Source: Mycolicibacterium bacteremicum (GTDB lineage: Bacteria > Actinomycetota > Actinomycetes > Mycobacteriales > Mycobacteriaceae). From it: 64,000 nt of DNA. The stretch lies in NCBI RefSeq assembly GCF_943913955.1, contig NZ_CALUAE010000021.1:8787-72786 (forward strand). Direction: 5' to 3'. The translations under genes were made by a program, and so were the position numbers. This document shows positions 1 through 64,000 of the stretch, piece by piece. The notes beneath the pieces are model-generated. The model searched no databases. It saw only the letters and a list, made by a program, of their open reading frames with translations, and had not been told where the DNA came from. Each line of letters opens with the position of its first letter. Within the stretch, counting starts at the first letter, position 1.

Positions 1-2131
1 CGTGCCAGGGCTCGGCGGTCGCCTCGACCGACCCGTAGTTGCCGATACCCGAACCGTTGTAACTGGTGGCATCGGTGTTGAGCACCTCGCGCCAGGTGCC
101 GGCCTGCGGCAGCCCGAGCCGGTACTGGGCGTGCTCGGTACCGGAGAAGTTGAACACGCAGGCCAGCATCGAGCCGTCGTCACCGAAGCGCAGGAAGCTC
201 AACACGTTGTTCGCCGAGTCGTTGGCGTCGATCCACGAGTAGCCGTCGGGCACCGTGTCACGTGACCACAGCGCGCGCCGATCGCGGTACAGGCCGTTGA
301 TATCGGTCACCAGTTGCGAGATGCCGGTGGAGAAGCTGTTCTCGGACAGCTGATACCAGTCCACACCGCGCTCCTCGGACCACTCGGCGCGCTGGCCGAA
401 CTCCTGGCCCATGAACAGCAGCTGCTTTCCCGGGTGTGCCCACTGGTAGGCGAGCAGACCGCGCAGTCCGGCTGCCTTGGTGTGGTCGTTACCCGGCATC
501 CGGCCCCACAGCGTGCCCTTCCCGTGCACCACCTCGTCATGACTGATCGGCAGCACGTAGTTCTCGCTGAACGCATACAGCATCGAGAAGGTGATCTCGT
601 GGTGGTGATAGCTGCGGTGGATGGGATCGCGCTTGATGAACTCCAGCGTGTCGTTCATCCAGCCCATGTTCCACTTCATCGAGAAGCCAAGGCCGCCAAG
701 GTTTGTCGGCCGTGTGACACCGGGCCATGATGTCGATTCCTCGGCGATGGTGACGATCCCGGGGGAGATCTTGTGCACGGTGGCATTCATCTCCTGCAGG
801 AACTGCACGGCCTCCAGGTTCTCCCGGCCGCCGTAGATGTTGGGCGTCCAGCCGTCCGCCGGCCGTGAATAGTCCAGGTAGAGCATGGATGCCACGGCGT
901 CGACCCGCAGGCCGTCGACGTGGAACTCCTGCAGCCAGTACAGCGCGTTGGCCACCAGGAAGTTGCGCACCTCGGCGCGGCCGAAGTCGAAGACGTAGGT
1001 GCCCCAGTCGAGTTGCTCACCGCGACGCGGGTCGGAGTGCTCGTAGAGCGGGGTGCCGTCGAAGCGGCCCAGCGCCCAGGCGTCCTTGGGGAAGTGCGCG
1101 GGCACCCAGTCGACGATGACACCGATACCGGCCTGGTGCAGCGTGTCGATCAGGTGGCGCAGGTCATCGGGGGTGCCCAACCGCGGCATCGGCGCGTAGT
1201 ACGAGGTGACCTGATAGCCCCAGGAACCGCCGAACGGGTGGGCGGCCACCGGCAGCATCTCGACGTGGGTGAAGCCCTGCTCGACGACGTAGTCGACAAG
1301 TTCGGTGGCCAGCTCGCGATAGGACAGCCCGGGCCGCCACGACGGCAGGTGCACCTCGAGCGTGCTCATCGGCTCGAACACCGGGTTCTTCAGCGCCCGC
1401 TGGGCCATCCAGTCCTCGTCGGCCCAGGTGTAGTCGCTGACCGTGACCCGGGATGCCGTCTGCGGGGGCACCTCGGCGGCGAATGCCATCGGGTCGGCGC
1501 GGTCGACCACCGAGCCGTCGGCGCCGTGCACCCGGAACTTGTACAACCCATCGACGGGGAAGCCGGGCCAGAACACCTCCCAGACACCCGAGGAGCCCAG
1601 GCTGCGCAGCGGCGCCTCGTTGCCACCCCAGTGGTTGAAATCGCCGATCAGTGTGACGCCCTTGGCATTCGGCGCCCAGACCGCGAACGAGACACCCTCG
1701 ACCGGACCGTCGGGGGTGCCGTAGGTGCGCGGATGCGCGCCGAGTACCTCCCACAACCGTTCGTGCCGGCCCTCGGCGAACAGGTGCAGGTCGATCTCGC
1801 CCAGTGTGGGCAGGAACCGGTACGGGTCGGCCACGGTCACCGGATCGGAGTTCGGATACTGCACCTCGAGCCGATAGTCGGCCAGCGCGGTGAACGGCAC
1901 GGCGACGGCGAACAGACCGCCCTCGACATGCTCGAACGGATGGCGTTGGCCGCCGATCAGAGCGGTCACCGATTCGGCGTTCGGCCGGTACGCACGAATG
2001 ACGGTGTGATCGTCGTATTCGTGCGCACCGAGGATCGAGTGCGGGTCGTGGTGCTCGCCGGCGAGCAGCCGGCCGAGGTCGGCATCCGAAGGCCGCAGAT
2101 GGCCACTGGTCACGGAATTGGTTCGGGTCAC
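1..2131 (-). CDS. glgB: 1,4-alpha-glucan branching enzyme GlgB (3' end runs off the window start)
   Basis: The minus-strand frame is open from GTG at 2131-2129 to the window edge, so it is absent from the ORF track (no stop in window). Hand translation gives [17 protein letters not shown] at the N-terminus and ...[12 protein letters not shown] (continuing SWIDANDS) around 240-300, matching GlgB. It lies 7 bp downstream of glgE, as in Rv1326c/Rv1327c. Confidence 0.85.
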
Positions 2132-2138
2132 GGTTTCC

Positions 2139-4223
2139 TCACTCCCTACGCAACAGGTTGAGTCGGGCGTCCTGCGGTATCAGCGGCATGTTCAGCACGT
2201 GCGCGACCGCTCGGCTGGGTTCCAACCGGACGTAGTTGCTCTGGCCCCAGTGATACTCCTCGCCGGTGATCTCGTCACGGACCCAGAACTGGTCGTAGGG
2301 CTCCATACCCAGTGCGCCCATGTCTAACCACACGGTGCCGTCCTCCGGGCCGAACGGGTTCAGCGTCACCACCACGAGCACGCAGTCACCGGTGAGCGGA
2401 TCGAACTTGCTGTAGGCCAGTAGCGCGTCGTTGTCCACGTGATGGAAATGAATGGTGCGCAGCTGCTCCAGCGCGGGGTGCAGGCGACGGATCTCGTTGA
2501 GCCGGCTCAGGAATGGCTCCAACGAATTGCCCGCGGCGAGGGCGGCCTCGAAGTCGCGGGGGCGCAGCTCGTATTTCTCCGAGTCCAGATACTCCTCGCT
2601 GCCCTCGCGGACCGCCTGATGTTCGTAGAGTTCATAACCCGAATACACGCCCCACACCGAGCTGAACGTCGAGGCCAGCACGGCGCGGATGGCGAACATG
2701 CCCGGTCCGCCATGCTGCAGACTCTCGTGCAGGATGTCCGGGGTGTTGACGAAGAGATTCGGGCGCGCCACATCGGCGTACTCGGCGATCTGCTGGCCGT
2801 ACTCGGTCAGCTCCCACTTGGCGGTCCGCCAGGTGAAGTACGAATAGGACTGGGTGAAGCCCAGTTTGGCCAGGCCGAACAGTCGCGCCGGACGGGTGAA
2901 GGCCTCGGCCAGGAACAGGACGTCGGGGTCGTCGTTCTTGACCTTGCCGATCAGCCAGGCCCAGAAGTTCGGCGGCTTGGTGTGCGGATTGTCGACCCGG
3001 AAGATCTTGACCCCGTGCGACACCCAGTAGCGGACCACCCGCAGGACCTCGGCGTACAGACCGGCGGGGTCGTTGTCGAAGTTGAGCGGATAGATGTCCT
3101 GGTACTTCTTCGGCGGGTTTTCGGCGTAGGCGATGGTCCCGTCGGGCAACACGGTGAACCATTCCGGATGGGACTGGGCCCAGGGGTGGTCGGGTGCGCA
3201 CTGCAGCGCGAGGTCCAGCGCCACCTCCAGGCCCTGATCCCTTGCGGCGCCGACGAAGTCGTCGAAGTCGGCGATGGTACCCAGGTCCGGGTGGACGGCG
3301 TCGTGACCGCCCTCGCTGCTGCCGATCGCCCACGGCGATCCGACATCGCCGTCCAGCGCGGTGACGGTGTTGTTACGACCCTTGCGGTGCACCGTGCCGA
3401 TCGGGTGGATCGGCGGCAGATAGACGACGTCGAAACCCATCCGCGCGACCCGGGGCAGCTCCTTGGCCGCGGTGGCGAAGGTGCCGTGTACCGGCCTGCC
3501 CTCATTGTCCCAGCCGCCGGTGGACCGCGGGAACAGCTCGTACCAGGAGCCGAACCGGGCCAGCGGACGGTCGACCCAGATGCCGTACTGCTGGCCGCGG
3601 GTGAGCAGCTCGCGCAGCGGGAAGCGGTGCAGCAGGTCGGCGATGCCGGGGGACAGGGCCGCACCGGCGCGGACGAACGGGTCACCGGGCTGACGCAGCG
3701 CGCCGGCGGCATCGAGCAGCGGTTGGCGGTGCTCGCGCGGCATCCCGGCGGCGGCACGTTCGAGCAGCTGGGCCCCGACGATCAGGTCGTTGGACAGTTC
3801 CGACTCGCCCTGACCGGCGTCGAGCTTGGCGATGACACCCTTGCGCCAGGTCGCGATCGGGTCACCCCAGCCGTCCACCCGGTAGGTCCACATACCGACC
3901 TGATCGGGGGTGAACTGACCGTGCAGGACATCGGGGGTGCGCCCCGGTGTCATCGGCAGCAGCAGTGGCTTGATCCGCGGCGGCGTCACCGGCGCGGGTG
4001 CTTCGGGCGGGATGCCGGGCGGGTCGTCGACCAGTCGTGGATAGGCCGTCCCGTGATAGCGGACCACCAGGGTGGCGGCCACCGCGTCGTGGCCCTCCCG
4101 CCACACCGCGGCCTTGATCGGCACCACCTCGCCGACCACCGCTTTGGCCGGGAACCGGCCATTGGACAACACGGGCGCGACGTCGTCGATCTCGATTCGA
4201 CCGGCCACCCACCAACTCCTCAC
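2139..4223 (-). CDS. glgE: alpha-1,4-glucan:maltose-1-phosphate maltosyltransferase GlgE
   Basis: 694-aa ORF. Contains [54 protein letters not shown] and [18 protein letters not shown], which are GH13_3 GlgE hallmarks. Conserved position upstream of glgB. Confidence 0.9.
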
Positions 4224-4426
4224 TGGTGCGGCCGCCCATTTCGGTGACCGCGATCCGTCTTGTTCCGCTTCATGACTCGACGCGCTCGATACCGACTCTG
4301 AGTACCCAACCTAGTGTGGAGAACACATCGCCGTGCGCGATGGAGTCACTCCGGGTGATCGGTGCAACATCTCATTGACCACAACCTGCCCCGCCACCCG
4401 CTCGGTTGTCGGTAGGGTGAACTGGC

Positions 4427-7021
4427 GTGAAAGCCCTGAGACGATTCACCGTCCGAGCCCACCTTCCGGAACGGCTTTCAGCACTGGAGCGGCTGTCGGT
4501 CAACCTGAGATGGTCGTGGCACACGCCGACCCAGAAGCTGTTCGCCGAGATCGACCCGCGGCTGTGGCAGCAGGTCCGCGCCGACCCGGTGGCCCTGCTG
4601 GGCGCGGTGAACCCGCAGCGCCTCGACGAGCTCGCCGCCGACGACGAGTTCACCCGGCAGGTCGACGCGTGTGCCGATGATCTGGACAACTACCTGAGCC
4701 GGCCGATGTGGTACCAGCAGCAGCTCGACGCCGGCCGGCAGTTCCCCAACGGCATCGCCTACTTCTCCATGGAGTTCGGCGTGGCCGAGGTGCTGCCCAA
4801 CTATTCCGGCGGTCTGGGCATCCTGGCCGGTGACCACCTGAAGTCCGCGTCGGATCTGGGCCTGCCGTTGATCGCGGTCGGTCTGTACTACCGGTCCGGG
4901 TACTTCCGGCAGTCGCTGACCGCCGACGGCTGGCAGCACGAGAACTACCCGTCGCTGGACCCGCAGGGCCTGCCGCTGCGGCTGCTCACCGACCACAGCG
5001 GGCAGCCGGTGCTGATCGATCTGGCGATGCCCGACGGGGCCCGGTTGTACGCCCAGGTGCTCGTCGCCCAGGTCGGCCGGGTTCCGCTACTGCTGCTCGA
5101 CTCCGATATCGGGGAGAACGAGCATGATCTGCGCGGGGTCACCGACCGGCTCTACGGTGGTGACCAGGAACACCGGATCAAGCAGGAGCTGCTGGCCGGT
5201 ATCGGCGGGGTCCGGGCCATCCGGGCCTTCACCGAGGTCGAGGGCCTGCCCGCACCCGAGGTGTTCCACATGAACGAGGGGCACGCCGGATTCCTGGGTG
5301 TGGAGCGCATCCGCGAGCTCATCGAGGCCGGGCTGGATTTCGACACCGCGCTGACCGTGGTCCGCTCGTCGACGGTGTTCACCACCCACACCCCGGTCCC
5401 GGCCGGGATCGACCGGTTCCCGGTGGAGATGGTGCGGCGCTACTTCGGCGGCACCGATCTGGCCTCCCGGCTGCTGCCCGGGGTTCCGCTGGAACGGGTG
5501 ATCGCCTTCGGGGCCGAAGAGGACGCGTCGAAGTTCAACATGGCGCACATGGGGTTGCGGCTCGCCCAGCGCGCCAACGGTGTCTCGCTGCTGCACGGTG
5601 AGGTCAGCCGGGAAATGTTCAACGGACTGTGGCAGGGCTTCGATCCGGCCGAGGTCCCGATCGGGTCGATCACCAACGGTGTGCATGCGCCCACTTGGGC
5701 GGCGCCGCAGTGGGTCGACCTGGCCCACGAGCTGATCGGGGACGACCTCGGTTCGCTCAGCGAGGCCGAGACGTGGCAGCGCCTGCAGCAGGTCGACCCG
5801 GGCCATCTGTGGTGGATCCGCTCCCAGCTGCGCTCGCTGCTGGTCGAGGATGTGCGCGCCCGGCTGCGTCGGTCATGGCTGGAACGCGGTGCGTCCGAGG
5901 CCGAACTCGGTTGGATTGCAACGGCGTTCGACCCCGAGGTGCTGACGGTGGGGTTCGCCCGGCGGGTGCCGACATACAAGCGGCTGACCCTCATGCTGCG
6001 TGACCCGCAGCGCCTGGAGCGGTTGCTCCTGGATCCCGACCGCCCGGTCCAGCTGATCGTCGCGGGTAAGTCGCATCCGGCCGATGACGGCGGCAAATCG
6101 CTGATCCAGCAGATCGTGCGGTTCGCCGACCGGCACGAGGTACGGCACCGGATCGCCTTCCTCCCCGACTACGACATGTCGATGGCCCGGTTGCTGTACT
6201 GGGGTTGCGATGTGTGGCTGAACAACCCGTTGCGCCCGCTGGAGGCCTGCGGTACGTCGGGTATGAAGAGCGCGCTCAACGGCGGGCTCAACCTGTCCAT
6301 CCGGGACGGATGGTGGGACGAGTGGTACGACGGCGAGAACGGGTGGGAGATCCCGACCGCCGACGGGCTGGCCGATGAGACCCGCCGCGATGACATCGAG
6401 GCCGGTGCCCTCTACGACCTGCTGGAGACCTCGGTGACGCCGCGGTTCTACGACCGCGACGAGCGCGGGGTGCCGGTGCGGTGGGTGGAGATGGTGCGCC
6501 ACACCCTGCAGGCGCTCGGCCCGAAGGTGCTGGCCTCCCGGATGGTGCGCGACTACACCGAGAAGTACTACGCGCCGGCGGCCATCTCGCTGCGCGCCAC
6601 GCTCGAACCCGACAACGACGATGTCCCGTTCGGGGCGGCGCGGCAACTGGCCGCCTACCGCAGGCGCGTCGAGCAGCAGTGGCCGCTGATCGAGATCACC
6701 GATGTCGACAGCTACGGGTTGCCGGACACCCCGCTGCTGGGCAGCGAACTCACCCTGACCGCCACCGTGGATCTGGCCGGACTGGCACCCGAAGAGGTTG
6801 TGGTGCAAGCGGTTCTGGGCCGTGTCGATGGTGGCGACAATCTGCGCGACCCGGTGACGGTGCCGATGGACCATACCGGTGGCGCCGACGGTGGGCGGCA
6901 GGTGTTCTCCACCACCACACCGCTGCCGGTGGCCGGCCCGGTCGGCTACACGGTGCGGGTGCTGCCGCACCATCGGTTGCTGGCCGGGGCGAACGAACTC
7001 GGGCTCGTCACGCTGGCATGA
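4427..7021 (+). CDS. glgP: alpha-glucan (glycogen) phosphorylase GlgP
   Basis: 864-aa ORF with the N-terminal RLSVNLRWSWH..LF motif of Rv1328-type GT35 glucan phosphorylases. Divergent from glgE, as in M. tuberculosis. Confidence 0.88.
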   Translation: MKALRRFTVRAHLPERLSALERLSVNLRWSWHTPTQKLFAEIDPRLWQQVRADPVALLGAVNPQRLDELAADDEFTRQVDACADDLDNYLSRPMWYQQQLDAGRQFPNGIAYFSMEFGVAEVLPNYSGGLGILAGDHLKSASDLGLPLIAVGLYYRSGYFRQSLTADGWQHENYPSLDPQGLPLRLLTDHSGQPVLIDLAMPDGARLYAQVLVAQVGRVPLLLLDSDIGENEHDLRGVTDRLYGGDQEHRIKQELLAGIGGVRAIRAFTEVEGLPAPEVFHMNEGHAGFLGVERIRELIEAGLDFDTALTVVRSSTVFTTHTPVPAGIDRFPVEMVRRYFGGTDLASRLLPGVPLERVIAFGAEEDASKFNMAHMGLRLAQRANGVSLLHGEVSREMFNGLWQGFDPAEVPIGSITNGVHAPTWAAPQWVDLAHELIGDDLGSLSEAETWQRLQQVDPGHLWWIRSQLRSLLVEDVRARLRRSWLERGASEAELGWIATAFDPEVLTVGFARRVPTYKRLTLMLRDPQRLERLLLDPDRPVQLIVAGKSHPADDGGKSLIQQIVRFADRHEVRHRIAFLPDYDMSMARLLYWGCDVWLNNPLRPLEACGTSGMKSALNGGLNLSIRDGWWDEWYDGENGWEIPTADGLADETRRDDIEAGALYDLLETSVTPRFYDRDERGVPVRWVEMVRHTLQALGPKVLASRMVRDYTEKYYAPAAISLRATLEPDNDDVPFGAARQLAAYRRRVEQQWPLIEITDVDSYGLPDTPLLGSELTLTATVDLAGLAPEEVVVQAVLGRVDGGDNLRDPVTVPMDHTGGADGGRQVFSTTTPLPVAGPVGYTVRVLPHHRLLAGANELGLVTLA

Positions 7022-7025
7022 TCAA

Positions 7026-7039
7026 CCCGGTTTTCCGGG
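7026..7039 (+). terminator. small hairpin CCCGG-TTTT-CCGGG immediately after the glgP stop codon
   Basis: Perfect 5-bp stem with a 4-nt loop 5 nt after TGA (7019-7021). No U-tract follows, so it is at best a weak terminator. Confidence 0.3.
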
Positions 7040-7040
7040 C

Positions 7041-7102
7041 GGCGAAACCCGCGTACCCGGGGTCGGGATTCGAGGTTTCACCCCCGGTACGCGAGTTTCG
7101 CC
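7041..7102. repeat. REP-like palindromic element, copy 1 (GGCGAAACCCGCGTACCCGGGGTC ... CCCCCGGTACGCGAGTTTCGCC)
   Basis: ~22-nt arms form a near-perfect inverted repeat around an ~18-nt loop. A second copy with the same arms lies at 20438-20499. Both are intergenic and produce the ...GETRVPGV.../...TRVSP... peptide signature in spurious ORFs of the track. Confidence 0.75.
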
Positions 7103-7124
7103 GAGCGTGGGGAGTGGGTGGCAG

Positions 7125-7988
7125 ATGAGCAGGATCACCGAGGTCGCGGTTCCCGGCGGTCCGTACGCGCTGGCGGCCGGCCCGGACCGGGCGATGTGGG
7201 TGACCTGCGTGCACAGCGGGCAGGTCGCCCGCGTCACCGATGCCGGTGAGCTCACGGTGTTCGACGTGGCGCCGGACAGCAGGCCGGAGATCATCGTCGC
7301 CGGACCCGACGGTGCACTGTGGTTCACCCGGAATGGTGACGACCGGCTCGGCCGCATCACCACGTCCGGCGTGCAGAGCGAGATCGAACTCGGTTCCGGC
7401 AGCGCACCTTTCGGGCTGTGCACGGGCCCGGACCGGGCGCTGTGGTTCACCACCATGACCTCGGGCATGGTCGGCAGGCTCGATCCGGCCGACGGGCGGA
7501 TCGAGCTGCACCCGGTCGGGGGTATGCCCGCGATGATCACCGCCGGTCCCGACGGTGCGCTCTGGTTCGCGATGAACCAGCGCAGCGCCATCGGACGGCT
7601 GGATCTGTCGGGAGAGCTGACCGTGCGCGAACTGCCCACCCGTGCCGCCGGCCCGGTCGGCATCACCGCCACCCACGACGACGCGGTCTGGTTCACCGAG
7701 ATCCTGGCCGACAAGCTCGGCCGGATCCCGACCGACGAGGCCATCCAGGAACTCGACCTACCCGGTAAGCCGCACGCCGTGGTGGCCGATCCGACCGGTG
7801 GGGTCTGGGTCAGCCTGTGGGGCGCGGACCAGATCGCGCGGGTGGACGCCGACGGCGACGTCGACACCATCGACCTGCCCGCCGGCAGTGAACCGCACGG
7901 GCTCGCGATCGCCGCGGACGGAGCGTTGTGGGTGGCGCTGGAGAGTGGACTGGAGCACGGCAGCGTGCTGCGCATCCCGCTGGGCTGA
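7125..7988 (+). CDS. virginiamycin B lyase (Vgb)-like beta-propeller protein
   Basis: ATG at 7125 is preceded by GGGGAG. Reiterated GPDGALWFT / GPDRALWFT / GPDGALWFA blades match the Vgb/streptogramin-lyase seven-bladed propeller. The ORF track merges it into 6879..7988 because there is no upstream stop. Confidence 0.7.
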   Translation: MSRITEVAVPGGPYALAAGPDRAMWVTCVHSGQVARVTDAGELTVFDVAPDSRPEIIVAGPDGALWFTRNGDDRLGRITTSGVQSEIELGSGSAPFGLCTGPDRALWFTTMTSGMVGRLDPADGRIELHPVGGMPAMITAGPDGALWFAMNQRSAIGRLDLSGELTVRELPTRAAGPVGITATHDDAVWFTEILADKLGRIPTDEAIQELDLPGKPHAVVADPTGGVWVSLWGADQIARVDADGDVDTIDLPAGSEPHGLAIAADGALWVALESGLEHGSVLRIPLG

Positions 7989-8058
7989 CCCGCGGGTCGG
8001 CACGGGCCGTGTCTTTGTCGTGGCCAGACGGTTATATAGGCGATGTAAGTTCCTCGAG

Positions 8059-8862
8059 GTGCCCAGAGATGGACGGCCCTTCGCCCTGCTCGCGGTGGTG
8101 ATGACCGCAGCGATCGCGTGCGCGCCCGGTGCGCCGGCGGACCCGGGCATCGACCCCGCCGAACCGGACGTCGACCCGGTGTTCGCGCCGGCCATCGACC
8201 CGGCCCTGGAGCCCCCGCTGACCCCTGTCGTCCAGCCCGCGGCGGTGGCGCTGCCGCCACCACCGGGTCCGCAACCGCACGGACTGGTGTTCTCGCCGCC
8301 GCCGGTGACCACCCGGACGCCGGACGGGTGGACGCTGACCCTGTCGGCGGCCGACGAGACCCAGCTGGTCAGAGCGCCGCTGACGACCGCGATATCGTCG
8401 CGCAACTACGTCGTCGGCGGCACGTTCCGGGGCAATATCACCGGACCGGCGGACGGGCCGGCGCCGGAGGGCGTCATGGAGGTCGGCTACCAGATCGGCT
8501 GCGGTATCGACATGAGCACCTCGAACGGTGTGACGCTGACCGGCACGGCGGGAATGTCCCCGTCGGTCGGGTTGGCCGGCGTCGATGTCGCCGATCCCGC
8601 ACTCGACGGTCTGGTGCCGGTGCTGACGACGCCCGTCACCGGTGGTGTGGCGGTCGGCCTCAAGCCGGGCATCATCAACATCGTGCCGGTGACCGAGAAG
8701 GAGTTCAGAGGCGCCGACCCATGGGTGTTGGTCAGCAACTTCCAGGTCAAGATCGACGGGTGCGTCGGACAGTCCTTCATCCGCTCGTACGCCTTCCTGA
8801 CCCGGTCCACCGACGAGTCCGACGCCGTGCTGGCCTACTACGGCGAGACGAAGGTGGTCTGA
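8059..8862 (+). CDS. MspA-family porin-like protein with proline-rich N-terminal extension
   Basis: The C-terminal ~180 aa resemble M. smegmatis MspA (LELGYQIG ~ MEVGYQIG, VSNAHGTVTGAAGG ~ TSNGVTLTGTAGM, C-terminal YGE). It has a signal-like N-terminus (RPFALLAVVMTAAIACAPGAPA) followed by a Pro/Ala-rich segment. The GTG start at 8059 is in frame with the track ORF 7642..8862, but the start is uncertain. Confidence 0.6.
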   Translation: MPRDGRPFALLAVVMTAAIACAPGAPADPGIDPAEPDVDPVFAPAIDPALEPPLTPVVQPAAVALPPPPGPQPHGLVFSPPPVTTRTPDGWTLTLSAADETQLVRAPLTTAISSRNYVVGGTFRGNITGPADGPAPEGVMEVGYQIGCGIDMSTSNGVTLTGTAGMSPSVGLAGVDVADPALDGLVPVLTTPVTGGVAVGLKPGIINIVPVTEKEFRGADPWVLVSNFQVKIDGCVGQSFIRSYAFLTRSTDESDAVLAYYGETKVV

Positions 8863-8875
8863 GGCCCGTCGGTGA

Positions 8876-10309
8876 TCAGGGGAACCGCTTGAAGCAGCGG
8901 TCGGACTCCCCGAGCACACCGACCCGGAAGGCGTCGATGCGGGAGAATCCCGACGGCACCGATTCGCCGTTGACATCGCTGGCGACCAGACCGTTGAGCA
9001 GGATCCCGGACACCGCCTCGTCCACATCCCCGGCGGTGAGCGCAATGGTGTTGCCGTCGGGGGTGTTCACCTCGTCGACGAGCTTGGCGGTGGCGACCCC
9101 GGTCAGGCAGGCGGTGCGCAGCGCCGCCTGCGCGGTGTCCAATTCCACGCCGCCGTGCTGTTGCTGGATCGACTGCATGTACCGCGACACCAGCACCGAA
9201 TACGCGGTGTTGTCCCCGGTGGCCAGGCCGGCGTCCTCGTCATCGGACTGGGCGCCCAACAGTTCCAGCGCAGGCAGATCCACCGCGATGGTGTTGGTGG
9301 CCGGGCAGAAGGCGGCCGGGGCGTCGGAGTCGGCGTCCGGGCAGTCCGGCTGATCGAAGGTGAGCGCGGGCGGGTCGGCCGGTTCGAACAGGATGTTCAT
9401 CGCGTCGACGACCGACCGCACCGAATCCTCGGTGATCTGCAGTTCGCCCGACTGATCCTCGGGCAACAACACCGGCAGATCACCGCGGCGCTGTTTGATC
9501 TCGGCGGGGTCGATCGCCGCGCAGGACGCCGCCCCGTCGGTGAACCCGAACTGGAACGCCGACACCCGCTCGAACGCCGAACCGTGCTCGTCCTCACCGG
9601 CTTCGGAGTCGTCGACGCTCAGCAGCGGGTCGCGGAACGCGATCATCGCACCCATCAGATTGTTCAACCCGTCACCGGTGGACAGCGTGAAACGCGGTGA
9701 GCTGCCCTCGGCGACCCAGCGCATGTACACCCCGGCCAGGCAGTCGGCCTGCTGTTCGGCCACCAGTGTCGGGGTGGACCGCGACACCAGCCCGGCCTGC
9801 TCCTGGATGGCATGCCCGTACTCATGTGCCATCACCATCGAGACGGCCATGTCGCCGTTGGCGCGCAACAGCGAGGGCAGCAACACGCCGCGGTCCCAGC
9901 CGATGGTCCTGTCATCGTGACAGAACGCGGCGTTGACCAGATTGTAGGTGTCACTCTCGCAGAAGACGCCGTCGAAACCGTCTGCGTCCCAAGAGATCAA
10001 CTCCGAGACCGGTTCGAACTCGCCGTCGAAGCTCGCCCCGTAGGACTGTTCCCAGAACTCCTCGATATCGCTGATCGCGCTGGCGGCGAGGTGGTCGATC
10101 TCGCCGCCGTCGGTGCCGGTGACATCACGGGTGGGTTCGGCTGCGTCGTCGCGCAGCCCGGTGGGCCCGTCGGTGGCGGGCATGCCGGCCACCCGGAACG
10201 GATCGGCGAACACCGACACCGCGCTGCCCTGGACCGGCTGCGCGCAGCCGCTGAGGAGCAGTGCCGCACAACCGGCCAGCACCGCACCCGGGATGAGCCG
10301 TCGCCCCAT
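8876..10309 (-). CDS. lipoprotein zinc metallopeptidase (HExxH), LpqM-like
   Basis: 477 aa with an N-terminal signal plus lipobox LLLSGC and the HEYGHAIQ zinc-binding motif. It is a paralog of the ORF at 30530..31978 (~50% identity by eye). Size and architecture match the mycobacterial LpqM lipoprotein peptidase family. Confidence 0.6.
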   Translation of the reverse strand: MGRRLIPGAVLAGCAALLLSGCAQPVQGSAVSVFADPFRVAGMPATDGPTGLRDDAAEPTRDVTGTDGGEIDHLAASAISDIEEFWEQSYGASFDGEFEPVSELISWDADGFDGVFCESDTYNLVNAAFCHDDRTIGWDRGVLLPSLLRANGDMAVSMVMAHEYGHAIQEQAGLVSRSTPTLVAEQQADCLAGVYMRWVAEGSSPRFTLSTGDGLNNLMGAMIAFRDPLLSVDDSEAGEDEHGSAFERVSAFQFGFTDGAASCAAIDPAEIKQRRGDLPVLLPEDQSGELQITEDSVRSVVDAMNILFEPADPPALTFDQPDCPDADSDAPAAFCPATNTIAVDLPALELLGAQSDDEDAGLATGDNTAYSVLVSRYMQSIQQQHGGVELDTAQAALRTACLTGVATAKLVDEVNTPDGNTIALTAGDVDEAVSGILLNGLVASDVNGESVPSGFSRIDAFRVGVLGESDRCFKRFP

Positions 10310-10368
10310 CTGCCCCGCCTTCCGGTGCGCCCGGGCGGGCCGCCACCTCGCTAGCAGAATAGTGAAAT

Positions 10369-12351
10369 TCAGCCGCCGCGCAGTCGAATGAGCGCGGCCT
10401 GCACCCGCTGCGGGTCGGTGGTCGCCCAGAACGGTGGCAGCGAGGCACGCAGGAATCCGCCGTAGCGGGCCGTGGCCATCCGGGAATCCAGGATCGCGAC
10501 CACGCCACGGTCGTCGACGCGGCGCAGCAGCCGGCCCGCGCCCTGGGACAGCAGCAGCGCCGCGTGGCTGGCGGCCACCGCCATGAACCCGTTGCCGCCG
10601 CGGGCGGCGATGGCGCGCTGCCGGGCGGTCAGCAGCGGATCATCGGGGCGCGGGAACGGAATCCGGTCGATGATCACCAGGGACAGCGTGGGACCCGGCA
10701 CGTCGACGCCCTGCCACAGCGACAGCGTGCCGAACAGCGAGGTCTCCTCGTCGTCGGCGAACTGCTTGACCAACGCGGCAGTGGTGTCCTGGCCTTGGCA
10801 CAGCACGGGTGTGGACAGCCGCTCGGCCATCACCTCGGCGGTGGCCCTGGCCGCGCGCATCGAGGAGAACAGGCCCAGGGTGCGCCCGCCCGCCGCGGTG
10901 ATGAGCGCCTCGGTCTCGTCGAGTTGGGCGGCCGACCCGCTGCCGTCACGACCGGGCGGCGGCAGATGCTTTGCCACGTAGAGGATTCCGGACTTGGCGT
11001 GGTCGAACGGTGAACCCACGTCGAGCCCCCGCCAGGTGTCGGCCGAGTCGCCGCCGGACAGGCCCCAGGCCGCGGCCATGGCGTCGAAGCTGCCACCCAG
11101 CGTCAGCGTCGCCGAGGTGAGCACGGCGGTGGCGCGGGCAAAGAGCCTGGTGCGCAACAGACCCGACACCGACAGCGGCGCCACCCGCAGGATGGCCCGC
11201 TTGCCCGCCGCCCCGCGGGTGTTCTCCTCGTGATCCAGCCACACCACATCGACGCGGTCGGGGATGGCGGGACCGAACGAGTCCAGCATGCGGGCGGCGA
11301 TATCGCCGATCTCGGTGACCGCGGTGACGGCCTCGGTGCGTGCCGCGGCGGCCTGCGGGTCCGACGGCGTGGTGTCGATGGCCGACCGGATCACGAATGC
11401 GGCATCGCGCAGCGCGGTCAGATAGGTGGCCAGTTCGTCGTCGAGGTGGTCGATGCGGCCGGGTTCGGCGTCGTAGATGGCCGAGGCCAGGTTCGCCCCG
11501 GCCGCCTCGAAGCGCTCGACGAGTTCGTCGGCCACCAACCGGCCGATCCGCCGCTGGGCGGCGCCCAGCGCGGTGGCCGACAGCTCACCGGTGGCGACGC
11601 CGGTGACCCGGTCGGCGAGTTCGTGCGCCTCGTCGACGACCAGCAGTTCGTGTTCGGGAAGCACCGACGCGTCGGCGATGGCATCGATGGCCAGCAGCGC
11701 GTGGTTGGTCACCACGACATCGGCGGTACCCGCCTTGGCGCGTGCCTTCTCCGAGTAGCAGTCGGCGCTGTAGGGGCACCGCGACACCCCGATGCACTCG
11801 CGGGCCGACACGCTGACCTGGCTCCAGGACCGGTCCGGCACGCCCGGGGTCAGCTCGTCGCGGTCACCGGTGTCGGTGTCCGAGGCCCAGGCGGTCAACC
11901 GCTGCACATCGCGGCCCAGGGCGGTCGCGGCGACCGCGTCGAACAACTCCTCCTGCGGCAGCTCCTCGGCATCGGCGGCGCCGTTGTGGATCTTGTTCAG
12001 GCACAGATAGTTCCCGCGCCCCTTGAGCAGGGCGAAGGTGGGCTTGCGCGGTAACCGCGGGGTCAGCGCGTCGGCCAGTCGCGGCAGGTCGCGGTCGACG
12101 AGCTGGCGTTGCAGCGCGATGGTGGCGGTGGAGACCACCACGGGCTGGCCGGCCGCGACCGCGCGGGCGATCGCGGGCACCAGGTAGGCCAGCGACTTGC
12201 CGGTGCCGGTGCCGGCCTGCACGGCCAGGTGCCTGCCGGTCTCGAATGCCTCGGTGACGGCCTCGGCCATCTGCACCTGCCCGGGCCGCTGAGCACCACC
12301 GAGGGCGTCGACCGCTCCGGCCAGCAGCTCGGTGACGGGAACGTCGGTCAC
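10369..12351 (-). CDS. dinG: ATP-dependent DNA helicase DinG
   Basis: 660 aa with Walker A AGTGTGKSLAYL, a DEAH-like VVDEAHEL box and an Fe-S Cys cluster (CIGVSRCPYSADC). Occupies the Rv1329c position. Confidence 0.85.
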   Translation of the reverse strand: MTDVPVTELLAGAVDALGGAQRPGQVQMAEAVTEAFETGRHLAVQAGTGTGKSLAYLVPAIARAVAAGQPVVVSTATIALQRQLVDRDLPRLADALTPRLPRKPTFALLKGRGNYLCLNKIHNGAADAEELPQEELFDAVAATALGRDVQRLTAWASDTDTGDRDELTPGVPDRSWSQVSVSARECIGVSRCPYSADCYSEKARAKAGTADVVVTNHALLAIDAIADASVLPEHELLVVDEAHELADRVTGVATGELSATALGAAQRRIGRLVADELVERFEAAGANLASAIYDAEPGRIDHLDDELATYLTALRDAAFVIRSAIDTTPSDPQAAAARTEAVTAVTEIGDIAARMLDSFGPAIPDRVDVVWLDHEENTRGAAGKRAILRVAPLSVSGLLRTRLFARATAVLTSATLTLGGSFDAMAAAWGLSGGDSADTWRGLDVGSPFDHAKSGILYVAKHLPPPGRDGSGSAAQLDETEALITAAGGRTLGLFSSMRAARATAEVMAERLSTPVLCQGQDTTAALVKQFADDEETSLFGTLSLWQGVDVPGPTLSLVIIDRIPFPRPDDPLLTARQRAIAARGGNGFMAVAASHAALLLSQGAGRLLRRVDDRGVVAILDSRMATARYGGFLRASLPPFWATTDPQRVQAALIRLRGG

Positions 12352-13679
12352 GTCGCGGCGACCACCCGGGTGGGCACGGCCGGTTCACCCCTGGAGAGCT
12401 TCAGCCCGTCCCAGGGCAGGCTGGTCAGCCCGGCCGCCATCAGGGTGCGGGCCGCCTGCAGATCGGGCACGGCGACCGGTTCGCCGCCGCGCACCAGCGG
12501 GACACTCAACGGCCGGGCGGTCAGGCCGGGCTCGATGTCGGGCCGGTGGCCGGCGGGAAAGACGACCTCTTCGATGACGGTTCCCGACGGTTTGGCCACC
12601 CGCACCGACTCCTTGGCCCCGCCCTGGGATCCCTTCTGCGCACTGCGCTTCTGCACTGGGACGCCGTCGACCTCGACGAGCTTGTAGACCATTCCGGCGG
12701 TCGGCGCCCCGGAACCGGTGACCAGCGAGGTGCCCACGCCGTAGCTGTCCACCGGCTCGGCCCGCAACGCGGCGATGGCGAACTCGTCGAGATCACCGGA
12801 CACCACGATGCGGGTGCCGTGGGCGCCGAGGTCGTCGAGCTGGCGACGGACCTGGCCGGCGAGCACCCCGAGGTCACCGGAGTCGATGCGCACCGCGCCC
12901 AGCTCGGGTCCGGCGACCGCGATGGCGTTGGCCACCCCGGCGGTGATGTCGTAGGTGTCCACCAGCAGGGTGGTCCCCACGCCGAGCGCGTCGACCTGCG
13001 CGGCGAAGGCCGTGCGCTCGGACCGGTCCTGCGCGGCGCGGTCCGCGGTGCCGCCCGGTCCGGTGTGCAGCAGCGTGAAGGCATGGGCGCTGGTGCCCAG
13101 GGCGGGCACGCCGTGGCGGTGTTGGGCGGCCAGGTTCGAGCTGCCGTCGAAGCCGGCGATCCAGGCGGCGCGGGCCGCGGCGACGGCGGCCTGCTCGTGG
13201 GTGCGCCGCGAACCCATCTCGATGAGCTGGCGACCGCTCGCCGCCGAGACCATCCGGGCCGCGGCGGAGGCGATCGCACAGTCGTGGTTGAGCACCGAGA
13301 GTGCCAGCGTCTCCAGGATGACGCACTCGGCGAAGCTGCCGCGCACCGAGAGCACCGGCGAGTTGGGGAAGTACAGCTCACCCTCGGGGTAGCCGTCGAT
13401 ATCCCCGCTGAACCGGAAGCCCGCCAGGAACCCGCGGGTGTCCGCATCGAGGAAGTCCGCGACGGTCGCCAGGGCGTCCTCGTCGAACGTGAAGTGCGCC
13501 AGCGCATCCACGAAGCGCCCGGTACCGGCGACCACCCCGTAGCGGCGGCCGTCGGGCAGCCGGCGGGCGAACACCTCGAAGGTGCAGCGGCGCTGCGCCG
13601 ACCCGTCGCGCAGCGCCGCGGCGAGCATGGTCAGCTCGTACTTGTCGGTCAGCAGCGCGGTGCTCACGGGGTCGTTCAC
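12348..13679 (-). CDS. pncB: nicotinate phosphoribosyltransferase PncB
   Basis: 443 aa. The N-terminus [10 protein letters not shown] is typical of NAPRTase. Occupies the Rv1330c position and overlaps the dinG start by 4 nt. Confidence 0.85.
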
Positions 13680-13744
13680 GTCCCCAACCGTATCGGTCCG
13701 GTTCCGATTCGGGCGCGAAGTCGCACCCCGGTAGTCTGTCGGGC

Positions 13745-14047
13745 ATGGTTACCCCAGCGCGGACTCGGCCGGGTACCCGTGAGGACGAGGCCACCGAGAG
13801 TCGCGATGCGACCGACAGCCCCTGGGTGACGATCGTGTGGGACGACCCGGTGAACCTGATGTCCTATGTGACCTATGTGTTCCAGAAGCTGTTCGGCTAC
13901 TCCGAACCGCACGCCACCAAGCTGATGATGCAGGTGCACACCGAGGGCAAGGCCGTGGTGTCCGCGGGCAGCCGGGAGTCGATGGAGGTCGACGTCACCA
14001 AGCTGCACTCGGCGGGGCTGTGGGCGACCATGCAGCAGGACCGCTGA
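13745..14047 (+). CDS. clpS: ATP-dependent Clp protease adaptor ClpS
   Basis: 100 aa with [26 protein letters not shown], the canonical ClpS core. Confidence 0.9.
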
Positions 14048-14050
14048 CAC

Positions 14051-14635
14051 GTGCGCAAATGGAAACGTGTCGAGGGCGCCGACGGCCCGCGATTCCGGTC
14101 CTCGCTGGCCGCGCACGAGGCGGACCTGCTGCGTAATCTGGTCAGCTCGCTGACAGGGATGCTCGAGGACCGCGAATCTGCCGCTCCGACCGATGAACTC
14201 AGTGAACTCACCGGCATCCGGACCGGCCATTCGGCACCGCCCGAGGACGAGACGATGAAGCGGTTGTTGCCCGACTTCTACCGGGCCCGCACCGAGCACC
14301 CGGCGGGCTCGTCGGCCGCCGACAGTCTCAACAGCGCACTGCGCAGCCTGCACGAACCGGCCATCATCGACGCGAAACGCCAAGCTGCGCAGCGTCTTCT
14401 GGACACGCTGCCCGACGGCGGCGGGAAGTTCGAGCTGTCCGAGGACGATGCGCAGGCGTGGGCGTCGTCGGTCAACGATGTGCGGCTGGCGTTGGGCACC
14501 ATGCTGGAGATCGGTCCCGGCGGGCTGGACCAGCTGCCGGTCGGCCACCCGATGGCCGGTCACCTGGACGTCTACCAGTGGCTGACCGTGCTGCAGGAGT
14601 ACCTCGTGCTGGGCCTGCTGGGGCAGAACCGATGA
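14051..14635 (+). CDS. DUF2017 domain protein (Rv1332 homolog)
   Basis: 194 aa. Conserved partner immediately downstream of clpS in mycobacteria. Confidence 0.6.
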   Translation: MRKWKRVEGADGPRFRSSLAAHEADLLRNLVSSLTGMLEDRESAAPTDELSELTGIRTGHSAPPEDETMKRLLPDFYRARTEHPAGSSAADSLNSALRSLHEPAIIDAKRQAAQRLLDTLPDGGGKFELSEDDAQAWASSVNDVRLALGTMLEIGPGGLDQLPVGHPMAGHLDVYQWLTVLQEYLVLGLLGQNR

Positions 14636-15693
14636 CCGACGTCGGCGCCATCACCGATGTCGCCGGTATCCGCGTCGGGCATCATCACCGCATCGACGAC
14701 GATGTCACCCTCGGCTCGGGCTGGGCAGCGGGCAGCACCGTCGTACTGGCCCCGGCGGGCACCGTCGGCGCGGTCGACTGCCGCGGCGGCGCGCCGGGCA
14801 GCCGCGAGACCGATCTGCTCGATCCCGCCAACAGCGTGCGCCATGTGGATGCGGTGCTGCTCACCGGTGGGAGTGCCTACGGACTGGCCGCGGCCGACGG
14901 CGTGATGACCTGGCTGGAGGAGCAGGGCCGCGGTGTCGCGATGGACGGCGGGGAGGTACCGATCGTTCCGGGTGCGGTCATCTTCGATCTGCCGGTGGGC
15001 GGCTGGGGTTGCCGGCCGACCGCCGAGTTCGGTTATGCCGCCGTGCAATCCGCGGCGGACTCCGGTGACAGGGTCGCGGTCGGCAACGTCGGCGCCGGCG
15101 CGGGTGCGCGCGCCGGCGTGCTCAAGGGCGGGCTGGGCACCGCCTCGATCCGGCTGCCCGAGCTGGGGGTCACCGTGGGCGCCGTCGTCGCGGTCAACTC
15201 CGGGGGCAATGTCATCGACCCGGCCACCGGCCTGCCGTGGATGGCCGACCTGATCACCCGGTTCGGCCTGAGCGCCCCACCGGCCGAGCAGATCGCCGAG
15301 TTCGCGGCGCTGGACAAGAAGAGCGGCCCGCTGAACACCACCATCGCCGTCGTCGCCACCGATGCCGCGGTGAGTCCGGCGGGCTGCCGACGCATCGCGA
15401 TCGCCGCCCAGGACGGTTTGGCACATGCCATCCGGCCCGCCCACACCCCGGTCGACGGTGACACCGTCTTCGCGCTGGCCACCGGCGCGGTGCAGGTGGC
15501 GCCGTCGGAGAAGGTGCCCACCGCGATGTCGCCGGAGACCGCACTGGTGACCGCGCTCGGTGCCGCCGCGGCCGACTGCCTGGCCCGCGCGGTCCTGGTC
15601 GGAGTGCTGGCCGCCGAGTCGGTCGCCGGAATACCTACCTATCGTGACCTGTTGCCCGGAGCGTTCGCATCTGCAAGAGAGACGGAGTCCTGA
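14632..15693 (+). CDS. peptidase S58 DmpA/L-aminopeptidase family hydrolase (Rv1333-like)
   Basis: ATG at 14632 overlaps the preceding stop (ATGA). Gly-rich DmpA/ArgJ-like fold motifs are present (GIRVGHH, AVLLTGGSAYGL, NVGAGAGA). The track ORF 14458..15693 extends spuriously upstream. Confidence 0.7.
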   Translation: MTDVGAITDVAGIRVGHHHRIDDDVTLGSGWAAGSTVVLAPAGTVGAVDCRGGAPGSRETDLLDPANSVRHVDAVLLTGGSAYGLAAADGVMTWLEEQGRGVAMDGGEVPIVPGAVIFDLPVGGWGCRPTAEFGYAAVQSAADSGDRVAVGNVGAGAGARAGVLKGGLGTASIRLPELGVTVGAVVAVNSGGNVIDPATGLPWMADLITRFGLSAPPAEQIAEFAALDKKSGPLNTTIAVVATDAAVSPAGCRRIAIAAQDGLAHAIRPAHTPVDGDTVFALATGAVQVAPSEKVPTAMSPETALVTALGAAAADCLARAVLVGVLAAESVAGIPTYRDLLPGAFASARETES

Positions 15694-15694
15694 C

Positions 15695-17378
<1,684 letters not shown>

Positions 17379-17388
17379 GGCATCGGCG

Positions 17389-18048
17389 ATGAACCACCCC
17401 GTCACACCCGAGTCGAAGCAGAAGCCGGCGTGGGTGGTCGGCGGCATCACCATCGTCGGTTTCGTGGCGCTGCTCTACGTCATGGAGATCGTCGACACCG
17501 TCCTGGGGCACCGTCTCGACCAGGATGGCATCCGCCCGCTGGAGACCGACGGGCTGTGGGGAATCCTGTGGGCGCCGCTGCTGCACGGCGGGTGGCCGCA
17601 CCTGATCGCCAACACCGTGCCCGCCCTGGTGCTCGGCTTCCTGATGACGTTGGCCGGGATGGGGCGATTCCTCGGCGCCACCGCGATCATCTGGCTGCTC
17701 GGCGGGTTCGGCACCTGGCTGATCGGCAACATCGGCGCGCACTGCCCCTATGTGGGCGTGCAGTGCACCACCAACCACATCGGGGCCTCGGGACTGATCT
17801 TCGGCTGGCTGACCTTCCTGATCGTGTTCGGGTTCTTCACCCGAACCGCCTGGGAGATCGTGGTGGGGGTCATCGTCGCCCTGGTCTACGGCGGCATCCT
17901 GTTCGGCGTGCTGCCCGGAGCGCCGGGCGTCTCGTGGCAGGGTCACCTGTCCGGCGCGATCGCCGGGTTGATCGCGGCGTATGTGCTGTCCGGTCCGGAG
18001 CGCAAGGCCCGCGAACGGCGCACCAGCCCGCCCGCGCTGCGCTACTGA
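17389..18048 (+). CDS. rhomboid-family intramembrane protease
   Basis: Six predicted TM helices. The GASG catalytic serine motif (GASGLIFGW) and a later His (GHLSGAIAG) are present. Occupies the Rv1337 position. Confidence 0.75.
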   Translation: MNHPVTPESKQKPAWVVGGITIVGFVALLYVMEIVDTVLGHRLDQDGIRPLETDGLWGILWAPLLHGGWPHLIANTVPALVLGFLMTLAGMGRFLGATAIIWLLGGFGTWLIGNIGAHCPYVGVQCTTNHIGASGLIFGWLTFLIVFGFFTRTAWEIVVGVIVALVYGGILFGVLPGAPGVSWQGHLSGAIAGLIAAYVLSGPERKARERRTSPPALRY

Positions 18049-18155
18049 GCGCCGTGTGCTGTTGTGACGTCGACCCAGCGGGGTGGCGCCATGCCGTCTG
18101 CGCCGCGCCGGCGCGGATGCGGGGCGCGCGTCACGGTGCGGACACAAAATGAAAC

Positions 18156-18983
18156 TTGTCGCTCAATGCGGTCATGCTTTCGTCGCTGTGCTGGCGGACG
18201 TGGCAAGCTAGTGATGTGCGAATCACCGTACTGGGATGTTCCGGCAGTGTTGTCGGCCCCGATTCGCCCGCGTCCGGATATCTGCTGACCGAGCCCGACA
18301 CCGTGCCGATGGTCCTGGACTTCGGCGGCGGGGTGCTCGGCGCGCTGCAACGCCACGCCGACCCCGGCTCGGTCAACGTGCTGCTCTCGCACCTGCACGC
18401 CGATCACTGTCTGGATCTGCCCGGCCTGTTCGTCTGGCGCCGGTATCACCCGAACCCGCCCGAGGGCCGCGCCATGCTGTTCGGTCCGACGCACACCTGG
18501 GAACGGCTGGGCGCCGCGTCGTCGCCGGAGGGCGGCGAGATCGACGATGTCACCGACATCTTCGACATCCAGCCCTGGGTCGACGGACAGGCGGTGCGCC
18601 TGGGCGCGCTGACCGTCGAGCCCCGGCTCGTGTGCCACCCGACCGAGTCCTACGGCATGCGCTTCACCGACCGCGACGGCGTGACGTTCGCCTACAGCGG
18701 GGACACCGGGATCTGTGATGCGGTGGTCGAATTGGCCCGCGGTGTCGACGTGTTCCTGTGCGAGGCCTCCTGGACGCACTCGCCGGAACGCCCGCCGAAC
18801 CTGCATCTGTCCGGTACCGAGGCCGGTCAGATCGCGGCGCGCGCCGGTGTCGGCGAACTGCTGCTGACCCATATCCCGCCGTGGACCTCGCGCGAGGACG
18901 TCATCAGTGAGGCCAAGGCGGAATTCGACGGTCCGGTGCACGCGGTGGTGTGCGGCGAGACCATCGATGTGACCCGCCACTGA
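18156..18983 (+). CDS. MBL-fold metallo-hydrolase (Rv1339 homolog)
   Basis: Contains HLHADHCLD (the HxHxDH motif) and matches Rv1339 along its length. The start is uncertain (ATG 18156 or GTG 18225). Confidence 0.75.
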   Translation: MSLNAVMLSSLCWRTWQASDVRITVLGCSGSVVGPDSPASGYLLTEPDTVPMVLDFGGGVLGALQRHADPGSVNVLLSHLHADHCLDLPGLFVWRRYHPNPPEGRAMLFGPTHTWERLGAASSPEGGEIDDVTDIFDIQPWVDGQAVRLGALTVEPRLVCHPTESYGMRFTDRDGVTFAYSGDTGICDAVVELARGVDVFLCEASWTHSPERPPNLHLSGTEAGQIAARAGVGELLLTHIPPWTSREDVISEAKAEFDGPVHAVVCGETIDVTRH

Positions 18984-19017
18984 GTTGGCTGTCGGGTTAC
19001 CGCGTTAGGGTTGGCCG

Positions 19018-19800
19018 GTGTCCAGACGAGAAGACGGCCGGCTTGACGACGAGCTGAGGCCAGTGGTCATCACCCGCGGATTCACCTCCCATCCCGCGGG
19101 TTCGGTCCTGGTGGAATTCGGCCAGACCCGGGTCATGTGCACCGCCTCGGTCACCGAGGGCGTGCCGCGCTGGCGTAAGGGGAGCGGTCAGGGGTGGCTC
19201 ACCGCCGAGTACGCGATGCTGCCGGCGGCCACCCACGAGCGCTCCGGGCGGGAGTCGGTCAAGGGCAAGGTGGGCGGACGCACCCAGGAGATCAGCCGAC
19301 TGGTCGGGCGCTCGCTGCGGGCGTGCATCGACCTCGGCGCGCTGGGGGAGAACACCATCGCCGTCGACTGCGATGTGCTGCAGGCCGACGGTGGCACCCG
19401 CACCGCCGCGATCACCGGCGCCTATGTCGCGCTGGCCGATGCCGTGACGTACCTGGCTGCGGCCGGCAAGCTCTCGGATCCGCGGCCGCTGTCCTGCGCC
19501 ATTGCCGCGGTGTCGGTCGGCGTGGTCGACGGCCGGGTGCGCCTGGACCTGCCTTACACCGAGGACTCCCGTGCCGAGGTCGACATGAACGTCGTCGCCA
19601 CCGACACCGGCACCCTGGTCGAGATCCAGGGCACCGGCGAGGGCGCCACGTTCCCGCGGTCGACGCTGGACAAGATGCTCGATGCCGCGCTGGCCGGTTG
19701 CGAGGAACTGTTCGCGATCCAGCGGGCGGCACTCGAGCTGCCGTATCCGGGCGTCCTGCCCGAGCCCACCGGGCCGGCCAAGAAGGCGTTCGGAAGCTGA
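19018..19800 (+). CDS. rph: ribonuclease PH
   Basis: 260 aa with the RNase PH signature region ([27 protein letters not shown]). Confidence 0.9.
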
Positions 19801-20396
19801 CCCGGTTACTGGTTGCCTCGCGCAACGCCAAGAAGCTGGCCGAGCTGCGCCGGGTGCTCGACGCGGCCGGAGTCTCCGGGCTGGAGCTGCTGTCGCTGAC
19901 GGATGTCCCCGAGTTCCCGGAGGCACCCGAGACGGGTGCCACCTTCGAGGAGAACGCGTTGGCCAAGGCGCGTGATGCCTTCGCCGCGACCGGATTGCCG
20001 TCGGTGGCCGACGATTCCGGGTTGGCCGTCGACGCGCTGAACGGGATGCCCGGGGTGCTGTCGGCGCGGTGGGCCGGTGCGCACGGCGATGACGAGGCGA
20101 ACCTGCACCTCCTGCTCGGGCAGTTGCGCGATGTCCCCGACGACCGGCGCGGTGCCGCCTTCGTGTCCGCGTGTGCGCTCGTCTCCGCGGCAGGGGAGAC
20201 CGTCGTGCGCGGCGAGTGGGCGGGCACGATCGCGCGGGCGCCGCGCGGGGAGGGCGGCTTCGGCTACGACCCGATCTTCGTGCCGACCGGATCGTCGCGG
20301 TCGGCGGCGGAGTTGTCGCCGGCGGAGAAGGATGCCGCCTCGCACCGCGGCCGGGCGCTCACGCTGCTGCTGCCCGCACTGCGCACGCTGGTCTGA
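19797..20396 (+). CDS. rdgB: dITP/XTP pyrophosphatase RdgB (Ham1 family); start codon uncertain
   Basis: [18 protein letters not shown] ... SHRGRA matches Rv1341. No ATG or GTG lies near the expected N-terminus; the frame reads ..[12 protein letters not shown] with CTG at 19797. Confidence 0.75.
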
Positions 20397-20437
20397 ATCC
20401 CCCCCCGGGACTCTCGCGCACTTCCGCGGGCTGCCCC

Positions 20438-20499
20438 GGCGAAACACGCGTACCGGGGGTCATTCCGCGGGCCCGAACCCCGGGTACGCGAGTTTCGCC
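20438..20499. repeat. REP-like palindromic element, copy 2 (GGCGAAACACGCGTACCGGGGGTC ... CCCCGGGTACGCGAGTTTCGCC)
   Basis: Shares the arm sequence with copy 1 at 7041-7102. Intergenic between rdgB and the MFS transporter, and flanked by C7/G5 runs. Confidence 0.75.
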
Positions 20500-20553
20500 C
20501 GGGGGTGAGGCGAGAGCGTGCGCCGGAATTTTGCATAGCGCAACTAACGTGTA

Positions 20554-22041
20554 ATGCTCGCGGGCGTGGTTTCCCCCGTTCAGCGGCGGCCGTCCCGGCG
20601 AGTCTCGGCGGCCCACCCCGGTGTGCTCATCGCCGTGCTGTGCGCTGCCGGAATCAGCGTCTCCCTGATGCAGACCTTGATGATCCCGCTGATCCCGGAA
20701 CTGCCAAAGCTGCTCGACGCCAGCGTTTCTGACGCATCCTGGGCGATCACCTCGACCCTGCTGACGGCCGCCGTCGCCACTCCGGTGTTCGGCAGGCTCG
20801 GCGACCTGTACGGCCCGAAACCCATCCTGATCGTGTGCGCGGTGGTGCTGATCGCCGGCTCGTCGATCGCGGCCGCGAGCTCGACGCTGATCCCGTTCGT
20901 CATCGGCCGCGGCATGCAGGGTGTGGGCATCCCGATCATCCCGCTGGGCATCAGCGTGCTGCGCGCATCGGTTCCCGCCGAGCGGGTGGGTGGTGCGATG
21001 GGACTGATGAGCTCCTCGCTGGGGGTGGGCGGCGCGCTCGGTCTGCCGTTGTCGGCGGCGATCGCCCAGCAGTTCTCCTGGCACGCGCTGTTCTGGTTCG
21101 CCGCGGGCCTCGGTGTGGTGCTGCTGATGCTGTTCGTCGTGCTGGTGCCGGCGGTCCCGGCCAGCTCGGCCGACCGGCTCGACCCGCTGGGGGCAGTACT
21201 GCTGGCCGGCGGGTTGGTGACCCTGCTGCTCGGCATCACCAAGGGCCGCGACTGGGGCTGGACATCCGGGCTGACCATCGGGATGTTCGCCTCCTCGGTG
21301 GCGGTCTTCGCCGTCTTCGTCGTCTGGCAACTGCGCTTCGACTCGCCGATCGTGGATCTGCGCACCTCGGCGCGGCCACCCGTGCTGATCACCAACATCG
21401 CCTCGGTGGGCGTCGGCTTCGCGATGTTCGCGCTGTCGCTGATCGCCCCGCAGGTGCTCGAACTGCCCGTCGAGACGGGTTACGGGCTGGGCATGTCGAT
21501 GCTGGAGGCCGGGCTGTGGATGGCTCCGGGCGGCCTGGCCATGATGGTGATGGCCCCGATCGCGGCGCGGGTGGCCGCAGCGCGCGGACCGCGTTTCACG
21601 TTGTTCGTCGGCTGCCTGGTGATCGCCGGGTCGTATCTGGCCGGGTTGTGGCTGCTGGGTGGCGGCCCGCAGGTGCTGATCTTCAACGTGCTGGTCAGCA
21701 TTGGGGTCGGCTTCGCCTATGCCTCGATGCCGGCGCTGATCAATGCCGCGGTCCCGATGTCGGAGACGGCCGCGGCCAACGGACTCAACGCGCTGGCCCG
21801 GTCGCTGGGCACGTCGATCTCCAGCGCGGTGATCGGCGCGATCTTGGCGGGGATGACGATGACGGCCGGCGGGCAGGAGGTGCCGACGCTGGACGGGTTC
21901 CGGGTGGCGTTGATCGTTGCCGCCGGGGTGGCCGCGGCATCGGCGGTCGGGGCATTGCTGATCCCGGCCGTGCGGCCGACCGAGGCGGTTACAGACCGAA
22001 ACGCTTCTTCACGTCTTGAGTCTGGAAGTGCTCGACGATGA
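20554..22041 (+). CDS. MFS transporter (drug:H+ antiporter-like, 14 TM)
   Basis: 495 aa, highly hydrophobic. Contains the MFS motif A region GRLGDLYGPKP. Confidence 0.75.
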   Translation: MLAGVVSPVQRRPSRRVSAAHPGVLIAVLCAAGISVSLMQTLMIPLIPELPKLLDASVSDASWAITSTLLTAAVATPVFGRLGDLYGPKPILIVCAVVLIAGSSIAAASSTLIPFVIGRGMQGVGIPIIPLGISVLRASVPAERVGGAMGLMSSSLGVGGALGLPLSAAIAQQFSWHALFWFAAGLGVVLLMLFVVLVPAVPASSADRLDPLGAVLLAGGLVTLLLGITKGRDWGWTSGLTIGMFASSVAVFAVFVVWQLRFDSPIVDLRTSARPPVLITNIASVGVGFAMFALSLIAPQVLELPVETGYGLGMSMLEAGLWMAPGGLAMMVMAPIAARVAAARGPRFTLFVGCLVIAGSYLAGLWLLGGGPQVLIFNVLVSIGVGFAYASMPALINAAVPMSETAAANGLNALARSLGTSISSAVIGAILAGMTMTAGGQEVPTLDGFRVALIVAAGVAAASAVGALLIPAVRPTEAVTDRNASSRLESGSARR

Positions 22042-22342
22042 GTCCGAGCACGGGCACGGTGCCCGAGATCAGGGTGCCGAGCGTGCGGCCGAGTGGCCAG
22101 CGGACCTTGACGGCCAGGTTCGCCGTGGCGATCAGGTAGGCGAAGTACACCCAGCCGTGCACGACGGCGATCCAGCTCAACGAATCGTCGTTGAAGACGT
22201 ACTTCATCACCATCTCGTAGCACAGCGCGATGAGCCAGAGACCGGTCGCCCAGGCCAGCACGCGGTAGCTGGCCAGTGCCTTCTGGATGGAAGCCAGCGG
22301 AACCACCGGGGTCTGGGTTTCCTGGCCTTCGGGTGTGCTCAT
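21989..22342 (-). CDS. DUF3817 membrane protein (Rv1342c-like)
   Basis: 117 aa with three or four TM helices. Convergent with the MFS gene and overlaps it. Confidence 0.6.
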   Translation of the reverse strand: MSTPEGQETQTPVVPLASIQKALASYRVLAWATGLWLIALCYEMVMKYVFNDDSLSWIAVVHGWVYFAYLIATANLAVKVRWPLGRTLGTLISGTVPVLGLIVEHFQTQDVKKRFGL

Positions 22343-22728
22343 GACTTCTTCGTCCTGTCCTCAGGGTTGTCGGATCTGGCGAGCTCGGCGAGATAGGCGT
22401 TGTACTCCCGCAGCGTCGGATCATCCTCGGCGCCCGCCGCGGCGGTGGGCCGCTCGGGCAGCAGACCGGCGGGGATCTCGGTGGCGCGGGCGGTGTCCGT
22501 CGGCTCGTCGTAGGTCGGCGGAGCTTCCTCCAGCCGGACGAACTTGTAGTAGGCGTAGACGCAGAACGCGGCGAACATCGGCCATTGCAGGGCGTAGCCC
22601 AGGTTCAAGAAGGTGCCCGAGTTCGATTCGTAGCGAGTCCACTGCCACCACGCCAGCAGCATGCAGCCGGTGGCGCCGACGGTGGCCAGCGCGATGAGCG
22701 CCGGTCTCCTACGTCGTGTAGTGGACAT
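22339..22728 (-). CDS. LprD-like conserved membrane/lipoprotein (Rv1343c-like)
   Basis: 129 aa. The N-terminus MSTTRRRRPALIAL..GC..WWQWTR closely resembles LprD. Shares a 4-nt overlap with the downstream DUF3817 gene. Confidence 0.6.
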   Translation of the reverse strand: MSTTRRRRPALIALATVGATGCMLLAWWQWTRYESNSGTFLNLGYALQWPMFAAFCVYAYYKFVRLEEAPPTYDEPTDTARATEIPAGLLPERPTAAAGAEDDPTLREYNAYLAELARSDNPEDRTKKS

Positions 22729-22753
22729 GGGTCAACTTTACCGCCCGCCGATT

Positions 22754-23482
22754 TCAGGCCTTGGGGCCGATGAACTCGTCGAGGCGGGCCGTGGCCGCCT
22801 TGCGGTAGATGGCGATCATGTAGCGACTGTTCCGGGTCCACGGGATGCCGAGCGCGTCGAGTGCGGCACAGAACAGATTGCGGATGTCGGTGGAGTGGTT
22901 GGTGAAGTGGTAGCGGACGCTCGCAACACCCCGATCGTTGGCGACGACCCGGCAGCCGTCGCTGTGGATGAGGCCGCGGACGAAGTCTTCGGTGGCCGCG
23001 TCGACGTGGGCCTGCTGCCAGGGTTCCAGCACGATGGGGCGGAGGTGTTTGCGGCCTGAACCGTGTTGAGGGAACAGGCACGGCCAGTGCTTCGAGTAGA
23101 GCCCGACGACGACGTAATTCGCTTTCTGCTGCTGCACGTGAGCGTGCTGCCCTTCCATCACGACGTCGATTGCCTGTCGGCAGCTCTCGATGATGCCCAG
23201 GTATTTGGTGTCGAGGGCAATACGGAGTCGCCAGACCCGGCCCATCCGGGAGAGGCAGCCGTCGCCGAGATAGAGGCCGAAAAGGTAGGCGTAGTCGGCT
23301 GACGGCAGTGTCGAGTAGTCGTGCGATCGGCAGTCGAGTGGGCGGGTCAGGCGTTGCGGAGGTCGGTTACGCCACTCCAGCACGGTCGTCCGCGGTACGC
23401 CGGTGGCACGCGATATCGCGCAGTCATTGAGGCCGGCAGCGATGAGCCGGTGAACCACCTCGAAGTCATCGACCGAGCGCAT
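22754..23482 (-). CDS. HTH-containing double-motif LAGLIDADG-like homing-endonuclease-family protein
   Basis: 242 aa. Two dodecapeptide-like motifs, YLFGLYLGDGCL and FVRGLIHSDGCR, are spaced ~100 aa apart, as in single-chain LAGLIDADG enzymes. The N-terminal 40 aa look like an HTH (AISRATGVPRTTVLEWR). Confidence 0.55.
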   Translation of the reverse strand: MRSVDDFEVVHRLIAAGLNDCAISRATGVPRTTVLEWRNRPPQRLTRPLDCRSHDYSTLPSADYAYLFGLYLGDGCLSRMGRVWRLRIALDTKYLGIIESCRQAIDVVMEGQHAHVQQQKANYVVVGLYSKHWPCLFPQHGSGRKHLRPIVLEPWQQAHVDAATEDFVRGLIHSDGCRVVANDRGVASVRYHFTNHSTDIRNLFCAALDALGIPWTRNSRYMIAIYRKAATARLDEFIGPKA

Positions 23483-23567
23483 GCACGCCTCCTACTGTCC
23501 GAGTTCGACAGTAAGAGGCCCCACCGACACGTTGGCCGAGCGAGGAGGCGCTATCCTGGACACGCTC

Positions 23568-23653
23568 GCGCGAGTGGCGAAATCAGGAATACGCGATGGC
23601 TTTAGGTGCCATTGTCTTCGGACGTGGGGGTTCGAGTCCCCCCTCGCGCACCA
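23568..23653 (+). tRNA. tRNA-Leu (anticodon TAG), type II with long variable arm
   Basis: Hand-folded: acceptor GCGCGAG/CTCGCGC, D-arm GCG-AAATCAGGAATA-CGC, anticodon stem ATGGC/GCCAT with loop TTTAGGT (UAG), variable arm, T-arm GGGGG-TTCGAGT-CCCCC, discriminator A, encoded CCA. Near-identical in layout to E. coli tRNA-Leu(UAG). Confidence 0.85.
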
Positions 23654-23712
23654 CAACGTCTACTGCAGGCACCGCCAGACCGAACGCGAGTCCTGCCGGC
23701 CGAGGACTGCGG

Positions 23713-24545
23713 TCAGTCCGGCGGTGCGGCGGTGCGGAAGATCGGCCAGCAGATCTCCGTGGCCGTGAACGTCAGCGGTTCGGTGGGTGTGCTGCCGATG
23801 TAGTGCTCACGGATCGGACCCTGATGACTGATCAGACGTTCGTTCACGTACGTGCCCAGCGCCGCGTAACTGCGGTCGATGCTGTCGCCGTGGCCGCCGC
23901 GGTGAGTCAGGACGGCGTACTCGGCCGCGGGGAGAACCTCGGTGCGCACGCCCGCCGGCGGGGTGGCGGACGGTGGTGCCGCCACGAACAGCGTTGCCTC
24001 GCCCCGGCTTTCGAGAAAGAGTGCGCGGTCATAGAGGCCGCCGGGCACGATCGCGTGATCGGTGCCGACTGCCGCTGACACCGCGTCGCGCAGGGTTCCC
24101 AGCGCCGCGCCGAACCAGCCGTCGATCTCGGCCGTCTCGATGGTGGCGCCCACGGACCACACGGGAAGCGCCGGCTCGCGGCGTACCTCGACGTGCGCGG
24201 GATCGCCGACGGGGGAGAGCAGTTCGCGCAGCGCGCCGACGGTGTCCCGGGTCTGCTGCAACTGCACCTCCATCTGTGCGAGATGGGTTGTGATGATCTC
24301 GGTGCGCGCCGCGGCGTCCTGCGTGCTCAGCAAGGCCTTGATATCGGGGATCGACATGCCGAGGGTCCGGAACCGGCGGATGATGTGCGCGTGATCGACC
24401 TGGCTGGTGTCGTAGAAGCGGTAGCCGGTATGGGCATCGATGTGGGCCGGTTCGAGGATCCCGATGTCGTGGTAGTGCCGTAGCGCCTTTCGGCTCAGGC
24501 TCGTCATCACGGCGAAGTCACCGATCGAGACCTTCGCGCCCATGG
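23713..24545 (-). CDS. MerR-family transcriptional regulator with C-terminal GyrI-like effector-binding domain
   Basis: The N-terminal HTH IGDFAVMTSLSRKALRHYHDIGIL is MerR-type. Start assigned to the second ATG (24545), which has a GAGGAGG Shine-Dalgarno 5 nt upstream. Confidence 0.7.
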
Positions 24546-24567
24546 CGTCCTCCTCTGTGATCCGCAC

Positions 24568-24691
24568 CCGTGTCAGCGGTCAGGCCATCCTGCAGCTTCC
24601 CCCTGGGGGAAGGTCAAGACAGCGGGCATCCGGGAAAAAGGTCGGCACGACGGCTTGACCCTCCCCCTACGGGAAGCTCCACGGTGGTCTC
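24568..24691. promoter_or_regulatory. divergent MerR-type promoter/operator region: two TTGACC -35-like boxes, each followed by a C/G-rich dyad in a 19-bp spacer
   Basis: The top strand has cTTGACC-ctccccctacgggaagctc-cacggt ending 6 nt before ATG 24692. The bottom strand has cTTGACC-ttcccccagggggaagctg-caggat, which includes the perfect palindrome CTTCCCCC-T-GGGGGAAG. Confidence 0.5.
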
Positions 24692-25030
24692 ATGACAACA
24701 GATTGGGATGCACTCCCGGACAACATCAAGACGTTCATGACCGCAGTCGACCGCCGCGATACCGACCGAGCGCTGGGCACGCTCACCCCGGATGCCGTGG
24801 TCACCGACGAGGGCCACGACCACACGGGCCATGGCGACATCGGTACCTGGATCGCGACCGCGGCCAGCGAGTACACCTACACCACCGAGATCACCGGGGC
24901 GACCACCACCGACACCACCTTCGACGTCGCACAGCACCTCGAAGGTGACTTCCCCGGTGGGGTCGCCGACCTGCACTACCGGTTCACCCTCGACGGTGCG
25001 TTGATCAGCCGGGTGGTGATCGAGCCATGA
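24692..25030 (+). CDS. NTF2-like / SnoaL-like small protein
   Basis: 112 aa of acidic small alpha+beta cone-fold type. Divergent from the MerR gene and overlaps the downstream SDR by 4 nt. Confidence 0.5.
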   Translation: MTTDWDALPDNIKTFMTAVDRRDTDRALGTLTPDAVVTDEGHDHTGHGDIGTWIATAASEYTYTTEITGATTTDTTFDVAQHLEGDFPGGVADLHYRFTLDGALISRVVIEP

Positions 25031-25866
25031 GCAGGCGCTGGTTCATCACCGGTGGCACCCCCGGCAACTTCGGGATCGCGTTCGCCGAGGCGGCGCTGGA
25101 AACGGGGGACCGCGTCGCGCTCACGTCCCGGCGTCCGGAGGAACTGGCGTCCTGGGCGCGGGAGGCTGGCGACCGCGCGCTCGTCGTGCCGATGGACGTC
25201 ACCGATGCAGATCAGGTGCAGCGCGCGGTACGAACAGCCGAGGAGCACTTCGGCGGTATCGACGTGTTGGTCAACAACGCCGGCCGCGGATGGTTCGGGT
25301 CGATCGAGGCGATGGACGAGGCCTCGTTGCGGGCGATGTTCGAGTTGAACTTCTTCGGGGTGCTGTCGGTGACGCGGGCGGTGCTGCCGGGCATGCGTGC
25401 CCGCGGGGACGGGTGGATCGTCAACGTGTCGTCGGTGGCGGGTCTGGTCGCGGCGCCGGGCTTCGGCTACTACAGCGCGACGAAATTCGCCGTCGAGGCC
25501 GCCACCGACGCCCTGCGCGACGAGGTTGCCGCACAGGGCATCTCGGTGCTGACCGTCGAACCGGGAGCGTTTCGCACCAATGCCTATACCGGATTCGCGG
25601 ACGAGCCGGTCGCCGAGCCGATCCCGGAGTATCACGACATGCTGACCGAGGTCCGCGCCGCGTTCGTGGCGATGGACGGCGTGCAGCCCGGTGATCCGCA
25701 CCGCGGTGCGCGTGCGGTGATCGCGGCGATGGCCCAGGACCCGCCGCCCCGCCGGCTGGTTCTCGGCGCCGGCGGCTACGAGGCCGTGGTGGATTCGCTG
25801 GAGCAGACGCTGGCCGAGATCCGTCGCAACGAAAGACTCTCGCGCAGTGCGGATTTCCCGATCTGA
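25027..25866 (+). CDS. SDR-family oxidoreductase
   Basis: FITGGTPGNFGIA is the Rossmann TGxxxGxG motif, and YSATKFAVEA is the YxxxK catalytic motif. Confidence 0.8.
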   Translation: MSRRWFITGGTPGNFGIAFAEAALETGDRVALTSRRPEELASWAREAGDRALVVPMDVTDADQVQRAVRTAEEHFGGIDVLVNNAGRGWFGSIEAMDEASLRAMFELNFFGVLSVTRAVLPGMRARGDGWIVNVSSVAGLVAAPGFGYYSATKFAVEAATDALRDEVAAQGISVLTVEPGAFRTNAYTGFADEPVAEPIPEYHDMLTEVRAAFVAMDGVQPGDPHRGARAVIAAMAQDPPPRRLVLGAGGYEAVVDSLEQTLAEIRRNERLSRSADFPI

Positions 25867-25939
25867 GCGATATCCGACGGAGCAGTCGTGCGGGTGACGC
25901 AGCAGTCTGCTGCGTCACCCGTCCGCGATATCAGACCCG

Positions 25940-28282
25940 TCAGCCCGCGGCACCGCCGGCGAGTTCGGCGGTGGTGAGATCGAAGGACCCCACCTGCCAG
26001 GCCTTCATGAACTGGTCCAGCGGCACGGCCAGGCCCTGCCCCTGCCGCGGTGCGCTGTCGTTGATGTAGACGACACCCTTGGTCATGTTGACGCTGAGCA
26101 CGGTGACGGCGTGGTTGGCCGTGTCGGCGCTGCCCCGGTACCACGCATAGTCCTCGCCGAAGTACTGCTTGTTCCACGCGTCGTAGACCAGCTTGTTGTT
26201 CAGGGCGACGATCACCGACTGTCCCTGACTCAGCGCAGCGGTCATGTTGTCCAGTGCCAGTGATCCCTCGGTCTTGAGGTATGTGGTGTGGTCGGCGTTG
26301 ATACCGAACTTGTTCAGCAGCGTGACGACGTCGGCCAGGTACGTGCCGCCGAGACCTTCGGTGTACATCGATTGGCCGACCTTGATACCGCTGGGCAACG
26401 TCTCGGCCAGTGTCTGGACTTCGCGTGCCAGTGCCACCATGTCGACCGGCATTCCGTTACCGGTCAGTTGCGCGATGACCGCGGCGGTGGACATGAGGGC
26501 GCAGGTGCCGAAGTTGCCCTGGTACTTCCAGTACTGGTAGTTGGCGAGGTAATTGCCATACTCGATGTCACCGATTGCCGGCGGATCGATCGGCTCCGGT
26601 TGGGCCACACCGAATGTGCGGGACAGATCGCCGCCGAGATCGGTGATGTTCTCGGAGAGGACCTGGACCTGGTGCACGAATGCCGCGGCGATGCCCGATG
26701 CGACATGGTGGACCGACGGCAACTTCCACACCCACTTGGACTTGGAGTCCGCCGGCGCCACATTCGGTGAACTGGCCAACTGGGTGGTGACCAGCTGGTA
26801 GTTCTGTGCCGCCCAGGCATTCATGAAGTCGTCGTAGCCCATGGTCAACCCTTGACCGTCGGCGCGGGTCGGGTCGTTGATGGTGACGGTGCCGTCCACG
26901 TTGTCGACGCCGATGACGACGACCGTCTTGGCAATGGGGTCGGTGCGGCCGTCCGCCGGCCCGACGATCGGCACGATCATGGCCTTCGTCGGATCCTGTA
27001 GGCCATTGGTCAGATCGTTGAACGCCTTGCTCCACTGGTCTCGGCCATAGCTGCGCAGGATGATACGAACGTCCCTGTCCTGCAGTACTTCGTAGCTGTC
27101 CTGCCAGTACACGATGCGGGTGTCCGGACCGAGAACCTTGCTGCCGAGCGTGATGATGCTGTCGGTGTTCGCCGCGGCATCGAGGAAGCTCTGCAGGTCG
27201 ACGACGGTCTTGGTCAGCTGCCCGTAGGCCATGGCGACGGTGGCCAGCGCGCCGGTGATGAAGTCGTCGGCGGCGGTGAAGTACTGCACATTCGTGTTCG
27301 GGTCACCGAACGGCAGGGCCCTGGTGATCACCTGCTGGGTGAATCCGAGAATGCCGCGCACATCATCGCGCAGCATGGTCAGGCTGCGTTGCAGCCCGTA
27401 GAGCTGGTTCATCACGGTGACGTACAGGCCGGCGCCGAAATCCTGCAGTCCGCGCAGCAATTGGCTGGGGGTGGGCAGCCCGAAGGGGTTGCGGGCCGCG
27501 GTCGCCACGGCGGTGGGAACCACCGCCGGGGACAGGGCCGTGGTGTGGCCGGCCGGCGCGGTGGTGGTCATGGTCGAGCTGCCGGCGTTTCCGGTCGTCG
27601 CACCGGTGGAACCGGTGGTGCCCAGCGAGGTGCCCGAGATCGCGGGTGCCGCAGGCGAAGTACCACGGATCGGTGTCGTGACATCGATCGCAGGAGCGGA
27701 GTCGGCCGCCGACGGCTGCGGTGCGCCGCCCGAGGTGGAGGTGCCCGATGCCGGGAAGGTGTCCGCACCGCCAGATGCGCCGGGGTCGCTTTCACCGTCT
27801 TCCTCGATCGTCGGCGACGCGACCTCGGTGTGGATCTCGCCGGTGGACGTCTCGACATCGCCGCCCGAGCCCGCGTCACCGGTCGACTCCTCGTGGGCTG
27901 CGTCGAGAACCTCGTCGATATCGCTCGACCCGTCCGACGAGGACGAATCCCGCCCGATCGCGGTCGAATCGTCATCGTCGGAGTCTTCCGCTGGGGTGAG
28001 AGCACCTGCGCGCGGCGGGCGGGGTCCGGCGGTGTCATCGCGGGAAGCGGCGCCGGCGGCCGATCCCGTGTCGGACGAGGACGCATCGGAGCTGTCGCTG
28101 GAACCGGCGCTCGCGGAGCCGGACTCGCCCGGGTCGGCGGCCGCTATCGCGGCACCGCCGAGCATGGCGGCTCCCATGCCAAGGGTCACCGCGCCCGCTC
28201 CGAGCCATAGGCGTGCCTGCGCGGCGCGCCCCTCGCCTGCGTCGCACGAGGACTGACCCGTACCCGTCCGGTCCACCGCCAT
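25940..28282 (-). CDS. secreted/membrane-anchored protein with acidic S/D/G/T-rich linker and tandem papain-like (C39-like) domains
   Basis: Start assigned to ATG 28282 (GGGGAG 7 nt upstream); the track ORF extends to 28369. The N-terminal hydrophobic segment ARLWLGAGAVTLGMGAAMLGGAAIAAA is followed by ~250 aa of low complexity. The C-terminal domain has Cys (NFGTCALMS), His (ANHAVTVLSVN) and VYINDSA...FMKAWQ. An internal copy has the same fold signature (TVVVIGVDNVDGTVTINDP...FMNAWA) but lacks the Cys and His. Confidence 0.6.
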   Translation of the reverse strand: MAVDRTGTGQSSCDAGEGRAAQARLWLGAGAVTLGMGAAMLGGAAIAAADPGESGSASAGSSDSSDASSSDTGSAAGAASRDDTAGPRPPRAGALTPAEDSDDDDSTAIGRDSSSSDGSSDIDEVLDAAHEESTGDAGSGGDVETSTGEIHTEVASPTIEEDGESDPGASGGADTFPASGTSTSGGAPQPSAADSAPAIDVTTPIRGTSPAAPAISGTSLGTTGSTGATTGNAGSSTMTTTAPAGHTTALSPAVVPTAVATAARNPFGLPTPSQLLRGLQDFGAGLYVTVMNQLYGLQRSLTMLRDDVRGILGFTQQVITRALPFGDPNTNVQYFTAADDFITGALATVAMAYGQLTKTVVDLQSFLDAAANTDSIITLGSKVLGPDTRIVYWQDSYEVLQDRDVRIILRSYGRDQWSKAFNDLTNGLQDPTKAMIVPIVGPADGRTDPIAKTVVVIGVDNVDGTVTINDPTRADGQGLTMGYDDFMNAWAAQNYQLVTTQLASSPNVAPADSKSKWVWKLPSVHHVASGIAAAFVHQVQVLSENITDLGGDLSRTFGVAQPEPIDPPAIGDIEYGNYLANYQYWKYQGNFGTCALMSTAAVIAQLTGNGMPVDMVALAREVQTLAETLPSGIKVGQSMYTEGLGGTYLADVVTLLNKFGINADHTTYLKTEGSLALDNMTAALSQGQSVIVALNNKLVYDAWNKQYFGEDYAWYRGSADTANHAVTVLSVNMTKGVVYINDSAPRQGQGLAVPLDQFMKAWQVGSFDLTTAELAGGAAG

Positions 28283-28679
28283 TGATTGCTCCCCATCATT
28301 GATTGACGCCCACGTAAAATATGTTGGCGAGCAGAGAATACGCAGGCGCGCAGTAAAACCGCAGCTCAATTGCTAAATGTTGATAGCCCCCGCAGTGCAG
28401 CAAATTTTCAAAAGTCAAATTTTGCATTCACTACGTGCGTTTGCCGTACAGGCCGAGGTCGCTGGCTACATCGCGGCGACCGGGGTCAGGCTCGCCGGCA
28501 CGAGCCCACGGGGCGCGGATGCTCGGCGCGACCCGTGCCGTGGCAGCGGGTGTGGAGGGTGCCCAGATCTCCTGCGCGCCAGATGCTGTCAGGTAGCTGA
28601 AATCGCCCCATCGTTGCGCCGTCGGTGTACCCGCTGTGTCATAGTCGTCCGGGCGTTTTGCCCTGACGAAGGAGTCCGC
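28283..28679. promoter_or_regulatory. unusually AT-rich ~400-bp divergent intergenic region with short direct repeats (CATTGATTG x2; CAAATTTT x2)
   Basis: 28270-28450 is visibly AT-rich against a ~68% GC background. ccATTGATTGctcccc and atCATTGATTGacgcc are present, and so is gcaGCAAATTTTCAAAAGTCAAATTTTGCAttc. The downstream amt start carries a GAAGGAG Shine-Dalgarno. Confidence 0.45.
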
Positions 28680-29936
28680 GTGCAGATCGACCCCGCCGCC
28701 ACCGCCTGGTTGCTCGTCAGCACCGCCATGGTGCTGCTGATGACGCCCGGGCTGGCCATCTTCTACGGCGGCATGGTCCGCTCCACCGGTGTGCTCAACA
28801 TGATCATGATGAGCTTCATCGCGATCCCGGTCGTCACCGTGACCTGGATCCTGGCCGGCTACAGCCTGGCCTTCGGGGCCGATGCCGGCGGCGGACTGAT
28901 CGGCGGGCTCGACCACATCGGCCTGTCCGGCATCGACCTGACCGCGGTGCGCTCCAATGTCCCCGAGCTGCTGTTCGTCACCTTCCAACTGGCCTTCGCC
29001 ATCCTGACCGCGGCACTGGTCAGCGGGGCGATCGCCGACCGGGCCAAGTTCTCTGCCTGGGTGGTGTTCGTCGCGCTCTGGACGCTGACCGTGTATTCGC
29101 CGGTGGCGCACTGGGTCTGGGGCCCCGGCGGCTGGCTGGCGAGCTTCGGCGCGCTCGACTACGCGGGCGGTCTGGTGGTCGAGATCGTCTCGGGTGCATC
29201 AGCATTGGCGCTCGCCCTGGTACTCGGTCCGCGCATCGGATTCAAATCCGAGGCGATGCGTCCGCACAATCTGCCCTTCGTCCTGCTGGGCGTCGGACTG
29301 CTGTGGTTCGGCTGGTTCGGTTTCAACGCGGGCTCGGCGTTCGCCGTGGACGGCAAGGCCGCGGTCATCTTCCTCAACACGCTGATCGCGGGATGCCTGG
29401 GCATGCTCGGCTGGCTGGCGGTCGAGCGGTTCCGCGACGGTCACCCGACCACCTTCGGTGCGGCCTCCGGTGTCGTCGCGGGTCTGGTGGCGATCACCCC
29501 GTCCTGTGGTTTCGTCACGCCCGTCGGCGCCGTCGTGGTGGGCCTGGCCGCCGGCGTGGTGTGTTCCTATGCCATCGGCTGGAAGTTCACGGCCGGATAC
29601 GACGATTCCCTGGATGTGGTCGGCGTGCACTTCGTCGGGGGAGTGGTCGGCACCTTCCTGATCGGCCTGCTGGCCGCGGAGATGGTGTCCGGCGGCCCCG
29701 CGGGCCTGTTCTACGGCGGCGGCCTGACCCAACTCGGCAAGCAGATGCTGGGCATCATCGTGGTGGCGGCGTTCGCGTTCACGGTGTCGTTCGTCATCGC
29801 GAAGGTGATCGACGCGACGATGGGCTTCCGGGTCACCCGGGAGGACGAACTGTCCGGTATCGACTTCACCCAGCACGCCGAAACGGCCTACGCCGAAGGG
29901 GTGCACGGCCAGCAGCACAAGCGGCCGGGTAGCTGA
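28680..29936 (+). CDS. amt: ammonium transporter Amt
   Basis: GTG at 28680 follows a GAAGGAG Shine-Dalgarno. Shows the Amt/MEP signature (LLMTPGLAIFYGGMVR, 11 TM). No glnK/glnB or glnD follows. Confidence 0.85.
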   Translation: MQIDPAATAWLLVSTAMVLLMTPGLAIFYGGMVRSTGVLNMIMMSFIAIPVVTVTWILAGYSLAFGADAGGGLIGGLDHIGLSGIDLTAVRSNVPELLFVTFQLAFAILTAALVSGAIADRAKFSAWVVFVALWTLTVYSPVAHWVWGPGGWLASFGALDYAGGLVVEIVSGASALALALVLGPRIGFKSEAMRPHNLPFVLLGVGLLWFGWFGFNAGSAFAVDGKAAVIFLNTLIAGCLGMLGWLAVERFRDGHPTTFGAASGVVAGLVAITPSCGFVTPVGAVVVGLAAGVVCSYAIGWKFTAGYDDSLDVVGVHFVGGVVGTFLIGLLAAEMVSGGPAGLFYGGGLTQLGKQMLGIIVVAAFAFTVSFVIAKVIDATMGFRVTREDELSGIDFTQHAETAYAEGVHGQQHKRPGS

Positions 29937-30533
29937 TCAGCGCGGACCGTCGACCGCGAAAGTCCCGTCGTCGTCGGTGAATTCGACGTACACCTGGCGG
30001 ATTGCCCCGTCGATCTCGACATCGCAGGTGAAGCTGTCACCCTGAGATGCCGAGGGATCCTTGCCGCCGTTGCACCGCATGGCACTGATCGTGTTGGCGC
30101 CGTATCCGTTGATCGGGTCCGACAGGATGGCCCGTACACCGGCCTCGGCCTGCTCGACCTTGATGACCGCACCCCGGTGGACGGCGAACTGCCACACGCC
30201 GACACCGATGACAGCGGCGGCGGCGACGACCACGGCAGCGATGACCAGGATGCGGCGGTTGGTCGATCCCGTGGTCTGCCGGTGCTGGCCGCCGGGCTGC
30301 TGTCCCGGACGCAGGGTGTAGCGATACGGATCCACCGTGGGCGGTGGCACTGACGGATACGGCGGTTGCTGTCGCCGCGGGTACGGCTGGGCCGGGCGCT
30401 GCTGTGGCGGCGGAACCGGCCGCGCCGGAGGTGGCGGGGGATGGCTGCCCGGTGCCGGCCCCGCCCCGCCCGGCCGGGCCCACCACGGTGGGGCCTGTCC
30501 CGGCGGCTGATTCGGGTTCGGCGGCCGGGTCAT
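29937..30533 (-). CDS. DUF4333 domain protein with proline-rich N-terminus and one TM helix
   Basis: 198 aa: Pro/Gln-rich ~100 aa, then TM ILVIAAVVVAAAAVIGVGVW, then a ~90-aa C-terminal domain with two Cys. Shares a 4-nt overlap with the upstream LpqM-like gene. Confidence 0.55.
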   Translation of the reverse strand: MTRPPNPNQPPGQAPPWWARPGGAGPAPGSHPPPPPARPVPPPQQRPAQPYPRRQQPPYPSVPPPTVDPYRYTLRPGQQPGGQHRQTTGSTNRRILVIAAVVVAAAAVIGVGVWQFAVHRGAVIKVEQAEAGVRAILSDPINGYGANTISAMRCNGGKDPSASQGDSFTCDVEIDGAIRQVYVEFTDDDGTFAVDGPR

Positions 30534-31978
30534 GCCGCGAACCGCTGGTAGCAGGCGCCGGCGTCGCCACGTAGGCCGGACCGGTAGGCCAGGATGCGGG
30601 TGAACCCCGCCGGCACCGTCGCCCCGTTGACATCACTGGCCGCCAACCCGTTGGTCAACAACCCGGAGATTGCCTCGTCGGTGTCACCGGCCGACAGCAT
30701 CAGCTCGCTGCCCGGCTCGGCCATCCGGCCCTGGGCCACTCCGGTCAGGCATGCGGTGCGCAGCGCCGCCCGGGCCGATTCCAGCGGGTAGCCACGTTCC
30801 TTCTGCACCGCCAGGGCGTATCGCGAGGTGACGATGGACAGTGCGGTGTTGTCGCCCTGCAGCAGCACGCCCTGATCCTCGGCCCTGGGGGTGCCCAGCG
30901 CCTGCAGCGCAGGAAGATTGACGTTGATGGTGTTGGTGGTCGGACAGTAGAAGGCGGGTGAGACCGGCTGGGCGTCGGGACAGGTCGCCATCGCCAGGTT
31001 CAGCGACGGTGGGTTGGTCGGGTTGTAGACCTGGGTCAACGTGTCCATCAGATTGGTGAGCAACCGCTCGTCGATCGGGCTGTCACCGGCGGACGGGTCA
31101 CCGTAGGAGTCGTAGGACAGGAACTGCGGCAGGTCGCCCTGGCGCTCGGTGATATCGGCCATGTCGATCGCCGCGCACTGGTCGGCGTTGCCGGCGAAGC
31201 CGATCTGGAAGGCGCTGATGCGGTCGAGCGCGGAGCCGTGCGCATCACCGGTGAGAATGGCCTCCTCCTGGGTCATCAGCGGGTCGCGGATGTAGATCGC
31301 CCCGGCCAGAACGTGATTGAGGCCGTCACCGGTGCTCAGGTCGAAGCGCGGGGACTGGCCGGAGGCCACCCAGTGCAGATACACCCCGGCGAAGCAGTCG
31401 GCCTGCTGCTCCTTGACCAGGACCGGGGTCGACTTCTCGACCAGGTGTGCCTTCGCCTGGACGGCGTGGCCGAACTCGTGGGCGATGACGCCGACGACGC
31501 CCATATCGCCGAAGTATTTGGCCGCACCGGGGATGAACTCGCTGCGGTCCCAGGCCATCACGTCATCGTCGAAGCAGTAGAACGCGTTGGCCAGTTCGTA
31601 CAGGTCGTTACCGCATACGACCGGCCCGTCGGGATCCGAGGCGTCGTAGGACACCAGACCGGACACCGGGGTGTAGGTGCCGGTGAGCGCGCCCTCCCAG
31701 TTCTGCGACCAGAACTCCTCGAGGTCGTCGACCGCGTGCAGCACCAGCTGGTCCACCGGGCCGCCGTCACTGTTGTCGGCGACGCTCGCCGGCGGCGGGG
31801 CGTCCGGGCGGGGACCGCTGGGGCCGTCGTGGGCGGGTAGCCCGCCGGCCCGTTGCGGGTCGTACAGCATCGATACCGCACGGCCGTCGAGCACCGTCGT
31901 CGCGCAGCCGGACAGGATCAGCACGAGCGTGAGCGCACCGCACAGCCAGGCGATACGGCCTGCGACCCGTCGATCCAT
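30530..31978 (-). CDS. lipoprotein zinc metallopeptidase (HExxH), LpqM-like, paralog 2
   Basis: 482 aa with lipobox LILSGC and HEFGHAVQ. Collinear similarity to 8876..10309 throughout (e.g. EQQADC[FL]AGVY, RFxLSTGDGLN, RTACLTGV). Confidence 0.6.
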   Translation of the reverse strand: MDRRVAGRIAWLCGALTLVLILSGCATTVLDGRAVSMLYDPQRAGGLPAHDGPSGPRPDAPPPASVADNSDGGPVDQLVLHAVDDLEEFWSQNWEGALTGTYTPVSGLVSYDASDPDGPVVCGNDLYELANAFYCFDDDVMAWDRSEFIPGAAKYFGDMGVVGVIAHEFGHAVQAKAHLVEKSTPVLVKEQQADCFAGVYLHWVASGQSPRFDLSTGDGLNHVLAGAIYIRDPLMTQEEAILTGDAHGSALDRISAFQIGFAGNADQCAAIDMADITERQGDLPQFLSYDSYGDPSAGDSPIDERLLTNLMDTLTQVYNPTNPPSLNLAMATCPDAQPVSPAFYCPTTNTINVNLPALQALGTPRAEDQGVLLQGDNTALSIVTSRYALAVQKERGYPLESARAALRTACLTGVAQGRMAEPGSELMLSAGDTDEAISGLLTNGLAASDVNGATVPAGFTRILAYRSGLRGDAGACYQRFAA

Positions 31979-32020
31979 AGTCGAAGGCTAACAAGCCAGG
32001 GCAGGGCGATGGCGATGAGA

Positions 32021-33040
32021 TTATCCGGCGTACCGGGCTGCCAGGGTGCGGCGGTGGGTTCTGGGCGAGCCGAACAGGGAGCGGTTCAGCGTCGCGCGCT
32101 TCAGGTAGACGTGGATCCCGCTCTCCCAGGTGTAGCCGATACCGCCGTGTAACTGCATCGCCGTGCCCGCGACCGACACGGCGGTATCGGTGGCATACGC
32201 CTTGGCCATGGCGGCCGGCGCCGCCGTGTCGCCACCGTCGGTCGAACAGTCCACCGCGGCATCGACGAGCTGGCGGGCGACCCGGATCTGCACCAGCATG
32301 TCGGCGCAGGCATGTTTGACGGCTTGGAACGAGCCGATCGGGCGACCGAACTGCTGTCGTATGCCGACGTAGTCGACGGTTGCGGCGAGCATCGCCTCGG
32401 CCAGTCCCAGGCTGTCGGCGGCCACCGCGATCGCGCCGCGGTCGACCAGCGGTGCCAGGGCGGGCAGTGGCCAGACGCGTTCGGCACGCGCACGCTGCGC
32501 GGTGACCGTGGCCAGCGCACGGGTCTCGTCCAGGACCGGTTGTGGTGTGACGGTGAGCGCGCTCGGGGCGATATCGACCAGCACCGTATTGCCATCGGAG
32601 GTGGCGGCGGGAATCAGCAACCGGGTCGCCTGGCCGGCGTCGGGAACGAATTCGGCTGTCCCGTTGAGGGAGTGATCGGCGTCGAGCCGGAACGGCGACC
32701 CGCTGTCCGCACCGGTCGGCAGCACCGCCACGGGCCGCTCGCGGCCCTCGGCGGTTGCCGCCAGCAGGTGGTCACGATGCTCGTCGGCCGGCAGGGCCAG
32801 CAGTGCACCGACACCCGAGGTCACACCCAGGTGCGGACCGGGTGCCGCGGCGCGGCCGAGTTCCTCGGCGACCACCGCGGTCTCGGCGAAGGACACTCCC
32901 GATCCGCCGAGCGACTCGGCGATCTCCAGTCCCGGCCAGCCTGCCTGGGTGATCACCGTCCAGTCCGGAGGGCCGCCCGACAACACGTCCCGGGCCACCG
33001 ATCGCAATTCGGCGTGCAGCTCGGCGAATTCGCGTGTCAT
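32021..33040 (-). CDS. acyl-CoA dehydrogenase family protein (short, C-terminal-domain type subunit)
   Basis: Start at the MTREFAELH ATG (33040). ~340 aa with the acyl-CoA DH C-terminal helical domain (QFGRPIGSFQAVKH). Overlaps the upstream ACAD stop. Confidence 0.7.
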   Translation of the reverse strand: MTREFAELHAELRSVARDVLSGGPPDWTVITQAGWPGLEIAESLGGSGVSFAETAVVAEELGRAAAPGPHLGVTSGVGALLALPADEHRDHLLAATAEGRERPVAVLPTGADSGSPFRLDADHSLNGTAEFVPDAGQATRLLIPAATSDGNTVLVDIAPSALTVTPQPVLDETRALATVTAQRARAERVWPLPALAPLVDRGAIAVAADSLGLAEAMLAATVDYVGIRQQFGRPIGSFQAVKHACADMLVQIRVARQLVDAAVDCSTDGGDTAAPAAMAKAYATDTAVSVAGTAMQLHGGIGYTWESGIHVYLKRATLNRSLFGSPRTHRRTLAARYAG

Positions 33041-34209
33041 CAGGCTCCCGCCGGTTCGCGGGGCAGGCCCAGACCGCGTTCCCCGATGATGGTGCGTTGG
33101 ATCTCGCTGGCGCCGCCCGGGATGGTCCACTCCCACGAGCCGATGAAATCGAGTACCCAGGCCCCGGATTCCCAGCCGCTGGATATCGGTTTGGCCAGCA
33201 CCGTGTGCCCGGCCAGTCCGCTGATCTGCGCCCCGAAATCGGTCAGCCGCTGCAACAGTTCGCTGTAGAACAACTTCACCACCGACGCATCGGCGGGGGA
33301 GTGGGTCTTGCCTTCCACGAGATCGCGGCACAGCCCGCGCAGCCCGGTGATCTCGATCTCGAACTGCGCCAGACGATCCGACACCAGCGCGTCACCGAGT
33401 ATTCCCGCGCGCCGGCATTCCCCGACCAGCCAGCCGAACCCGGCGTTTCCGAGCCGCTCTGCCAATTCCAGCATGGTCATCCCGCGCTCGGCCCCCAGCG
33501 TCTCCTGCGCGACCTGCCACCCCTTGTTCTCCGGGCCCACCAGGTTCGCCGCGGGCACCCGCACATCGTTGAGGAACACCTCGCAGAAGTGCGATTCGCC
33601 GGTGGCCTGCCTGATCGGGCGCACCTCGACGCCCGGGCTGGCCATGTCCATCAGGAAATACGAGATACCGTGCCGCTTCTTGGCGTTCGGGTCGGTTCGA
33701 GCCAGCAGCAGGCACCAGTCGGCGTGCAATCCACCGCTGGCCCAGACCTTCTGGCCGTTGACCACGAAATCGTCGCCGTCGCGGCGCGCCGTGGTGCGCA
33801 GCGCCGCCAGGTCGGAGCCGGCCTCGGGTTCGGAGAAGCCCTGCACCCAGATCTCGCCGTCCAGGATGGCCGGGAGGTGGCGGCGACGTTGTTCCTCGGT
33901 GCCGGCGGCCAGCAGGGTCGACGCGGCGTGATGGATCCCGACGAACGCGAGCACCAGCCGCGGCGCATCGGCGGCGGCCAGTTCGGAGTACAGCACGATC
34001 TGCTCGGCGACCGACATGCCGCCGCCCCATTCGGCGGGCCAGTGCGGTACCGCGTAGCCGGCTGAATGCAGTTCGGCGAACCAGGCCTTCTGGAACCGCA
34101 CGTATTCGTCGTCACCGACGCCGGTCTGCGCGGTCCGCCAGTCGCGTGGCACATGCTCGGCGCACCAGCTGCGCACCTGTCGGCGGAAGTCCTCCAGATC
34201 CCGGGTCAT
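33040..34209 (-). CDS. acyl-CoA dehydrogenase
   Basis: 389 aa. The FAD-binding middle domain (WVQGFSEPEAGSDLAAL) and a catalytic-region C-terminal domain are present. Confidence 0.8.
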   Translation of the reverse strand: MTRDLEDFRRQVRSWCAEHVPRDWRTAQTGVGDDEYVRFQKAWFAELHSAGYAVPHWPAEWGGGMSVAEQIVLYSELAAADAPRLVLAFVGIHHAASTLLAAGTEEQRRRHLPAILDGEIWVQGFSEPEAGSDLAALRTTARRDGDDFVVNGQKVWASGGLHADWCLLLARTDPNAKKRHGISYFLMDMASPGVEVRPIRQATGESHFCEVFLNDVRVPAANLVGPENKGWQVAQETLGAERGMTMLELAERLGNAGFGWLVGECRRAGILGDALVSDRLAQFEIEITGLRGLCRDLVEGKTHSPADASVVKLFYSELLQRLTDFGAQISGLAGHTVLAKPISSGWESGAWVLDFIGSWEWTIPGGASEIQRTIIGERGLGLPREPAGA

Positions 34210-35126
34210 GGTGCGTCGCTGTACAGTCCGGTCAGGCCGCGGGTGCCCAACTGTTCGGTGAGTCGTGCCCGGGTGGCCGACAGGCCCAGCGGCAGCCGGC
34301 GCAGCGGCTGGCTGTAGCGCGACAGCCAGGACAGCACGGTCTCATCGCAGAAGCCGACCGCACCGTGCAACTGATGGGTCACCCGGAACACCACCTCGGC
34401 CGCCTCGATGGCGGCCATTCGCAGGGCCAGCGCATCGGCGGGCCCGTCGGGACCGGTCGCCGTCGTCAGTGCATGGCGGGCCAGCATCTCCAGCCCGCTG
34501 CGTTCGACCTCGGCATCGGTGAGCTGGAACTGCACCCCCTGGAAACCCGCCAGGGGTTGGCCGAACTGTCGGCGCAGCTGCACGTGCGCCACGGTCAGAT
34601 CCAGTGCGCGATCCAACATTCCGAGCAGCGTCCAGCAGGGTAGTACGAGGGCGAGCGCGACGTCGTCGCTGCCGGCATCGTCGAGGGACGCGAGTTCCAG
34701 GGAGGTGACGAAGGCGGTCCGCGGATCGCGGGTGCCGGTGACCCGGTCCCGCCGGCCGTTCAAAGTCGTTGTGAGCCAACTGCCGCCGAGACCGGCGAGG
34801 GTGGCGGCCGGTGCCGGCCCGGCGATCACGAACAGTCCGTCGGCCTCGGTGTCGGTGGGCCGGGCCAGTCGTTCGGCCACCGGGTAGGGCAGTCCCCAGT
34901 AGCCCGCGCTGCGGCACAGTGCGGCGGCGGCCTCGGCCGAATCGCTGTCGTTGCGCGGCTCCAGATCCCAGGCGCCCAACCCGTCGAGGACGTCGGCGAC
35001 CAGCGATGCGCGCCGGGCCGGATCGGCCTCGGCGTGCTGCAGCAGCGCGTCGCCGCCGGCGGCTTCGAAGGCACGCCGGGCCTGTTCGCCGTATTCGCGC
35101 GCCTCCGGGCTCAGGTCGATGATCAT
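34206..35126 (-). CDS. acyl-CoA dehydrogenase family protein (short subunit type)
   Basis: Start at the MIIDLSPEARE ATG. ~306 aa with an ACAD C-terminal domain (QFGQPLAGFQGVQFQLTDA). Shares a 4-nt overlap with neighbours on both sides. Confidence 0.7.
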   Translation of the reverse strand: MIIDLSPEAREYGEQARRAFEAAGGDALLQHAEADPARRASLVADVLDGLGAWDLEPRNDSDSAEAAAALCRSAGYWGLPYPVAERLARPTDTEADGLFVIAGPAPAATLAGLGGSWLTTTLNGRRDRVTGTRDPRTAFVTSLELASLDDAGSDDVALALVLPCWTLLGMLDRALDLTVAHVQLRRQFGQPLAGFQGVQFQLTDAEVERSGLEMLARHALTTATGPDGPADALALRMAAIEAAEVVFRVTHQLHGAVGFCDETVLSWLSRYSQPLRRLPLGLSATRARLTEQLGTRGLTGLYSDAP

Positions 35127-36270
35127 GACGCCGCCAGCAGGGTGCGGGCCAGCAGGATGCGCTGCATCTCGATGCTGCCGGAGGACACCGTGGACGGTTG
35201 TGAGTAACGCCAATGGTCCTGTACTTCCGCGGCGAACACCCGCGATGCGCCCTCGGGCAGTGCCGCGGCGATCTCCATCAGCACCTCGGCACTGTCCTGG
35301 TCCAACTTCGTCACCGCAATCCGGTAGGCGGCCGAGTCCGTGGGCCGCACCCGGCCCTCGGCCTGCAGGGCCACCAGGCGGTAGGCCATCAGCCGGGCCC
35401 GCCGGCAATGGGTGAGCATCCGCGCCCAGCGGCCACGCAGTTCCTCGGGCAGCTCGGACCAGTTCTGGCCCAGCGCCTTCGGGGCCAGGTGCAACAACCG
35501 CTCACAACGCGCATAGCGGGCGATGCCGACCCGTTCGAAGGCCAGCACGCTCTGCACCACCGACCACCCGTCATCGACGGTGCCCAGGACATCGGCGTCG
35601 GTGACCCGCAGGTCGTCGAAGAACACCTCGTTGAGGTGATGCGGGCCCATCATCGTCTGGATCGGCCGCACGGTGATCGCCGGATCGGACATGGGCACCA
35701 GGAAGATGGTCAGGCCCTGTTGCTTCTTCCGGATGGCGCCCTCGCCGACCTTGGATGTCCGCGCCAGCAGGAAGCACCACTGTGCCATGGTGGCGTAGGA
35801 GGTCCAGATCTTCTGGCCGTTGATCACCCAGCCATCGCCGTCGCGCACCGCGGTGGTACGCAACGACGCCAGATCCGAGCCAGCCTCCGGTTCGGAGAAT
35901 CCCTGGCACCAGATCACCTCGCCGGCAGCGATGGGCGGCAGATGGGTGGCCTGCTGCTCGGCGGTGCCGTGCCGCATGATGATCGGCCCGACCCAGTTGA
36001 CGCCCATGTACTGCGCACCCCGCGGTTCGTGGTGTGCCCACATCTCCTCGCGCACCACCGTCTGTTCCCACGGTGAGGAGGCGCGGCCGCCGAACTCGGC
36101 CGGCCAGGACATGCACAGCAGCCCGCGCTCGGCGAGCAGCCGGCAGAACGCCTGCGCCACCTCCAGGTCGTGCGGGTCGGGGGTGAAGGCACCCAGGTAG
36201 TCCTCGGGGATATGGGTTGTCACCAGGTCGCGAAGCTCACCGCGCAATGCGTCGGCGGCCGGCCCCATGT
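35123..36270 (-). CDS. acyl-CoA dehydrogenase
   Basis: ~382 aa from ATG 36270 (GTG 36282 is possible). Contains IWCQGFSEPEAGSDLASL and a full three-domain ACAD layout. Confidence 0.8.
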
Positions 36271-36295
36271 CGAAGTCCACACCGGCGATCGTAGG

Positions 36296-36313
36296 GCAAT
36301 CCTTATAAGGATT
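36296..36313. promoter_or_regulatory. perfect 18-bp palindrome CAATCCTTA|TAAGGATTG in the divergent ACAD/GntR promoter
   Basis: Lies 14 nt upstream of the GntR ATG (36327) and ~26 nt upstream of the ACAD start. A candidate GntR (FadR-type) operator. Confidence 0.6.
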
Positions 36314-36326
36314 GCTAGTATGAATC

Positions 36327-37094
36327 ATGCGAATCCCGCAGCAGCGCATTGCCGAGACGGTGGCCGGCGAGCTGCGCGACCGCATCCTGGCCGGGGCGGA
36401 CCGGCTCCCCACGCAAGATCAGCTGGTCGCCGAGTTCGGCGTCAGCTACCCCTCGGTGCGGGAAGCCCTGCGCATCCTGGAGACCGAGGGGCTGGTGACC
36501 GTGCGCCGCGGCAGCGTGGGCGGCGCCGAGGTACATCGCCCCGACGAATCGGCGGCGGCCTATCACCTCGGACTGGCGCTGCAGGGTGCCGCGGTGTCGT
36601 TGGGCGATCTGGCCGCGGGTCTGCAGCTGCTGGAGCCGATGTGTGCCGCGGAGGTGGCGCGCCGCCCCGATCGGCTGCGCACCGCGGTCCCGGCGCTGAG
36701 CCGCAATGTCGACGCGTGTGCCGAGGTGGTCGCCGACGGCGCGGCGTTCACCCGCATCGCCCGCGAATTCCACGACCTGATGGTCGAATTCACGCCGAAC
36801 GCCACCGTGCGCCATGTGGTCGGCAGCCTGGTGGCGCTGTGGTCGGCGCAGGAGCAGATGTGGGCCGATGCGGTCGTCAAACGCGGGGAGTACCCGTCAC
36901 CGGCGCGGGCCCGGGGTGCGGTGCGCACCCATCGCCGGATGGTCGAGGTGATCGCGGCGGGTGACGCCGCGGCGGCCGAACGCTTCGCGCGCACACACCT
37001 GGCCGCCACCCAGGCGGTGCTGCTGGACCGCTTCACCGATGACGTGGTCCGGGCCGCGCGGCACGCCAAGCCACACCTGAGGCGCAGCTGCTGA
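36327..37094 (+). CDS. GntR-family (FadR/FCD subfamily) transcriptional regulator
   Basis: N-terminal wHTH LPTQDQLVAEFGVSYPSVREALRILETEGLV, with a C-terminal all-helical FCD-like domain. Confidence 0.8.
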   Translation: MRIPQQRIAETVAGELRDRILAGADRLPTQDQLVAEFGVSYPSVREALRILETEGLVTVRRGSVGGAEVHRPDESAAAYHLGLALQGAAVSLGDLAAGLQLLEPMCAAEVARRPDRLRTAVPALSRNVDACAEVVADGAAFTRIAREFHDLMVEFTPNATVRHVVGSLVALWSAQEQMWADAVVKRGEYPSPARARGAVRTHRRMVEVIAAGDAAAAERFARTHLAATQAVLLDRFTDDVVRAARHAKPHLRRSC

Positions 37095-37101
37095 CCGGCC
37101 G

Positions 37102-37680
37102 TCAGCCCTGAGGCAGGTCCAGGATGCGCCGGGTCACCTTCAGGATCTGGGTGCGCAACGTGTCATCGTCGACATCGGTGACCAGTGGGTGCATCACCGC
37201 CGCGCTCAGCGCCCCGGACATGACCGCCGCATTGACCCGGGCCTCGACGCCGGCCCCCTCACCGAGCAGCACCTGGTAGAGCCGTTCGATGAAGGCGGCG
37301 AAGGGTCTGTGCTCGGCGAGCAGTCGCACCACCACCGGGTCGAACTGCAGCACGCCGGTCAACTGGCGGCGGGTGACGGCCATGTCGACAACCCGGGTGA
37401 GCAGGACGTCACGGGCGCTGACCTGATCGGGTTCGGACTGCGCGGCGTCGACGGCGTCCTGCAGCGCCGCCAGTTCGGTCTCCGCGACCGCGATGACGAC
37501 ATCGTCCTTGCTCTTGAACTGGTGGTACACGGCGGCTTTGGTGACCCCGATGGCGTCGGCGATCATCTGCAACGAGGTTCCGCTGACCCCGTGGGTGCCG
37601 AACAGATCCAGCGATGCGGCGATGACGCGCTTCTGTGCCGCGCTGTAGGTCGTCGGTGCCAGTCTGCCGGTGGTGCTCAC
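37102..37680 (-). CDS. TetR-family transcriptional regulator
   Basis: N-terminal HTH SLQMIADAIGVTKAAVYHQFKSKDDV. Confidence 0.8.
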   Translation of the reverse strand: MSTTGRLAPTTYSAAQKRVIAASLDLFGTHGVSGTSLQMIADAIGVTKAAVYHQFKSKDDVVIAVAETELAALQDAVDAAQSEPDQVSARDVLLTRVVDMAVTRRQLTGVLQFDPVVVRLLAEHRPFAAFIERLYQVLLGEGAGVEARVNAAVMSGALSAAVMHPLVTDVDDDTLRTQILKVTRRILDLPQG

Positions 37681-37910
37681 GCGGCCAGCGTAGCCGCCCG
37701 GCTAGTCGACGGGTTTCACCGTCGGCACCGACGCTGTTCGTGACCGGCGTGGCCGACCCGGCTCGGTCGCCTCAGCAATCACAGGCGTTGATTCTCGCCC
37801 CGGAAGTGTATGAGCCAGCTCACAGACGGCATGGTCGGGGTTTACTCGGCGGGGCGAGGCGGTATTCATCCGACGTTCAGTAGGTGCTCTCTAGAACAGG
37901 ATCTCGCAAC

Positions 37911-38174
37911 ATGAATGTGAAGAAGCTGATCGCAGGTGCAGCCGTCGCCGGTGGCCTCATCGCCGGACCTCTCGCCGCGGCCGGTATGGCAACCGCCGAG
38001 CCCGCTCCGATGCCGCCCGCTCCGCCGGCCGGCCCGTCCGTCGGCACCGCGCCGGCCTGGGCCCCGCCCAAGCCCGTCGACCCGGCCTGGGCTCAGGGCA
38101 ACCAGCAGGTGTGGGACAGCGGCTGGAACCACTGGGGCGTCTGGATCAACGGCGTCTTCGTGCCGACCTACTGA
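37911..38174 (+). CDS. small secreted Pro/Trp-rich protein of unknown function
   Basis: 87 aa from ATG 37911 with a signal peptide (KKLIAGAAVAGGLIAGPLAAAGMATA|EP) and a mature Trp-rich C-terminus (WDSGWNHWGVWINGVFVPTY). Confidence 0.5.
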   Translation: MNVKKLIAGAAVAGGLIAGPLAAAGMATAEPAPMPPAPPAGPSVGTAPAWAPPKPVDPAWAQGNQQVWDSGWNHWGVWINGVFVPTY

Positions 38175-38222
38175 TCCACCGGATCGCCCGATGGCTGCCC
38201 CCGACCCGGTCGGGGGCAGCCA

Positions 38223-39119
38223 TCATGCGTTTCGGCGCCGTGGCGGCCTCGGCACGAACCGGGAGACCCGGTCGATGACGTCCTGATAGGCAGGCCTTCT
38301 GGCCAGGCTGCGCTCCTCCATCATCGGGATGCTGGCGCCCAGGAACATCGCCAGGATGGCCACCGCACCCAGGCTGGACAACCACCAGTACGAGGGGGCC
38401 GCGGCGATGCCGAACAACGCCAACGCCGCCCAGAAGCCGAATTCCCCGAAGTAGTTCGGGTGCCGCGACCAACTCCACACGCCGCGATCCATCGCCTGGC
38501 CGGTTCGACGTTCGGCGACGAAACGGTGCATCTGCACATCGGCGACGAGTTCGAGCGCGACTGCCGCGAGTCCCACCACCAGAGCGAGCCAACTCAGCCA
38601 GACCAGTCCCGGTTCCGGTCGGGTGAGCGCGATGTACACCGGCACCATGCCCAGGAACACCTGCAGGGTCGGGATGAGGTGGATGGCCACCAGATCGGCC
38701 AGGATCTCCAGGCGCCCGGCGCGCTCCTTGAACATCGGGTAGCGCCAGTCCTCGTGATGCAGGCCCGGGAACGCGTACACCCAGTTCGCCGTCAGCCGGA
38801 TCGCCCACACCACGACCACGATGGTGATGAGCCAGGTGCGCAGCAGATCCACATCCGGGGCCGCCCGATACCACCAGTAGACCAACAACAGGGGCGGGAT
38901 GACGCTCCAGTAGGCGTCGTAGAAGCTGGAATTCCGGTAGGCCCGACTGAAAACGAAGATCACCAGTGTGGCCAGGATGTCGGCGATCAGGGTGTCCAGC
39001 CAGAGCCGGCCGGTCGCCGGTCCCCACCACAGCCACGCCACGCCCACCGCAATGGCGGCGAGATAGGCAACGCCGACCAGGCCGAAGGAACGCGTCTTGC
39101 CGATCGCCGTCGTCGTCAT
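38223..39119 (-). CDS. DUF1295 family membrane protein (steroid 5-alpha-reductase / ICMT-like methyltransferase fold)
   Basis: 298 aa, polytopic. The C-terminal HPNYFGEFGFW signature is shared by the 3-oxo-5-alpha-steroid 4-dehydrogenase/ICMT/PEMT superfamily. Confidence 0.6.
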   Translation of the reverse strand: MTTTAIGKTRSFGLVGVAYLAAIAVGVAWLWWGPATGRLWLDTLIADILATLVIFVFSRAYRNSSFYDAYWSVIPPLLLVYWWYRAAPDVDLLRTWLITIVVVVWAIRLTANWVYAFPGLHHEDWRYPMFKERAGRLEILADLVAIHLIPTLQVFLGMVPVYIALTRPEPGLVWLSWLALVVGLAAVALELVADVQMHRFVAERRTGQAMDRGVWSWSRHPNYFGEFGFWAALALFGIAAAPSYWWLSSLGAVAILAMFLGASIPMMEERSLARRPAYQDVIDRVSRFVPRPPRRRNA

Positions 39120-39149
39120 CGTCGGAGCTTACGACGACGGCGGCGCTCG

Positions 39150-39452
39150 TCAGTCGCTGGCAGGCAGCGGTTTGGCCTCCTTGATGGCCAGCGGGGTGTC
39201 GCCGATGCTGAGCGTGCCCGCGCCGGCCTTCGTCACCAGGATCTCGGCGCCGCTGTCATCGACATAACGCTTACCCATCAAGTTGCCGTCGGCCAGGCCG
39301 GGATCCAGCGAAAGACCGGCGGTCGCCTCGCCACCGACCGGGATCAGCGGTGCGCCGCCGGCCCGCAGATCATCGAGGGCGTCCGAGCTGCGCACCACGA
39401 TGACCTGGGTGTCGCAGACCTGGCTCTGCAGGCGGGTGCCGTTCTTGATCAT
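39150..39452 (-). CDS. hypothetical 100-aa protein, translationally coupled to upstream acyl-CoA synthetase
   Basis: Its start overlaps the FadD stop by 4 nt. No recognisable motif. Confidence 0.4.
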   Translation of the reverse strand: MIKNGTRLQSQVCDTQVIVVRSSDALDDLRAGGAPLIPVGGEATAGLSLDPGLADGNLMGKRYVDDSGAEILVTKAGAGTLSIGDTPLAIKEAKPLPASD

Positions 39453-40942
39453 GCGGGCTCCTTATCGTTGAGTTCGCTGACGAGTTCCCGGCGCAGCACT
39501 TTGCCGGTGGCGTTGGTGGGCAGTTCGGCGCGGAACACCACCCGGTCGGGGGTGCGCGAGCCGCGCAACTGGGCGCGGACGAACTCGCGCAGGTCCTCGG
39601 GTTCGGGGTCACTGCCGGGTGCGGGCACGACGACCGCCACGATGATCTGACCCCACTGCGGGTCCTCGGCGCCGACCACCGCGCAGTCGCGCACCGCTGG
39701 ATGTTCGACCAGCACATCCTCGATTTCGGCCGGGGCGATGTTCTCCCCGCCGCGGATGATGGTGTCGTCGGAACGGCCGCCGATGAACAGGTAGCCGTCC
39801 TCGTCGAGGGTGGCGACATCCTTGGTGGGGAACCAGCCGTGCTCGTCGAGCACCGAACCGATCCCGGTGTAGCGGCCCGAGACCTGCTCACCGCGGACGA
39901 ACAGTTCACCGGTTTCGCCTGCGCCGAGGACGGTTCCGTCCTCGGCCCGGATCTGCACCTCGATGCTGGGCACCGGCTGGCCGACCGAGGCCAGCCGGCG
40001 GGCCACCGCCGGGTCGTCGGAGGCCAGCGCCACCCGATGATCGTCGGGGGTCAGCACCGCGATCGTCGAACTGGTCTCGGTCAGACCGTAGGCGTTGACG
40101 AAGCCGACCGCGGGTAGCAGCTCAAGGGCCTTGCGCACCAAGGGAAGTGCCACCTTCGACCCGCCGTAGGCCAGCGTCCGCAGGGTCGGCAGCGCGGTGC
40201 GCTGCTCCTGCAGCACGGTGACGATCCGGTCCAGCATGGTCGGCACGACGGTGGCCGAGGTGACGCCCTCGGTCTCCACCAGTCGGACCCATTCGCGGGC
40301 GTCGAACTGGGTGAGGTACACCATCTTGCGGCCCGCGTACAGGTTCGACAGCGCCGCCGACACGCCGGCGATGTGGTACGGCGGTACACAGATCAGCGCG
40401 GCGTCACCCTCGGCGGCCGCACCGAACTCGACCGTCCCGGTGATATAGCTGGTGAGGTTGTTGTGGGTCAGCTCAACGGCTTTGGGCGCCGAGGTGGTGC
40501 CCGAGGTGAACAGCACCACGCCGACGGAATCGGGGTCGGGGAACTCGGCCGCTGGTTCGGCCGTGCGTGCCTGGGCCAGGAACTCCCGGGAGCCGATCAC
40601 CCGGTAGCCGTCACCGACCGCGGCGCGATACTCGTCGTCGACCACGACGAGCGGGTCGGGCAGCCGGTCGATCAACGCCCGGAGCCCGTCGGCGGACAGC
40701 CGATAGTTCAACGGTGTCACGGCCACTCCGGCGCGGGCGGCCGAGAACAGCAGCAGCGGCAGCAGGGCGCCGCCGGTCCCGACATAGGCGACGTGGCCGG
40801 CGCCGGTGGCTGCCACCACGCCGGCGCCGCCATCGGCGAGCGTGCTCAGTTCCTCGACGGTCAGCCGCAGGTCGCCGGACACGATCGCGGTGGCGTCCGG
40901 GTTGGCCGACGACGCCATCTCCAGCAGCAGCGAGATACTCAT
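39449..40942 (-). CDS. acyl-CoA synthetase / AMP-dependent ligase (FadD-like)
   Basis: 497 aa with the AMP-binding motif FTSGTTSAPKAV, plus YGLTETS and a C-terminal GKVLRREL lysine. Confidence 0.8.
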   Translation of the reverse strand: MSISLLLEMASSANPDATAIVSGDLRLTVEELSTLADGGAGVVAATGAGHVAYVGTGGALLPLLLFSAARAGVAVTPLNYRLSADGLRALIDRLPDPLVVVDDEYRAAVGDGYRVIGSREFLAQARTAEPAAEFPDPDSVGVVLFTSGTTSAPKAVELTHNNLTSYITGTVEFGAAAEGDAALICVPPYHIAGVSAALSNLYAGRKMVYLTQFDAREWVRLVETEGVTSATVVPTMLDRIVTVLQEQRTALPTLRTLAYGGSKVALPLVRKALELLPAVGFVNAYGLTETSSTIAVLTPDDHRVALASDDPAVARRLASVGQPVPSIEVQIRAEDGTVLGAGETGELFVRGEQVSGRYTGIGSVLDEHGWFPTKDVATLDEDGYLFIGGRSDDTIIRGGENIAPAEIEDVLVEHPAVRDCAVVGAEDPQWGQIIVAVVVPAPGSDPEPEDLREFVRAQLRGSRTPDRVVFRAELPTNATGKVLRRELVSELNDKEPA

Positions 40943-41775
40943 GACTTGTCCACGAAGATATCCCAGATGGGGTCATCCCCACCGCCGTAACGGGACAGGT
41001 CGGTGATTCCCGCCTCGGCCAGGACGTCGGCGTCGATGTAGGTCTGGCCGTTGGACTGCTCGGGCGGACCGGTCAGGATCTGCACCGCGGCGTCGGCCAT
41101 GATCTCCGGACTGCGCGAGGCCGATGCCAGGTTGTCGCCGTCGGCCAGATTGGTCACCGCGGAGGTGGCGATGTAGGTCTGCGGCCACAGGCAGCTGAAG
41201 CCGATGCCCGCGTCGCGGTACTCCTGCGCCCAGCCCAGCGACAGCAGCGTCATCCCGTACTTGGACACGGTGTAGGTCGGGTGCGCACCGAGCCAGTACG
41301 GGTTGAGGTTCAGCGGCGGCGCCAGGGTGATGACGTGCGCGGCCGACGACGCGCGCAGGTGCGGCAGCGCGGCCTTGGTGAGCAGGAACGTGCCCCGCAC
41401 GTTGATGTCCATCATCAGGTCGTACTTCTTGACGGAAAGCGATTCGGTGGCTTCTGTCGCGATGGCGCTGGCGTTGTTGACCACGATGTCGATACCGCCG
41501 AAGGCCTGCACCGCGGTGTCCACGGCGCGGGCGACGTCCTCCTCCTTGCGGACGTCGCCGACGACGGCCACGGCCTTGGCGCCGACGGCCTCCACATCGG
41601 CGACCGCGGTGTGCACGGTGCCGGGCAGCTTCGGATGTGGTTCGGCGGTCTTGGCCAACAGCACCACATTGGCGCCCTGGCGGGCGGCGCCGAGGGCGAT
41701 GGCCAGCCCGATGCCGCGGCTGCCGCCGGAAACCAGCAGTGTGCGGTCGGCAAGCGGGCGTTGCTCGCTGGACAT
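40939..41775 (-). CDS. SDR-family oxidoreductase
   Basis: Start at MSSEQRPL (ATG 41775, AAGGAG Shine-Dalgarno). Contains VSGGSRGIGLAIA and YTVSKYG. Confidence 0.75.
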   Translation of the reverse strand: MSSEQRPLADRTLLVSGGSRGIGLAIALGAARQGANVVLLAKTAEPHPKLPGTVHTAVADVEAVGAKAVAVVGDVRKEEDVARAVDTAVQAFGGIDIVVNNASAIATEATESLSVKKYDLMMDINVRGTFLLTKAALPHLRASSAAHVITLAPPLNLNPYWLGAHPTYTVSKYGMTLLSLGWAQEYRDAGIGFSCLWPQTYIATSAVTNLADGDNLASASRSPEIMADAAVQILTGPPEQSNGQTYIDADVLAEAGITDLSRYGGGDDPIWDIFVDKS

Positions 41776-41812
41776 AGGGACTCCTTGGACGACGGTCGTA
41801 CCTGACCTAGAT

Positions 41813-41832
41813 GGTATTGGCATTCTCATTTT
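41813..41832. repeat. 20-nt direct repeat GGTATTGGCATTCTCATTTT, copy 1 (divergent SDR/mutase promoter region)
   Basis: Identical 20-mer at 41953-41972. Both are followed after 4 nt by AAGT. Confidence 0.7.
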
Positions 41833-41952
41833 CAGCAAGTGTCATAATCGCGCATGGCCTGCGAAGACGGCGCGGCGGGGGTCGGTCGGACTGCCTCGCG
41901 TCGGGGCCGGGCGAGCGGTTCCACGCTCTCAGGGTGCATGTTTTCCGTCTGC

Positions 41953-41972
41953 GGTATTGGCATTCTCATTTT
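41953..41972. repeat. 20-nt direct repeat GGTATTGGCATTCTCATTTT, copy 2 (21 nt upstream of mutase ATG)
   Basis: Perfect copy of 41813-41832. Contains the CATTCTC half-site shared with the palindromes at 46282 and 49212. Confidence 0.7.
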
Positions 41973-41992
41973 TTGGAAGTACGTTATCCAAC

Positions 41993-43570
<1,578 letters not shown>

Positions 43571-43571
<1 letters not shown>

Positions 43572-43978
43572 TGGCGACCCGAGTGCTGGTCGCCAAGCCC
43601 GGTCTGGACGGACACGACCGCGGCGCCAAGATCGTCGCCCGCACGTTGCGCGATGCCGGTTTCGAGGTCATCTACACCGGTATCCGGCAGCGCATCGAGG
43701 ACATCGTGTCGATCGCCCTGCAGGAAGACGTTGCCCTGGTGGGCCTTTCGATCCTGTCCGGGGCGCACGTGGCGATGACCAAGCGCACCGTCGATGCGTT
43801 GAATGCTGCCGATGCCGGTGACATCGCCGTCGTGGTGGGCGGCACCATCCCGGAATCCGACGTGCAGAAGCTGCTCGATGCCGGTGCGGCCGCGGTGTTC
43901 CCGACCGGTACCGCGCTGGACACCCTGGTGACCGAGGTGCGGGCGTTGACGGAGAAGGCAGGGGAACACGCATCATGA
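43571..43978 (+). CDS. acyl-CoA mutase small subunit, cobalamin-binding domain
   Basis: 135 aa with the DxHxxG motif (LDGHDRGAK). Its ATG overlaps the large-subunit stop (TGATG). Confidence 0.8.
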
Positions 43979-44931
43979 GACTGGGCGTGATGATCGGGGC
44001 CGAGCGCGGTGACATGTCGCGCAAGGTCACCAAGCTCGTCTCCGATATCGAGTGGGCCGACTCGGCGGGTCTGGCCACCGCGTGGATGCCGCAGGTGCCA
44101 GACGATTTCGACCTGCTGACCATGGTGGCGCTGATGGCCTCGCACAGCACCCGCATCGAACTGGGCACCGCGGTGGTGCCGCTGCAGGCGCAGCACCCCA
44201 TCGCCCTTGCCCGGCAGGCGCTTTCGGTACACGCGGTGTCCGGTGGCCGGCTGGCCCTGGGCGTCGGACCGTCGCACCACTGGATCATCCGGGACATGCT
44301 GGGGCTGCCGTATGACAAGCCGGCCGGCTACACCCGCGACTATCTGCAGGTGCTCAACGCGGCGATCGCCGGGCCGGGCCCGGTCGACGTGGAGAACGAC
44401 CACTTCACCGTGCACAACCCGACCGCCCTGGCCGCCGAGACGCCGATGCCGGTGTTGGTGGCCGCGCTCGGCCCGGTGATGCTGCAGATTGCCGGGGAGC
44501 ACGCCGACGGCACCTCGCTGTGGATGGCCGACGAGAAGGCCATCGGCGAGCACATCGCACCCAAGATCAACAAGGCCGCCGCCGAGGCGGGCAAGCCCGC
44601 ACCCCGTATCGTCGCCGGCATCCCGGTGACGCTGTGTGCGAACTCCGAGATCGAGTCGGCCAAGGAACGCGCCAACCGCATCCTGGCCGAGGCCGAGACC
44701 TCACCGAACTATCAGCGACTGCTCGACCGCGGTGACGCCCGCACGGTCGGTGATCTCTGCGCGGCCGGCGATGAGGAGTCGATCCTCAAGCGATTCAAGG
44801 CCTTTGCCGATGCCGGCGTCACCGACCTGTCGGTGCGCCTGCTGCCGATCGGGGACAACCGCGACGAGTTGATCGCGTCGAAGTACCGGACCCGCGAGGT
44901 GATCGCCGAGCTCGCCAAGGCGGTGTCGTGA
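43975..44931 (+). CDS. LLM-class (luciferase-like) F420/flavin-dependent oxidoreductase
   Basis: 318-aa TIM-barrel LLM pattern. Shares a 4-nt overlap with the mutase small subunit. Confidence 0.65.
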   Translation: MRLGVMIGAERGDMSRKVTKLVSDIEWADSAGLATAWMPQVPDDFDLLTMVALMASHSTRIELGTAVVPLQAQHPIALARQALSVHAVSGGRLALGVGPSHHWIIRDMLGLPYDKPAGYTRDYLQVLNAAIAGPGPVDVENDHFTVHNPTALAAETPMPVLVAALGPVMLQIAGEHADGTSLWMADEKAIGEHIAPKINKAAAEAGKPAPRIVAGIPVTLCANSEIESAKERANRILAEAETSPNYQRLLDRGDARTVGDLCAAGDEESILKRFKAFADAGVTDLSVRLLPIGDNRDELIASKYRTREVIAELAKAVS

Positions 44932-45968
44932 CCTCGGGTCCGCTGGCCGGCATCCGGATCATCGAGGTCGGTGTCATGCTGGCCGGTCCGTACGCCACCA
45001 TGTTGCTGGCCGATCTGGGTGCCGAGGTCATCAAGGTCGAGCCGCCCGGTGGGGAGATCTCCCGGCAGGTCAGCGACAGCTATTTCGCCAGCCTCAACCG
45101 CAACAAGCGCAGCGTGTGTCTGGATCTGCGCTCGGCCGATGGACAGGCCAGACTGGCCGAGCTGGTCGCGGATTCGCATGCGCTGCTGGTCAACATGAAA
45201 CCCTCGGCCATCAAGAAGCTGGGCCTCACCTACGAGGAGCTACGCGCACACAACCCGAAGATCGTCTGCGTCGCGCTGACCGGGTACGGGCTCGACGGCG
45301 GGGACGACCCGGCCTTCGACTATGTCATCCAGGCCGCGACGGGGGTGGCCGCGATGACCGGCGACCCGGATGCCCCGCCCACCCTGCCCGGCTACTCGGC
45401 CGCCGACAATTCCACCGGGCTGACCGCGGCACTGGGGTTGCTGGCCAAGATCGTCTCTGGCCAGGGTGGTCAGGTCGAGGTGTGCTTGCGCGATGTCATG
45501 CTCTCCCAGCTGAACTACCGGGCGGCGGCGTATCTCAACGACGGTGTGGCGCCCAAGCGTCACCCGTTCGGTGCGCACTCGTATTACGTTCCGGCGCAGC
45601 TTTTCCCGACCGCGGACGGGCACCTGGCGCTGTTCATCACCCATGACGGGTTCTGGCGGTCGTTCGCCGCCGAGGCCGGGGTGACCGGGTTCGCCACCAT
45701 GGCCGAGCGGGCGGCCGCCCGCGACGATGTGCTGGCCGTGGTGACGGCCGCGCTGGCCGGTGACACCGCGGTCAACTGGGAGCGCCGGCTCAAGCCGCTG
45801 GGCATCCCGGCCGCGGCGGTCCGCTCGTTGCCGGAGGCGTTGGAGGACACCCCGGAGGTGGTGGTGGACGCCGGCGATTTCCGGCTGGTGGCCAGCCCGA
45901 TCCGAATCGCCGGGTTCGATCCCGAGTACCGGCCCGCGCCGGTCTTCGAGGCGGTTCAGTCGTCGTAG
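44928..45968 (+). CDS. CoA-transferase family III (CaiB/BaiF-like)
   Basis: GIRIIEVGVMLAGPYATMLLADLGAEVIKVE is the canonical family III N-terminus. Confidence 0.8.
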   Translation: MTSGPLAGIRIIEVGVMLAGPYATMLLADLGAEVIKVEPPGGEISRQVSDSYFASLNRNKRSVCLDLRSADGQARLAELVADSHALLVNMKPSAIKKLGLTYEELRAHNPKIVCVALTGYGLDGGDDPAFDYVIQAATGVAAMTGDPDAPPTLPGYSAADNSTGLTAALGLLAKIVSGQGGQVEVCLRDVMLSQLNYRAAAYLNDGVAPKRHPFGAHSYYVPAQLFPTADGHLALFITHDGFWRSFAAEAGVTGFATMAERAAARDDVLAVVTAALAGDTAVNWERRLKPLGIPAAAVRSLPEALEDTPEVVVDAGDFRLVASPIRIAGFDPEYRPAPVFEAVQSS

Positions 45969-46252
45969 TTCACCGTCAGCGGGCCCGGATCGGGAATCGC
46001 CTGGCAGGTCAGCACGTAACCCTCGTCGACCTCGTCCTCGTCGAGCGCGTCGTTGACGCGCATGGTCGCCGAACCCTCGGTCAACTTGGCGATGCAGGTG
46101 CCGCAGTTGCCGGCCTCGCAGGCGAACGGGGGCGTCAACCCCGCACGGCGCGCGGTCTCCAGCAGAGTGTCGCCCGCCGCCGGCACTATCGTGGTGGCGG
46201 CGCCGTCGAGCACGATCGTCACTTCGTCGGCAGGCACGGGTTCAGCCGTCAT
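45956..46252 (-). CDS. [2Fe-2S] ferredoxin
   Basis: 98 aa with the CEAGNCGTC ... LTC cysteine pattern of plant/adrenodoxin-type 2Fe-2S ferredoxins, preceded by an AGGAGA Shine-Dalgarno. The track ORF 45956..47011 is a spurious extension. Confidence 0.75.
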   Translation of the reverse strand: MTAEPVPADEVTIVLDGAATTIVPAAGDTLLETARRAGLTPPFACEAGNCGTCIAKLTEGSATMRVNDALDEDEVDEGYVLTCQAIPDPGPLTVNYDD

Positions 46253-46281
46253 CGAGATCTCCTGGGCGTGTGATTCTGACA

Positions 46282-46304
46282 AACGGAGAATATCATTCTC
46301 CGTT
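46282..46304. promoter_or_regulatory. perfect 10-3-10 palindrome AACGGAGAAT-ATC-ATTCTCCGTT in the ferredoxin/acyl-CoA ligase divergent promoter
   Basis: The inverted repeat lies in a locally AT-rich 70-bp gap between divergent starts 46252 and 46322. Its core GAGAAT-N3-ATTCTC recurs at 49212-49228. Confidence 0.65.
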
Positions 46305-46321
46305 ACGGATAAGATAGTCGG

Positions 46322-47689
46322 TTGATGGCATCGACGACTGGATCGGTCCTCGCCTATGAGGGGCGGGAGTACACGCTGGCCGAGCTCGACGCGTTGGCCG
46401 AGGGAATGGCCGGCACGCTGGCGAAGCGCGGGGTGGGCGCCGGTGATCGGGTGGCGCTGATGTCCTCGAACCGGCCCGAGTTCGTCATCGCACTGCGCGC
46501 GGTCTGGCGACTCGGTGCCGCGGTCGTCCTGATCAGCTCGGCGTGGAAGCGCGCCGAGGTCGCCCACGCGCTGGCGCTGACGACCCCGGTCCTCGGTGTC
46601 GGCGACGTCGCGCTGCTCGGCGAGCTGCTTCCGATGGTGCACCTCGATGAGCCCATCATCGCCGGCTCCGGTGAGCGGCCGCCGGTCCCCGCCGATGCCG
46701 ACGCGCTGTTCGTCTTCAGTTCGGGCACCACCGGGATGCCCAAGGCGGTACGCCACACCCACGCGGCATTCGCTGCGGCGGTGCGGCATTGGCGCGCCGC
46801 ACTGGGGCTGGGCGCCGCCGACCGCATGCAGATCATGACGCCGCCCTCGCACATCCTCGGGCTGCTGAACATCGCCACGGTGCTCGATGCCGGCGCGTGG
46901 ATGCGGTTGCATCGACGGTTCGACATCGACCGCATGCTCGCCCACATCCAGGACGATCGCATCACCATCGAGATGGCCGTCGCCCCCATCGCCCTGGCCA
47001 TCGCCGCACACCCGGACCTGGAACGCTACGACCTGTCCTCGCTGCGCTACATCATGTGGTGCGCCACACCGGTCACCCGGAGTGTGGCCGATGCGGTCAC
47101 CGAGCGCATCGGCGTGCGATGGGTGTCCGCCTACGGGGCCAGTGAATTGCCGGTGATCGCCTGCTGCCCGATCGATGACGCCCGGCTCGACACCGTCGGC
47201 AAGCCCGTACCCGGCGTAGAGGTGCGCATCGGGGACCGCGGCGAGATCCAGGTGCGGTCCGAGTCGGTGATGGCGGGTTACCTACCCGCCGCCGACACCG
47301 CCGCCGCCTTCGACGAGGGCTGGTACCGCACCGGGGACATCGGCGAACTCGACGAGCAGGGTTGGCTGCGCATCACCGATCGGCTCAAGGAGATGATCAA
47401 GGTCCGCGGGTTCCAGGTGGCGCCCGCCGAGGTGGAGGCGGTGTTGCACGGGCATCCGGCGGTCGCCGACTGCGCGGTGTACGGAGTGCCCGACGAGGCC
47501 GACGGGGAGCGGGTGATCGCCGCTGTCGCCGCCGCCGGCGCGGTCACCGGGCAGGAGCTGATCGACTGGGTGGCGCAACACCTTTCGTCCTACAAGCGGC
47601 CGCGGCGGGTACTGTTCGTCGACGCCATCCCGCGACTGCCGTCGGGCAAGGTGCTGCGCCGGGTGCTGCGCGACGGCCTCACCGGATGA
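46322..47689 (+). CDS. acyl-CoA synthetase / AMP-dependent ligase
   Basis: 455 aa with FSSGTTGMPKAV, YGASE and a C-terminal GKVLRRVL. Confidence 0.8.
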   Translation: MMASTTGSVLAYEGREYTLAELDALAEGMAGTLAKRGVGAGDRVALMSSNRPEFVIALRAVWRLGAAVVLISSAWKRAEVAHALALTTPVLGVGDVALLGELLPMVHLDEPIIAGSGERPPVPADADALFVFSSGTTGMPKAVRHTHAAFAAAVRHWRAALGLGAADRMQIMTPPSHILGLLNIATVLDAGAWMRLHRRFDIDRMLAHIQDDRITIEMAVAPIALAIAAHPDLERYDLSSLRYIMWCATPVTRSVADAVTERIGVRWVSAYGASELPVIACCPIDDARLDTVGKPVPGVEVRIGDRGEIQVRSESVMAGYLPAADTAAAFDEGWYRTGDIGELDEQGWLRITDRLKEMIKVRGFQVAPAEVEAVLHGHPAVADCAVYGVPDEADGERVIAAVAAAGAVTGQELIDWVAQHLSSYKRPRRVLFVDAIPRLPSGKVLRRVLRDGLTG

Positions 47690-48413
47690 GTTCCTCGGAC
47701 CGCTGCACGGTCGCGGTGATGCCGGATGCGTCCTGGCCGGCCAGCAGCACGGCCGCCCGACCCATGGCCTCGGGTGGTTCGACCATCTCGGGTGGGACCT
47801 CGATACCGGCCCCTCCGGCCTGCCAGCCCTCGGTCAGCACCACCCGCGACGGGCTCAGGCAGTTGACCGCGATGTTGTCTGCCCGCAGGTCGTCGGCCAG
47901 GCCGAGGTAGAGCCGCTCGGCGGCGGCCTTGGACACCCAGTAGGCGTTGGCGCCGGGCATCCCGACACCGGTGGTGGTGATGGCGATCAGCGATCCCGCA
48001 CCACGCGCCCGGACATGCGGGATCACGGCCTTGGTGACCAGGAAGACACCGGTCAGGTTGACGTCCAGGCACCGCTGCCAACGTCTGAGCGGGGTGGACT
48101 CGATGGGTCCGAGCCACAGCACGCCCGCATTGGCCACAAGGATGTCGATCCCGCCGAATTCCGAGACCGTCGCTGCGACAGCGGTTTCGACCGAGTTCTC
48201 GTCGGTGACATCGCACGGCACGGCCAGCGCCCGGCCACCGGCCGCGGTGATGGCATCGGCCACCGAGCCGATGGTGCCGGGCAGTCGGCCCTGCTCCTCG
48301 GACCGGGCGGCGACGGCCACCGATGCCCCGGCGGCCGCGAGCGCTCGGGCGATGGTGGCGCCGATGCCGCGGCTGGCGCCGGCGACGAAGGCCGTCCTGC
48401 CCGCGAGGGTCAC
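47679..48413 (-). CDS. SDR-family oxidoreductase
   Basis: VAGASRGIGATIA and YWVSKAA. Confidence 0.8.
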   Translation of the reverse strand: MTLAGRTAFVAGASRGIGATIARALAAAGASVAVAARSEEQGRLPGTIGSVADAITAAGGRALAVPCDVTDENSVETAVAATVSEFGGIDILVANAGVLWLGPIESTPLRRWQRCLDVNLTGVFLVTKAVIPHVRARGAGSLIAITTTGVGMPGANAYWVSKAAAERLYLGLADDLRADNIAVNCLSPSRVVLTEGWQAGGAGIEVPPEMVEPPEAMGRAAVLLAGQDASGITATVQRSEELIR

Positions 48414-49174
48414 TTCGGCGGGAAGCGCAGCGCCCCGTCGAGGCGGATGATCTCGCCGTTCAGGTAGTCGTTCTCGATGATGCTCTGTGCCAGCTGTGCA
48501 TACTCGGTGCTGCGCCCCATCCGCTTCGGGAATGGGATCTGCGGGGCCCAGTACTGCTCGAGCTGATCGGCCGCCTTGCCGTAGGCGGGGGTGTTGATGG
48601 TGCCCGGGGCGATGGTGTTGACGCGAATGCCCAACGGGGACAGGTCCCGAGCGGCCACCAGGGTCATGCCGAGCACCCCGCCCTTTGCCGCGGCGTAGGG
48701 CAGCTGGCCGACCTGACCCTCATAGCCGGCGATCGACGCGGTGTTGACGATGACCCCGCGCCCGCCCTCCTCCAGCGGCTCGGTGCGGGCGATCGCCGCG
48801 GCGGCCAGCCGCAGCACGTTGAACACCGCGGTCAGATAGAACTTGACCGTGGTCTCGAACCCGTCGAGGCCGAGCGGGGATCCGTCCTTGCCGATCAACC
48901 GGCCGCCCGCGGCCGGACCGCCGTGGGTGTCCACCGAGATGCGCAGCGGCGCCAGCGCTTCGGCCTCGGCGATGGCGGCGTTGACCGACTCCTCGGAGGT
49001 GGCGTCGGTGCGAACGTAGGTCACCCCGAGCTCGTCGGCGAGCTTGGGGCCCTTCTCATCGGCCAGGTCGGCGACCACGACCTTGGCACCGGCGGCGTGC
49101 AGCCGTCGCACCGTCGCTTCTCCGAGCCCTCCCGCGCCGCCGACGACCAGCGCCGAGCTACCGGCGATATCCAT
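48410..49174 (-). CDS. SDR-family oxidoreductase (3-hydroxyacyl-CoA dehydrogenase type II-like)
   Basis: Start at MDIAGSSALVVGGAGGLG (49174). YAAAKGGV catalytic motif. Confidence 0.75.
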   Translation of the reverse strand: MDIAGSSALVVGGAGGLGEATVRRLHAAGAKVVVADLADEKGPKLADELGVTYVRTDATSEESVNAAIAEAEALAPLRISVDTHGGPAAGGRLIGKDGSPLGLDGFETTVKFYLTAVFNVLRLAAAAIARTEPLEEGGRGVIVNTASIAGYEGQVGQLPYAAAKGGVLGMTLVAARDLSPLGIRVNTIAPGTINTPAYGKAADQLEQYWAPQIPFPKRMGRSTEYAQLAQSIIENDYLNGEIIRLDGALRFPPK

Positions 49175-49211
49175 GTCTGCACCCCTTCTTGCAACTAGCA
49201 CTCTCTGCGGG

Positions 49212-49228
49212 GGAGAATAGCATTCTCA
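49212..49228. promoter_or_regulatory. palindrome GGAGAAT-AGC-ATTCTCA in the SDR/MeaB divergent promoter
   Basis: Same GAGAAT-N3-ATTCTC core as 46282-46304. Confidence 0.6.
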
Positions 49229-49281
49229 ACTACATCGAAGGGGCGGTGAAGGTGAACCACAGCGCCCTAGAGTCGCACGCA

Positions 49282-50160
49282 ATGACGATCACCGAACTTT
49301 TGGCGGCGGCCCGTGGCGGCTCGCTGCGCGCCGTCGGCAAGCTGCTCAGCCTGGTCGAAAGTGACCGCCGCGCCGAGGTGTTGGCCGAGTTGCCCGCCGG
49401 TCGGGTTCGCACCATCGGCATCACCGGCCCGCCCGGGGCCGGGAAATCCACCACGGTCGCGGTGCTGGTCGCGGCGTACCGCACGAGCGGATTGCGGGTT
49501 GCGGTGCTGGCCGTCGACCCGTCCTCGCCATACAGCGGGGGAGCTTTGCTCGGGGACCGGATCCGGATGGCCGCGCACATCAACGATCCGGATGTCCTGA
49601 TCCGATCGGTGGCCACCCGCGGGCATCTCGGCGGGCTGGCGGCGGCGGTGCCCGCGTCGATCACCCTGTTGGGGGCGCTGGGCTACGACCTGGTGGTGCT
49701 GGAGACCGTCGGTGTCGGGCAGTCCGAGATCGAGATCGCCGCGGTGGCGGATCCGACCGTGGTGATCCTGAACCCCGGTGCCGGCGACGCGATCCAGGCC
49801 GCCAAGGCGGGCCTGCTGGAGATCGCCGACATCATCGTCGTCAACAAGGCCGACCGCGACGGTGCCGAACAGACCGCCCGTGAGCTGCACATCGAGACCG
49901 GCCTGCCGATCCTCAAGATCAGCGCGACCCAGAACACCGGCATCGGTGAACTCGCGGCCGCCGTGGACGCCCACCACCGCGCCGATACCGCCGAGCGTCG
50001 TGGGGCCCGGGCCCGGCTGCAGATTCTGTCGCTGGCGCAGACCGCGCTGCGGACCCATCCCGGGCTCGACGAGCTGGCGGCCGCCGTGGCCGACGAGCAG
50101 CTCGACGTCTATGCCGCGACGGCCCGATTACTCGACGGTGCGCAGGTCAAACCCGAATGA
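49282..50160 (+). CDS. MeaB/ArgK-like G-protein chaperone for B12-dependent mutase
   Basis: P-loop GITGPPGAGKST, with VVNKAD (NKxD) and switch regions. The start is uncertain (ATG 49282 or GTG 49247); the track TTG at 49189 would read through the operator palindrome. Confidence 0.8.
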   Translation: MTITELLAAARGGSLRAVGKLLSLVESDRRAEVLAELPAGRVRTIGITGPPGAGKSTTVAVLVAAYRTSGLRVAVLAVDPSSPYSGGALLGDRIRMAAHINDPDVLIRSVATRGHLGGLAAAVPASITLLGALGYDLVVLETVGVGQSEIEIAAVADPTVVILNPGAGDAIQAAKAGLLEIADIIVVNKADRDGAEQTARELHIETGLPILKISATQNTGIGELAAAVDAHHRADTAERRGARARLQILSLAQTALRTHPGLDELAAAVADEQLDVYAATARLLDGAQVKPE

Positions 50161-50175
50161 GAATGTGGTTTCCAG

Positions 50176-50224
50176 TTCGTAGAAATGCTACTGTACGAAT
50201 TCGTTAATGAATTCTTCTTCGTAG
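50176..50224. promoter_or_regulatory. AT-rich operator-like region with TTCGTAG direct repeats and two GAATTC hexamers upstream of the DUF35 operon
   Basis: TTCGTAGaaatgctactgTACGAATTCgttaatGAATTCttcTTCGTAG: the outer TACGAA...TTCGTA arms are inverted, and TTCGTAG is repeated 42 bp apart. Confidence 0.4.
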
Positions 50225-50236
50225 TCGAGGAGCCTG

Positions 50237-50656
50237 ATGCAGAAGGCGCTTGCCCCCGAGATCTCCACCTGGCCCGATGAGAGCCCGCAACTCATCGGCA
50301 GCCGGTGCGGTGCCTGTTCAGCCGTGACGTTCCCGCGCCAGACGCACTGCCCCAGGTGCAGCAGGTCCGAGATGTCGGATCAGCTGCTGCCCCGTCGCGG
50401 CACCGTGATCGCCTGGACGACACAGGGATTCCCGCCTGGCGCACCGTACGCCGGCCCGACCGGCAAGGACTTCGAGCCGTTCGGGGTCGGACTCGTGCAA
50501 CTGGGCGATGAGATCCGCGTCGAGGGACGCCTCACCGAGAACGACCCGGAGAAGCTGAGTTTCGGCATGGAGGTCGAGCTGGTCATGGCGCCGTTCGCCA
50601 CCGATGCCGATGGCGATGAGCTCGTCACGTTCTGGTTCAAGCCGGTGTCGCGATGA
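50237..50656 (+). CDS. DUF35 OB-fold/Zn-ribbon protein (thiolase-associated)
   Basis: 139 aa with the Zn-ribbon CGACS...CPRC followed by an OB fold. Partner of SCP-x type thiolases. Confidence 0.7.
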   Translation: MQKALAPEISTWPDESPQLIGSRCGACSAVTFPRQTHCPRCSRSEMSDQLLPRRGTVIAWTTQGFPPGAPYAGPTGKDFEPFGVGLVQLGDEIRVEGRLTENDPEKLSFGMEVELVMAPFATDADGDELVTFWFKPVSR

Positions 50657-50697
50657 GCGCCCGCGCGAAGAGCAATCACACACGGAGGTACTGACAG

Positions 50698-51843
50698 ATG
50701 AGTAATGACGTTGCCATCATCGGTGTCGGCATCCACCCGTTCGGCCGGTTCGACAAGACCGCCATGGAGATGGGCGCCGAGGCCATCCAGGGCGCGCTGA
50801 CCGATGCGGGTCTGGAGTGGAAGGACATCCAGTTCGGTTTCGGCGGCAGCTATGAGGTGTCCAACCCCGATGCCGTGACCCGGCTCGTGGGCCTGACCGG
50901 CATCACCTTCACCAACGTGTTCAACGCCTGTGCCACCTCGGCCTCGGCGATCCAACAGACCGCCGACACGATCCGGCTGGGCAAGTACGACATCGGCATC
51001 GCCATCGGCCTGGACAAGCATCCGCGTGGCGCCTTCACCGACGATCCGGCCAAGCTCGCGCTGCCGCAGTGGTACGCCAACAACGGCCAGTTCGTCACCA
51101 CCAAGTTCTTCGGGATGAAGGCCAACCACTACATCCACACGCACGGTATCTCGGAGGAGACGCTGGCCCGGGTGGCGAACAAGAACTTCCGCAACGGCGA
51201 GCTGAACCCGAATGCGTTCCGGCGCAAGGAGATCTCCGTCGAGGAGATCATGGCCTCACCGGTGCTGAACTACCCGCTGCGCCAGTACATGTTCTGCGCC
51301 CCGGACGAGGGTGCCGCCGCGGTCATCATGTGCCGCGCCGACATCGCGCACAAGTACACCGACAAGCCCGTCTACGTGCGGGCCAGCGAGATCCGCACCC
51401 GGACCTTCGGTGCCTACGAGGTGCACGCCACCTCCGCCCCGTTGGACGAGGATCCCTCGCCCACGGTGTTCGCCGCCAAGGCCGCCTACGAGGCTGCCGG
51501 TATCGGGCCCGAGGACGTCGACATCGCGCAGTTGCAGGACACCGACGCCGGTGCCGAGGTCATCCACATGGCCGAGACCGGACTGTGCGCCGACGGCGAG
51601 CAGGAGAAGATGCTGATCGACGGTGCCACCGAGATCACCGGGTCGATCCCGGTCAACACCGACGGCGGCCTGATCGCCAACGGTGAGCCGATCGGTGCCT
51701 CGGGCCTGCGGCAGATGCACGAGCTGGTGCGGCAGCTGCGCGGTGAGGCGGGGGAGCGGCAGGTTCCGAACAGCCCGCGGGTCGGGTTGGCACAGGTGTA
51801 CGGCGCACCCGGCACCGCCTCGGCAACCATCCTGTCGCTGTAG
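50698..51843 (+). CDS. SCP-x / Ltp2-type thiolase-like protein (non-canonical thiolase/retro-aldolase)
   Basis: 381-aa thiolase fold with the N-terminal VAIIGVGIHPFGRF but lacking the classic thiolase CoA-binding loops. Co-operonic with the DUF35 gene. Confidence 0.7.
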   Translation: MSNDVAIIGVGIHPFGRFDKTAMEMGAEAIQGALTDAGLEWKDIQFGFGGSYEVSNPDAVTRLVGLTGITFTNVFNACATSASAIQQTADTIRLGKYDIGIAIGLDKHPRGAFTDDPAKLALPQWYANNGQFVTTKFFGMKANHYIHTHGISEETLARVANKNFRNGELNPNAFRRKEISVEEIMASPVLNYPLRQYMFCAPDEGAAAVIMCRADIAHKYTDKPVYVRASEIRTRTFGAYEVHATSAPLDEDPSPTVFAAKAAYEAAGIGPEDVDIAQLQDTDAGAEVIHMAETGLCADGEQEKMLIDGATEITGSIPVNTDGGLIANGEPIGASGLRQMHELVRQLRGEAGERQVPNSPRVGLAQVYGAPGTASATILSL

Positions 51844-51880
51844 GTGCCCCGCCCGGTAACGCCGTTCTCCGAGGAATAGA

Positions 51881-52795
51881 GTGCGATTCATGGCTGATAA
51901 CCCGGACTACCGCTTCGTCACCTACGAAACCCTCGACGAGGGCACCATCGCCCGGATCATGTTGAACCGGGCCGAGGCTCGCAACGCGCAGAACCGCGGC
52001 ATGCTCGTCGAACTGCACGAGGCGTTCCTGCGTGCCGAGGCCGACGACACGGTCCGGGTGGTGATCCTCGGCGGGCACGGCCCGATGTTCTCGGCCGGCC
52101 ACGACGTCGGGTCCAAGGTCCAGCTCGGCGAGTACTCGCCCGGCCCGAACCAGCATCCGAGCTTCACCGTCAACGGCGGCACCCGCGAGGGCGCCGAGAA
52201 ATTGATGCTGCAGGAATGGCATCACTATTTCGAGAACACCCGGCGCTGGCGCAATCTGCGCAAGATCACCATCGCCTCGGTGCACGGTGACGTCTACGCC
52301 GCCGCGCTGATGCTGATGTGGTCCTGCGATCTGATCGTGGCGGCGGACAACACCCGGTTCACCGATGTGGTCGGCACCCGGCTGGGCATGTGCGGCGTGG
52401 AGTACTTCGCACACCCCTGGGAGTTCGGCGCCCGCAAGACCAAGGAGCTGATGCTGACCGGGGACACCCTCTCGGTCGAGGAGGGCCACGCCCTGGGCAT
52501 GGTCTCCAAGATCTTCCCGGCCGACGAACTCGCCGACAAGACCGTCGAATTCGCCCGCCGCATCGCCAAGGTGCCGACCATGGCCGCACTGCTGATAAAG
52601 GAATCGGTGAACCAGACCCAGGACAACCAGGGTTTCTACAACTCGCTGAACGCCTGCTTCACCATGCATCAGCTCAACCACAGCCACTGGTCGCAGGTGC
52701 ACGAGAACGGTTTCCCGGTCGGGCTGGCCGAGGACGGCCTGGAGGACTGGCGTACCGCGGGTCCGCCGCAGGCCGCCGTCAAGGACCAGCCCTAG
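51881..52795 (+). CDS. enoyl-CoA hydratase/isomerase (crotonase) family protein
   Basis: Crotonase fold (RIMLNRAEARNAQN, FSAGHDV oxyanion region). Confidence 0.75.
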   Translation: MRFMADNPDYRFVTYETLDEGTIARIMLNRAEARNAQNRGMLVELHEAFLRAEADDTVRVVILGGHGPMFSAGHDVGSKVQLGEYSPGPNQHPSFTVNGGTREGAEKLMLQEWHHYFENTRRWRNLRKITIASVHGDVYAAALMLMWSCDLIVAADNTRFTDVVGTRLGMCGVEYFAHPWEFGARKTKELMLTGDTLSVEEGHALGMVSKIFPADELADKTVEFARRIAKVPTMAALLIKESVNQTQDNQGFYNSLNACFTMHQLNHSHWSQVHENGFPVGLAEDGLEDWRTAGPPQAAVKDQP

Positions 52796-52856
52796 CCTTT
52801 CTGTGCGATGTATGGCGTCTCACCCGTAATGAGTACGGGTGAGACGCCGCAAGTCG

Positions 52857-54479
52857 CTAGGGAGTGGGGGCGGATTCGCCGGTGGCGGCGGTGAATCCGC
52901 TGCGGTAGCCGAACGTCATCGCGGGCCCGAGGGTGCCACCGGCGCCGCCGTAGGCCTTCCCGGTCACGCCGGCCATCGCATTACCCGCCGCGAACAGCCC
53001 GGGAATCGGTTGGCCGCTGACATGCAGAACCCGACCGTCGCGGTCGGTGCGCGGTCCGCCCTTGGTACCCATCGCGCCGATGGCCACCGGTACGGCATAG
53101 AACGGCGCGGTGTCGAGCGGCCCGAGTGTCTGCAGTGCCGGTGAGGCGGCCGACGGGTCGCCCCAGTAGCCGTCGTATGCGCTTGCGCCGCGGTCGAAGT
53201 CGGGGTCCCGCTCGTTTTCGACATTCGCGTTCCACTGATCGACAGTCCGACGTAGCCCTTCGGTGTCGATGCCCGTCGCCGCGCCGAGATCGTCCAGTGT
53301 CGCCGACTTGTGGAACCAATCCGGCGCCTCGCCACCGGGTTCGATGCCCAGGAAGCCGTACCGCTTGAGGTGCTGATCGTCGAAGACGATCCACGCCGGG
53401 TCGTTGAGATATCCGGCGCGCGGGTCGAGGTGGTGGAAGGGCCCGGCCATCGAGTTGTACTCGCCCGCCTCGTTGAGGAATCGCTTCCCGGCCCGGTTGA
53501 CGATGATGCTGCGCGGACGGGTGCGTTCCAGGCGCACACTGCGGCTGCGCGGCCTACCGTCCAGGGTGTCGCCGGGGATCTGCACGATGGGCACCCACCA
53601 GGCCTCTCCCATGTTGGCCAGGTCGGCACCGTGCGCCATCGCCATCCGCAGCCCGTCGCCGGTGTTGTTCGGCGGCGAGACCGCGCCGCGCATCGGCCCG
53701 CGCAGGTAGGCATCCACCAGGTGCGGATCCCATTCGAACCCACCGGTCCCCAGGATGACCGCCTTGCGGGCCCGCACCCGGATCTCCGTGCCGCCGTGGT
53801 GGATCCGTACGCCGGTGATCCCCTCGGCGGACCCGTACAGCTCGGTGGCGCGCGCGTCGGTGACGGGTTCGATGCCGCGGTCGAGGAGTCCCTTGAGCAG
53901 CCCCGCGATCAGCGCGATGCCGGCCACGCAGTAGTCACCGTCGAGGTCGTCGACGGAGGCGTGGATGCGTGCCTTGGTCTCGGCATCGATGCCGACGTTG
54001 CTGAAGTCCACCGGGAAGGAGGTGATCCGGTCGTGCCAGTCGCCCAGGGTGGCGAGGTCGAACGGTCTGGCATTGAGCGACCGGCCGCCGCCGGGCCGGC
54101 CGCCGGGCAGTTCGGGCTTGTAGTCCGGGAACCCGGCGGCGATCTCGAAGCGCAGGTCACTGTGCTGTTCCAGGTAATCCAGCATCACCGGCCCAGTGCG
54201 CACGAAGGTCTCGACCAGATCCCGGTCCATGGCCCCCAGCGACTGTGCAGCAAGGTATTTCAGGGCATCCTCGACGGACAGTTCGGCGCCGTCGAGGCGG
54301 TTGTGGGCGGGAATCCAGACGATACCGCCGGAGACCGCGGTGGTACCGCCGACGGTGGGCGCTTTCTCGTAGACGGCGACGTCGGCTCCGTTGACGGCGG
54401 CGGTCAGGGCGGCCGACAGGCCGGCGCCCCCGGTGCCGAGTACGACGACGTCGACCTCGTGATCCCATGAGTCGGGCAC
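52857..54479 (-). CDS. FAD-dependent dehydrogenase, 3-ketosteroid-delta1-dehydrogenase (KstD)/fumarate-reductase-flavoprotein-like
   Basis: 540 aa with the N-terminal FAD motif VDVVVLGTGGAGLSAALTAA and a C-terminal FAAGNAMAG. Confidence 0.7.
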   Translation of the reverse strand: MPDSWDHEVDVVVLGTGGAGLSAALTAAVNGADVAVYEKAPTVGGTTAVSGGIVWIPAHNRLDGAELSVEDALKYLAAQSLGAMDRDLVETFVRTGPVMLDYLEQHSDLRFEIAAGFPDYKPELPGGRPGGGRSLNARPFDLATLGDWHDRITSFPVDFSNVGIDAETKARIHASVDDLDGDYCVAGIALIAGLLKGLLDRGIEPVTDARATELYGSAEGITGVRIHHGGTEIRVRARKAVILGTGGFEWDPHLVDAYLRGPMRGAVSPPNNTGDGLRMAMAHGADLANMGEAWWVPIVQIPGDTLDGRPRSRSVRLERTRPRSIIVNRAGKRFLNEAGEYNSMAGPFHHLDPRAGYLNDPAWIVFDDQHLKRYGFLGIEPGGEAPDWFHKSATLDDLGAATGIDTEGLRRTVDQWNANVENERDPDFDRGASAYDGYWGDPSAASPALQTLGPLDTAPFYAVPVAIGAMGTKGGPRTDRDGRVLHVSGQPIPGLFAAGNAMAGVTGKAYGGAGGTLGPAMTFGYRSGFTAATGESAPTP

Positions 54480-54499
54480 GGACTCGGTCCTTTCCGTTG

Positions 54500-55222
54500 T
54501 CAGCCGAGAATCTCGGACAGTTGCTTGGCCGCGCGGATGACGGCATCGCGACCGGTGAGGACGACATCCTCACGGTGGGAGATCAGGTTGATGCAGGTCG
54601 GTGGGGAGGGCGGTCGGCGCCGCACCGGGACGGCCAGGCCGTAGGTGTCGGGCTCGATCTCGCCGTGGGTGATCACCCACCCCTGATCGCGAGCCCGGCG
54701 GACCAGTTCGCGCTCGCCAGGCCGCGGCGGCATGCTCGACAACAGGGCGATGCCGGCGGCGCCGCGCTCCAGCGGGTGGCGGCTGCCCTCGTGGAAGGAC
54801 AGTTGGTAGAACACCAGCGTCGGCACGATCACCGCGATCGCCACCTGTTGATCACCCTCGGCGACCAGCAGTGAGACGGTGGTGCCCAGATCGTCGGCGA
54901 GTAGCCGCAGTGTCGGCAGCGCGAGTTGGCGGACATTGTTGTCGAAGGACGCGCCCAGTACCGCCAGTGCGGCGGCGGGCCGGTAGCGGCCATCCTCGCC
55001 CTTGGTGATGAACCGGGCCTGCGCCAGAGTGCTGAGCAATCGGTAGGCGATGGTCCGGTGCACCCCGACGTAATCGGCGACCTCCGCCGCGGTGATCCCC
55101 GCGGGTGCGCTCGAGACCGCCTGGAGAGCGGAAAGTCCGCGGGCCAGCGTCTGGGAGCCGGCCGCCGGCCGGTCGGTCAATTCGCGTCCCGGGCTTGTCA
55201 CGGGTCCCTTGACAGACGTCAT
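54500..55222 (-). CDS. IclR-family transcriptional regulator (MhpR-like position)
   Basis: N-terminal wHTH (ITAAEVADYVGVHRTIAYRLLSTL) plus an IclR effector domain. Divergent from the mhpC/A/B genes, as mhpR is in E. coli. Confidence 0.75.
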   Translation of the reverse strand: MTSVKGPVTSPGRELTDRPAAGSQTLARGLSALQAVSSAPAGITAAEVADYVGVHRTIAYRLLSTLAQARFITKGEDGRYRPAAALAVLGASFDNNVRQLALPTLRLLADDLGTTVSLLVAEGDQQVAIAVIVPTLVFYQLSFHEGSRHPLERGAAGIALLSSMPPRPGERELVRRARDQGWVITHGEIEPDTYGLAVPVRRRPPSPPTCINLISHREDVVLTGRDAVIRAAKQLSEILG

Positions 55223-55247
55223 CGCGAGAGTGATGCTCTATAGATAG

Positions 55248-55263
55248 TGCACATAGATGTGCG
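55248..55263. promoter_or_regulatory. palindrome TGCACAT-AG-ATGTGCG in the AT-rich IclR/mhp divergent promoter
   Basis: A 7-bp inverted repeat with one mismatch. Further TGCACA/TGCGCG-like hexamers follow (tagCACAgatgatTGCGCG). Confidence 0.45.
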
Positions 55264-55335
55264 ATTTTAGCACAGATGATTGCGCGAAAGCGAGAATGGG
55301 ATTTCCGCAGGGAACCCACGACGACGGGGAGAGGC

Positions 55336-56211
55336 ATGGCGGTGCGGCCGGAACACGAGAGTGTCTGGAGCGATCTTCAGGGTGTGGCGTTCTCGCAGGG
55401 GTACCTCGACGCGGGTGGCGTGCGGACCCGCTATCTGCATGCGGGAGAACGGAACACGCCCACGCTGGTGCTGCTGCACGGCTCCGGCGGGCACGCCGAG
55501 GCGTACGTGCGCAATCTGGAGGCGCATGCCGAGCACTTCTCCACCTGGTCCATCGACATGCTGGGGCACGGCTACACCGACAAGCCCGGCCACCCGCTGG
55601 AGGTGAGTCACTACGTCGATCACCTGCTCGCCGTGTTCGACGCGATCGGCGTCGACCGCGTGCATCTGTCGGGTGAGTCGCTGGGCGGTTGGGTCGCCGC
55701 GCGGGCGGCATCCGATCATCCCGACCGGATCGAACGCCTGGTCCTCAACACCGCCGGGGGGTCGCAGGCCGACCCGGAGGTGATGAAGCGCATCATCACG
55801 CTGTCCATGGCGGCCGCGGAGAACCCGGACTGGGATACCGTGCAGGCCCGCATCAAGTGGCTGATGGCCGACAAGTCCAAGGGCTACGACGATATCGTCG
55901 CCAGCCGTCAGAAGGTTTACCAGCAACCGGGTTTCGTCTCGGCGATGAGTGACATCATGGCGCTGCAGGATCCCGAGATCCGCGCGCGCAACCTGCTGGG
56001 GCCCGCGGAGTACGGCGCCATCACCGCGCCCACCCTGGTGCTGTGGACCAGCGATGACCCCACCGCCGATGTCAGCGAGGGCCGGCGCATCTCGGAGATG
56101 ATCCCCGGCGCCCGCTTCGAGGTGATGCCCGACTGCGGGCACTGGCCCCAGTACGAGGATCCCAAGACCTTCAACCAGTTGCACATCGACTTCCTGCTGG
56201 GGCGATCGTGA
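55336..56211 (+). CDS. meta-cleavage-product hydrolase (MhpC/BphD/HsaD-like alpha/beta hydrolase)
   Basis: Start at MAVRPEHES (GGGGAGAGG Shine-Dalgarno). Has the HGSGG oxyanion region, the nucleophile elbow GESLGG, and a C-terminal DCGHWPQYE...FNQL like E. coli MhpC. Confidence 0.8.
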
Positions 56212-57860
56212 CCGACACCGACGTCCTGATCGTCGGCGCCGGGCCGGTCGGCCTGACGCTGGCCAATATCCTGGGCCAGCAGGGGGTCTCGACGCTGGTG
56301 GTCGAGGACCGCGACACCCTGATCGACTATCCGCGCGGCGTCGGCCTGGACGACGAGTCGCTGCGGACCTTCCAGTCGATCGGGCTGGTGCAGGAGATCC
56401 TGCCGCACACCGTGCCGAATCAGATCCTGCGCTTCTATGACGCCAAGCGGGAACTGCTGGCCGAGATGGCGCCCCCGGACGCCCGTTTCGGCTGGCCCAA
56501 ACGCAACGGCTTCGTCCAGCCACTGGTCGATGCCGAGTTGCTGCGCGGCCTCGACCGGTTCGCCCATGTGCAGGTGCGGTGGAGCACCCGGATGGAGAAC
56601 TGCGCCGTCGACGCCGACGGGGTCACCGTCGACCTGGTGTCCGCCGGTGTCACCGAGTCCGTGCGGGCGCGATACGTGGTGGGTTGCGACGGTGGGCGCA
56701 GTGCGACAAGGCATCTGATGGGGGTGTCCTTCGAGGGCACCACCTCGGCCACCCGCTGGCTGGTGGTCGACCTGGCCAATGACCCGCTCGGGCATCCCAA
56801 CAGCGAGGTCGGCGCCGACCCGGACCGGCCCTACGCCTCGATCTCGATCGCGCACGGTATCCGCCGCTTCGAGTTCATGATCCACGCCCACGAGACCGAC
56901 GAGCAGGTCGAGCAACCGGCGTTCATCGAGCGCATGCTGGCCCCGTTCGTCCCGCACCCCGACCGGGTCGACATCATCCGGCATCGCGTCTACACCCATC
57001 ACTCCCGCATCGCCGGATCGTTCCGGAAGGGCCGGCTGCTGCTCGGCGGCGACGCCGCCCACCTGATGCCGGTCTGGCAGGGGCAGGGGTACAACAGCGG
57101 CATCCGCGACGCCGCCAACCTCGGCTGGAAGCTGGCGGCCGTCGTCAACGGACAGGCCGATGACGCGTTGCTGGACAGCTACGATGCCGAACGGCGCAAG
57201 CACGCACGCGCCATGATCGACCTGTCCACCCTGGTGGGCCGGGTCATCTCACCCACCAACCGCCACGTGGCCACCCTGCGGGACAAGGTGATCCGCGCCG
57301 CGTCGGTGGTTCCCACCCTCAAGCGCTACGTGCTGGAGATGCGCTTCAAGCCGATGCCGCGTTATGACACCGGCGCGGTCGTGCACAACGAGTCCGCCTC
57401 GGCGGTGCCACCGGCAGGCACGCTGTTCATCCAGCCGGCCGTCGACACCCGGGTCGCCCAGAACGTACTGCTCGACGAGATCCTGGGCACCGGATTCGCC
57501 GTGCTCGCCTGGAACAACAACCCGCGTGCCCTGCTGAGCGAGGACACCTACACCCGCTGGAAGACGTTGGGTGCCAACTTCATCGAGGCCCGGCCGAACA
57601 CCCAGCTGCACTGGCCCGGCCACGATGACCCGGGTGTCACGATCGTGGGTGACCGCACCGGCGCGCTGAAGAGATTCTTCGACGCCCACGCCGAGTCGGT
57701 GCTCTTCCTGCGGCCCGACCGGTGCATCGCCGCCGCCTGCATCGCCCAGCTCTCCGATGCCACCAGCGCCCAGCTGTTCGGCGTGCTGCATCTCACCGGG
57801 GGAGGTGAAGCCGATGTCGCGCGTCGCCCTGTGCTGCATGTCGCACAGCCCCCTGCTTAA
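56208..57860 (+). CDS. mhpA: 3-(3-hydroxyphenyl)propionate/3-hydroxycinnamate hydroxylase MhpA-like FAD monooxygenase
   Basis: 550 aa, collinear with E. coli MhpA by recall ([80 protein letters not shown]). Confidence 0.8.
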
Positions 57861-58752
57861 CCTGCCCGGCCCGTCCGCGGATCTCTTGGGAGACATCACC
57901 GCGCAGTTGCAGACCGCGACGGCCTTCGTGCGCGATTTCGACCCGGAACTGGTCGTGGTGTTCTCACCCGATCACTACAACGGGTTCTTCTACCGGCTGA
58001 TGCCGCCGTTCTGCATCGGCACCGCGGCCACCGGCGTCGGCGACTACGGCACCCGGTCGGGCCCGCTCGACGTCGCCGCCGACATCGCGACCGCGATGGC
58101 CACCGCGGCGTGGGATGCCGGCGTGGACGTGTCACTCTCGGCGGCAATGGATGTCGACCATGGCACCGTGCAGCCGCTGGACACCCTCTTCGGCGACCGG
58201 ACACCGCCGATCGTGCCGGTGTTCATCAACTCGGTGGCCACCCCGCTGGGTCCGCTCAAGCGCGTCCGGGCGCTGGGCACCGCCATCGGTGAGTACCTGT
58301 CCGGTGTGGACAAGCGGGTGCTGCTGCTCGGCTCGGGCGGCCTGTCCCATGATCCGCCGGTGCCCACGCTGGCGACCGCACCGCCGGCCGCACTGGAACG
58401 GATCGTCGGCGGCGCACCGATGAGCGCCGACGCGCGGGCGGCACGCCAGGACGCGGTGATCGCCGCGGCGCACGCCTTCGCCCACGGCGACAGCCCGTTG
58501 CAACCGCTCAACCCGGATTGGGATCACGCCTTCCTGGACCTGCTGGACAACGGCCGGCTGGCCGAGGTGGACGGCTGGCGCAACGAATGGATCGCCGCCG
58601 AGGCGGGCAACTCCGCGCACGAGGTGCGCACCTGGGTGGCGGCCTTCGCTGCCCTGTCCGCACTCGGCGCGTACACGACCGAGCAGCGCTACTACCGCGC
58701 GGCTCCAGAACTGATCGCGGGCTTCGCGATCCGGACGGCGGTGCTTTCATGA
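57814..58752 (+). CDS. mhpB: 3-(2,3-dihydroxyphenyl)propionate 1,2-dioxygenase MhpB-like (class III extradiol, LigB family)
   Basis: The N-terminus [15 protein letters not shown] matches E. coli MHAYLHCLSHSPLV. Overlaps the mhpA 3' end by 47 nt; an alternative start is 57838. Confidence 0.8.
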
Positions 58753-60476
58753 GTGAGTCGGCAGCCCGGTTCGACCACACCGTCGACGTCCTCGTCGTCG
58801 GCTCCGGCGGTGGCGGCCTGACCGCGGCGCTGAAGGCCGCGGCGAACGGACTGGACACCCTGGTCGTGGAGAAGTCCGCCAAGTTCGGCGGTTCCACCGC
58901 ACTGTCCGGCGGCGGTATCTGGGTGCCCGGGGCGCCCGCGCAGCGCCGCGCCGGATACACCCCTGACCCGGACGGTGTCTTCGAGTACCTCAGGACCATC
59001 ACCGACGGGTTGGTCAGCGACGCCCGGCTGCGCACCTACGTCGACGTGGCGCCGGAGATGATGGACTTCCTGGAGCGCTGCAGCGACTGGTTCGAGTTCG
59101 TCTGGAAGCCGGGCTACGCCGACTACTATCCGGAACTGCCCGGTGGTTCCGAGCGTGGCAGCACCATCAATGTCCCGGAGATCGACCTGCGCCGACTCGG
59201 CGCGGAGGAGCAGAACATGCTCGCCCCGCTGGCGCTGGCGCCCAAGGGAATCTGGTTCGCGCCCAAAGACCTTCGGCTGTTCTACCAGGTGCGGCAGAAC
59301 TGGCGTGGCAAGGCCGTGCTGGTCAAACTGATCTGGCGGATGTTCCGGGCCCGGGTGTTCGGGGATCGGATGGCCGCCATCGGACAGTCACTGATGGCCC
59401 GGATGCGCCTGGCGCTGGCCGAACACGACATCCCGCTGTGGTTGTCGGCGCCGATGACCGAACTGATCACCGATGTGGACGGCCGCGTCGTGGGTGCGGT
59501 CGTCGAGCGTGACGGGAAACCGCTGCGCATCGCGGCCCGCGGCGGCGTCGTGCTGGCCACCGGTGGCTTCGATCACGACATCGGTTGGCGCCGACAGTAT
59601 CTGCCGCTGTTGGAGAAGGACTGGAGCTTCGGTAACCCGGCGGCACTGGGTGACGGGATCCGGGCCGGTGAGAAGGTCGGCGCGGCAACCGATCTGCTCG
59701 ACGAGGCCTGGTGGTTCCCGGCCATGTGCTGGCCGGACGGCCGGTTGCAGTTCATGCTCAACGAGCGGATGATGCCGGCCCAGTTCGTGGTCAACGGCGC
59801 CGGCGTGCGGTTCATCAACGAGGCGGCGCCCTACATGGACTTCGCGCACGCCATGATCGAGGGCCAGGCATCCGGTGTGGACCACGTCCCGTGCTGGCTG
59901 GTGACCGATATCAAATCCTTCCACCGCTACGTGGTCGGCGGGCATCTGCCGATACCGAAGGTGCCGTTCGCGCCGGTGCCGACCGGCCGCAAGATCCCGC
60001 AGGCCTGGCTGGATTCCGGCATCGTGGTGGCCGCCGACAGTTACGAGGAGTTGGCCACCAAGATCGGTGTGCCACCGCAGGCGTTGCGCGACACCGCCGA
60101 GCGGTTCAACAGCCTGGCCGCCACCGGACACGATGACGACTTCAACCGCGGTGACAGCGCGTATGACAACTACTACGGCGACCCGACGCTGACCAATCCG
60201 AACCTCGCGCCGCTGGGCAAGCCGCCCTATCTGGCGTTCCAGATCATCCTCGGCGACCTGGGTACCTCGGGCGGGTTGGTCACCGACGAGCACGCCCGGG
60301 TGCTGGGCGAGGACGGTGGCGTCATCGCCGGCCTCTATGCCACCGGCAATACCTCGGCGGCGGTCATGGGTCGCAGCTACGCCGGTGCCGGCGCCACCAT
60401 CGGACCCGCCATGACGTTCGGCTACGTTGCGGCACAACACATATCTGAGAATTCCAATAGAGAGGTAACCGCATGA
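58749..60476 (+). CDS. FAD-dependent dehydrogenase, KstD/fumarate-reductase-flavoprotein-like (second copy)
   Basis: Start ATG 58749 overlaps the mhpB stop. Has [20 protein letters not shown] and a C-terminal YATGNTSA. The track ORF 58518 is extended spuriously. Confidence 0.7.
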
Positions 60477-61783
60477 AGATCTCGCTGTTCTACGAGTTTG
60501 CGCTGCCGCGTCCGTGGTCCGACGATGACGAGCACCAGATGTTCCTCGATGGCCTCGACGAGGTGGAGGCCGCGGACAAGGCCGGCTTCTCCACCGTCTG
60601 GCTCACCGAGCACCACTTCCTGGAGGAGTACTGCCACGCGACCGCGCCGGAGATGTTCCTGGCCGCGGCCAGCCAACGCACCAAGGACATCCGACTGGGC
60701 TTCGGTGTGATGCACCTGCCGCCGCCGATCAACCACCCCGCGCGGATCGCCGAGCGGGTGTCCACCCTGGACCTGATCTCGAACGGGCGTGTCGAATTCG
60801 GCACCGGTGAGGGTTCTTCGGTCGCCGAACTGGGCGGGTTCAACATCGACCCCGCCGACAAACGCACCATGTGGGAGGAGGCCCTGGAGGTCTCCATCCG
60901 CTGTATGACCGAGGCGCCGTTCACCGGATTCAAGGGCGAGCATGTCGAGATGGCGGCCCGCAACGTCATCCCGAAGCCGCTGCAGGACCCGCACCCGCCC
61001 GTGTGGGTGGCCTGCACCCGGCCGTCCTCGGTGCAGATGGCGGCCCAGAAGGCGATCGGCGCACTGAGTTTCGCCTACACCGGGCCCGAGGCGCTCAAGG
61101 ACCGGGTGGACGGCTACTACCGCGACTTCGAGGAGCAGGGCACGCCGATCACGCCGGCGATCAACCCCAACATCCTGGCCATCGGCGGCGATCTGTCGAT
61201 GATGGTGGCCCGCACCGACGACGAGGCGATCAAGCGTCTCGGAATCGGCGGCGGCTTCTTCTCGTTCGGCATCATGCACTACTACCTCACCGGTATGCAC
61301 ACCCCCGGCCGCACCGGGGTGTGGGATCTGTATGAGCAGGCCGTCAAGGATGATCCGACGCTGGCCTACGGCCCGGGCCGTGGCGCCATCGGCGGACCGG
61401 ACACGGTGCGCGAGTTCCTGCGCGGCTACGAGGCCAGCGGTGTCGACGAGATCATCCTGCTGCTGAACCCGCGCAGCCACGAGGGCACCATGGAGTCCAT
61501 CGAGATCATGGGCAAGGAGATCTTGCCCGAGTTCATCGAGCGCGACGAGAAGGCCAGGGCCGCCAAGGCCAAGCGGCTCGAGCCGGTCATCGAGAAGGTG
61601 GAGGGCCGCCGGCAGAACTGGGATGCGCCGTTGTTCGACGACACCTACTCGTTCGGTGGCCTGCCCACCGGCCGGGGTGGCAACTTCACCGCCGGGGAGA
61701 TCCCCGAGGCGATGGCCGAGATCAACGAGGGCCGCGTGAAGGCCGCGCAACTGGAGAAGGAACAGCGCGGGGCCGCAAGCTGA
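60473..61783 (+). CDS. LLM-class flavin-dependent monooxygenase (luciferase-like)
   Basis: 436-aa LLM TIM barrel (FSTVWLTEHHF). Shares a 4-nt overlap with the upstream gene. Confidence 0.7.
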   Translation: MKISLFYEFALPRPWSDDDEHQMFLDGLDEVEAADKAGFSTVWLTEHHFLEEYCHATAPEMFLAAASQRTKDIRLGFGVMHLPPPINHPARIAERVSTLDLISNGRVEFGTGEGSSVAELGGFNIDPADKRTMWEEALEVSIRCMTEAPFTGFKGEHVEMAARNVIPKPLQDPHPPVWVACTRPSSVQMAAQKAIGALSFAYTGPEALKDRVDGYYRDFEEQGTPITPAINPNILAIGGDLSMMVARTDDEAIKRLGIGGGFFSFGIMHYYLTGMHTPGRTGVWDLYEQAVKDDPTLAYGPGRGAIGGPDTVREFLRGYEASGVDEIILLLNPRSHEGTMESIEIMGKEILPEFIERDEKARAAKAKRLEPVIEKVEGRRQNWDAPLFDDTYSFGGLPTGRGGNFTAGEIPEAMAEINEGRVKAAQLEKEQRGAAS

Positions 61784-61784
61784 T

Positions 61785-62597
61785 ATGAGCGGTGAACGCT
61801 GGCGCTATGACGGGCGCCGGGTCGTGGTGACGGGATGCGCATCGGGTATCGGTGCGCATCTCGCCGCGCAACTGGCCGACCTCGGTGCCCGTGTCACCGG
61901 AGTGGATCTGCGCCGGCCCGCGTCCGTCCCCGATGAGTTCGTCGAGGTCGACTTCGCCGACGAAGCCTCCGTCGACGCCGCCGTCGCGGCGATCGAGGGA
62001 CCGGTGGACGCCTTGTTCAATGTGGCCGGGGTGTCCTCGGGGATCGGCAAGCCGCTGCTGGTCACCACCATCAACTTCCTGGGGATGCGGCATTTCACCG
62101 AGGCGCTGTTGCCGCAGCTGCCGGCCGGCTCCGCGATCGCCAATGTGTCCTCCCTGGCGGCGGCCGGCTACCGGGAGAACGCCGCGGTGACCGCCGGTCT
62201 GCTGGCGACCCGGTCGATGGCCCAGGGCATCGCGTGGTGCCAGGCGCATCCCGAGGCGCTCGCCGACGGCGGCTACCGGCTGTCGAAGGAGGCGATCATC
62301 CTCTACGGCATGGCACAGGCGATCCCGCTCGGCGAGCGCGGCATCCGGATCAACTGCACCGGCCCGGGCGTCACCGAGACCCCGATCCTGGATCAACTCC
62401 GCGCGGCCTACGGGCAGGACTACCTGGATTCGTTCCCCACGCTGCTGGGCCATGTGTGCGGACCGGATGAACAGGCCTCGGTGCTGGCCTTTCTCAACAG
62501 CCCAGCGGCAAGCTACATTTCGGGACAGGTGATCTGGGTCGACGGCGGTATCGTCGCGCACCGGATCGCGCAGGCGACACTGGAAGGAATCGACTAG
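61785..62597 (+). CDS. SDR-family oxidoreductase
   Basis: VVVTGCASGIGAHLA, YRLSKEA. Confidence 0.75.
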   Translation: MSGERWRYDGRRVVVTGCASGIGAHLAAQLADLGARVTGVDLRRPASVPDEFVEVDFADEASVDAAVAAIEGPVDALFNVAGVSSGIGKPLLVTTINFLGMRHFTEALLPQLPAGSAIANVSSLAAAGYRENAAVTAGLLATRSMAQGIAWCQAHPEALADGGYRLSKEAIILYGMAQAIPLGERGIRINCTGPGVTETPILDQLRAAYGQDYLDSFPTLLGHVCGPDEQASVLAFLNSPAASYISGQVIWVDGGIVAHRIAQATLEGID

Positions 62598-63593
62598 ATG
62601 TCCACCATGCAGGATTTCCGCCGGGTCGCCGACGATGTGCGCAACTGGGGCCGGTGGGGTGACGACGACGAACTCGGCACGCTCAACCTGATCACCGAGG
62701 AGAAGGTCGCCGAGGCCGCAACGCTGGTCAACCGCGGCAAGGTGATCTCGCTGGGCGGGGATTTCGGGTCCAACGGACCGCAGGGGGCGTTCAAGTTCCG
62801 GATCAACCCGATCCATGTGATGACCGTCGACGGTGGCGACGCCGAGACCCTGGTCAGGTATGCGCCCGAGTGGGCCCGCAAATCCGTTGCCCAGGAACTC
62901 AGCTCGTTCTTCGTCGACAACCCGTTCCGGTTCAACGATGACATGATCACCATGTCGCTGCAGTCGGCCACGCAGTGGGACGCGCTCTCGCACGTCTACT
63001 ACGAGGACAAGCTGTACAACGGTTTCCCGGCGGACTCGGTGACCAGCTTCGGCGCCTACCGGTGCGGTATCGAGAAGGTGGACGGCAAGGGCATCGTGTC
63101 GCGCGGTGTGCTGCTCGACGTGGTGGCCCACCGCGGCGAAGAGGTGTTCTGCGCGCCGGGCCGGCCGATCACCCCGGCCGAACTCGACGACATCGCCGCC
63201 GCGCAGGGCGTACGGATCGGCCGCGGCGACATCGTGGTCGTCCACACCGGCTGGTGGACGCGCTTCCTGTCCACCGGCGACGGTCACGAGGCCGGCTCCG
63301 GCCTGCACTGGACCTGCGCCTCCTGGCTGCACGATCACCAGGTCGCCGCCGTCGCCTCGGACAACCTGATGGTCGAGGATCCCGACCCGGCCAACGGCGT
63401 CGAGGGCACCTTCCTGCCGATGCACATGATCTGCCTGCGGGATATGGGCCTGATGCTGGGTGAGTACTGGGATCTGACCGGGCTGGCCGCCGACTGCCGC
63501 GCCGACGGTGTCTACGAGTTCCAGCTCATCGCGCCACCGCTGAAGGTGGTCGGCGCGGTCGGCGCACCCGTCAGTCCGATTGCCATCAAATGA
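62598..63593 (+). CDS. putative cyclase family protein (kynurenine-formamidase-like fold)
   Basis: 331 aa with His/Asp-rich cyclase-family motifs (HVYYED, HTGWWTRF). Confidence 0.55.
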   Translation: MSTMQDFRRVADDVRNWGRWGDDDELGTLNLITEEKVAEAATLVNRGKVISLGGDFGSNGPQGAFKFRINPIHVMTVDGGDAETLVRYAPEWARKSVAQELSSFFVDNPFRFNDDMITMSLQSATQWDALSHVYYEDKLYNGFPADSVTSFGAYRCGIEKVDGKGIVSRGVLLDVVAHRGEEVFCAPGRPITPAELDDIAAAQGVRIGRGDIVVVHTGWWTRFLSTGDGHEAGSGLHWTCASWLHDHQVAAVASDNLMVEDPDPANGVEGTFLPMHMICLRDMGLMLGEYWDLTGLAADCRADGVYEFQLIAPPLKVVGAVGAPVSPIAIK

Positions 63594-64000
63594 GTTTCCG
63601 GCGCACGACGATCACCGTCGACGGTCTGCGCACCAGCTATCTGGAAGCCGGTACCGGCGACCCGGTGGTGCTGCTGCACGGCGGTGAGTTCGGGGTGAGC
63701 GCCGAGCTGGGCTGGGAACGGGTGATCGACCTGCTGGCCGAGCGCCATCGGGTGCTGGCACCGGACATGCTCGGGTTCGGTGACAGCGCCAAGGTCGTCG
63801 ACTTCACCGACGGCCGCGGTATGCGGATCCGTCACATCGCCGCGTTCTGCGCCGCCGTCGGCGCCCCGGCGGCGCACTTCGTCGGCAACTCGATGGGTGC
63901 GATCAATTTACTGGTCGACGCGACATCGGAGAAACCGCTTCTGCCGGCCCGCAGCCTGGTGGCCATCTGCGGCGGCGGCGAGATCGAGAAGAACGAGCAC
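63590..64000 (+). CDS. alpha/beta hydrolase (MCP-hydrolase-like), 3' end beyond window
   Basis: ATG 63590 overlaps the upstream stop. Has VLLHGGEFGVSA, the nucleophile elbow GNSMGA, and HRVLAPDMLGFGDS. Confidence 0.7.
   Translation, partial: MSFRRTTITVDGLRTSYLEAGTGDPVVLLHGGEFGVSAELGWERVIDLLAERHRVLAPDMLGFGDSAKVVDFTDGRGMRIRHIAAFCAAVGAPAAHFVGNSMGAINLLVDATSEKPLLPARSLVAICGGGEIEKNEH

Follow-up and report, generated by a model that had tools for sequence, protein, structure and literature searches.

Two palindromes of 62 nt lie in a 64-kb stretch of Mycolicibacterium bacteremicum DNA (hereafter the window), and they raise the questions of what kind of element they represent and whether they are responsible for the breaks in gene order at which they seem to sit. 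A sequence-only reading placed two REP-like palindromes at 7041-7102 and 20438-20499, and both are present at these positions among the following features:

4427-7021, + strand: glgP (Pfam DUF3417 and Phosphorylase); stop codon 19 nt upstream of copy 1
7022-7124, + strand: the whole derived insert, from glgP stop to vgb start, consisting of 19 nt, the element and 22 nt (~103 nt); ATGA at 7018-7021 and 7125-7128
7041-7102, no strand assigned: copy 1, 62-nt palindrome (left arm 7041-7063, loop 7064-7079, right arm 7080-7102)
7125-7988, + strand: Vgb lyase family gene (Pfam Vgb_lyase, 326 bits); start 22 nt downstream of copy 1
~8095-8862, + strand: MspA (Pfam)
8876-10309, - strand: Zn-peptidase (Pfam)
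10369-12351, - strand: DinG (Pfam)
19018-19800, + strand: RNase PH (Pfam)
19797-20396, + strand: rdgB, Ham1 family (Pfam Ham1p_like); stop 41 nt upstream of copy 2
20438-20499, no strand assigned: copy 2, 62-nt palindrome (left arm 20438-20460, loop 20461-20476, right arm 20477-20499)
20525-20560, + strand: highly conserved motif GGAATTTTGCATAGCGCAACTAACGTGTAATGCTCG, lying after copy 2 and ahead of the MFS coding region, with overlap of the called ATG at 20554
20554-22041, + strand: MFS transporter (Pfam MFS_1), downstream of copy 2

The two copies and their gene context

In both window copies, arms of 23 nt surround a loop of 16 nt and pair at 21 of 23 positions, the mismatches being 9/54 and 18/45. 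The arm pattern GGCGAAACNCGCGTACC has exactly four matches in 64 kb at 0 mismatches, i.e., both arms of both elements, and the element pair forms the longest inverted repeat of the window (63 nt, 83% complementary); the recurring GETRVPGV and TRVSP peptides ascribed to the elements were reproduced as well. The predicted RNA fold of either copy on either strand is -49.7 to -51.3 kcal/mol (z -2.9 to -5.7), and folded as DNA the two copies give -23.1 and -24.6 kcal/mol (z -4.4 and -4.7). A covariance model gave 73 bits for copy 1 and 75 bits for copy 2 (E about 1e-20); these scores are a match by construction because both copies sat in the training alignment together with copies from other genomes, and the informative value is the next best match in the window, at 22 bits. 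The independent case against chance is the occurrence of many copies in other genomes.

Both palindromes had also been tied to synteny breaks relative to M. tuberculosis, a claim that does not hold. The glgP-vgb-mspA-peptidase-dinG order is kept in M. neoaurum and three other element-free lineages (L080 also being without mspA), and in all relatives examined rdgB is followed by an MFS gene; this includes M. neoaurum, whose rdgB-MFS junction is element-free. Because element-free relatives carry the same orders, the comparison indicates that both gene insertions are older than the elements and that the palindromes did not create the adjoining breaks. In H37Rv, murI (Rv1338) is presumably to be expected between the rhomboid and metallo-beta-lactamase genes, which in the window are separated by only a 107-nt gap containing no element; the gene order thus departs from that of M. 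tuberculosis in one or more further places that carry no palindrome.

Judged by the corresponding site in relatives, the ~103-nt insert that carries copy 1 is derived and interrupts what used to be an ATGA stop/start overlap of glgP and vgb. The two genes overlap by ATGA in three of four element-free relatives, the junction reading ...CTGGCATGAGC... with overlapping stop and start codons, and in L042, the fourth, an element-free spacer of 19 nt separates them. An empty site is seen in L040 (M. neoaurum), L044 and L080, and an occupied one in Mycobacterium sp. NPDC003323 (L081). Between the arms and the ATGA on either side of the insert lie 19 and 22 nt, and the inserted unit therefore does not end at the arms; direct repeats abutting the arms were absent from the listing of copy flanks. 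The probable source of copy 1 is the older rdgB copy at a distance of 13 kb. Loops are shared between some non-orthologous loci: identity is 17/20 between the window rdgB copy and the NPDC003323 glgP copy and 19/20 between loci c2 and c4 (background 9-14/20). Copy 2 has orthologues in M. bacteremicum (L014), M. frederiksbergense (L047 and L034), Root265 (L048) and P9-22 (L033), and its site is empty in M. neoaurum (L046). The GGAATTTTGCATAGCGCAACTAACGTGTAATGCTCG motif is kept in all six aligned lineages, with or without the element, and appears promoter- or operator-like.

A dispersed family with conserved arms

The 62-nt palindromes are members of a dispersed repeat family confined to a narrow Mycolicibacterium group and previously undescribed. 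Its hosts are M. frederiksbergense, M. bacteremicum, M. diernhoferi, Root265, P9-22, NPDC003323 and the sources of soil metagenomes. The element is not unique to the two window sites: 36 loci were found by an exact-arm scan of 185,579 species genomes and 31 by a metagenome scan. Each genome has roughly 5-10 sites or more, scattered singly around the chromosome and not in arrays; the maximum with the exact arm is 10 loci (e.g., M. frederiksbergense IN53), which is a lower bound because the pattern missed the GTCG subfamily. The family consensus consists of arms GGCGAAAC-N-CGCGTACC-N-GGGGT and the reverse complement around a free 16-nt loop, with copy length fixed at 62 nt. Members score 59-86 bits with the covariance model and almost everything else scores 24 bits or less, although decayed copies exist (43 bits at L083 6025-6086; a half copy in L003). 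Two lone arms were found in the genome scan, i.e., the L003 half copy and a single arm in a Gemmata MAG (L015), the latter probably a chance match. Searches of M. neoaurum, Rfam, plasmids and phages gave no member of the family. The same genomes also contain another palindrome, GCGAGCAGACG...CGTCTGCTCGC, which we take to be the M. tuberculosis type, in which case the present family is separate from that type.

The copies fall into about 12-15 locus groups and are old, since most of these sites are orthologous across species; two acyl-CoA-dehydrogenase-like paralogues (77.5% nucleotide identity) each have a copy just 3' of the stop codon. Between orthologous pairs, identity is 93.3% in the arms, 72.1% in the loops, 72.2% in the adjacent 20-nt non-coding flanks and 87.6% in 400-nt flanks, so that by these alignments the arms hardly change, whereas the loops diverge as neutral DNA does. 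Constancy of the arm core is in part ascertainment because the scans fixed arm positions (one arm in the genome scan, positions 4-17 and 46-59 in the metagenome scan), and gene conversion (concerted evolution) could mimic purifying selection on the arms. Compensatory changes, on which the sequence-only reading had staked the stem, do appear in the inner stem once sampling is less biased: pair 20-43 is GC in 33 copies, UA in 13 and UG in 3, pair 21-42 is GC in 25 and CG in 9, and pair 23-40 is UA in 28, UG in 12 and CG in 8. The covariation score of 0.096 is reached by 0/500 shuffles, which score 0.056 +/- 0.006. Pair 18/45 is recurrently unpaired (25/58 copies).

The anticipated intergenic bias is complete, as all 70 distinct copies are intergenic and none overlaps a coding sequence beyond the 14-nt tolerance of the test, in which gene ends came from a GC3-based caller. 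Neighbouring genes are co-directional for 28 copies, convergent for 22 and divergent for 10, with 10 copies at contig edges, and they are functionally unrelated. The facing stop codon is a median of 10 nt away (within 20 nt in 42/56 copies). A T-tract (at least 6 T in the 12 nt after the element, either strand) was found in 0/70 copies, which makes a canonical intrinsic terminator unlikely, and a terminator scan did not call the palindromes. At one conserved divergent locus the copy lies between the starts of comF-like and SDR genes, about 45 nt from each, and is therefore not explained by a 3'-end role.

A proposed function at gene ends

We propose, with moderate confidence, that the element is a REP/TRIT-like 3'-end hairpin repeat that is rarely mobile and acts as a recombination and insertion hotspot. 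Transcription of the upstream operon, on either strand, would take in the element at its 3' end, and the transcript would fold there into a very stable hairpin (about -50 kcal/mol) that would define or protect mRNA 3' ends and insulate the downstream gene, through a 3'-exonuclease block or as an aid to factor-dependent termination rather than by canonical intrinsic termination. New copies arise rarely. From the invariant arm sequence we infer that the arms would be recognized by a putative protein; the same invariance counts against a purely structural RNA role because structure alone needs no fixed sequence, and the RNA role of the hairpin is one we purely infer. Mycobacteria have few canonical terminators but possess conserved 3'-end palindromes (TRIT), for which recognition by an unknown factor was proposed (PMC3152330). 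In vitro, 3' hairpins without a U-tract did not terminate mycobacterial RNA polymerase, and RNA stabilization or 3'-end processing was suggested instead (PMC3993855). Predicted TRITs overlap just 2-4% of mapped termination sites in M. tuberculosis (bioRxiv 10.1101/2022.06.01.494293), which counts against a 3'-end termination role.

The family was compared with TRIT by the latter's published description (PMC3152330), the TRIT model being absent from Rfam. Both are mycobacteria-only, palindromic, effectively bidirectional and gene-terminal, lack a canonical U-tract and show strong sequence and structure conservation, with a recognizing factor suspected for TRIT; the family occurs only in Mycobacterium sensu lato, the Gemmata match being one arm only. 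TRIT is reported across the genus with about 147 copies in M. tuberculosis and centred at -8, overlapping the stop codon, whereas the family has few copies in a few Mycolicibacterium species at a median of +10 nt after the stop. REP/REPIN elements are likewise extragenic palindromic repeats near 3' ends with a species-specific consensus (PMC2817692, PMC3116915, PMC3733652) and proposed roles in mRNA stabilization or termination, and the family is repeated, palindromic and strictly extragenic. REPs are also targets of insertion sequences (PMC1525189), as is one family copy, which is split by an IS30-family element (transposase NF033563, 278 bits) sitting in the centre of the loop, between the arms, with its own 25-nt terminal inverted repeats unlike the element arms. 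The family differs from REPs in lacking the GTAG or CGTC end tag (PMC3733652), its arms beginning GGCG or GCCG, in forming one 62-nt hairpin instead of units of 20-40 nt or doublets, and in numbering tens at most per genome (exact-arm loci <=10, a lower bound) instead of >100 (PMC2817692). No RAYT gene was identified, the only gene regularly flanked by two copies not being a Y1 transposase.

It is unlikely that the palindrome is a purely selfish, non-autonomous mobile element (MITE/REPIN-like), moved by a transposase encoded elsewhere, with no host function and placed at stop codons only because insertions elsewhere are harmful. Like MITEs (Correia, ERIC, RUP), the multi-copy, clade-limited family is short, has no coding capacity, carries arms resembling terminal inverted repeats (23 nt in 62 nt), can alter the transcriptional setting of adjacent genes and is present or absent among close relatives at both window sites, i.e., glgP/vgb (L040, L044, L080) and rdgB/MFS (L046); copy 1 also looks like a derived insertion with ATGA on both sides, and loops are shared between non-orthologous loci. 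However, no parent insertion sequence or transposase-bearing element ending in these arms was found by the exact-arm scan of the 185,579 species genomes, the sole case of separated arms is the IS30-family insert with its different terminal repeats, and no target duplication was seen abutting the arms in the copy flanks listed; at copy 1 the ATGA is 19-22 nt away, so that the inserted unit does not end at the arms. Copy number is low, plasmids and phages gave no match, the element is almost wholly inverted repeat, and its arms are conserved long term at orthologous sites (93% vs 72% for neutral DNA), with both 77.5%-identical paralogues keeping the palindrome.

Less probable again is a duplex DNA binding site for a dimeric regulator, nucleoid-associated protein or topoisomerase that would act on supercoiling or neighbouring promoters, by analogy with REP elements that bind gyrase and IHF in E. 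coli. Invariant arms, fixed length and a free loop would suit such a site, as would the conserved copy in a divergent promoter region and the position of copy 2 just upstream of a promoter-like motif, but covariation between the arms is needless for two half-sites, neighbouring genes share no function, and most copies lie between convergent genes or at 3' ends.

Insertions at family copies

The idea that the palindromes are insertion or recombination scars fares well for family copies in relatives and fails for the two window copies, whose surrounding gene orders predate them. In P9-22, a 947-aa gene lies between two copies where the empty site of relatives has one; the bracketing copies belong to two different subfamilies, as expected if one copy arrived with the insert. 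In DSM 45364, a TetR and acyltransferase segment lies between two copies and is absent from four one-copy relatives. Three of about six structural variants >300 bp in multi-species loci are at the element. Within our preferred reading of a 3'-end hairpin repeat, family copies are best read, from these comparisons, as preferred landing sites, i.e., a recombination and insertion hotspot for other DNA. The only gene regularly flanked by two copies encodes an AbiEi_1/REase_MTES_1575-like (endonuclease-like) protein, not a Y1 transposase; a palindrome stands on either side of this gene in all lineages examined, and a change of palindrome type goes along with a change of the protein.

The two independent derived insertions bracketed by full copies, the differing P9-22 subfamilies, the clustering of structural variants and the lineage-dependent palindromes of the endonuclease-like gene could also be taken for a DNA-level recombination site, modelled on integron attC sites or on REPs with their RAYT transposase, at which gene-plus-palindrome cassettes integrate via a dedicated recombinase or nuclease. 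The family resembles attC in being an imperfect ~60-nt palindrome at a gene 3' end, with a variable centre, a recurrent unpaired position and inserted genes bracketed by two sites. We nevertheless consider such a site very improbable: no integrase or recombinase adjoins any bracketing pair, intI, attI and cassette arrays are all lacking, copies are dispersed singly, and the ends GCGAAAC and GTTTCGC do not match the attC core sites RYYYAAC and GTTRRRY. In addition, the duplication at L021 takes in about 16 nt of flank per side, for which homologous exchange is a better fit than site-specific crossover, M. bacteremicum has retained dispersed copies of family A though a different type of palindrome flanks its endonuclease-like gene, and events are few.

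Least probable of all, and a long shot, is that the palindromes are cis sites of an undescribed mycobacterial cassette-exchange or maintenance system, in which a small AbiEi_1/REase_MTES_1575-like partner would recognize or cut the hairpin or cruciform. If this were true, such recognition or cutting would hold the arms constant and favour the entry of gene segments that bring a copy of their own, and the system would parallel REP-RAYT or attC-IntI in function while relying on a different enzyme.

Structure and range of the palindrome family

The 62-nt element found twice in the window is a conserved, low-copy, clade-restricted extragenic palindrome that adjoins stop codons, is occasionally copied to new sites and is a landing place for other DNA. 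Copies 1 and 2 lie exactly where the sequence-only reading had placed them, Pfam confirms the neighbours (glgP, Vgb lyase, MspA, Zn-peptidase, DinG, RNase PH, RdgB and MFS transporter), and the GETRVPGV and TRVSP peptides that it had noted in spurious ORFs were reproduced. Both copies are located in co-directional gaps and are composed of 23-nt arms around a 16-nt loop, one arm being GGCGAAAC-N-CGCGTACC-N-GGGGT and the other its reverse complement; 21 of the 23 positions pair in each copy, with mismatches at 9/54 and 18/45 in both. The arm pattern has four matches in the 64 kb, all with 0 mismatches, which are the four arms of the two copies, and the pair is the longest inverted repeat of the window. 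The predicted folding energy of either strand is about -50 kcal/mol as RNA and -24 kcal/mol as DNA. A third family copy was not found in the window, the next-best match of the covariance model R1 (trained on copies from other genomes and both window copies) being an unrelated palindrome at 52814-52848.

Elements and other features of the window (the three perfect hairpins score at most 22 bits with R1 and are non-members)
7041-7102: copy 1, 19 nt 3' of the glgP stop and 22 nt 5' of the vgb start
20438-20499: copy 2, 41 nt 3' of the rdgB stop
52814-52848: perfect hairpin GGCGTCTCACCCGTAA-tga-GTACGGGTGAGACGCC, 16-bp stem, convergent gap, gene 3' end
38190-38224: perfect hairpin, 16-bp stem, gene 3' end
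25891-25921: perfect hairpin, 14-bp stem, gene 3' end
22754-23482 (-): 242-aa ORF with a weak LAGLIDADG_3 match, adjoining a tRNA (23568-23650); same position in relatives (M. frederiksbergense locus L047)

Beyond the window, a genome scan with the exact arm in one genome per species yielded 36 loci, nearly all from M. frederiksbergense (two genomes), M. bacteremicum, Mycobacterium sp. Root265, Mycolicibacterium sp. P9-22 and two MAGs, and a metagenome scan with only the arm cores fixed added 31 further loci, so that the element is not unique to its two window sites. A Gemmata MAG gave a single-arm match only, probably by chance. M. diernhoferi carries the family as a subfamily that the first scan pattern missed, so that the copy numbers and the host range given here are minimum values. 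The length is 62 nt in almost all copies and 61, 64 or 52 nt in a few. Members score 59-86 bits with R1 while all else scores 24 bits or less, except for one copy in decay (43 bits) and a half copy in M. bacteremicum (L003 6730-6791). The latter has an intact right arm, but AT-richer sequence (55% GC) stands in place of its left arm, upstream of a 349-aa gene. At one locus (L032 4601-4640, L035 5849-5888) a second hairpin, CCTTGACAATATTTTTTGTCAAGG, directly follows the element, its T-rich part being a loop and not a trailing tail. Rfam gave no match at either window element, whether gathering thresholds or a limit of E = 5 was applied; the consensus had no match in plasmid and phage collections, and a literature search by sequence words returned primer matches only. 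The repeat family is real and does not appear to have been described so far.

Comparison of flanks sorts the genome copies into about 12-15 loci, most of them common to several species. Since the arms are much better conserved in orthologous pairs than the loops and the adjacent flanks, the arms are either under constraint or homogenised, and the loops vary freely. Loop hypermutation was ruled out, loop divergence being that of the adjacent non-coding flank. In two paralogous genes with 77.5% nucleotide identity, the copy after the stop codon is retained in both.

Identity in orthologous pairs
Arms: 93.3%
Loops: 72.1%
Adjacent 20 nt of non-coding flank: 72.2%
400-nt flanks, mostly coding: 87.6%

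The stem is also kept by compensatory changes. Covariation on exact-arm copies alone was not significant; in the less biased set of 58 distinct copies that superseded it, with arm cores fixed by the search patterns and subfamilies mutually related, covariation is clear in the inner stem, scoring 0.096 versus 0.056 +/- 0.006 for shuffles and lying above all 500 of them. Pair 18-45 is unpaired in 25 of the 58 copies.

Inner-stem pairs in 58 distinct copies
Pair 20-43: GC 33, UA 13, UG 3
Pair 21-42: GC 25, CG 9
Pair 23-40: UA 28, UG 12, CG 8

In kind, the family is closest to proteobacterial REP elements and to TRIT elements, the latter compared by published description. The motif GCGAGCAGACGCAAAATCGCC, which we take to be the M. 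tuberculosis one, is absent from the 64-kb window; relatives do have a related palindrome. Another, separate family of palindromes, GCGAGCAGACG...CGTCTGCTCGC, which measure 55-58 nt and vary in their inner stem, coexists with the present one in genomes of the group and is presumably the M. tuberculosis type with a TRIT-like motif; an 11-mer of it occurs in several M. tuberculosis papers, which lends weak support to that assignment. Its copy in L023 abuts a 2.9-kb insertion relative to L024.

Copies of the GCGAGCAGACG...CGTCTGCTCGC palindrome
L040 3439-3496: M. neoaurum
L020 1530-1585: Root265
L023 4052-4106: a MAG

The glgP and rdgB sites

According to the sequence-only reading, both copies mark breaks of synteny with M. 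tuberculosis Rv1326c-Rv1343c, where Vgb-, MspA- and LpqM-like genes follow glgP and an MFS gene follows rdgB. The elements are not the cause of these breaks, as relatives without the element have the same gene orders at both sites; both gene insertions thus predate the elements. The order glgP-vgb-mspA-peptidase-dinG is present without the element in M. neoaurum (glgP 94% identical) and two other lineages (89% and 85%). A fourth element-free lineage (L080 5592-7968, glgP 94% identical) keeps this order but lacks the MspA porin gene; mspA is thus itself variable within the block, with no element involved. No degenerate second copy was found at the far end of the vgb-mspA-peptidase block of the window. 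The MFS gene follows rdgB in every relative examined, and the element between them is present in M. bacteremicum, M. frederiksbergense, Root265 and P9-22 and absent in M. neoaurum. A further, element-free difference from M. tuberculosis is seen in the 107-nt gap between the rhomboid and metallo-beta-lactamase-fold genes (18049-18155), which lacks murI (Rv1338), presumably located there in the H37Rv order. For the window the message is negative: its gene-order differences from M. tuberculosis are not explained by the elements.

In three of the four element-free lineages glgP and vgb overlap at ATGA, and the window reads ATGA, 19 nt, element, 22 nt, ATGA; copy 1 is thus a derived insertion, about 103 nt in all, by which the stop/start overlap was split. 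The site is also occupied in Mycobacterium sp. NPDC003323, where the flanks differ in length; this lineage groups with the window in the vgb tree (the glgP tree is ambiguous), so that a single insertion in a shared ancestor is the simplest reading. At the rdgB site, a 36-nt motif, GGAATTTTGCATAGCGCAACTAACGTGTAATGCTCG (20525-20560), precedes the MFS gene and extends over its start codon; it hardly varies among six lineages and is probably a promoter or operator of the transporter gene.

Copying between loci and insertions at the element

The loop of the NPDC003323 glgP-site copy matches that of the window rdgB-site copy at 17 of 20 positions (background 9-14 of 20), which suggests that copy 1 was seeded from the older copy 2, 13 kb away. 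Two other loci of the frederiksbergense group (c2 and c4) share their loop at 19 of 20 positions, whereas their M. bacteremicum orthologues do not, indicating sequence exchange between loci among the copies.

The association of the family with insertion points, refuted for copies 1 and 2, holds in relatives. An IS30-family element of 1.3 kb (transposase NF033563, 278 bits) interrupts the rdgB copy of M. frederiksbergense DSM 45364 at the loop centre; it has 25-nt terminal repeats of its own, located within the loop, which rules out the arms as the ends of a 1.4-kb insertion sequence (L034). The same strain has a 1.75-kb TetR and acyltransferase segment between two copies, with about 16 nt of flank on each side also duplicated, and four relatives have one copy and no segment at this site. 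In P9-22, a 947-aa gene lies between two copies of different subfamilies at the same locus. Three of about six structural variants of >300 bp in multi-species loci are at the element, in a small sample of loci chosen for containing elements; a preference of structural variants for the element is suggestive. A copy in M. frederiksbergense IN53 (L016 6259-6352) contains a run of 10 N and a duplicated half-loop, that is, an assembly gap inside the palindrome, and elements of the family can thus break or confuse assemblies.

An endonuclease-like gene of 272-282 aa, with weak, sub-threshold matches to AbiEi_1 and REase_MTES_1575, is bracketed in a conserved context by two ~60-nt palindromes in every lineage examined (L002 5822-6841; L082 2896-3927; L083 2865-3873; L084 ~3399-4397). 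The bracketing palindromes are of the present family (family A) or of two other types (B and C), which were not seen elsewhere in a small sample from those species.

Palindromes bracketing the endonuclease-like gene
M. frederiksbergense group: family A, GGGG subfamily
M. diernhoferi: family A, GTCG subfamily
M. bacteremicum-like contig: type B
M. neoaurum-like contig: type C

Between A- and B-flanked genes the protein identity is 62%, an unusual divergence beside the 79-91% of the four neighbours. The arrangement resembles RAYT genes flanked by cognate REPs. A family-specific partnership is not established, as homologues are widespread in Mycolicibacterium and M. bacteremicum has dispersed family-A copies together with a differently flanked gene; the link is a lead, not a finding.

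Position at stop codons and possible role

Gene ends were taken from a simple GC3-based caller that recovers the genes called in the window. On this basis every one of the 70 distinct copies is intergenic: 28 are in co-directional gaps, 22 in convergent and 10 in divergent ones, and 10 are at contig edges. The divergent copies represent in essence a single orthologous locus, flanked by a comF-like and an SDR gene. For elements faced by a gene 3' end, the stop codon is at a median distance of 10 nt, and within 20 nt in 42 of 56 copies. Genes and operons that end at an element include fusA-tuf, rph-rdgB, glgP and an acyl-CoA-dehydrogenase-like gene. On both strands, a T-rich tract downstream of the hairpin is absent from all 70 copies. 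Canonical intrinsic termination by the element is unlikely, since it lacks the U-tract that mycobacterial RNA polymerase requires in vitro (PMC3993855). Canonical terminators are few in mycobacteria (PMC3152330), and a recognising factor has been proposed for TRIT palindromes (PMC3152330).

We propose that the element would be transcribed at operon ends, where its hairpin may define or protect 3' ends and insulate the next gene; the invariant arm sequence points to a protein that would recognise it. A purely selfish, MITE-like element is an unlikely alternative that deserves to be kept in mind. Several defining features of REPs, MITEs, canonical terminators and attC sites are lacking in the family, and others are present. 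That the element is bound as duplex DNA is improbable, and a recombination site is slightly more improbable still.

As a small and sharply delimited family that shows polymorphism among close relatives, these palindromes provide natural allele pairs at the glgP/vgb and rdgB/MFS sites, one allele having the element and the other lacking it. These pairs could be used to test the effects of a palindrome on transcripts, which bears on what defines mycobacterial mRNA 3' ends. The landing of insertion sequences and gene segments at these repeats also matters for the reading of synteny breaks and for assembly quality.

What the first reader, a model, noticed from the sequence alone, without database searches (positions are those of the whole stretch)
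25940..28282. Large secreted protein with ~250-aa acidic Ser/Asp/Gly/Thr linker and tandem papain-like domains, the first apparently a dead copy
The C-terminal domain has the ordered elements of a C39-like/DUF3335-type cysteine peptidase: Q..NFGTC (Cys nucleophile), ..ANHAVTVLSVN (His), then VYINDSA...FMKAWQ. An internal domain repeats the scaffold (AKTVVVIGVDNVDGTVTINDP...FMNAWA), but the Cys position reads Leu/Gly and the His position reads Lys. That makes a pseudo-protease + protease tandem. The domains are attached through a long intrinsically disordered acidic linker to an N-terminal hydrophobic anchor. The linker DNA (27600-28200) is simple-sequence-like and could be a contraction or expansion hotspot. 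The function is unknown. Such tandem pseudo-enzyme/enzyme layouts often act in substrate capture or self-regulation at the cell surface.
Basis: partly seen in the sequence, partly recalled or inferred. Interest (0 to 1): 0.7.

Follow-up and report, generated by a model that had tools for sequence, protein, structure and literature searches.

The report
Exported dead-plus-live tandem papain-like protease
This soil mycobacterium gene encodes an exported protein that joins an inactive copy of a papain-like cysteine protease to an intact copy; related mycobacteria encode the same two parts as neighbouring genes, so the dead copy is probably a working partner of the live one, but nobody has studied the family.

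Summary
Window 25940-28282 (-) encodes a 780-aa protein. It has an N-terminal Gly/Ala-rich hydrophobic segment ending A-A-A|D, then a 216-aa acidic Ser/Ala/Gly/Thr linker (net charge -27), then two homologous ~250-aa modules (BLASTP E 9e-12).

The window protein is therefore a fusion of a pseudo-protease/protease gene pair.

The DUF3335 assignment and the idea that linker DNA is a repeat hotspot are not supported. The Pfam C39_2 match is below threshold. Substrate and biological role are unknown, and every relative is annotated as hypothetical.

This is a new variant of a known kind and of moderate interest.

The parts
25940..28282 (-). Whole coding sequence, 780 aa plus stop (stop codon at 25940-25942)
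   Evidence: ORF list; translation; the identical 780-aa gene call is on public contigs
28289..28294 (-). Shine-Dalgarno-like GGGGAG, 7-12 nt upstream of the ATG at 28282
   Evidence: Read directly from the sequence. It supports ATG 28282 over the TTG at 28369.
28136..28282 (-). Residues 1-49. A polar n-region with Arg19 and Arg24, then a 25-residue Gly/Ala/Leu hydrophobic stretch ending AIAAA before Asp50. It is either an export signal or a membrane anchor.
   Evidence: Sequence. It is the most conserved segment of the family (77% mean pairwise identity). A47, A49 and D50 are nearly invariant. No lipobox Cys is present. Cleavage was not tested.
27488..28135 (-). Residues 50-265. Acidic Ser/Ala/Gly/Thr/Asp/Pro low-complexity linker, net charge -27.
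   Evidence: Composition. 25% mean pairwise identity; length 88-217 aa in 23 of 24 aligned homologues. 84% identity to M. bacteremicum against 98% in the folded part. No true tandem repeat.
27317..27487 (-). Residues 266-322. Conserved LPTP motif and a long amphipathic helix that precedes module 1.
   Evidence: P270, T271, P272, Q293, D307 and G313 are invariant. Modelled as a helix at low confidence. The 3-4 hydrophobic spacing was read by eye from the sequence.
26774..27316 (-). Residues 323-503. Module 1 (D1), a papain-like fold without the catalytic residues.
27251..27253 (-). Gly344, the position equivalent to the nucleophile Cys594
   Evidence: BLASTP alignment. In 24 homologues this position is A10/S7/G4/H3 and never Cys.
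26927..26929 (-). Lys452, the position equivalent to His724
   Evidence: BLASTP alignment. Lys in 24 of 24 fused homologues and in the fused genes of 17 fetched loci.
26873..26878 (-). Asn469-Asp470, retained in module 1 and equivalent to Asn741-Asp742
   Evidence: Invariant in all fused and unfused relatives
26567..26773 (-). Residues 504-572. Inter-module segment with a second amphipathic helix that precedes module 2.
   Evidence: W519, P522, Q538, L549, D552 and G558 are invariant. It aligns with the first helix segment. Modelled as a helix at low confidence.
25958..26566 (-). Residues 573-775. Module 2 (D2), a papain-like fold with a complete catalytic set.
26519..26521 (-). Gln588, predicted oxyanion-hole residue
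   Evidence: Invariant, 24/24; codon checked
26501..26503 (-). Cys594, predicted nucleophile
   Evidence: Invariant, 24/24; present in every Cys-bearing paralogue; codon checked
26111..26113 (-). His724, predicted general base
   Evidence: Invariant, 24/24; codon checked
26057..26062 (-). Asn741-Asp742, predicted third catalytic position
   Evidence: Invariant, 24/24; codons checked

Best explanation
The gene encodes an exported, single-chain version of a two-component papain-like (clan CA, Peptidase_C39_2-like) cysteine hydrolase system specific to mycobacteria.

**Shown.**
- The protein has an N-terminal export or anchor segment, a fast-evolving acidic disordered spacer, and two homologous modules. 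Each module is an amphipathic helix followed by a papain-like domain.
- Module 2 keeps the Gln/Cys/His/Asn-Asp set.
- Module 1 has lost Gln, Cys and His but is conserved at least as strongly as module 2.
- In other mycobacteria the two module types are separate, adjacent, co-oriented, individually exported genes that alternate strictly (Cys-less, then Cys-bearing).
- The window gene is therefore a fusion of such a pair, in the same order.

**Inferred.**
- Module 2 is the catalytic subunit. It uses a thiolate-imidazolium mechanism to cleave a peptide or amide bond in the cell envelope or the medium.
- Module 1 is a non-catalytic partner. It either presents substrate through its remodelled cleft (a small residue plus an invariant Lys) or holds module 2 in an active or inactive state.
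- The two amphipathic helices may pair with each other or act as pro-region-like regulators.
- The spacer lets the catalytic pair reach away from the membrane if the N-terminus is uncleaved. If the N-terminus is cleaved, the spacer simply travels with the secreted protein.

The substrate is not identified. A cell-wall peptide is the leading guess.
For: **Duplication.** BLASTP gives E 9e-12 between the two modules.

**Catalytic residues.** Q588, C594, H724, N741 and D742 are invariant in 24/24 homologues. The module 1 equivalents are A/M/S/T (or a gap in 4 sequences), G/A/S/H, and K in 24/24.

**Fold.**

**Purifying selection on the dead module.** Mean pairwise identity is 59% for module 1 against 54% for module 2, with 31 invariant positions in module 1.

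**Gene pairing.** Twelve unfused loci were fetched, from about ten genomes. They include Mycobacterium sp. WMMD1722, Mycolicibacterium sp. F2034L, M. sphagni, M. rhodesiae JS60, M. vinylchloridicum, and the strains RTGN5 and BK086.
- In every locus each Cys-less gene (A/S/H at the Cys position, His kept, Gln lost) is immediately followed by a Q-C-H-N-D gene.
- The stop and start codons often overlap.
- Up to four genes occur in the order less-Cys-less-Cys.

**Fused genes.** The fused genes in 17 fetched loci all read K at the His position in module 1 and Q-C-H-N-D in module 2.

**Profile search.** A profile search of 1.84 billion representatives finds separate single-domain families that match module 1 only or module 2 only. 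Only about 8 clusters have the fusion.
Against: - No enzymatic or interaction data exist for any member. All relatives are 'hypothetical protein' or 'C39 family peptidase'.
- The tandem model has pTM 0.50, and both helices have pLDDT below 50. No inter-module interface is predicted with confidence, and no coordinates or PAE could be inspected.
- Some related mycobacterial paralogues occur as Cys-bearing pairs with no Cys-less neighbour (M. komossense). Distant Embleya relatives sit in dynamin-like GTPase operons. A dead partner is therefore not needed throughout the wider family.
- The unfused loci share ancestry, so they are not twelve independent observations.
- Pfam membership is sub-threshold.
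Confidence: 0.6

Rival explanations
1. It is specifically a peptidoglycan endopeptidase or amidase that remodels the mycobacterial wall. Module 1 would act as a catalytically dead wall-binding or activating domain, in the way degenerate LytM or NlpC/P60 domains do.
For: - The unfused pair or quartet lies directly upstream of, and co-oriented with, a lipoprotein class-B penicillin-binding protein (MecA_N + Transpeptidase) in two genomes.
- PF13529 is listed among the enzymatically active domains of phage lysins of Gram-positive hosts (PMC8223927).
Against: - The two PBP-linked loci are syntenic, so they amount to one observation.
- The fused gene in the window and in M. neoaurum lies between an ammonium transporter and an SDR gene. 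In M. aichiense it lies in a nitrile hydratase region. None of these has a wall gene nearby.
- No recognisable wall-binding domain is present.
Confidence: 0.25
2. It is a secreted nutritional protease that releases peptides or amino acids for nitrogen acquisition and is functionally linked to the divergent ammonium transporter gene.
For: The gene is divergently arranged with an Amt gene across an intergenic region of about 400 bp. This holds in the window and in M. neoaurum. The export signal and the long spacer fit an extracellular enzyme.
Against: The Amt adjacency is lost in M. aichiense and in all unfused loci. A conserved dead partner domain and strict pairing are not expected for a bulk digestive protease.
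Confidence: 0.1
3. Module 2 is not a peptidase. It would be a papain-fold transferase, transpeptidase or lyase, like phytochelatin-synthase-like Alr0975, BtrH/CtaG-type acyltransferases, or the 'P210 CD lyase' 22oc.
Confidence: 0.08
4. Module 1 is either a decaying relic or spacer with no function, or an enzyme in its own right that uses a Ser/Lys dyad.
For: - Relic: the catalytic residues are gone.
- Ser/Lys: seven of 24 fused homologues have Ser at the Cys position and all have Lys at the His position. Several free-standing Cys-less paralogues have Ser plus His.
Against: - Relic: module 1 is as conserved as module 2 (59% against 54%). It has 31 invariant positions, folds confidently (pLDDT 91.6), and exists as an independent, conserved gene family.
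- Ser/Lys: the position is Gly in the window protein and Ala, Gly or His in 17 of 24 homologues, so no conserved nucleophile exists.
Confidence: 0.05

Closest known systems
Pfam PF13529 Peptidase_C39_2 (clan CA). The solved example is 3erv, a putative C39-like peptidase of Bacillus anthracis.
   Different: The score is below Pfam's gathering cut-off (20.2 against 24 bits). The window protein has two modules, one of them catalytically dead, plus amphipathic helices and a 216-aa acidic spacer. PF13529 is described as a family of single-domain peptidases (PMC10318531).
C39 bacteriocin-processing peptidase domains of PCAT/ComA transporters, and the degenerate C39-like domain (CLD) of HlyB (3zua)
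   Different: The window protein is not fused to or near an ABC transporter. There is no evidence of double-glycine leader substrates. The dead and live domains are present together.
Protease plus pseudo-protease pairs: Clostridioides difficile CspB/CspA/CspC, and enzyme-prozyme pairs such as T. brucei AdoMetDC
   Same: A catalytically dead paralogue is retained beside, or fused to, the active enzyme and regulates it. See PMC7200643 and PMC5201418. That CspB and CspA are made as one CspBA fusion is my own knowledge. The logic matches the operon pairing and fusion seen here.
   Different: These belong to an unrelated fold (subtilisin-like serine proteases, or a decarboxylase). Their roles are experimentally established, whereas here the role is only inferred from conservation and gene order.
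Papain-fold pseudo-proteases with a replaced nucleophile, for example Plasmodium SERA5 (Ser for Cys)
   Different: The window's module 1 has Gly and Lys rather than Ser and His. SERA5 is not paired with an adjacent active paralogue in one polypeptide.

Membership tests
Clan CA (papain-like) cysteine peptidase fold | An N-terminal helix carrying the nucleophile, packed against a beta-sheet lobe carrying His and Asn/Asp | tested here: met
Clan CA (papain-like) cysteine peptidase fold | Catalytic Gln...Cys...His...Asn/Asp in that order, conserved across homologues | tested here: met
   Module 2: Q588, C594, H724 and N741/D742 are invariant in 24/24. Module 1 fails this test (G344, K452), which is why it is called a pseudo-protease.
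Pfam PF13529 Peptidase_C39_2 | Whole-protein score at or above Pfam's gathering cut-off (24 bits) | tested here: not met
   20.2 bits, E 9.3e-4, residues 588-744. Precomputed hits on homologues are flagged weak or faint. It is best described as a divergent relative.
MEROPS C39 / Pfam PF03412 bacteriocin-processing peptidase | N-terminal domain of, or genetic link to, an ABC exporter; a match to the C39 profile | tested here: not met
   No PF03412 hit at E<=10. No ABC exporter next to the gene in the window, M. neoaurum or M. aichiense.
   No hit at E<=10. Only the related PF09778 Guanylate_cyc_2 appears, at E 0.017, far below its cut-off.
Peptidase C70 (AvrRpt2); one homologue is so named in UniRef | Profile match, plus type III effector context | tested here: not met
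Pseudo-enzyme (module 1) | Homologous to an active enzyme, lacks essential catalytic residues, yet is under purifying selection | tested here: met
   Homology E 9e-12. Gln, Cys and His are all replaced. 59% mean identity with 31 invariant positions. The actual absence of activity was not testable.
Fusion of a functionally linked gene pair (Rosetta-stone relation) | The two fused parts occur elsewhere as separate adjacent genes in the same order | tested here: met
   In 12 unfused loci every Cys-less gene is followed by a Cys-bearing gene. No formal phylogeny was built to show that module 1 groups with the free Cys-less genes. The profile search does assign them to the module 1 positions.
Sec-type secreted protein with a cleaved signal peptide | Positive n-region, hydrophobic h-region, A-x-A cleavage motif; experimental N-terminus | tested here: inconclusive
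   Arg19 and Arg24, a 25-residue uncharged Gly/Ala/Leu stretch, and a conserved AxA|D motif are present. The h-region is long enough for a membrane anchor, and no predictor or proteomic data were available. There is no twin-arginine motif and no lipobox.
Cysteine peptidase (activity) | Thiol-dependent hydrolysis of a peptide bond | not testable with these tools
   Needs biochemistry.

The most novel reading that the evidence does not exclude
Mycobacteria possess a previously unrecognised heteromeric envelope hydrolase system. A Cys-less papain-like paralogue would be the obligatory substrate receptor or allosteric activator of a Cys-bearing paralogue, comparable to MPN-/MPN+ pairs or EnvC-amidase pairs. 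The system would exist both as alternating gene arrays, whose products all end in a conserved hydrophobic-Ala-Ala C-terminal tail, and as the single-chain fusion seen here. It would act on the cell wall alongside a class-B penicillin-binding protein.
Probability: 0.25. Interest if true: 0.65.

Novelty: new variant of a known kind. Interest (0 to 1): 0.5.

Why it matters
Catalytically dead paralogues that control live enzymes are well known in eukaryotes and in a few bacterial systems. I found no description of one for C39_2-like papain-fold proteins or for exported mycobacterial cysteine proteases.

This case offers a clean natural experiment. The same two modules occur fused in one lineage (M. 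bacteremicum, M. neoaurum, M. frederiksbergense and relatives) and as strictly alternating separate genes in others. That predicts a physical and functional partnership that is directly testable.

If the substrate proves to be a cell-wall component, the system would add a new hydrolase class to mycobacterial envelope biology.

The organisms are environmental fast growers and no link to a major open question is evident. The value is moderate.

Tried and rejected
**Searches that found nothing useful.**
- The NCBIfam scan gave no family.
- PDB sequence searches with the protein and with the profile found nothing meaningful. The only hit was a chance match to Ixolaris, E 0.02.
- The word-indexed homologue search with module 1 alone returned a single fragment. 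With a module 2 alignment it returned mostly the already known fused proteins. Low-complexity words probably crowd the candidate list.
- The consensus promoter/terminator scan found nothing around the gene.
- tblastn found no paralogue elsewhere in the 64-kb window.
- A literature search for the top structural match, 22oc 'P210 CD lyase', found nothing. Searches for C39-like secreted peptidases in mycobacteria found no study of this family.

- The afdb50 fold library was unavailable.

**Leads rejected.**
- The comparative-genomics paper PMC10551460 lists PF13529 among domains associated with slow growers (odds ratio below 1). That concerns proteins passing the Pfam threshold and says nothing specific about this family, so I did not use it.
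- A conserved operon partner for the fused gene was rejected. The neighbours differ between M. neoaurum and M. aichiense.
- A repeat-driven linker hotspot was rejected.
- A Ser/Lys dyad in module 1 was rejected because the Ser is not conserved.
- A toxin-immunity or type VII effector reading was considered and rejected. The protein has a general export signal, and no small immunity-like gene is conserved downstream.
Full report
**1. What is in the sequence**

The minus strand of window 25940-28282 carries a 780-codon ORF. It starts at an ATG preceded by GGGGAG at 28289-28294. The longer TTG-initiated reading to 28369 is unlikely, and public metagenome assemblies call exactly this 780-aa product in the same neighbourhood.

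The window is about 68% G+C. The folded part of the protein is 98% identical to a gene of Mycolicibacterium bacteremicum DSM 45578, so the window comes from that species or a close relative.

The gene stands alone. It converges on a short-chain dehydrogenase gene (25027-25866, +). It diverges from an ammonium transporter gene, whose real start is near 28680 because the same gene is called as 418 aa on public contigs.

**2. Anatomy**

- **Residues 1-49.** A polar n-region (Arg19, Arg24) is followed by a 25-residue uncharged Gly/Ala/Leu stretch that ends AIAAA before Asp50.
- **Residues 50-265.** This is a Ser/Ala/Gly/Thr/Asp/Pro-rich segment with net charge -27.
- **Residues 266-515 and 516-780.** These are homologous to each other, at 24% identity over 255 columns, BLASTP E 9e-12. 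Each consists of a conserved LP(T/S)P motif, a helix of about 35-40 residues, and a globular domain. By my reading of the sequence, the hydrophobic residues of each helix recur at 3-4 spacing.

**3. Catalytic residues**

I aligned the protein with 23 homologues and counted residues per column.

- The C-terminal domain keeps Gln588, Cys594, His724 and Asn741-Asp742 in 24 of 24 sequences.
- In the internal domain the position opposite Cys is Ala (10), Ser (7), Gly (4, including the window) or His (3).
- The position opposite His is Lys in all 24.
- The position opposite the oxyanion Gln is Ala, Met, Ser, Thr or a gap.
- Asn469-Asp470 are kept.

The dead copy is not decaying. Its core has 59% mean pairwise identity and 31 invariant positions, against 54% and 36 invariant positions for the live core.

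**4. Fold**

Pfam gives only a sub-threshold match of residues 588-744 to Peptidase_C39_2 (E 9e-4, 20.2 bits against a cut-off of 24). It gives nothing for DUF3335. NCBIfam and PDB sequence searches give nothing.

An AlphaFold model of residues 266-780, built with 12 sequences, is of moderate quality. Mean pLDDT is 66.7, the domain cores are mostly in the 70s and 80s, and the two helices are below 50. It still matches papain-like structures clearly:

- Foldseek E 1e-5 to 3e-5 to 22oc and 3erv.

**5. Relatives and the key new finding**

All close homologues are fused proteins of Mycolicibacterium/Mycobacterium species and are annotated as hypothetical.

A profile search of 1.84 billion representative proteins found 990 relatives. 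Only about eight clusters have both modules. The rest are single-module proteins. Most match module 2, and a distinct set matches module 1.

The module 1-type proteins all lack Cys (Ala, Ser or His instead). Most keep His and all keep Asn-Asp.

Their genes lie immediately upstream of module 2-type genes.

- On a metagenome contig, the Cys-less gene overlaps the start of a Cys-bearing gene by 4 bp, and another Cys-less gene follows.
- In Mycobacterium sp. WMMD1722 four genes alternate less-Cys-less-Cys.
- The same pairing is seen in Mycolicibacterium sp. F2034L and in an unnamed assembly.
- It is also seen in eight further loci found by a scan of one genome per species. These include M. sphagni, M. 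rhodesiae JS60 and M. vinylchloridicum.

I scanned all fetched loci with separate HMMs for the two modules and read off the catalytic columns. Every one of the 12 unfused loci alternates a Cys-less gene with a Q-C-H-N-D gene. The fused genes in 17 loci all read K at the His position in module 1 and Q-C-H-N-D in module 2.

Each unfused protein has its own export segment, its own Ser-rich spacer and its own amphipathic helix. The window protein is therefore the single-chain form of a conserved gene pair, fused in the order in which the genes lie. One strain, Mycobacterium sp. RTGN5, has both the fused gene and an unfused four-gene array.

**6. Limits of the pairing**

The unfused loci are related by descent, so they are not independent observations. 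Other paralogues do not follow the rule. M. komossense has two adjacent Cys-bearing genes and no Cys-less one. Distant cytoplasmic relatives in Embleya sit inside dynamin-like GTPase operons. The dead partner is a feature of one mycobacterial subfamily, not of all C39_2-like proteins.

**7. Linker**

The linker is the least conserved part, at 25% mean identity. Its length is 88-217 aa in 23 of the 24 aligned homologues; the exception is a probably mis-started 532-aa entry.

Against M. bacteremicum the linker is 84% identical where the folded part is 98% identical, and it differs by only two small indels. Tandem Repeats Finder sees only a 21-bp x 2 match.

The linker is a fast-evolving disordered spacer, not a repeat-driven hotspot. 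O-glycosylation of such Ser/Thr-rich mycobacterial spacers is plausible from general knowledge but was not tested.

**8. N-terminus**

The hydrophobic segment is the most conserved part of the family (77% identity), which is unusual for a plain signal peptide. It ends in a nearly invariant A-x-A-D. It has neither a lipobox nor a twin-arginine motif.

Its length and glycine pattern would also fit a membrane anchor. I cannot decide between cleavage and anchoring with these tools.

**9. Mechanism**

*Shown:* domain architecture, fold, residue conservation, gene pairing and fusion.

*Inferred:*
- Module 2 is a thiol hydrolase acting outside the cytoplasm.
- Module 1 is a non-catalytic partner. The choice between substrate presentation and allosteric control is open.
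- The helices may mediate pairing or act like pro-regions.

The substrate is unknown. A cell-wall peptide is the leading candidate. The unfused arrays sit upstream of a class-B penicillin-binding protein in two syntenic genomes. PeiR is a top structural neighbour. PF13529 also occurs among phage lysin catalytic domains (PMC8223927). None of these three points discriminates strongly.

**10. Novelty**

A recent comprehensive classification of papain-like proteins describes C39_2 as single-domain peptidases. A term search of its text found no use of 'tandem' or 'pseudoenzyme', and none of its mentions of inactive families concerns C39_2 (PMC10318531). No paper found here treats this mycobacterial family.

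I rate it a new variant of a known kind. It belongs to a known fold and a known type of arrangement (pseudo-enzyme plus enzyme), in a family and setting where that arrangement had not been noted.

Interest is moderate. The prediction of a partnership is sharp and testable, but there is no functional evidence and no link to a major open problem.

Noticed in passing
L005-L008 and L024-L031 (unfused clusters), e.g. L030 1392-2639, 2674-3780 and the third gene ending at 4970: Thirty of the 32 complete unfused proteins, Cys-less and Cys-bearing alike, end in hydrophobic-Ala-Ala (IAA, LAA, VAA, MAA). The two exceptions end VAAR and NAA. None of the fused proteins does; the window protein ends ...GGAAG. 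The tail resembles an ssrA-type degron or a cleavage product. It might be a stability, sorting or docking signal.
   Followed up: partly
L006 10189-11952 and L008 8173-9936: A lipoprotein class-B penicillin-binding protein (MecA_N + Transpeptidase, 587 aa) lies directly downstream of the unfused protease arrays, in the same orientation, in two syntenic genomes.
   Followed up: partly
window 28136-28210 (residues 25-49): The Gly/Ala-rich hydrophobic N-terminal segment is the most conserved part of the protein family (77% mean identity, against 54-59% for the folded domains). Similar segments head every unfused relative. This hints at more than a generic signal peptide.
   Followed up: partly
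L001 10463-11758 (M. neoaurum): At the syntenic position, M. neoaurum carries an extra 431-aa gene between the tandem protease gene and the SDR gene. Its product has a signal peptide, a very acidic Pro/Glu-rich region and a C-terminal membrane anchor. The gene is absent from the window.
   Followed up: partly
L019 and L025 (Mycobacterium sp. RTGN5): The same genome holds both a fused tandem gene and an unfused four-gene array. The fusion did not simply replace the gene pair.
   Followed up: no
window 22754-23482 (-): A 242-aa ORF has a LAGLIDADG_3 homing-endonuclease-like match (E 8e-6, 26.4 bits against a cut-off of 22.5). It is free-standing and lies between a transporter gene and a MerR-family regulator gene.
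   Followed up: no
window 28377-29936 (+): The longest ORF for the ammonium transporter has about 100 extra N-terminal codons that overlap the divergent intergenic region. Public gene calls give 418 aa, with a start near 28680. This Amt gene is not followed by glnB/glnD; a convergent DUF4333 gene follows instead.
   Followed up: no
L032/L033 5001-6128 (Embleya spp.): A distant Cys-bearing relative with no export signal and an Asp/Pro/Tyr-rich N-terminus lies inside an operon of three dynamin-like GTPase genes.
   Followed up: no
L034 2210-6260 (M. komossense): Two adjacent Cys-bearing paralogues have a different, longer C-terminal extension. They follow a 506-aa Gly-rich, PGRS-like protein, and there is no Cys-less partner.
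   Followed up: no

What the first reader, a model, noticed from the sequence alone, without database searches (positions are those of the whole stretch)
41776..41992. Perfect 20-nt direct repeat GGTATTGGCATTCTCATTTT placed just upstream of each of two divergent genes (SDR and acyl-CoA mutase)
The copies lie at 41813-41832 and 41953-41972, 140 bp apart, and are identical over 20 nt, with ..AAGT. following both. Copy 1 is ~38 nt from the SDR start (minus strand), and copy 2 is 21 nt from the mutase ATG. In a genome with little exact repetition, an exact 20-mer duplication in a promoter region suggests either two binding sites for one regulator or duplicated promoter elements. Both copies contain the CATTCTC half-site of the GAGAAT-N3-ATTCTC palindromes found downstream. 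A 47-codon uORF (41854-41997) that begins 22 nt after copy 1 and ends overlapping the mutase ATG was noticed but cannot be supported.
Basis: seen in the sequence. Interest (0 to 1): 0.55.

Follow-up and report, generated by a model that had tools for sequence, protein, structure and literature searches.

The report
Conserved operator-promoter of mutase operon
The repeated 20-mer is two copies of a combined promoter and repressor-binding element that is kept almost letter for letter in front of the same B12-dependent acyl-CoA mutase operon in over a hundred actinobacterial species, so it is a real but conventional gene switch whose regulator has not been studied.

Summary
In detail: GGTATTGGCATTCTCATTTT occurs exactly twice in the window (41813-41832, 41953-41972). 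No other match exists even at 3 mismatches.

It is not a dispersed repeat. A scan of species-representative genomes found the exact 20-mer in at least 116 Actinomycetota. In nearly every case it lies 21 nt before the ATG of the orthologous mutase. In an unbiased protein-anchored set, a 37-nt element is 92% identical, while the 40 nt upstream are 36% identical.

The element contains a -35-like TTGGCA, a 17-nt spacer and TAnnnT. This fits a leaderless mutase promoter. It also contains one perfect ATTCTC half-site of the GAGAAT-N3-ATTCTC palindromes that sit in the cluster's other divergent promoters.

Those palindromes also lie upstream of a highly conserved, uncharacterised TetR-family gene in five genomes. 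That gene is absent from this window. It is the likely repressor.

The upstream copy exists only in some mycobacteria. It abuts the divergent SDR gene and carries a bottom-strand TACCAT -10.

The 47-codon uORF shows no coding-type conservation.

Verdict: a genuine duplicated operator/promoter, a new member of a known kind. All binding and transcription starts are inferred.

The parts
41813..41832 (+). Copy 1 (distal) of the 20-mer GGTATTGGCATTCTCATTTT. Its reverse complement begins GAGAATGCCAATACC, an asymmetric operator-type site.
   Evidence: Exact match. Distal copies are present only in some mycobacterial loci, at 109-158 bp from the proximal copy.
41953..41972 (+). Copy 2 (proximal) of the 20-mer, 21 nt upstream of the mutase ATG.
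   Evidence: Exact match. The same position is found in at least 116 genomes and in about 70 of 78 protein-anchored metagenome loci.
41953..41989 (+). Full conserved proximal element: the 20-mer, then ttGGAAGTACGTTATCC. The family consensus is GGTATTGGCATTCTC-nTTTTyt-GCAAGTAnnGTATyC.
   Evidence: Mean pairwise identity is 92% over 37 nt, against 36% for the 40 nt upstream and 49% for adjacent codon third positions.
41813..41849 (+). Full distal element: the 20-mer, then cagcAAGTGTCATAATC. The distal-type consensus is nnGCAAGTSyCrTAATC.
   Evidence: Alignment of distal copies.
41957..41962 (+). TTGGCA, a -35-like hexamer of the inferred mutase promoter P2.
   Evidence: Read from the sequence. 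It is invariant in all orthologues. It lies 17 nt from TACGTT.
41980..41985 (+). TACGTT, the inferred -10 (TAnnnT) of P2. The predicted start is at G41993 or A41994, which would make the mutase mRNA leaderless.
   Evidence: T, A and the final T are kept while the inner bases vary across genera (TACGTT, TACCGT, TATCGT, TAACGT, TACGGT, TAGCAT). The spacing fits the ANNNT window of -13 to -6 reported for M. smegmatis (PMC6448022). No Shine-Dalgarno sequence precedes the ATG.
41811..41816 (-). TACCAT, the inferred -10 of the divergent SDR-operon promoter. It overlaps the first 4 nt of copy 1.
   Evidence: The bottom-strand hexamer is TAnnnT in 44 of 73 sites that abut a divergent SDR gene, against 27 of 135 sites that do not.
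41833..41838 (-). TTGCTG, the inferred -35 of the SDR-operon promoter, with a 16-nt spacer to TACCAT.
   Evidence: Read from the sequence. TTGC is conserved as the reverse complement of the GCAA that follows every copy.
41840..41848 (+). TGTCATAAT, an extended -10-like motif (TGn + CATAAT) after copy 1. It marks a possible second plus-strand promoter P1 starting near A41854.
   Evidence: CATAAT, CATATT or CATACT is conserved in the 109-bp and 140-bp spacing classes but is CGTAAT in the 157-bp class. Inference only.
41854..41997 (+). 47-codon uORF ending in the ATGA overlap with the mutase start.
   Evidence: ORF list. In about 5 of 9 spacing classes a start codon at positions 41-45 opens a frame that runs to the ATGA; this tally was read off the listing. 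There is no codon-position bias, 2 of 19 orthologues have in-frame stops and 2 lack a start codon.
41934..41946 (+). GTGCATGTTTTCC block 7-19 nt upstream of copy 2, conserved in mycobacterial loci (GTGCAYGTTTCC). Role unknown.
   Evidence: Alignments.
46282..46304 (.). 23-nt perfect palindrome AACGGAGAATATCATTCTCCGTT, a full operator between the Fer2 gene and the second acyl-CoA ligase gene.
   Evidence: Orthologous perfect palindromes occur in about 50 loci across Mycobacterium, Nocardia, Streptomyces and Gordonia.
49213..49227 (.). Perfect palindrome GAGAATAGCATTCTC between an SDR gene and the MeaB-like GTPase gene.
   Evidence: The same site occurs in L014.
40939..41775 (-). SDR-family oxidoreductase, first gene of the divergent operon (SDR, acyl-CoA ligase, and onward).
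   Evidence: Pfam and NCBIfam. Conserved next to the element.
41994..43978 (+). Acyl-CoA mutase large subunit (41994-43571) and B12-binding small subunit (43571-43978). They are followed by an F420-type LLM oxidoreductase gene and a family III CoA-transferase gene.
   Evidence: Pfam and NCBIfam. The gene order is conserved in more than 100 loci.

Best explanation
Each copy of the 20-mer is the upstream two-thirds of a roughly 37-nt promoter-plus-operator module. The module controls a conserved actinobacterial catabolic cluster: SDR and acyl-CoA ligase on one side; mutase AB, an F420-type LLM oxidoreductase and a CoA-transferase on the other.

What is shown:
- The module is fixed 21 nt before the mutase ATG in many genera.
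- It is far more conserved than its flanks or the adjacent codon third positions.
- It always co-occurs with perfect GAGAAT-N3-ATTCTC palindromes in the cluster's other divergent promoters.
- The same palindrome lies upstream of a highly conserved TetR-family gene in five genomes.

What is inferred:
1. On the plus strand, TTGGCA, a 17-nt spacer and TAnnnT form a SigA-type promoter. It starts at or 1 nt before the mutase ATG, giving a leaderless mRNA.
2. On the minus strand, TTGC.., a 16-nt spacer and TACCAT form the promoter of the divergent SDR operon.
3. A dimer of that TetR-family repressor binds GGTATTGGC-ATTCTC. This site has one perfect half-site and one conserved non-consensus half-site. 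A second dimer may bind 7 nt further on. Binding would cover the -35 of one promoter and the -10 of the other. It would be released by a pathway metabolite, probably an acyl-CoA.
4. In most genera one module serves both directions. In a subset of mycobacteria, including this one, the module was duplicated in tandem. Copy 1 kept the minus-strand -10 (TACCAT) next to the SDR gene. Copy 2 kept the plus-strand -10 next to the mutase.

The perfect 20/20 identity of the two copies reflects purifying selection on each copy, not a recent duplication. Both copies equal the pan-actinobacterial consensus.
For: 116 of these are Actinomycetota (Mycobacterium, Mycolicibacterium, Mycolicibacter, Nocardia, Gordonia, Streptomyces, Actinomadura), in nearly every case between the SDR and mutase genes.

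Unbiased set: in loci anchored on the mutase protein, 42 have an exact copy, 22 have 1 mismatch and about 6 have 2-5 mismatches, at 20-21 nt (to the annotated ATG in most) before the start. The core ATTGGCATTCTC is invariant.

Conservation: 92% over the element, 36% over the upstream flank, 49% at codon third positions.

Promoter reading: TAnnnT is kept while its inner bases vary. It fits the mycobacterial -10 window and the leaderless definition of PMC6448022. Where mutAB is deleted (L089, L043) the element stays in front of the next gene.

Minus-strand -10: TAnnnT in 44 of 73 sites abutting the SDR gene, against 27 of 135 other sites.

Operator link:
- Palindromes are conserved in the Fer2/ACS2 intergenic region of about 50 loci.
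- Co-occurrence with the element is 35 of 35, against 0 of 8 where the element is missing.
- 25 of 87 palindrome regions carry a 15-mer within 4 mismatches of GAGAATGCCAATACC, the reverse complement of 20-mer positions 1-15. It lies exactly 7 nt downstream and at no other offset from 0 to 30.

Regulator:
- A perfect palindrome plus a second site 7 nt later lies upstream of the TetR gene in Parafrankia, Streptomyces, Actinomadura and two mycobacterial-type contigs.
- The gene sits next to the cluster in L126, L049 and L176.
- In Actinomadura it is embedded among five operators beside MeaB, thiolase, SDR, Fer2-reductase and LLM genes.
- Its HTH region is nearly invariant.
Against: - No binding or transcription-start data exist for any of these loci.
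- The generic sigma-70 scan called no promoter in 41700-42100, because TACGTT matches only 3 of 6 positions of TATAAT.
- The candidate TetR is not encoded in the 64-kb window. Its presence in the source genome is unverified.
- No transcription-factor gene lies within 10 kb of the cluster in Streptomyces L124.
- The left half-site GGTATT matches GAGAAT at only 3 of 6 positions.
- The putative second site GCAAGTACGTTATCC matches the palindrome consensus poorly. Its conservation may come only from promoter elements.
- The counts come from related genomes and are not independent events.
Confidence: 0.72

Rival explanations
1. The element is an operator/promoter, but it is bound by a different regulator from the TetR family proposed. 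Candidates are the cluster-adjacent TetR (37102-37680) or the GntR/FCD regulator (36327-37094) of this window, or a factor not yet seen.
For: Both genes lie 4-5 kb from the element. They are conserved beside the cluster in the closest mycobacterial relatives: TetR in L036, L037 and L039; GntR in L015, L019, L036, L106 and L116. The proposed TetR is absent from the window.
Against: Neither gene is seen near the element in Nocardia, Streptomyces, Gordonia or Actinomadura loci, where the element is unchanged. The window TetR is not related to the palindrome-associated TetR beyond family level. No palindrome or 20-mer-like site lies upstream of either gene.
Confidence: 0.12
2. The element is a pure promoter with no repressor. 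Its conservation reflects only RNA polymerase or sigma-factor contacts of two overlapping divergent promoters.
For: Nearly every conserved block can be assigned to a -35 or -10 of one strand: TTGGCA and TAnnnT on the plus strand, TTGCAA and TACCAT on the minus strand.
Against: Mycobacterial SigA promoters show no -35 consensus and tolerate any inner -10 bases (PMC6448022). Promoter function alone therefore does not explain an invariant ATTCTC and T-tract in the spacer. ATTCTC is the half-site of palindromes that co-occur with the element in 35 of 35 loci. The asymmetric 15-mer recurs beside those palindromes at a fixed 7-nt spacing.
Confidence: 0.08
3. Copy 1 drives a leaderless transcript whose first ORF is the 47-codon uORF. 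That uORF acts as a regulatory leader peptide or couples translation into the mutase ATG through the ATGA overlap.
For: TGnCATAAT lies 6 nt before ATG 41854. In five spacing classes (109, 137, 140, 147, 158 bp) a start codon at positions 41-45 is in frame with the ATGA stop. The inter-copy length is fixed at 109 bp in 19 divergent sequences. Leaderless short ORFs are known regulators in mycobacteria (bioRxiv 10.1101/834739, listed).
Against: Substitution entropy is equal at the three codon positions: 16.8, 18.2 and 19.2 for the 109-bp class, and 24.4, 21.7 and 21.5 for the 140-bp class. 2 of 19 orthologues have in-frame stops and 2 have GTT instead of GTG. The 157-bp class has no consistent start and a poor -10, CGTAAT. 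About 40% of 40-codon frames would be stop-free by chance at this GC content; this figure is my own estimate.
Confidence: 0.05
4. The conserved sequence acts as RNA: a riboswitch-like or protein-binding 5' leader of the mutase mRNA, or a small RNA.
For: Very high sequence conservation lies immediately upstream of a start codon that has no Shine-Dalgarno sequence.
Against: Rfam gave no hit even at E up to 10. The fold of 41813-41996 is no more stable than shuffles, z = -0.40. There is no variation from which to score covariation. The shared motif occurs as DNA palindromes in either orientation in divergent intergenic regions. Only 21 nt separate it from the ATG.
Confidence: 0.02
5. The 20-mer is a dispersed or mobile repeat (REP- or MITE-like), or a recent local duplication with no function.
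For: Exact 20-nt identity of two nearby copies.
Against: There are only two copies in 64 kb. Across at least 116 genomes it is always found in the same promoter position. Both copies equal the cross-genus consensus while the sequence between them has diverged freely. No terminal inverted repeats or target-site duplications are present.
Confidence: 0.01

Closest known systems
KstR and KstR2 operators of actinobacterial steroid catabolism (TetR-family repressors; motifs TnnAACnnGTTnnA and AnCAAGnnCTTGnT, recalled from memory)
   Same: A TetR-family repressor with a short palindromic operator. The operator is repeated in the divergent promoters of a lipid and acyl-CoA catabolic gene cluster and upstream of its own gene, and is conserved across Actinobacteria. 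The ligand is expected to be a CoA thioester.
   Different: The motif differs: GAGAAT-N3-ATTCTC, a 6-3-6 arrangement. The protein is not an orthologue; KstR and KstR2 match at E of about 1e-4 only, which is family-level similarity. The regulated core is a B12-dependent mutase operon. At the mutase promoter the site is asymmetric and fused to promoter elements.
QacR/IR1 and other TetR-family repressors that bind as two dimers on adjacent or extended operators (as summarised in PMC4482099)
   Same: Two 15-bp sites separated by exactly 7 bp, 22 bp centre to centre, occur at the TetR gene's own promoter, at the Fer2/ACS2 promoter and possibly at the mutase promoter.
   Different: The stoichiometry is not tested. 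The second site at the mutase promoter is a weak match.
HpoR (Rv0767c / MSMEG_5860), a TetR-family regulator proposed to bind 'motif X' of sterol-induced genes
   Same: A conserved mycobacterial TetR with an autoregulatory palindrome, next to P450, SDR and aldehyde dehydrogenase genes. I followed it as a lead from memory of the gene context.
   Different: Its footprinted motif is (G/A)GACANNTGTCC (PMC5909442), which is unrelated to GAGAAT-N3-ATTCTC. The lead is rejected.
Leaderless SigA promoters of mycobacteria (PMC6448022)
   Same: (T)ANNNT lies within -13 to -6 of a start codon that has no Shine-Dalgarno sequence. The distance to the ATG is fixed.
   Different: Typical mycobacterial promoters show no conserved -35 or spacer. 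Here the whole region of about 40 nt is invariant. The start site is not mapped for this gene.
Leaderless short-ORF attenuators in mycobacteria (bioRxiv 10.1101/834739)
   Same: A short ORF could begin at the 5' end of a transcript upstream of an operon, and it overlaps the next start codon.
   Different: There is no conserved or amino-acid-biased peptide and no coding-type conservation. The uORF is not required in most genera, which have a single copy.

Membership tests
TetR-family operator | Short dyad-symmetric DNA site (about 15 bp) | tested here: inconclusive
   The cluster's other sites are perfect 6-3-6 palindromes. The 20-mer carries one perfect half-site (ATTCTC). Its other half, GGTATT, matches 3 of 6 positions. 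This asymmetric form does recur beside palindromes at a fixed spacing.
TetR-family operator | Site lies in or overlaps the promoter of the regulated genes, typically in divergent intergenic regions | tested here: met
   All four sites in the window lie in divergent intergenic regions. The position relative to the mutase ATG is fixed in more than 100 genomes.
TetR-family operator | A cognate TetR gene carries the same site upstream (autoregulation) and is linked to the regulon | tested here: met
   A perfect palindrome lies upstream of the TetR gene in 5 of 5 loci examined. The gene is adjacent to the cluster in L126, L049 and L176. It was not found in this window.
TetR-family operator | Direct, ligand-reversible binding of the protein to the site | not testable with these tools
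   Needs EMSA, footprinting or ChIP.
SigA-type (sigma-70) promoter, leaderless class | -10 (T)ANNNT within -13 to -6 of the start. The start coincides with the start codon or lies within 5 nt of it. | tested here: inconclusive
   TAnnnT at element positions 28-33 is conserved with variable inner bases, and ATG is at position 42. The criterion comes from PMC6448022. The generic consensus scan found no promoter. No TSS data were found.
Dispersed repeat (REP/MITE-like) | Many copies per genome in unrelated contexts | tested here: not met
   Two copies in the window. There are 1-2 copies per genome, always at the same locus, including complete chromosomes.
cis-regulatory RNA (riboswitch or leader) | Conserved secondary structure with covariation, or a match to a known family | tested here: not met
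   No Rfam match. Fold z = -0.40. The sequence is invariant, so there is no covariation to score.
Conserved small protein or leader peptide (uORF 41854-41997) | Substitutions biased to third codon positions; frame and start kept in orthologues | tested here: not met
   Entropy is equal at the three codon positions. Stops occur in 2 of 19 orthologues and the start is missing in 2.
Sigma-54 promoter (TGGCAC-N5-TTGCW) | GG and GC elements 12 nt apart | tested here: not met
   In TGGCA...TTGCA of the element, the two G positions are 16 nt apart (read). That Actinobacteria lack rpoN is from my own knowledge.

The most novel reading that the evidence does not exclude
The duplication split one compact bidirectional, repressor-controlled promoter into two specialised copies. 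The upstream copy also fires a leaderless transcript whose otherwise meaningless 36-51-codon ORF is kept open to the ATGA overlap. In this reading, ribosomes are delivered by termination-reinitiation to a mutase start codon that has no Shine-Dalgarno sequence. What is conserved is reading frame and length rather than peptide sequence.
Probability: 0.15. Interest if true: 0.55.

Novelty: new member of a known kind. Interest (0 to 1): 0.4.

Why it matters
The finding defines, from sequence alone, a testable regulon with four parts:
- an uncharacterised but very conserved TetR-family repressor;
- its operator, GAGAAT-N3-ATTCTC, plus an asymmetric variant;
- a roughly 37-nt promoter/operator module that is about 92% identical from Mycobacterium to Streptomyces;
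- a conserved B12-dependent acyl-CoA mutase pathway of unknown substrate.

The operator gives a handle for finding the pathway's inducer, and hence its substrate. The module itself could serve as a compact, tightly defined inducible leaderless promoter for actinobacterial genetics. It does not reveal a new kind of mechanism.

Tried and rejected
- **Known RNA family or structured leader.** Rfam found nothing and the fold is no better than shuffles.
- **Sigma-54 promoter.** The spacing is wrong by 4 nt.
- **MerR-type promoter with a 20-nt spacer.** There is no dyad in the spacer (read from the sequence).
- **SigF or ECF-type motifs.** Spacings do not fit (reading plus memory).
- **Regulators encoded in the window.** TetR 37102-37680 is not related to the palindrome-linked TetR. 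GntR/FCD 36327-37094 and IclR 54500-55222 are not conserved with the element, and none has a site upstream.
- **DtxR-like regulator next to a palindrome in Gordonia L081.** It is unique to that locus.
- **Rv0767c/HpoR.** I followed this from memory of the gene context and from the 'motif X' paper (PMC6593523). Its footprinted motif is GGACANNTGTCC (PMC5909442), so it is rejected. Supplements of PMC6593523 and PMC4482099 hold no matching sites.
- **Literature search for the motif strings.** It returned only unrelated primers.
- **M. smegmatis TSS tables, looking for MSMEG_4879-4882.** The held copy is truncated and has no entry, so this is uninformative.
- **A regulator gene in the Fer2-ACS2 'gap' of Nocardia and Streptomyces.** The gap is the FAD/NAD domain of a longer Fer2 reductase.
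- **Rhodococcus context.** The look-up failed because the protein is not on record.
- **Blastococcus.** The mutase sits inside a longer operon, with no element and no palindrome.
Full report
**1. The observation**

The 20-mer GGTATTGGCATTCTCATTTT is present exactly twice, at 41813-41832 and 41953-41972 on the + strand. No further match exists in the 64-kb window even at three mismatches, and shuffles gave none.

The repeat lies in the 218-nt intergenic region 41776-41993. On one side is an SDR gene (40939-41775, minus strand). On the other is the large subunit of an acyl-CoA mutase (ATG 41994, ending 43571), followed by the B12-binding small subunit (43571-43978).

Each copy is followed by exactly 21 nt and then an ATG: 41854 for the 47-codon uORF and 41994 for the mutase. 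AAGT follows both copies at +5 to +8.

Two perfect GAGAAT-N3-ATTCTC palindromes lie further on, at 46286 and 49213, each in a divergent intergenic region. The first is really a 23-nt palindrome, 46282-46304.

**2. Gene context**

Pfam and NCBIfam give this layout:
- GntR/FCD regulator, a TetR, a DUF1295 protein, an acyl-CoA ligase and the SDR, running leftwards from the element.
- Mutase A and B, a TIGR03564-type F420-dependent LLM oxidoreductase and a family III CoA-transferase, running rightwards.
- Then a 2Fe-2S ferredoxin, a second acyl-CoA ligase, two SDRs, a MeaB-like GTPase, a DUF35 protein, a thiolase, an enoyl-CoA hydratase and an FAD dehydrogenase.

GC content is about 68%. The identical mutase is on ENA metagenome contigs with the same gene order.

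**3. Not a dispersed repeat, but an extraordinarily conserved promoter-proximal element**

Of these, 116 are Actinomycetota: Mycobacterium, Mycolicibacterium, Mycolicibacter, Nocardia, Gordonia, Streptomyces, Actinomadura and MAGs.

In nearly every case the match lies just upstream of the orthologous mutase, usually with the SDR gene divergent on the other side. Three hits in an Anaerolineae, a cyanobacterial and an Oscillospiraceae genome have unrelated contexts and are at the level expected by chance for a 20-mer in this collection. In two Nocardia loci (L043, L089) the mutase genes are missing and the element sits in front of the next gene, the LLM gene. The complete chromosomes of M. aurum and Streptomyces sp. 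NBC_00631 each gave a single stretch.

That search could only find exact copies. I therefore also collected 80 metagenome loci through the mutase protein alone, at 87-96% identity. Of 78 with enough upstream sequence:
- 42 have the exact 20-mer, 22 have one mismatch (mostly A16 to T) and about 6 have 2-5 mismatches.
- All lie 20-21 nt before the start, which is the annotated ATG in most of these loci.
- The core ATTGGCATTCTC never varies.
- Conservation continues downstream, giving a 37-nt element GGTATTGGCATTCTC-nTTTTyt-GCAAGTAnnGTATyC.

Across 56 distinct sequences, mean pairwise identity is 92% for the element and 95% for the 20-mer. It is 36% for the 40 nt upstream and 49% for third codon positions of the first 20 codons. 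The identity is therefore due to selection on the DNA, not to recent transfer.

**4. Promoter reading (inferred)**

Within the proximal element, TTGGCA (41957-41962) is followed after 17 nt by TACGTT (41980-41985). Across genera this hexamer is TACGTT, TACCGT, TATCGT, TAACGT, TACGGT or TAGCAT. T, A and the last T are fixed while the inner bases drift, which is the signature of the mycobacterial -10 TANNNT.

The ATG begins 8 nt after the hexamer, and no Shine-Dalgarno sequence is present. In M. smegmatis, ANNNT lies between -13 and -6 of mapped starts, leaders of 5 nt or less count as leaderless, and about a quarter of transcripts are leaderless (PMC6448022). A start at G41993 or A41994 fits this and explains the rigid 21-nt spacing.

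The generic sigma-70 scan did not call a promoter here, because TACGTT matches only 3 of 6 positions of TATAAT. No TSS data for this gene could be retrieved. This step therefore remains an inference.

On the other strand, the reverse complement of positions 21-26 is TTGCAA (TTGCTG at copy 1). Sixteen nt further on, the reverse complement of positions 4 to -2 is TACCnn. This hexamer is TAnnnT, mostly TACCAT, in 44 of 73 distinct sites that abut a divergent SDR gene. It is TAnnnT in only 27 of 135 sites that do not; those are mostly TACCGC. These genomes are related, so the counts are not independent.

In the window, copy 1 has TACCAT (41816-41811) and copy 2 has TACCGC. The module therefore looks like two overlapping divergent promoters.

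**5. Operator reading**

The palindrome GAGAAT-N3-ATTCTC is a textbook operator. Its half-sites are fixed while the spacer and flanks vary. It is present in the ferredoxin/ligase intergenic region of about 50 loci from Mycobacterium to Streptomyces.

It co-occurs perfectly with the 20-mer element. All 35 of 35 protein-anchored loci that have the element and those genes have the palindrome. The eight loci without the element have a different gene order and no palindrome. A Blastococcus locus likewise has neither.

The first 15 nt of the 20-mer, read on the other strand, are GAGAATGCCAATACC: one perfect half-site and one non-consensus half. This asymmetric form is not peculiar to the mutase promoter. 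In 25 of 87 distinct palindrome regions, a 15-mer within four mismatches of it (typically CAGAATGACAATGCC) lies exactly 7 nt after the palindrome in the same orientation. No other offset from 0 to 30 gives this.

The 20-mer can also be read as three tandem ATTnnC hexamers: ATTGGC, ATTCTC, ATTTTY.

**6. The likely regulator**

None of the regulators in the window travels with the element.

In Parafrankia, a TetR-family gene at the end of the homologous cluster has a perfect palindrome 93 nt upstream. Partial orthologues sit beside the cluster in Mycolicibacter senuensis (L049) and in a metagenome contig (L176).

The family is unusually conserved: 68-75% identity among Frankia, Actinomadura, Actinocorallia, Streptomyces and Yinghuangia. 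Its helix-turn-helix region is nearly invariant. Fragments are named from Mycobacterium sp. and Mycolicibacterium elephantis.

All five loci examined have a perfect palindrome upstream of the gene: Parafrankia, Streptomyces himalayensis, Actinomadura sp. LD22 and two mycobacterial-type contigs. In each, a second site GAAAGT-N3-(A/G)(A/T)TCTC follows after exactly 7 nt. In Actinomadura the gene is surrounded by five operators next to MeaB, thiolase, SDR, Fer2-reductase and LLM genes.

The chance of a perfect 12-specified-base site within 300 nt is about 4e-5 per locus; this is my own arithmetic. No close solved structure exists; the best match is TtgR at E = 5e-6. No paper with this motif was found.

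I therefore assign this TetR as the probable repressor. Two caveats apply: it is not in this window, and binding is untested.

**7. Why there are two copies here**

The distal copy exists only in some mycobacterial lineages, at 109, 137, 140, 146-147 or 156-158 bp from the proximal copy. It has its own conserved tail, GCAAGTSyCrTAATC, which differs from the proximal GCAAGTACGTTATCC.

Where it has diverged, the core is still kept: GGAATTGGCATTCTCATTCT and GGTATTGGCATTCTCGGTTT are examples. In single-copy genera such as Nocardia, the SDR start lies about 30-55 nt from the only copy.

The simplest account is a tandem duplication of a bidirectional module followed by specialisation. Copy 1 keeps the minus-strand -10 for the SDR operon. 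Copy 2 keeps the plus-strand -10 for the mutase. Both keep the operator. The 20/20 identity in this window arises because both copies sit at the family consensus.

**8. The uORF**

After copy 1, TGTCATAAT (an extended -10 type) lies 5 nt before ATG 41854. In five spacing classes a start codon at element positions 41-45 is in frame with the ATGA stop.

However, substitution entropy is flat over the three codon positions. Two of 19 sequences in the 109-bp class carry in-frame stops, two have GTT instead of GTG, and the 157-bp class has no consistent start.

A conserved peptide is excluded. Passive translation of a leaderless ORF that hands ribosomes to the mutase ATG is not excluded. The exact length conservation (109 bp across very divergent sequences) remains only partly explained.

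**9. Verdict**

The repeat is a duplicated operator/promoter module of an uncharacterised but highly conserved TetR regulon that controls a B12-dependent acyl-CoA mutase cluster.

It works like the KstR and KstR2 systems but is not a member of them. It is unusual only in how completely the roughly 37-nt module is frozen across actinobacterial orders.

Confidence is about 0.85 that it is a promoter/operator, and about 0.6 in the identity of the repressor.

Noticed in passing
window 41994-43571 and loci L004-L206: The mutase large subunit is 86-97% identical from Mycobacterium to Streptomyces, Actinomadura and Parafrankia. Its neighbours (LLM, CoA-transferase, SDR, ligase) are 65-77% identical. 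By eye it keeps the Tyr (..ASGYRGK..) and Arg (..EYASRGTW..) that bind the substrate carboxylate in methylmalonyl-CoA mutase; that residue assignment is from memory. The substrate is probably a dicarboxylic acyl-CoA. The pathway is uncharacterised.
   Followed up: partly
window 45956-46252 (-): The ferredoxin gene here encodes only the 98-aa 2Fe-2S domain. In Nocardia, Streptomyces and Parafrankia the orthologue is a 330-360-aa FAD/NAD-binding reductase fused to the Fer2 domain. Mycobacterial loci appear to have lost the reductase part.
   Followed up: partly
window 41934-41946: A GTGCAYGTTTCC block lies 7-19 nt upstream of the proximal copy and is conserved in mycobacterial loci, single-copy ones included. 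The terminator-like scan hit here (41924-41936 plus a T-run). Its role is unknown: a second factor site, an UP-like element or a weak terminator for read-through from copy 1.
   Followed up: no
L043 and L089 (Nocardia): The mutase A and B genes are absent, yet the 20-mer element is retained directly upstream of the LLM gene. This looks like a natural deletion that keeps the promoter.
   Followed up: partly
window 54500-55335: An IclR-family regulator (54500-55222, minus strand) lies at the far end of the cluster. Its divergent intergenic region carries repeated GTGCAC/TAGATGTGC-type motifs, plus a 2-mismatch GAGAATGGGATTTCC at 55292. It probably has its own separate operator.
   Followed up: partly
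L124 (Streptomyces sp. NPDC002499) 78-6079: A complete mycofactocin gene set (mftA-F) lies about 4 kb upstream of the mutase cluster. The window's SDR also has weak similarity to mycofactocin-coupled SDR families. A cofactor link is possible.
   Followed up: no
L081 (Gordonia hankookensis), oriented coordinates 1360-2126: A DtxR/MntR-like regulator gene is divergent from the mutase, with a perfect GAGAATCTTATTCTC 33 nt upstream of its start. This was seen only in this genome.
   Followed up: partly
L153, L159, L166, L167, L169, L195, L199, L200: A sister form of the cluster (mutA-mutB-CoA-transferase-MeaB, without LLM, Fer2 or ligase) lacks both the 20-mer and the palindromes. In L195, L199 and L200 it keeps only the ATG-proximal part (GAAAGTGCGGTAATCGTCGATG) and has a GATATGATATC palindrome about 70 nt upstream. 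This suggests a different regulator.
   Followed up: no
window 39150-39452 (-) and 37912-38173 (+): Two small conserved ORFs have no Pfam family. One is a 100-aa ORF between the ligase and DUF1295 genes. The other is an 87-aa proline-rich ORF with a signal-peptide-like N-terminus, between DUF1295 and the TetR gene. Both are called as genes on the identical ENA contig.
   Followed up: no
window 41813-41832: The 20-mer is built of three tandem ATTnnC hexamers (ATTGGC, ATTCTC, ATTTTY) after GGT. On the other strand this gives overlapping 6-3-6 sites: GAAAAT-GAG-AATGCC and GAGAAT-GCC-AATACC.
   Followed up: no

What the first reader, a model, noticed from the sequence alone, without database searches (positions are those of the whole stretch)
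46282..49228. Shared operator candidate GAGAAT-N3-ATTCTC in two divergent promoters of the mutase/MeaB cluster
AACGGAGAAT-ATC-ATTCTCCGTT (46282-46304, perfect 10-bp arms) lies between the ferredoxin and acyl-CoA ligase genes. GGAGAAT-AGC-ATTCTCA (49212-49228) lies between the SDR and MeaB genes. Both fall in short AT-rich divergent spacers. The half-site CATTCTC recurs in the 20-mer repeats at 41813 and 41953. Together these define a likely single-regulator regulon covering the mutase, ligase, dehydrogenases, ferredoxin and chaperone. The regulator is not obvious; candidates in cis are the TetR (37102), GntR (36327) and IclR (54500). The motif does not match KstR, KstR2, Zur, IdeR or CIRCE/HAIR consensus sequences as I recall them.
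Basis: partly seen in the sequence, partly recalled or inferred. Interest (0 to 1): 0.6.

Follow-up and report, generated by a model that had tools for sequence, protein, structure and literature searches.

The report
Conserved operator with absent regulator
The two palindromes are real, strongly conserved protein-binding sites that tie a vitamin-B12 mutase gene cluster and a neighbouring ring-cleavage operon into one regulon, but the protein that reads them is probably none of the three regulators encoded nearby and is most likely a TetR-type repressor encoded elsewhere in the genome.

Summary
Observation confirmed. GAGAAT-N3-ATTCTC lies at 46286-46300 and 49213-49227, about 3e-4 exact hits expected by chance. 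In 80 orthologous mycobacterial loci the core is exact in 70 of 79 Fdx/ligase spacers (the other 9 differ by one base) and in 63 of 63 SDR/MeaB spacers, while the flanks drift.

The operator is composite: an auxiliary box sits exactly 7 nt left of the core. Degenerate conserved sites also lie upstream of DUF35 (50159) and in the IclR/hydrolase spacer (55292).

The regulator guess is not supported. Each of the three cis regulators has its own different conserved operator:
- TetR: TAGCCGnnCGGCTA, also found in Nocardia
- GntR: CAATCCTTAnAAGGATTG
- IclR: MhpR-like GTGYA boxes

The best candidate is a different FadR/KstR-like TetR, absent from this window. In the M. sphagni group it sits next to MeaB with the composite operator at its own promoter. 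A 58%-identical Streptomyces homologue with a near-identical DNA-binding domain has an exact TGAGAATATCATTCTCA in its divergent spacer.

The likely mechanism is repression by a dimer of dimers, relieved by an acyl-CoA. This is a new member of a known kind, of moderate interest.

The parts
46286..46300 (.). Site A core box GAGAAT-ATC-ATTCTC (perfect palindrome extends to 46282-46304), in the ferredoxin/ligase divergent spacer
   Evidence: Exact in 70 of 79 orthologous loci and one mismatch off in the other 9. All arm positions are invariant or nearly so, while the flanks vary.
46264..46278 (.). Site A auxiliary box GGGCGT-GTG-ATTCTG. Its right half lies exactly 7 nt left of the core, so the box centres are 22 bp apart.
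   Evidence: n[TC]TCTn lies at a 7-nt gap in 78 of 79 loci. The consensus auxiliary box GGCATT-GTC-ATTCTG resembles the mutase-promoter box.
49213..49227 (.). Site B core box GAGAAT-AGC-ATTCTC, in the SDR3/MeaB divergent spacer
   Evidence: Exact in 63 of 63 loci that hold both genes. The centre reads TANNNT in 100% of copies.
49191..49205 (.). Site B auxiliary box GCAACT-AGC-ACTCTC, 7 nt left of the core
   Evidence: [AG]CTCTC-type hexamer at a 7-nt gap in 67 of 69 loci. The TetR promoter of the M. sphagni group has the same kind of layout, with a 6-nt gap.
41953..41967 (+). Mutase-proximal box GGTATT-GGC-ATTCTC (auxiliary type). It overlaps the inferred -35 TTGGCA of a promoter block (about 41952-41996) that ends at the mutase ATG 41994.
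   Evidence: The block cGGTATTGGCATTCTCATTTTTTGCAAGTACGTTATCCnnnGATG is nearly invariant in the loci printed, including the divergent subgroup.
41813..41827 (+). Distal copy of the same box, in the SDR1/mutase spacer, 38 nt from the SDR1 ATG (41775), followed by TGTCATAAT
   Evidence: It is absent where SDR1-Lig2-hyp100 is absent (L067 subgroup).
50159..50173 (.). Site D, hybrid box GAGAAT-GTG-GTTTCC. It overlaps the MeaB stop codon and lies 64 nt upstream of DUF35.
   Evidence: Conserved as GAGAAT-RTR-GTTTCC upstream of DUF35 in all 12 window-group loci, L004-L015.
55292..55306 (.). Site C, hybrid box GAGAAT-GGG-ATTTCC, in the IclR/hydrolase spacer, 30 nt upstream of the hydrolase ATG (55336)
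   Evidence: It is an exact GAGAAT-N3-ATTCTC at this position in L016, L017, L036, L046, L052, L055, L063, L071, L072, M. goodii and M. grossiae, and a hybrid in many others.
41994..45968 (+). Target operon: mutase large and small subunits, F420-dependent LLM oxidoreductase, family III CoA-transferase
45956..49174 (.). Targets flanking sites A and B: 2Fe-2S ferredoxin (minus strand), acyl-CoA ligase (plus strand), SDR2 and SDR3 (minus strand)
49246..52795 (+). Targets: MeaB GTPase chaperone, then DUF35/ChsH2-like protein, thiolase-like protein and enoyl-CoA hydratase
55336..63593 (+). Target operon downstream of site C: hydrolase, FAD_binding_3 hydroxylase, LigB dioxygenase, KstD-like flavoprotein, LLM, SDR, cyclase

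Best explanation
The two palindromes are the high-affinity core boxes of a composite operator: a 15-bp auxiliary box, a 7-nt gap, then the 15-bp core GAGAAT-N3-ATTCTC. This operator marks every promoter region of one catabolic supercluster: the B12 mutase operon, the ferredoxin/ligase spacer, the SDR/MeaB spacer, the DUF35-thiolase-hydratase genes, and the mhp-like ring-cleavage operon.

The protein that reads it is most likely a FadR/KstR-like TetR-family repressor. This genome would encode it outside the window, so it would act in trans here. In the M. sphagni group and on a Streptomyces megaplasmid the same regulator is encoded in cis.

The repressor would bind as a dimer of dimers over the core promoter elements of the divergent promoters and block RNA polymerase. 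It would be released by a pathway acyl-CoA intermediate.

Shown: the boxes, their conservation, their positions, and their co-occurrence with that TetR lineage. Inferred: binding itself, repression, the ligand, and the presence of the TetR elsewhere in this genome.
For: Operator is real.
- The core is exact in 70 of 79 site A spacers (1 mismatch in the other 9) and 63 of 63 site B spacers across 80 species, while flanks diverge.
- Site B stays in the SDR3/MeaB spacer despite 3-8 kb of gene insertions nearby.

Composite layout.
- The auxiliary half-site lies exactly 7 nt away in 78 of 79 and 67 of 69 copies.
- The site A auxiliary box has the same form as the mutase-promoter box.

Further conserved sites C and D.

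Not an RNA element.
- No Rfam match.
- The arms are invariant with no compensatory changes, and there is no extended pairing at site B.

Regulator.
- In L030, L067, L068, L073, L074 and L080 a 217-aa TetR follows MeaB. Its own promoter carries [GAGAAC-GTA-ATTCTC], a 6-nt gap, then [GAGAGT-AGT-ACTCTa].
- Its 58%-identical homologue on Streptomyces sp. N50 plasmid NZ_CP137550.1 has a near-identical DNA-binding domain.
- That homologue has an exact TGAGAATATCATTCTCA in the spacer it shares with an ACAD-kinase-ADH-ACAD-ECH operon. The chance expectation there is about 5e-6.
- A second site with the auxiliary-7-core layout lies just downstream of it.
- Its closest solved relatives are YvdT, B. halodurans FadR (5GP9/5GPA/5GPC), Thermus FadR and, weakly, KstR.
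- TetR-type FadR binds as a dimer of dimers and is released by acyl-CoA.
- KstR represses from palindromes that overlap -10 regions in divergent spacers.
Against: - This TetR is not encoded in the 64-kb window, nor within 10 kb of the ligase in about 70 of the 80 loci. Its presence elsewhere in these genomes is assumed, not shown.
- Only two independent contexts link the TetR lineage to the motif: the M. sphagni group and one Streptomyces plasmid.
- In L068 a second copy of this TetR has no clear site upstream.
- No promoters pass an E. coli-type consensus scan, so the overlap with -10/-35 elements rests on the mycobacterial TANNNT rule, recalled from general knowledge.
- Site C always accompanies the IclR gene, which keeps that rival alive.
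Confidence: 0.6

Rival explanations
1. The IclR-family regulator at 54500-55222 binds the GAGAAT boxes as a tetramer and controls the whole supercluster, including its own gene via site C.
For: - Site C lies in the IclR/hydrolase spacer in every locus that holds the IclR.
- Several genomes with perfect A, B and C sites have this IclR and no TetR within 10 kb: L005, L006, L046, L052, L063 and M. goodii.
- Hybrid sites use GGAAAT/ATTTCC, the half-site of the E. coli IclR box as I recall it.
- Tandem sites 18-22 bp apart are common for IclR-family proteins.
Against: - By context (mhpC-A-B-like operon) and recognition helix (VHRTIAYRLL against LHRTTVRRLL) it is MhpR-like.
- Its spacer carries three alternating GTGYA boxes (55247-55275) like E. 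coli MhpR's GGTGCACCTGGTGCACA.
- Homologues at 48-51% identity with the same helix in Actinomadura and Pimelobacter sit beside plain mhp-like units. They have GTGYA-type repeats and no GAGAAT-type site.
- GAGAAT-N3-ATTCTC fits neither IclR-family consensus type.
- The M. sphagni-type loci keep the sites without this IclR nearby.
Confidence: 0.15
2. Another regulator, unlinked and not seen in any fetched locus, reads the boxes. The L067-type TetR would then be merely one of its targets.
For: No regulator is present within 10 kb in all loci.
Against: - No Lrp/AsnC or other candidate is in the window.
- The exact palindrome re-appears next to the TetR homologue in Streptomyces, where the DNA-binding domain is conserved. 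An unrelated factor does not predict this.
Confidence: 0.17
3. The TetR at 37102-37680 or the GntR at 36327-37094 is the regulator.
For: Both are encoded at the edge of the cluster in this window. In most other genomes the TetR orthologue lies right after MeaB.
Against: TetR:
- A conserved TAGCCGATCGGCTA-type palindrome lies within 200 nt upstream of 31 of 38 orthologues. The window copy is TAGCCGCCCGGCTA as read on the plus strand, at 37691-37704.
- The same palindrome occurs upstream of the Nocardia orthologue (two exact copies plus one degenerate).
- There the TetR accompanies an MFS/COX3/COX4_pro module, with no mutase cluster and no intergenic GAGAAT site.
- It is absent from many loci that keep perfect sites.

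GntR:
- It is found only in the window's close relatives.
- It has its own palindrome CAATCCTTAnAAGGATTG.
Confidence: 0.04
4. The palindromes are not protein operators. They would be RNA hairpins in the 5' leaders, or simply promoter hexamers.
For: - In the window, site A can fold into a 10-bp hairpin (-12.3 kcal/mol).
- The palindrome centre reads TANNNT, a -10-like hexamer, in 84-100% of copies.
- Flank positions at site A pair somewhat more often than expected.
Against: - All arm positions are fixed in sequence, with no compensatory changes.
- At site B complementarity does not extend beyond the core, and the median hairpin energy is only -4.5 kcal/mol.
- There is no Rfam match.
- A promoter hexamer does not need a perfect 6+6 inverted repeat, nor an auxiliary box at a fixed 7-nt distance.
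Confidence: 0.04

Closest known systems
KstR regulon of mycobacterial steroid/lipid catabolism (TetR family; box TAGAAC-N2-GTTCTA, core TnnAACnnGTTnnA; PMC1995591)
   Same: - A short AT-rich palindrome with AGAA(C/T)...(G/A)TTCT half-sites.
- It sits mostly in divergent spacers of catabolic operons and overlaps core promoter elements.
- One repressor controls many operons, some unlinked to its gene.
- Some sites here use GAGAAC/GTTCTC halves.
   Different: - Spacing is N3, not N2.
- The invariant base is T/A where KstR has C/G.
- The outer position is G/C, not T/A.
- The candidate regulator matches KstR only weakly (E about 1e-3; 23.5 bits against a cut-off of 280), so it is not a KstR orthologue.
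- The targets are a B12 mutase cluster and an mhp-like operon, not the known steroid genes.
TetR-family FadR (YsiA) of Bacillus and Thermus (PMC5397183; PDB 5GP9, 5GPC, 3ANG)
   Same: - Among the closest solved relatives of the candidate regulator.
- It binds consecutive inverted repeats as a dimer of dimers.
- It represses acyl-CoA oxidation genes and its own gene.
- It is released by acyl-CoA.
- The Streptomyces homologue controls an ACAD/ECH operon.
   Different: - Sequence similarity is low (E 1e-7 to 1e-4).
- The two boxes here are separated, with centres 22 bp apart.
- The ligand is unknown and is probably a specialised acyl-CoA, not a long-chain fatty acyl-CoA.
MhpR / IclR-family operators (PMC8222616; E. 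coli MhpR site GGTGCACCTGGTGCACA)
   Same: The cis-encoded IclR is MhpR-like and is divergent from mhpC-A-B-like genes. Site C lies in that same spacer. Tandem sites about two helical turns apart are typical of the family.
   Different: The GAGAAT boxes fit neither IclR consensus type. The MhpR-like GTGYA boxes in the same spacer are a separate element. Distant homologues of this IclR have no GAGAAT boxes.

Membership tests
TetR-family repressor operator (FadR/KstR-like) | Short (about 15 bp) inverted repeat conserved in sequence across orthologous promoters | tested here: met
   The 12 arm positions are invariant or nearly so in 79 site A and 63-69 site B copies.
TetR-family repressor operator (FadR/KstR-like) | The cognate TetR gene lies next to a target and carries the operator in its own promoter | tested here: inconclusive
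   Met in the M. sphagni-type loci and on the Streptomyces plasmid. Not met in this window or in most loci, where no such gene lies within 10 kb.
TetR-family repressor operator (FadR/KstR-like) | The operator overlaps the -35/-10 elements or the transcription start of the target promoters | tested here: inconclusive
   The boxes lie 25-40 nt upstream of start codons. The palindrome centre reads TANNNT, and the mutase box overlaps TTGGCA-17 nt-TACGTT. No promoter passes the E. coli-type scan and no TSS data are available.
TetR-family repressor operator (FadR/KstR-like) | Direct binding of the protein to the site, relieved by a small-molecule ligand | not testable with these tools
   Needs EMSA or footprinting and ligand titration.
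KstR box / KstR regulon | Motif TnnAACnnGTTnnA (TAGAAC-N2-GTTCTA) | tested here: not met
   The spacing is N3 and the arms are GAGAAT/ATTCTC (compared).
KstR box / KstR regulon | The regulator is an orthologue of Rv3574/KstR | tested here: not met
   The candidate TetR scores 23.5 bits against the NCBIfam KstR cut-off of 280. Its matches to KstR structures have E about 1e-3.
IclR-family operator | Fits GKTYCRYW3-4RYGRAMC or TGRAACAN1-2TGTTYCA (PMC8222616) | tested here: not met
   By inspection GAGAAT-A-N-C-ATTCTC matches neither consensus.
IclR-family operator | The motif travels with the regulator's orthologues and homologues that share the recognition helix | tested here: not met
   Homologues in Micromonospora, Actinomadura, Pimelobacter and Parafrankia have no GAGAAT-type site in their spacers. 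Within mycobacteria, site C does accompany the IclR.
Structured RNA element or intrinsic terminator | Compensatory base changes in the stem, a match to a known RNA family, or a T-tract after the stem | tested here: not met
   No Rfam match, no covariation, and no terminator-like site at A, B or C.

The most novel reading that the evidence does not exclude
An orphan, near-invariant composite operator defines an undescribed KstR-like regulon. It is governed in trans by a FadR/KstR-like TetR. The regulon joins a B12-dependent acyl-CoA mutase cluster to an mhp-like ring-cleavage operon with two KstD-like flavoproteins. That would be a complete, uncharacterised catabolic pathway for an alicyclic or aromatic compound with a branched carbon skeleton, widespread in fast-growing mycobacteria. 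Three other local regulators would each control only a small sub-module.
Probability: 0.5. Interest if true: 0.55.

Novelty: new member of a known kind. Interest (0 to 1): 0.45.

Why it matters
The result gives a precise, testable regulon map for a large catabolic supercluster of unknown function. The supercluster is conserved in well over a hundred environmental mycobacteria, including the industrial steroid converter M. neoaurum.

The operator boundaries tell which genes belong together: the mutase, ligases, SDRs, ferredoxin, MeaB, the thiolase/hydratase genes, and the mhp-like ring-cleavage operon. They also give a handle for finding the inducer, and so the substrate of an uncharacterised HcmA/MCM-like B12 mutase.

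There is a methodological caution too. Three regulators encoded next to the sites are each better explained by their own distinct operators. Assigning a motif to the nearest regulator would have been wrong here.

Tried and rejected
- **Literature search for the motif string**: only EcoRI primer tails.
- **MSMEG_4879 neighbours and Mycolicibacterium + mutase + MeaB + IclR**: nothing relevant.
- **KstR3/Lcin1 lead**: Lcin1 is TCCCGGTSACCGGGA, which is unrelated.
- **Rfam scan of 41000-56000 at E<=1**: nothing.
- **E. coli-type promoter scan at all four spacers**: no promoter hits, so the promoter geometry stays inferred.
- **Lrp/AsnC idea**, from a recalled consensus: no such gene in the window.
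- **hyp100 and hyp87 as cryptic DNA-binding proteins**: no family hits, and the sequences are not HTH-like.
- **IclR as the binder**: this was my working favourite until distant homologues with the same recognition helix showed GTGYA repeats and no GAGAAT sites.
- **Metagenome scan with an IclR alignment**: it returned only close orthologues at 75-87% identity, so it did not reach other genera.
- **uORF between the two mutase promoter copies**: an ORF ending at the mutase ATG is kept in only 46 of 69 loci, with variable length. It is probably a by-product of the conserved promoter DNA (searches had frame bugs and were superseded).
- **Walking beyond the right end of the window**: only 2 kb more was available and it holds no regulator.
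Full report
**Observation.** AACGGAGAAT-ATC-ATTCTCCGTT is at 46282-46304 and GGAGAAT-AGC-ATTCTCA is at 49212-49228. The core GAGAATNNNATTCTC occurs exactly twice in the 64-kb, 68% G+C window. Allowing 2 mismatches gives 4 hits against 0.46 expected, and none of 100 shuffles reaches 4. From hexamer frequencies about 3e-4 exact palindromes are expected. The 20-mers GGTATTGGCATTCTCATTTT at 41813 and 41953 are also real.

**Gene context.** Pfam, NCBIfam and independent gene calls on identical metagenome contigs give the following order:
- GntR(+), TetR(-), DUF1295(-), hyp100-Lig2-SDR1(-)
- mutase large and small subunits, F420-LLM, CoA-transferase III (+)
- ferredoxin(-)
- acyl-CoA ligase(+)
- SDR2-SDR3(-)
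- MeaB, DUF35, thiolase-like, ECH (+)
- KstD-like flavoprotein and IclR (-)
- hydrolase, FAD_binding_3, LigB, KstD-like, LLM, SDR, cyclase (+)

Site A lies in the 72-nt ferredoxin/ligase spacer and site B in the SDR3/MeaB spacer. The automatic MeaB start (TTG 49189) would cover site B. The low-GC3 codons there and the orthologue spacers point to a later start.

**Phylogenetic footprint.** A scan of one genome per species with the ligase protein returned 80 orthologous loci from Mycolicibacterium and Mycobacterium, at 67-94% identity. The closest are M. bacteremicum and M. neoaurum.
- The core is exact in 70 of 79 ferredoxin/ligase spacers and one mismatch off in the other 9.
- It is exact in 63 of 63 SDR3/MeaB spacers.
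- Site B stays in the SDR3/MeaB spacer even where 3-8 kb of extra genes have been inserted nearby.
- The 12 arm positions are invariant or nearly so, while positions a few bases away are nearly random.

**More boxes and a composite architecture.** A third site lies in the IclR/hydrolase spacer. It is an exact GAGAAT-N3-ATTCTC in many species. In the window (55292-55306) and in many others it is a hybrid, GAGAAT-N3-ATTTCC. A fourth hybrid site, GAGAAT-RTR-GTTTCC (50159-50173), is conserved upstream of DUF35 in all 12 genomes with the window's gene order.

In addition, an auxiliary box ending n[TC]TCTn lies exactly 7 nt left of the core in 78 of 79 site A copies and 67 of 69 site B copies. In the window these are ATTCTG at 46273-46278 and ACTCTC at 49200-49205.

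The consensus site A auxiliary box (GGCATT-GTC-ATTCTG) has the same form as the mutase-promoter box (GGTATT-GGC-ATTCTC). The box centres are 22 bp apart, about two helical turns. That fits two dimers bound on one face of the DNA.

**The mutase promoter.** The proximal box is part of a 44-nt block, cGGTATTGGCATTCTCATTTTTTGCAAGTACGTTATCCnnnGATG. The block is nearly invariant in the loci printed, including the most divergent subgroup. I read it as -35 TTGGCA, a 17-nt spacer, -10 TACGTT, then about 8 nt to the mutase ATG, which would give a leaderless or nearly leaderless mRNA. This is an inference from the mycobacterial TANNNT rule. The E. coli-type scan finds no promoter at any of the four spacers.

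The centre of the core palindrome reads TANNNT on the plus strand in 100% of site B copies and 84% of site A copies. That explains the asymmetric conservation of the "spacer" (A-N-C/T) and suggests the core overlaps a -10 hexamer.

**Not an RNA element.** There is no Rfam match at E<=1. There are no compensatory changes, because the arms simply never vary. At site B pairing does not extend beyond the core and the hairpins are weak.

**Which regulator? The three cis candidates.**

*TetR at 37102.* Its orthologue lies right after MeaB in most genomes, but it is missing from many loci that keep perfect sites. In Nocardia a 63%-identical orthologue sits beside an MFS transporter and a COX3/COX4_pro module, with no mutase cluster and no intergenic GAGAAT site. 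In M. monacense it is divergent from a similar module. In every context a different palindrome, TAGCCGATCGGCTA, lies just upstream of the gene. Nocardia has two exact copies plus one degenerate copy, and M. monacense has two exact copies. The palindrome is present, with up to 2 mismatches, upstream of 31 of 38 orthologues. The window copy is at 37691-37704. This TetR has its own operator.

*GntR.* It occurs only in the window's close relatives and has its own palindrome, CAATCCTTAnAAGGATTG, at 36297-36314.

*IclR.* It always accompanies site C, and for a while it was my favourite. However, its divergent operon (hydrolase, FAD_binding_3, LigB) corresponds to mhpC-mhpA-mhpB, and its recognition helix (VHRTIAYRLL) resembles that of E. 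coli MhpR (LHRTTVRRLL). Its spacer also contains three alternating GTGYA boxes (GTGCACA, TGTGCG and GCACAG, 55247-55275). These resemble MhpR's GGTGCACCTGGTGCACA and the three-box layout described for the family. Homologues at 48-51% identity keep the same helix. In Actinomadura and Pimelobacter they sit beside plain mhp-like units and have GTGYA-type repeats but no GAGAAT-type site. GAGAAT-N3-ATTCTC fits neither IclR-family consensus.

**A fourth candidate.** In six loci (L030, L067, L070, L073, L074, L080; M. sphagni and relatives), plus L068, the IclR and KstD-like genes are absent. Six of these seven loci show an unrelated 217-aa TetR following MeaB. L070 ends before that position.
- In those six loci its own promoter carries the composite operator: GAGAAC-GTA-ATTCTC, 6 nt, GAGAGT-AGT-ACTCTa.
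- Its closest solved relatives are YvdT, B. halodurans FadR, Thermus FadR and, weakly, KstR.
- A tblastn search of plasmids found one homologue, 58% identical, on a Streptomyces sp. N50 megaplasmid.
- The DNA-binding domains are almost identical (TDFTVQEVVDRSxQSLRSFYLQFDGKHELLLALFEDAL).
- The spacer it shares with a divergent ACAD-kinase-ADH-ACAD-ECH operon contains an exact TGAGAATATCATTCTCA, about 5e-6 expected by chance.
- The spacer downstream of the gene has GCTCTC, 7 nt, GAGAGT-ACG-GTTCTC.

So the operator travels with this TetR lineage across genera. The protein is not encoded in the window or in most fetched loci. In this genome it would have to act in trans.

**Mechanism (inferred).** TetR-type FadR binds consecutive inverted repeats as a dimer of dimers and is released by acyl-CoA. 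KstR represses many operons, often from palindromes in divergent spacers that overlap -10 regions. By analogy, the regulator here would occupy the auxiliary and core boxes over the divergent core promoters. It would repress both directions and be released by a CoA-thioester intermediate of the pathway.

**Comparison and novelty.** The motif is a near relative of the KstR box but is distinct from it: N3 spacing, and T/A where KstR has C/G. The candidate regulator is not a KstR orthologue. I found no description of the motif or regulon in the searchable literature. It is a new member of a known kind: a TetR-type operator and regulon. Two features are less usual. The cognate regulator is absent from the locus, and three neighbouring regulators each have their own separate operators.

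**Caveats.** The link between regulator and motif rests on two independent contexts. The promoter positions are not mapped. Binding, the direction of regulation, and the ligand are all untested.

Noticed in passing
window 37691-37704 (minus-strand gene 37102-37680): TAGCCGCCCGGCTA as read on the plus strand, a TAGCCGATCGGCTA-type palindrome, lies upstream of the TetR. It is conserved upstream of 31 of 38 orthologues and upstream of the Nocardia orthologue (two exact copies plus one degenerate). In Nocardia the TetR accompanies an MFS transporter and a module of two unknown proteins plus COX3- and COX4_pro-like proteins. It is probably this TetR's own operator and regulon.
   Followed up: partly
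window 36296-36315: Perfect palindrome GCAATCCTT-AT-AAGGATTGC in the acyl-CoA dehydrogenase/GntR divergent spacer. It is conserved as CAATCCTTAcAAGGATTG in L005 and L006. It is probably the GntR operator.
   Followed up: partly
window 55226-55275: The IclR/hydrolase spacer holds two further conserved elements. One is a set of three alternating GTGYA boxes (GTGCACA, TGTGCG, GCACAG; 55247-55275) resembling the E. coli MhpR site. The other is GAGAGTGATGCTCT (55226-55239), just upstream of the IclR start. The latter is present in 59 of 80 metagenome loci and looks like a degenerate GAGAGT-type box.
   Followed up: partly
window 41854-41997: A 47-codon ORF starts 5 nt after the distal TGTCATAAT, runs through the proximal promoter block, and ends in a TGA overlapping the mutase ATG. 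An ORF ending at the mutase ATG is kept in 46 of 69 loci, with variable length and a conserved tail GIGILIFCKYVIQ. It may be a leaderless coupled uORF or a by-product of the conserved promoter DNA.
   Followed up: partly
window 50195-50204: Perfect palindrome ACGAATTCGT, within a conserved stretch (GAAATGCTAyTGTACGAATTCGTTAAT) between site D and the DUF35 start, in all window-group loci. Its function is unknown.
   Followed up: no
window 41994-43978: The two-subunit B12 mutase is closest to 2-hydroxyisobutyryl-CoA mutase HcmA (PDB 4R3U, E 4e-152). It is only slightly closer to that than to methylmalonyl-CoA mutases, and it reaches no NCBIfam equivalog cut-off. Its substrate specificity is unknown.
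   Followed up: no
window 52857-63593; also L084, L086: The mutase cluster is fused to an mhp-like ring-cleavage operon (hydrolase with HsaD as its best match, FAD hydroxylase, LigB dioxygenase). The operon also has two KstD-like flavoproteins, a 436-aa LLM, an SDR and a cyclase. This suggests one pathway for an alicyclic or aromatic substrate. M. goodii and M. grossiae have a similar arrangement.
   Followed up: partly
window 49189-49281: The gene caller starts MeaB at TTG 49189, which places site B inside coding sequence. The first 20-30 codons have atypically low GC3, and orthologues show a Shine-Dalgarno sequence and start codon further downstream. The true start is probably GTG 49246 or 49252, or ATG 49282.
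   Followed up: partly
L067 2812-2826 (also L030 3075, L073 2807, L074 2797, L080 3258, L070 1551): The M. sphagni-type loci have an extra GAGAAC-N3-ATTCTC site. In L067 it lies between an aldehyde dehydrogenase gene (minus strand) and a small 94-aa gene (plus strand), so the regulon differs between lineages.
   Followed up: no
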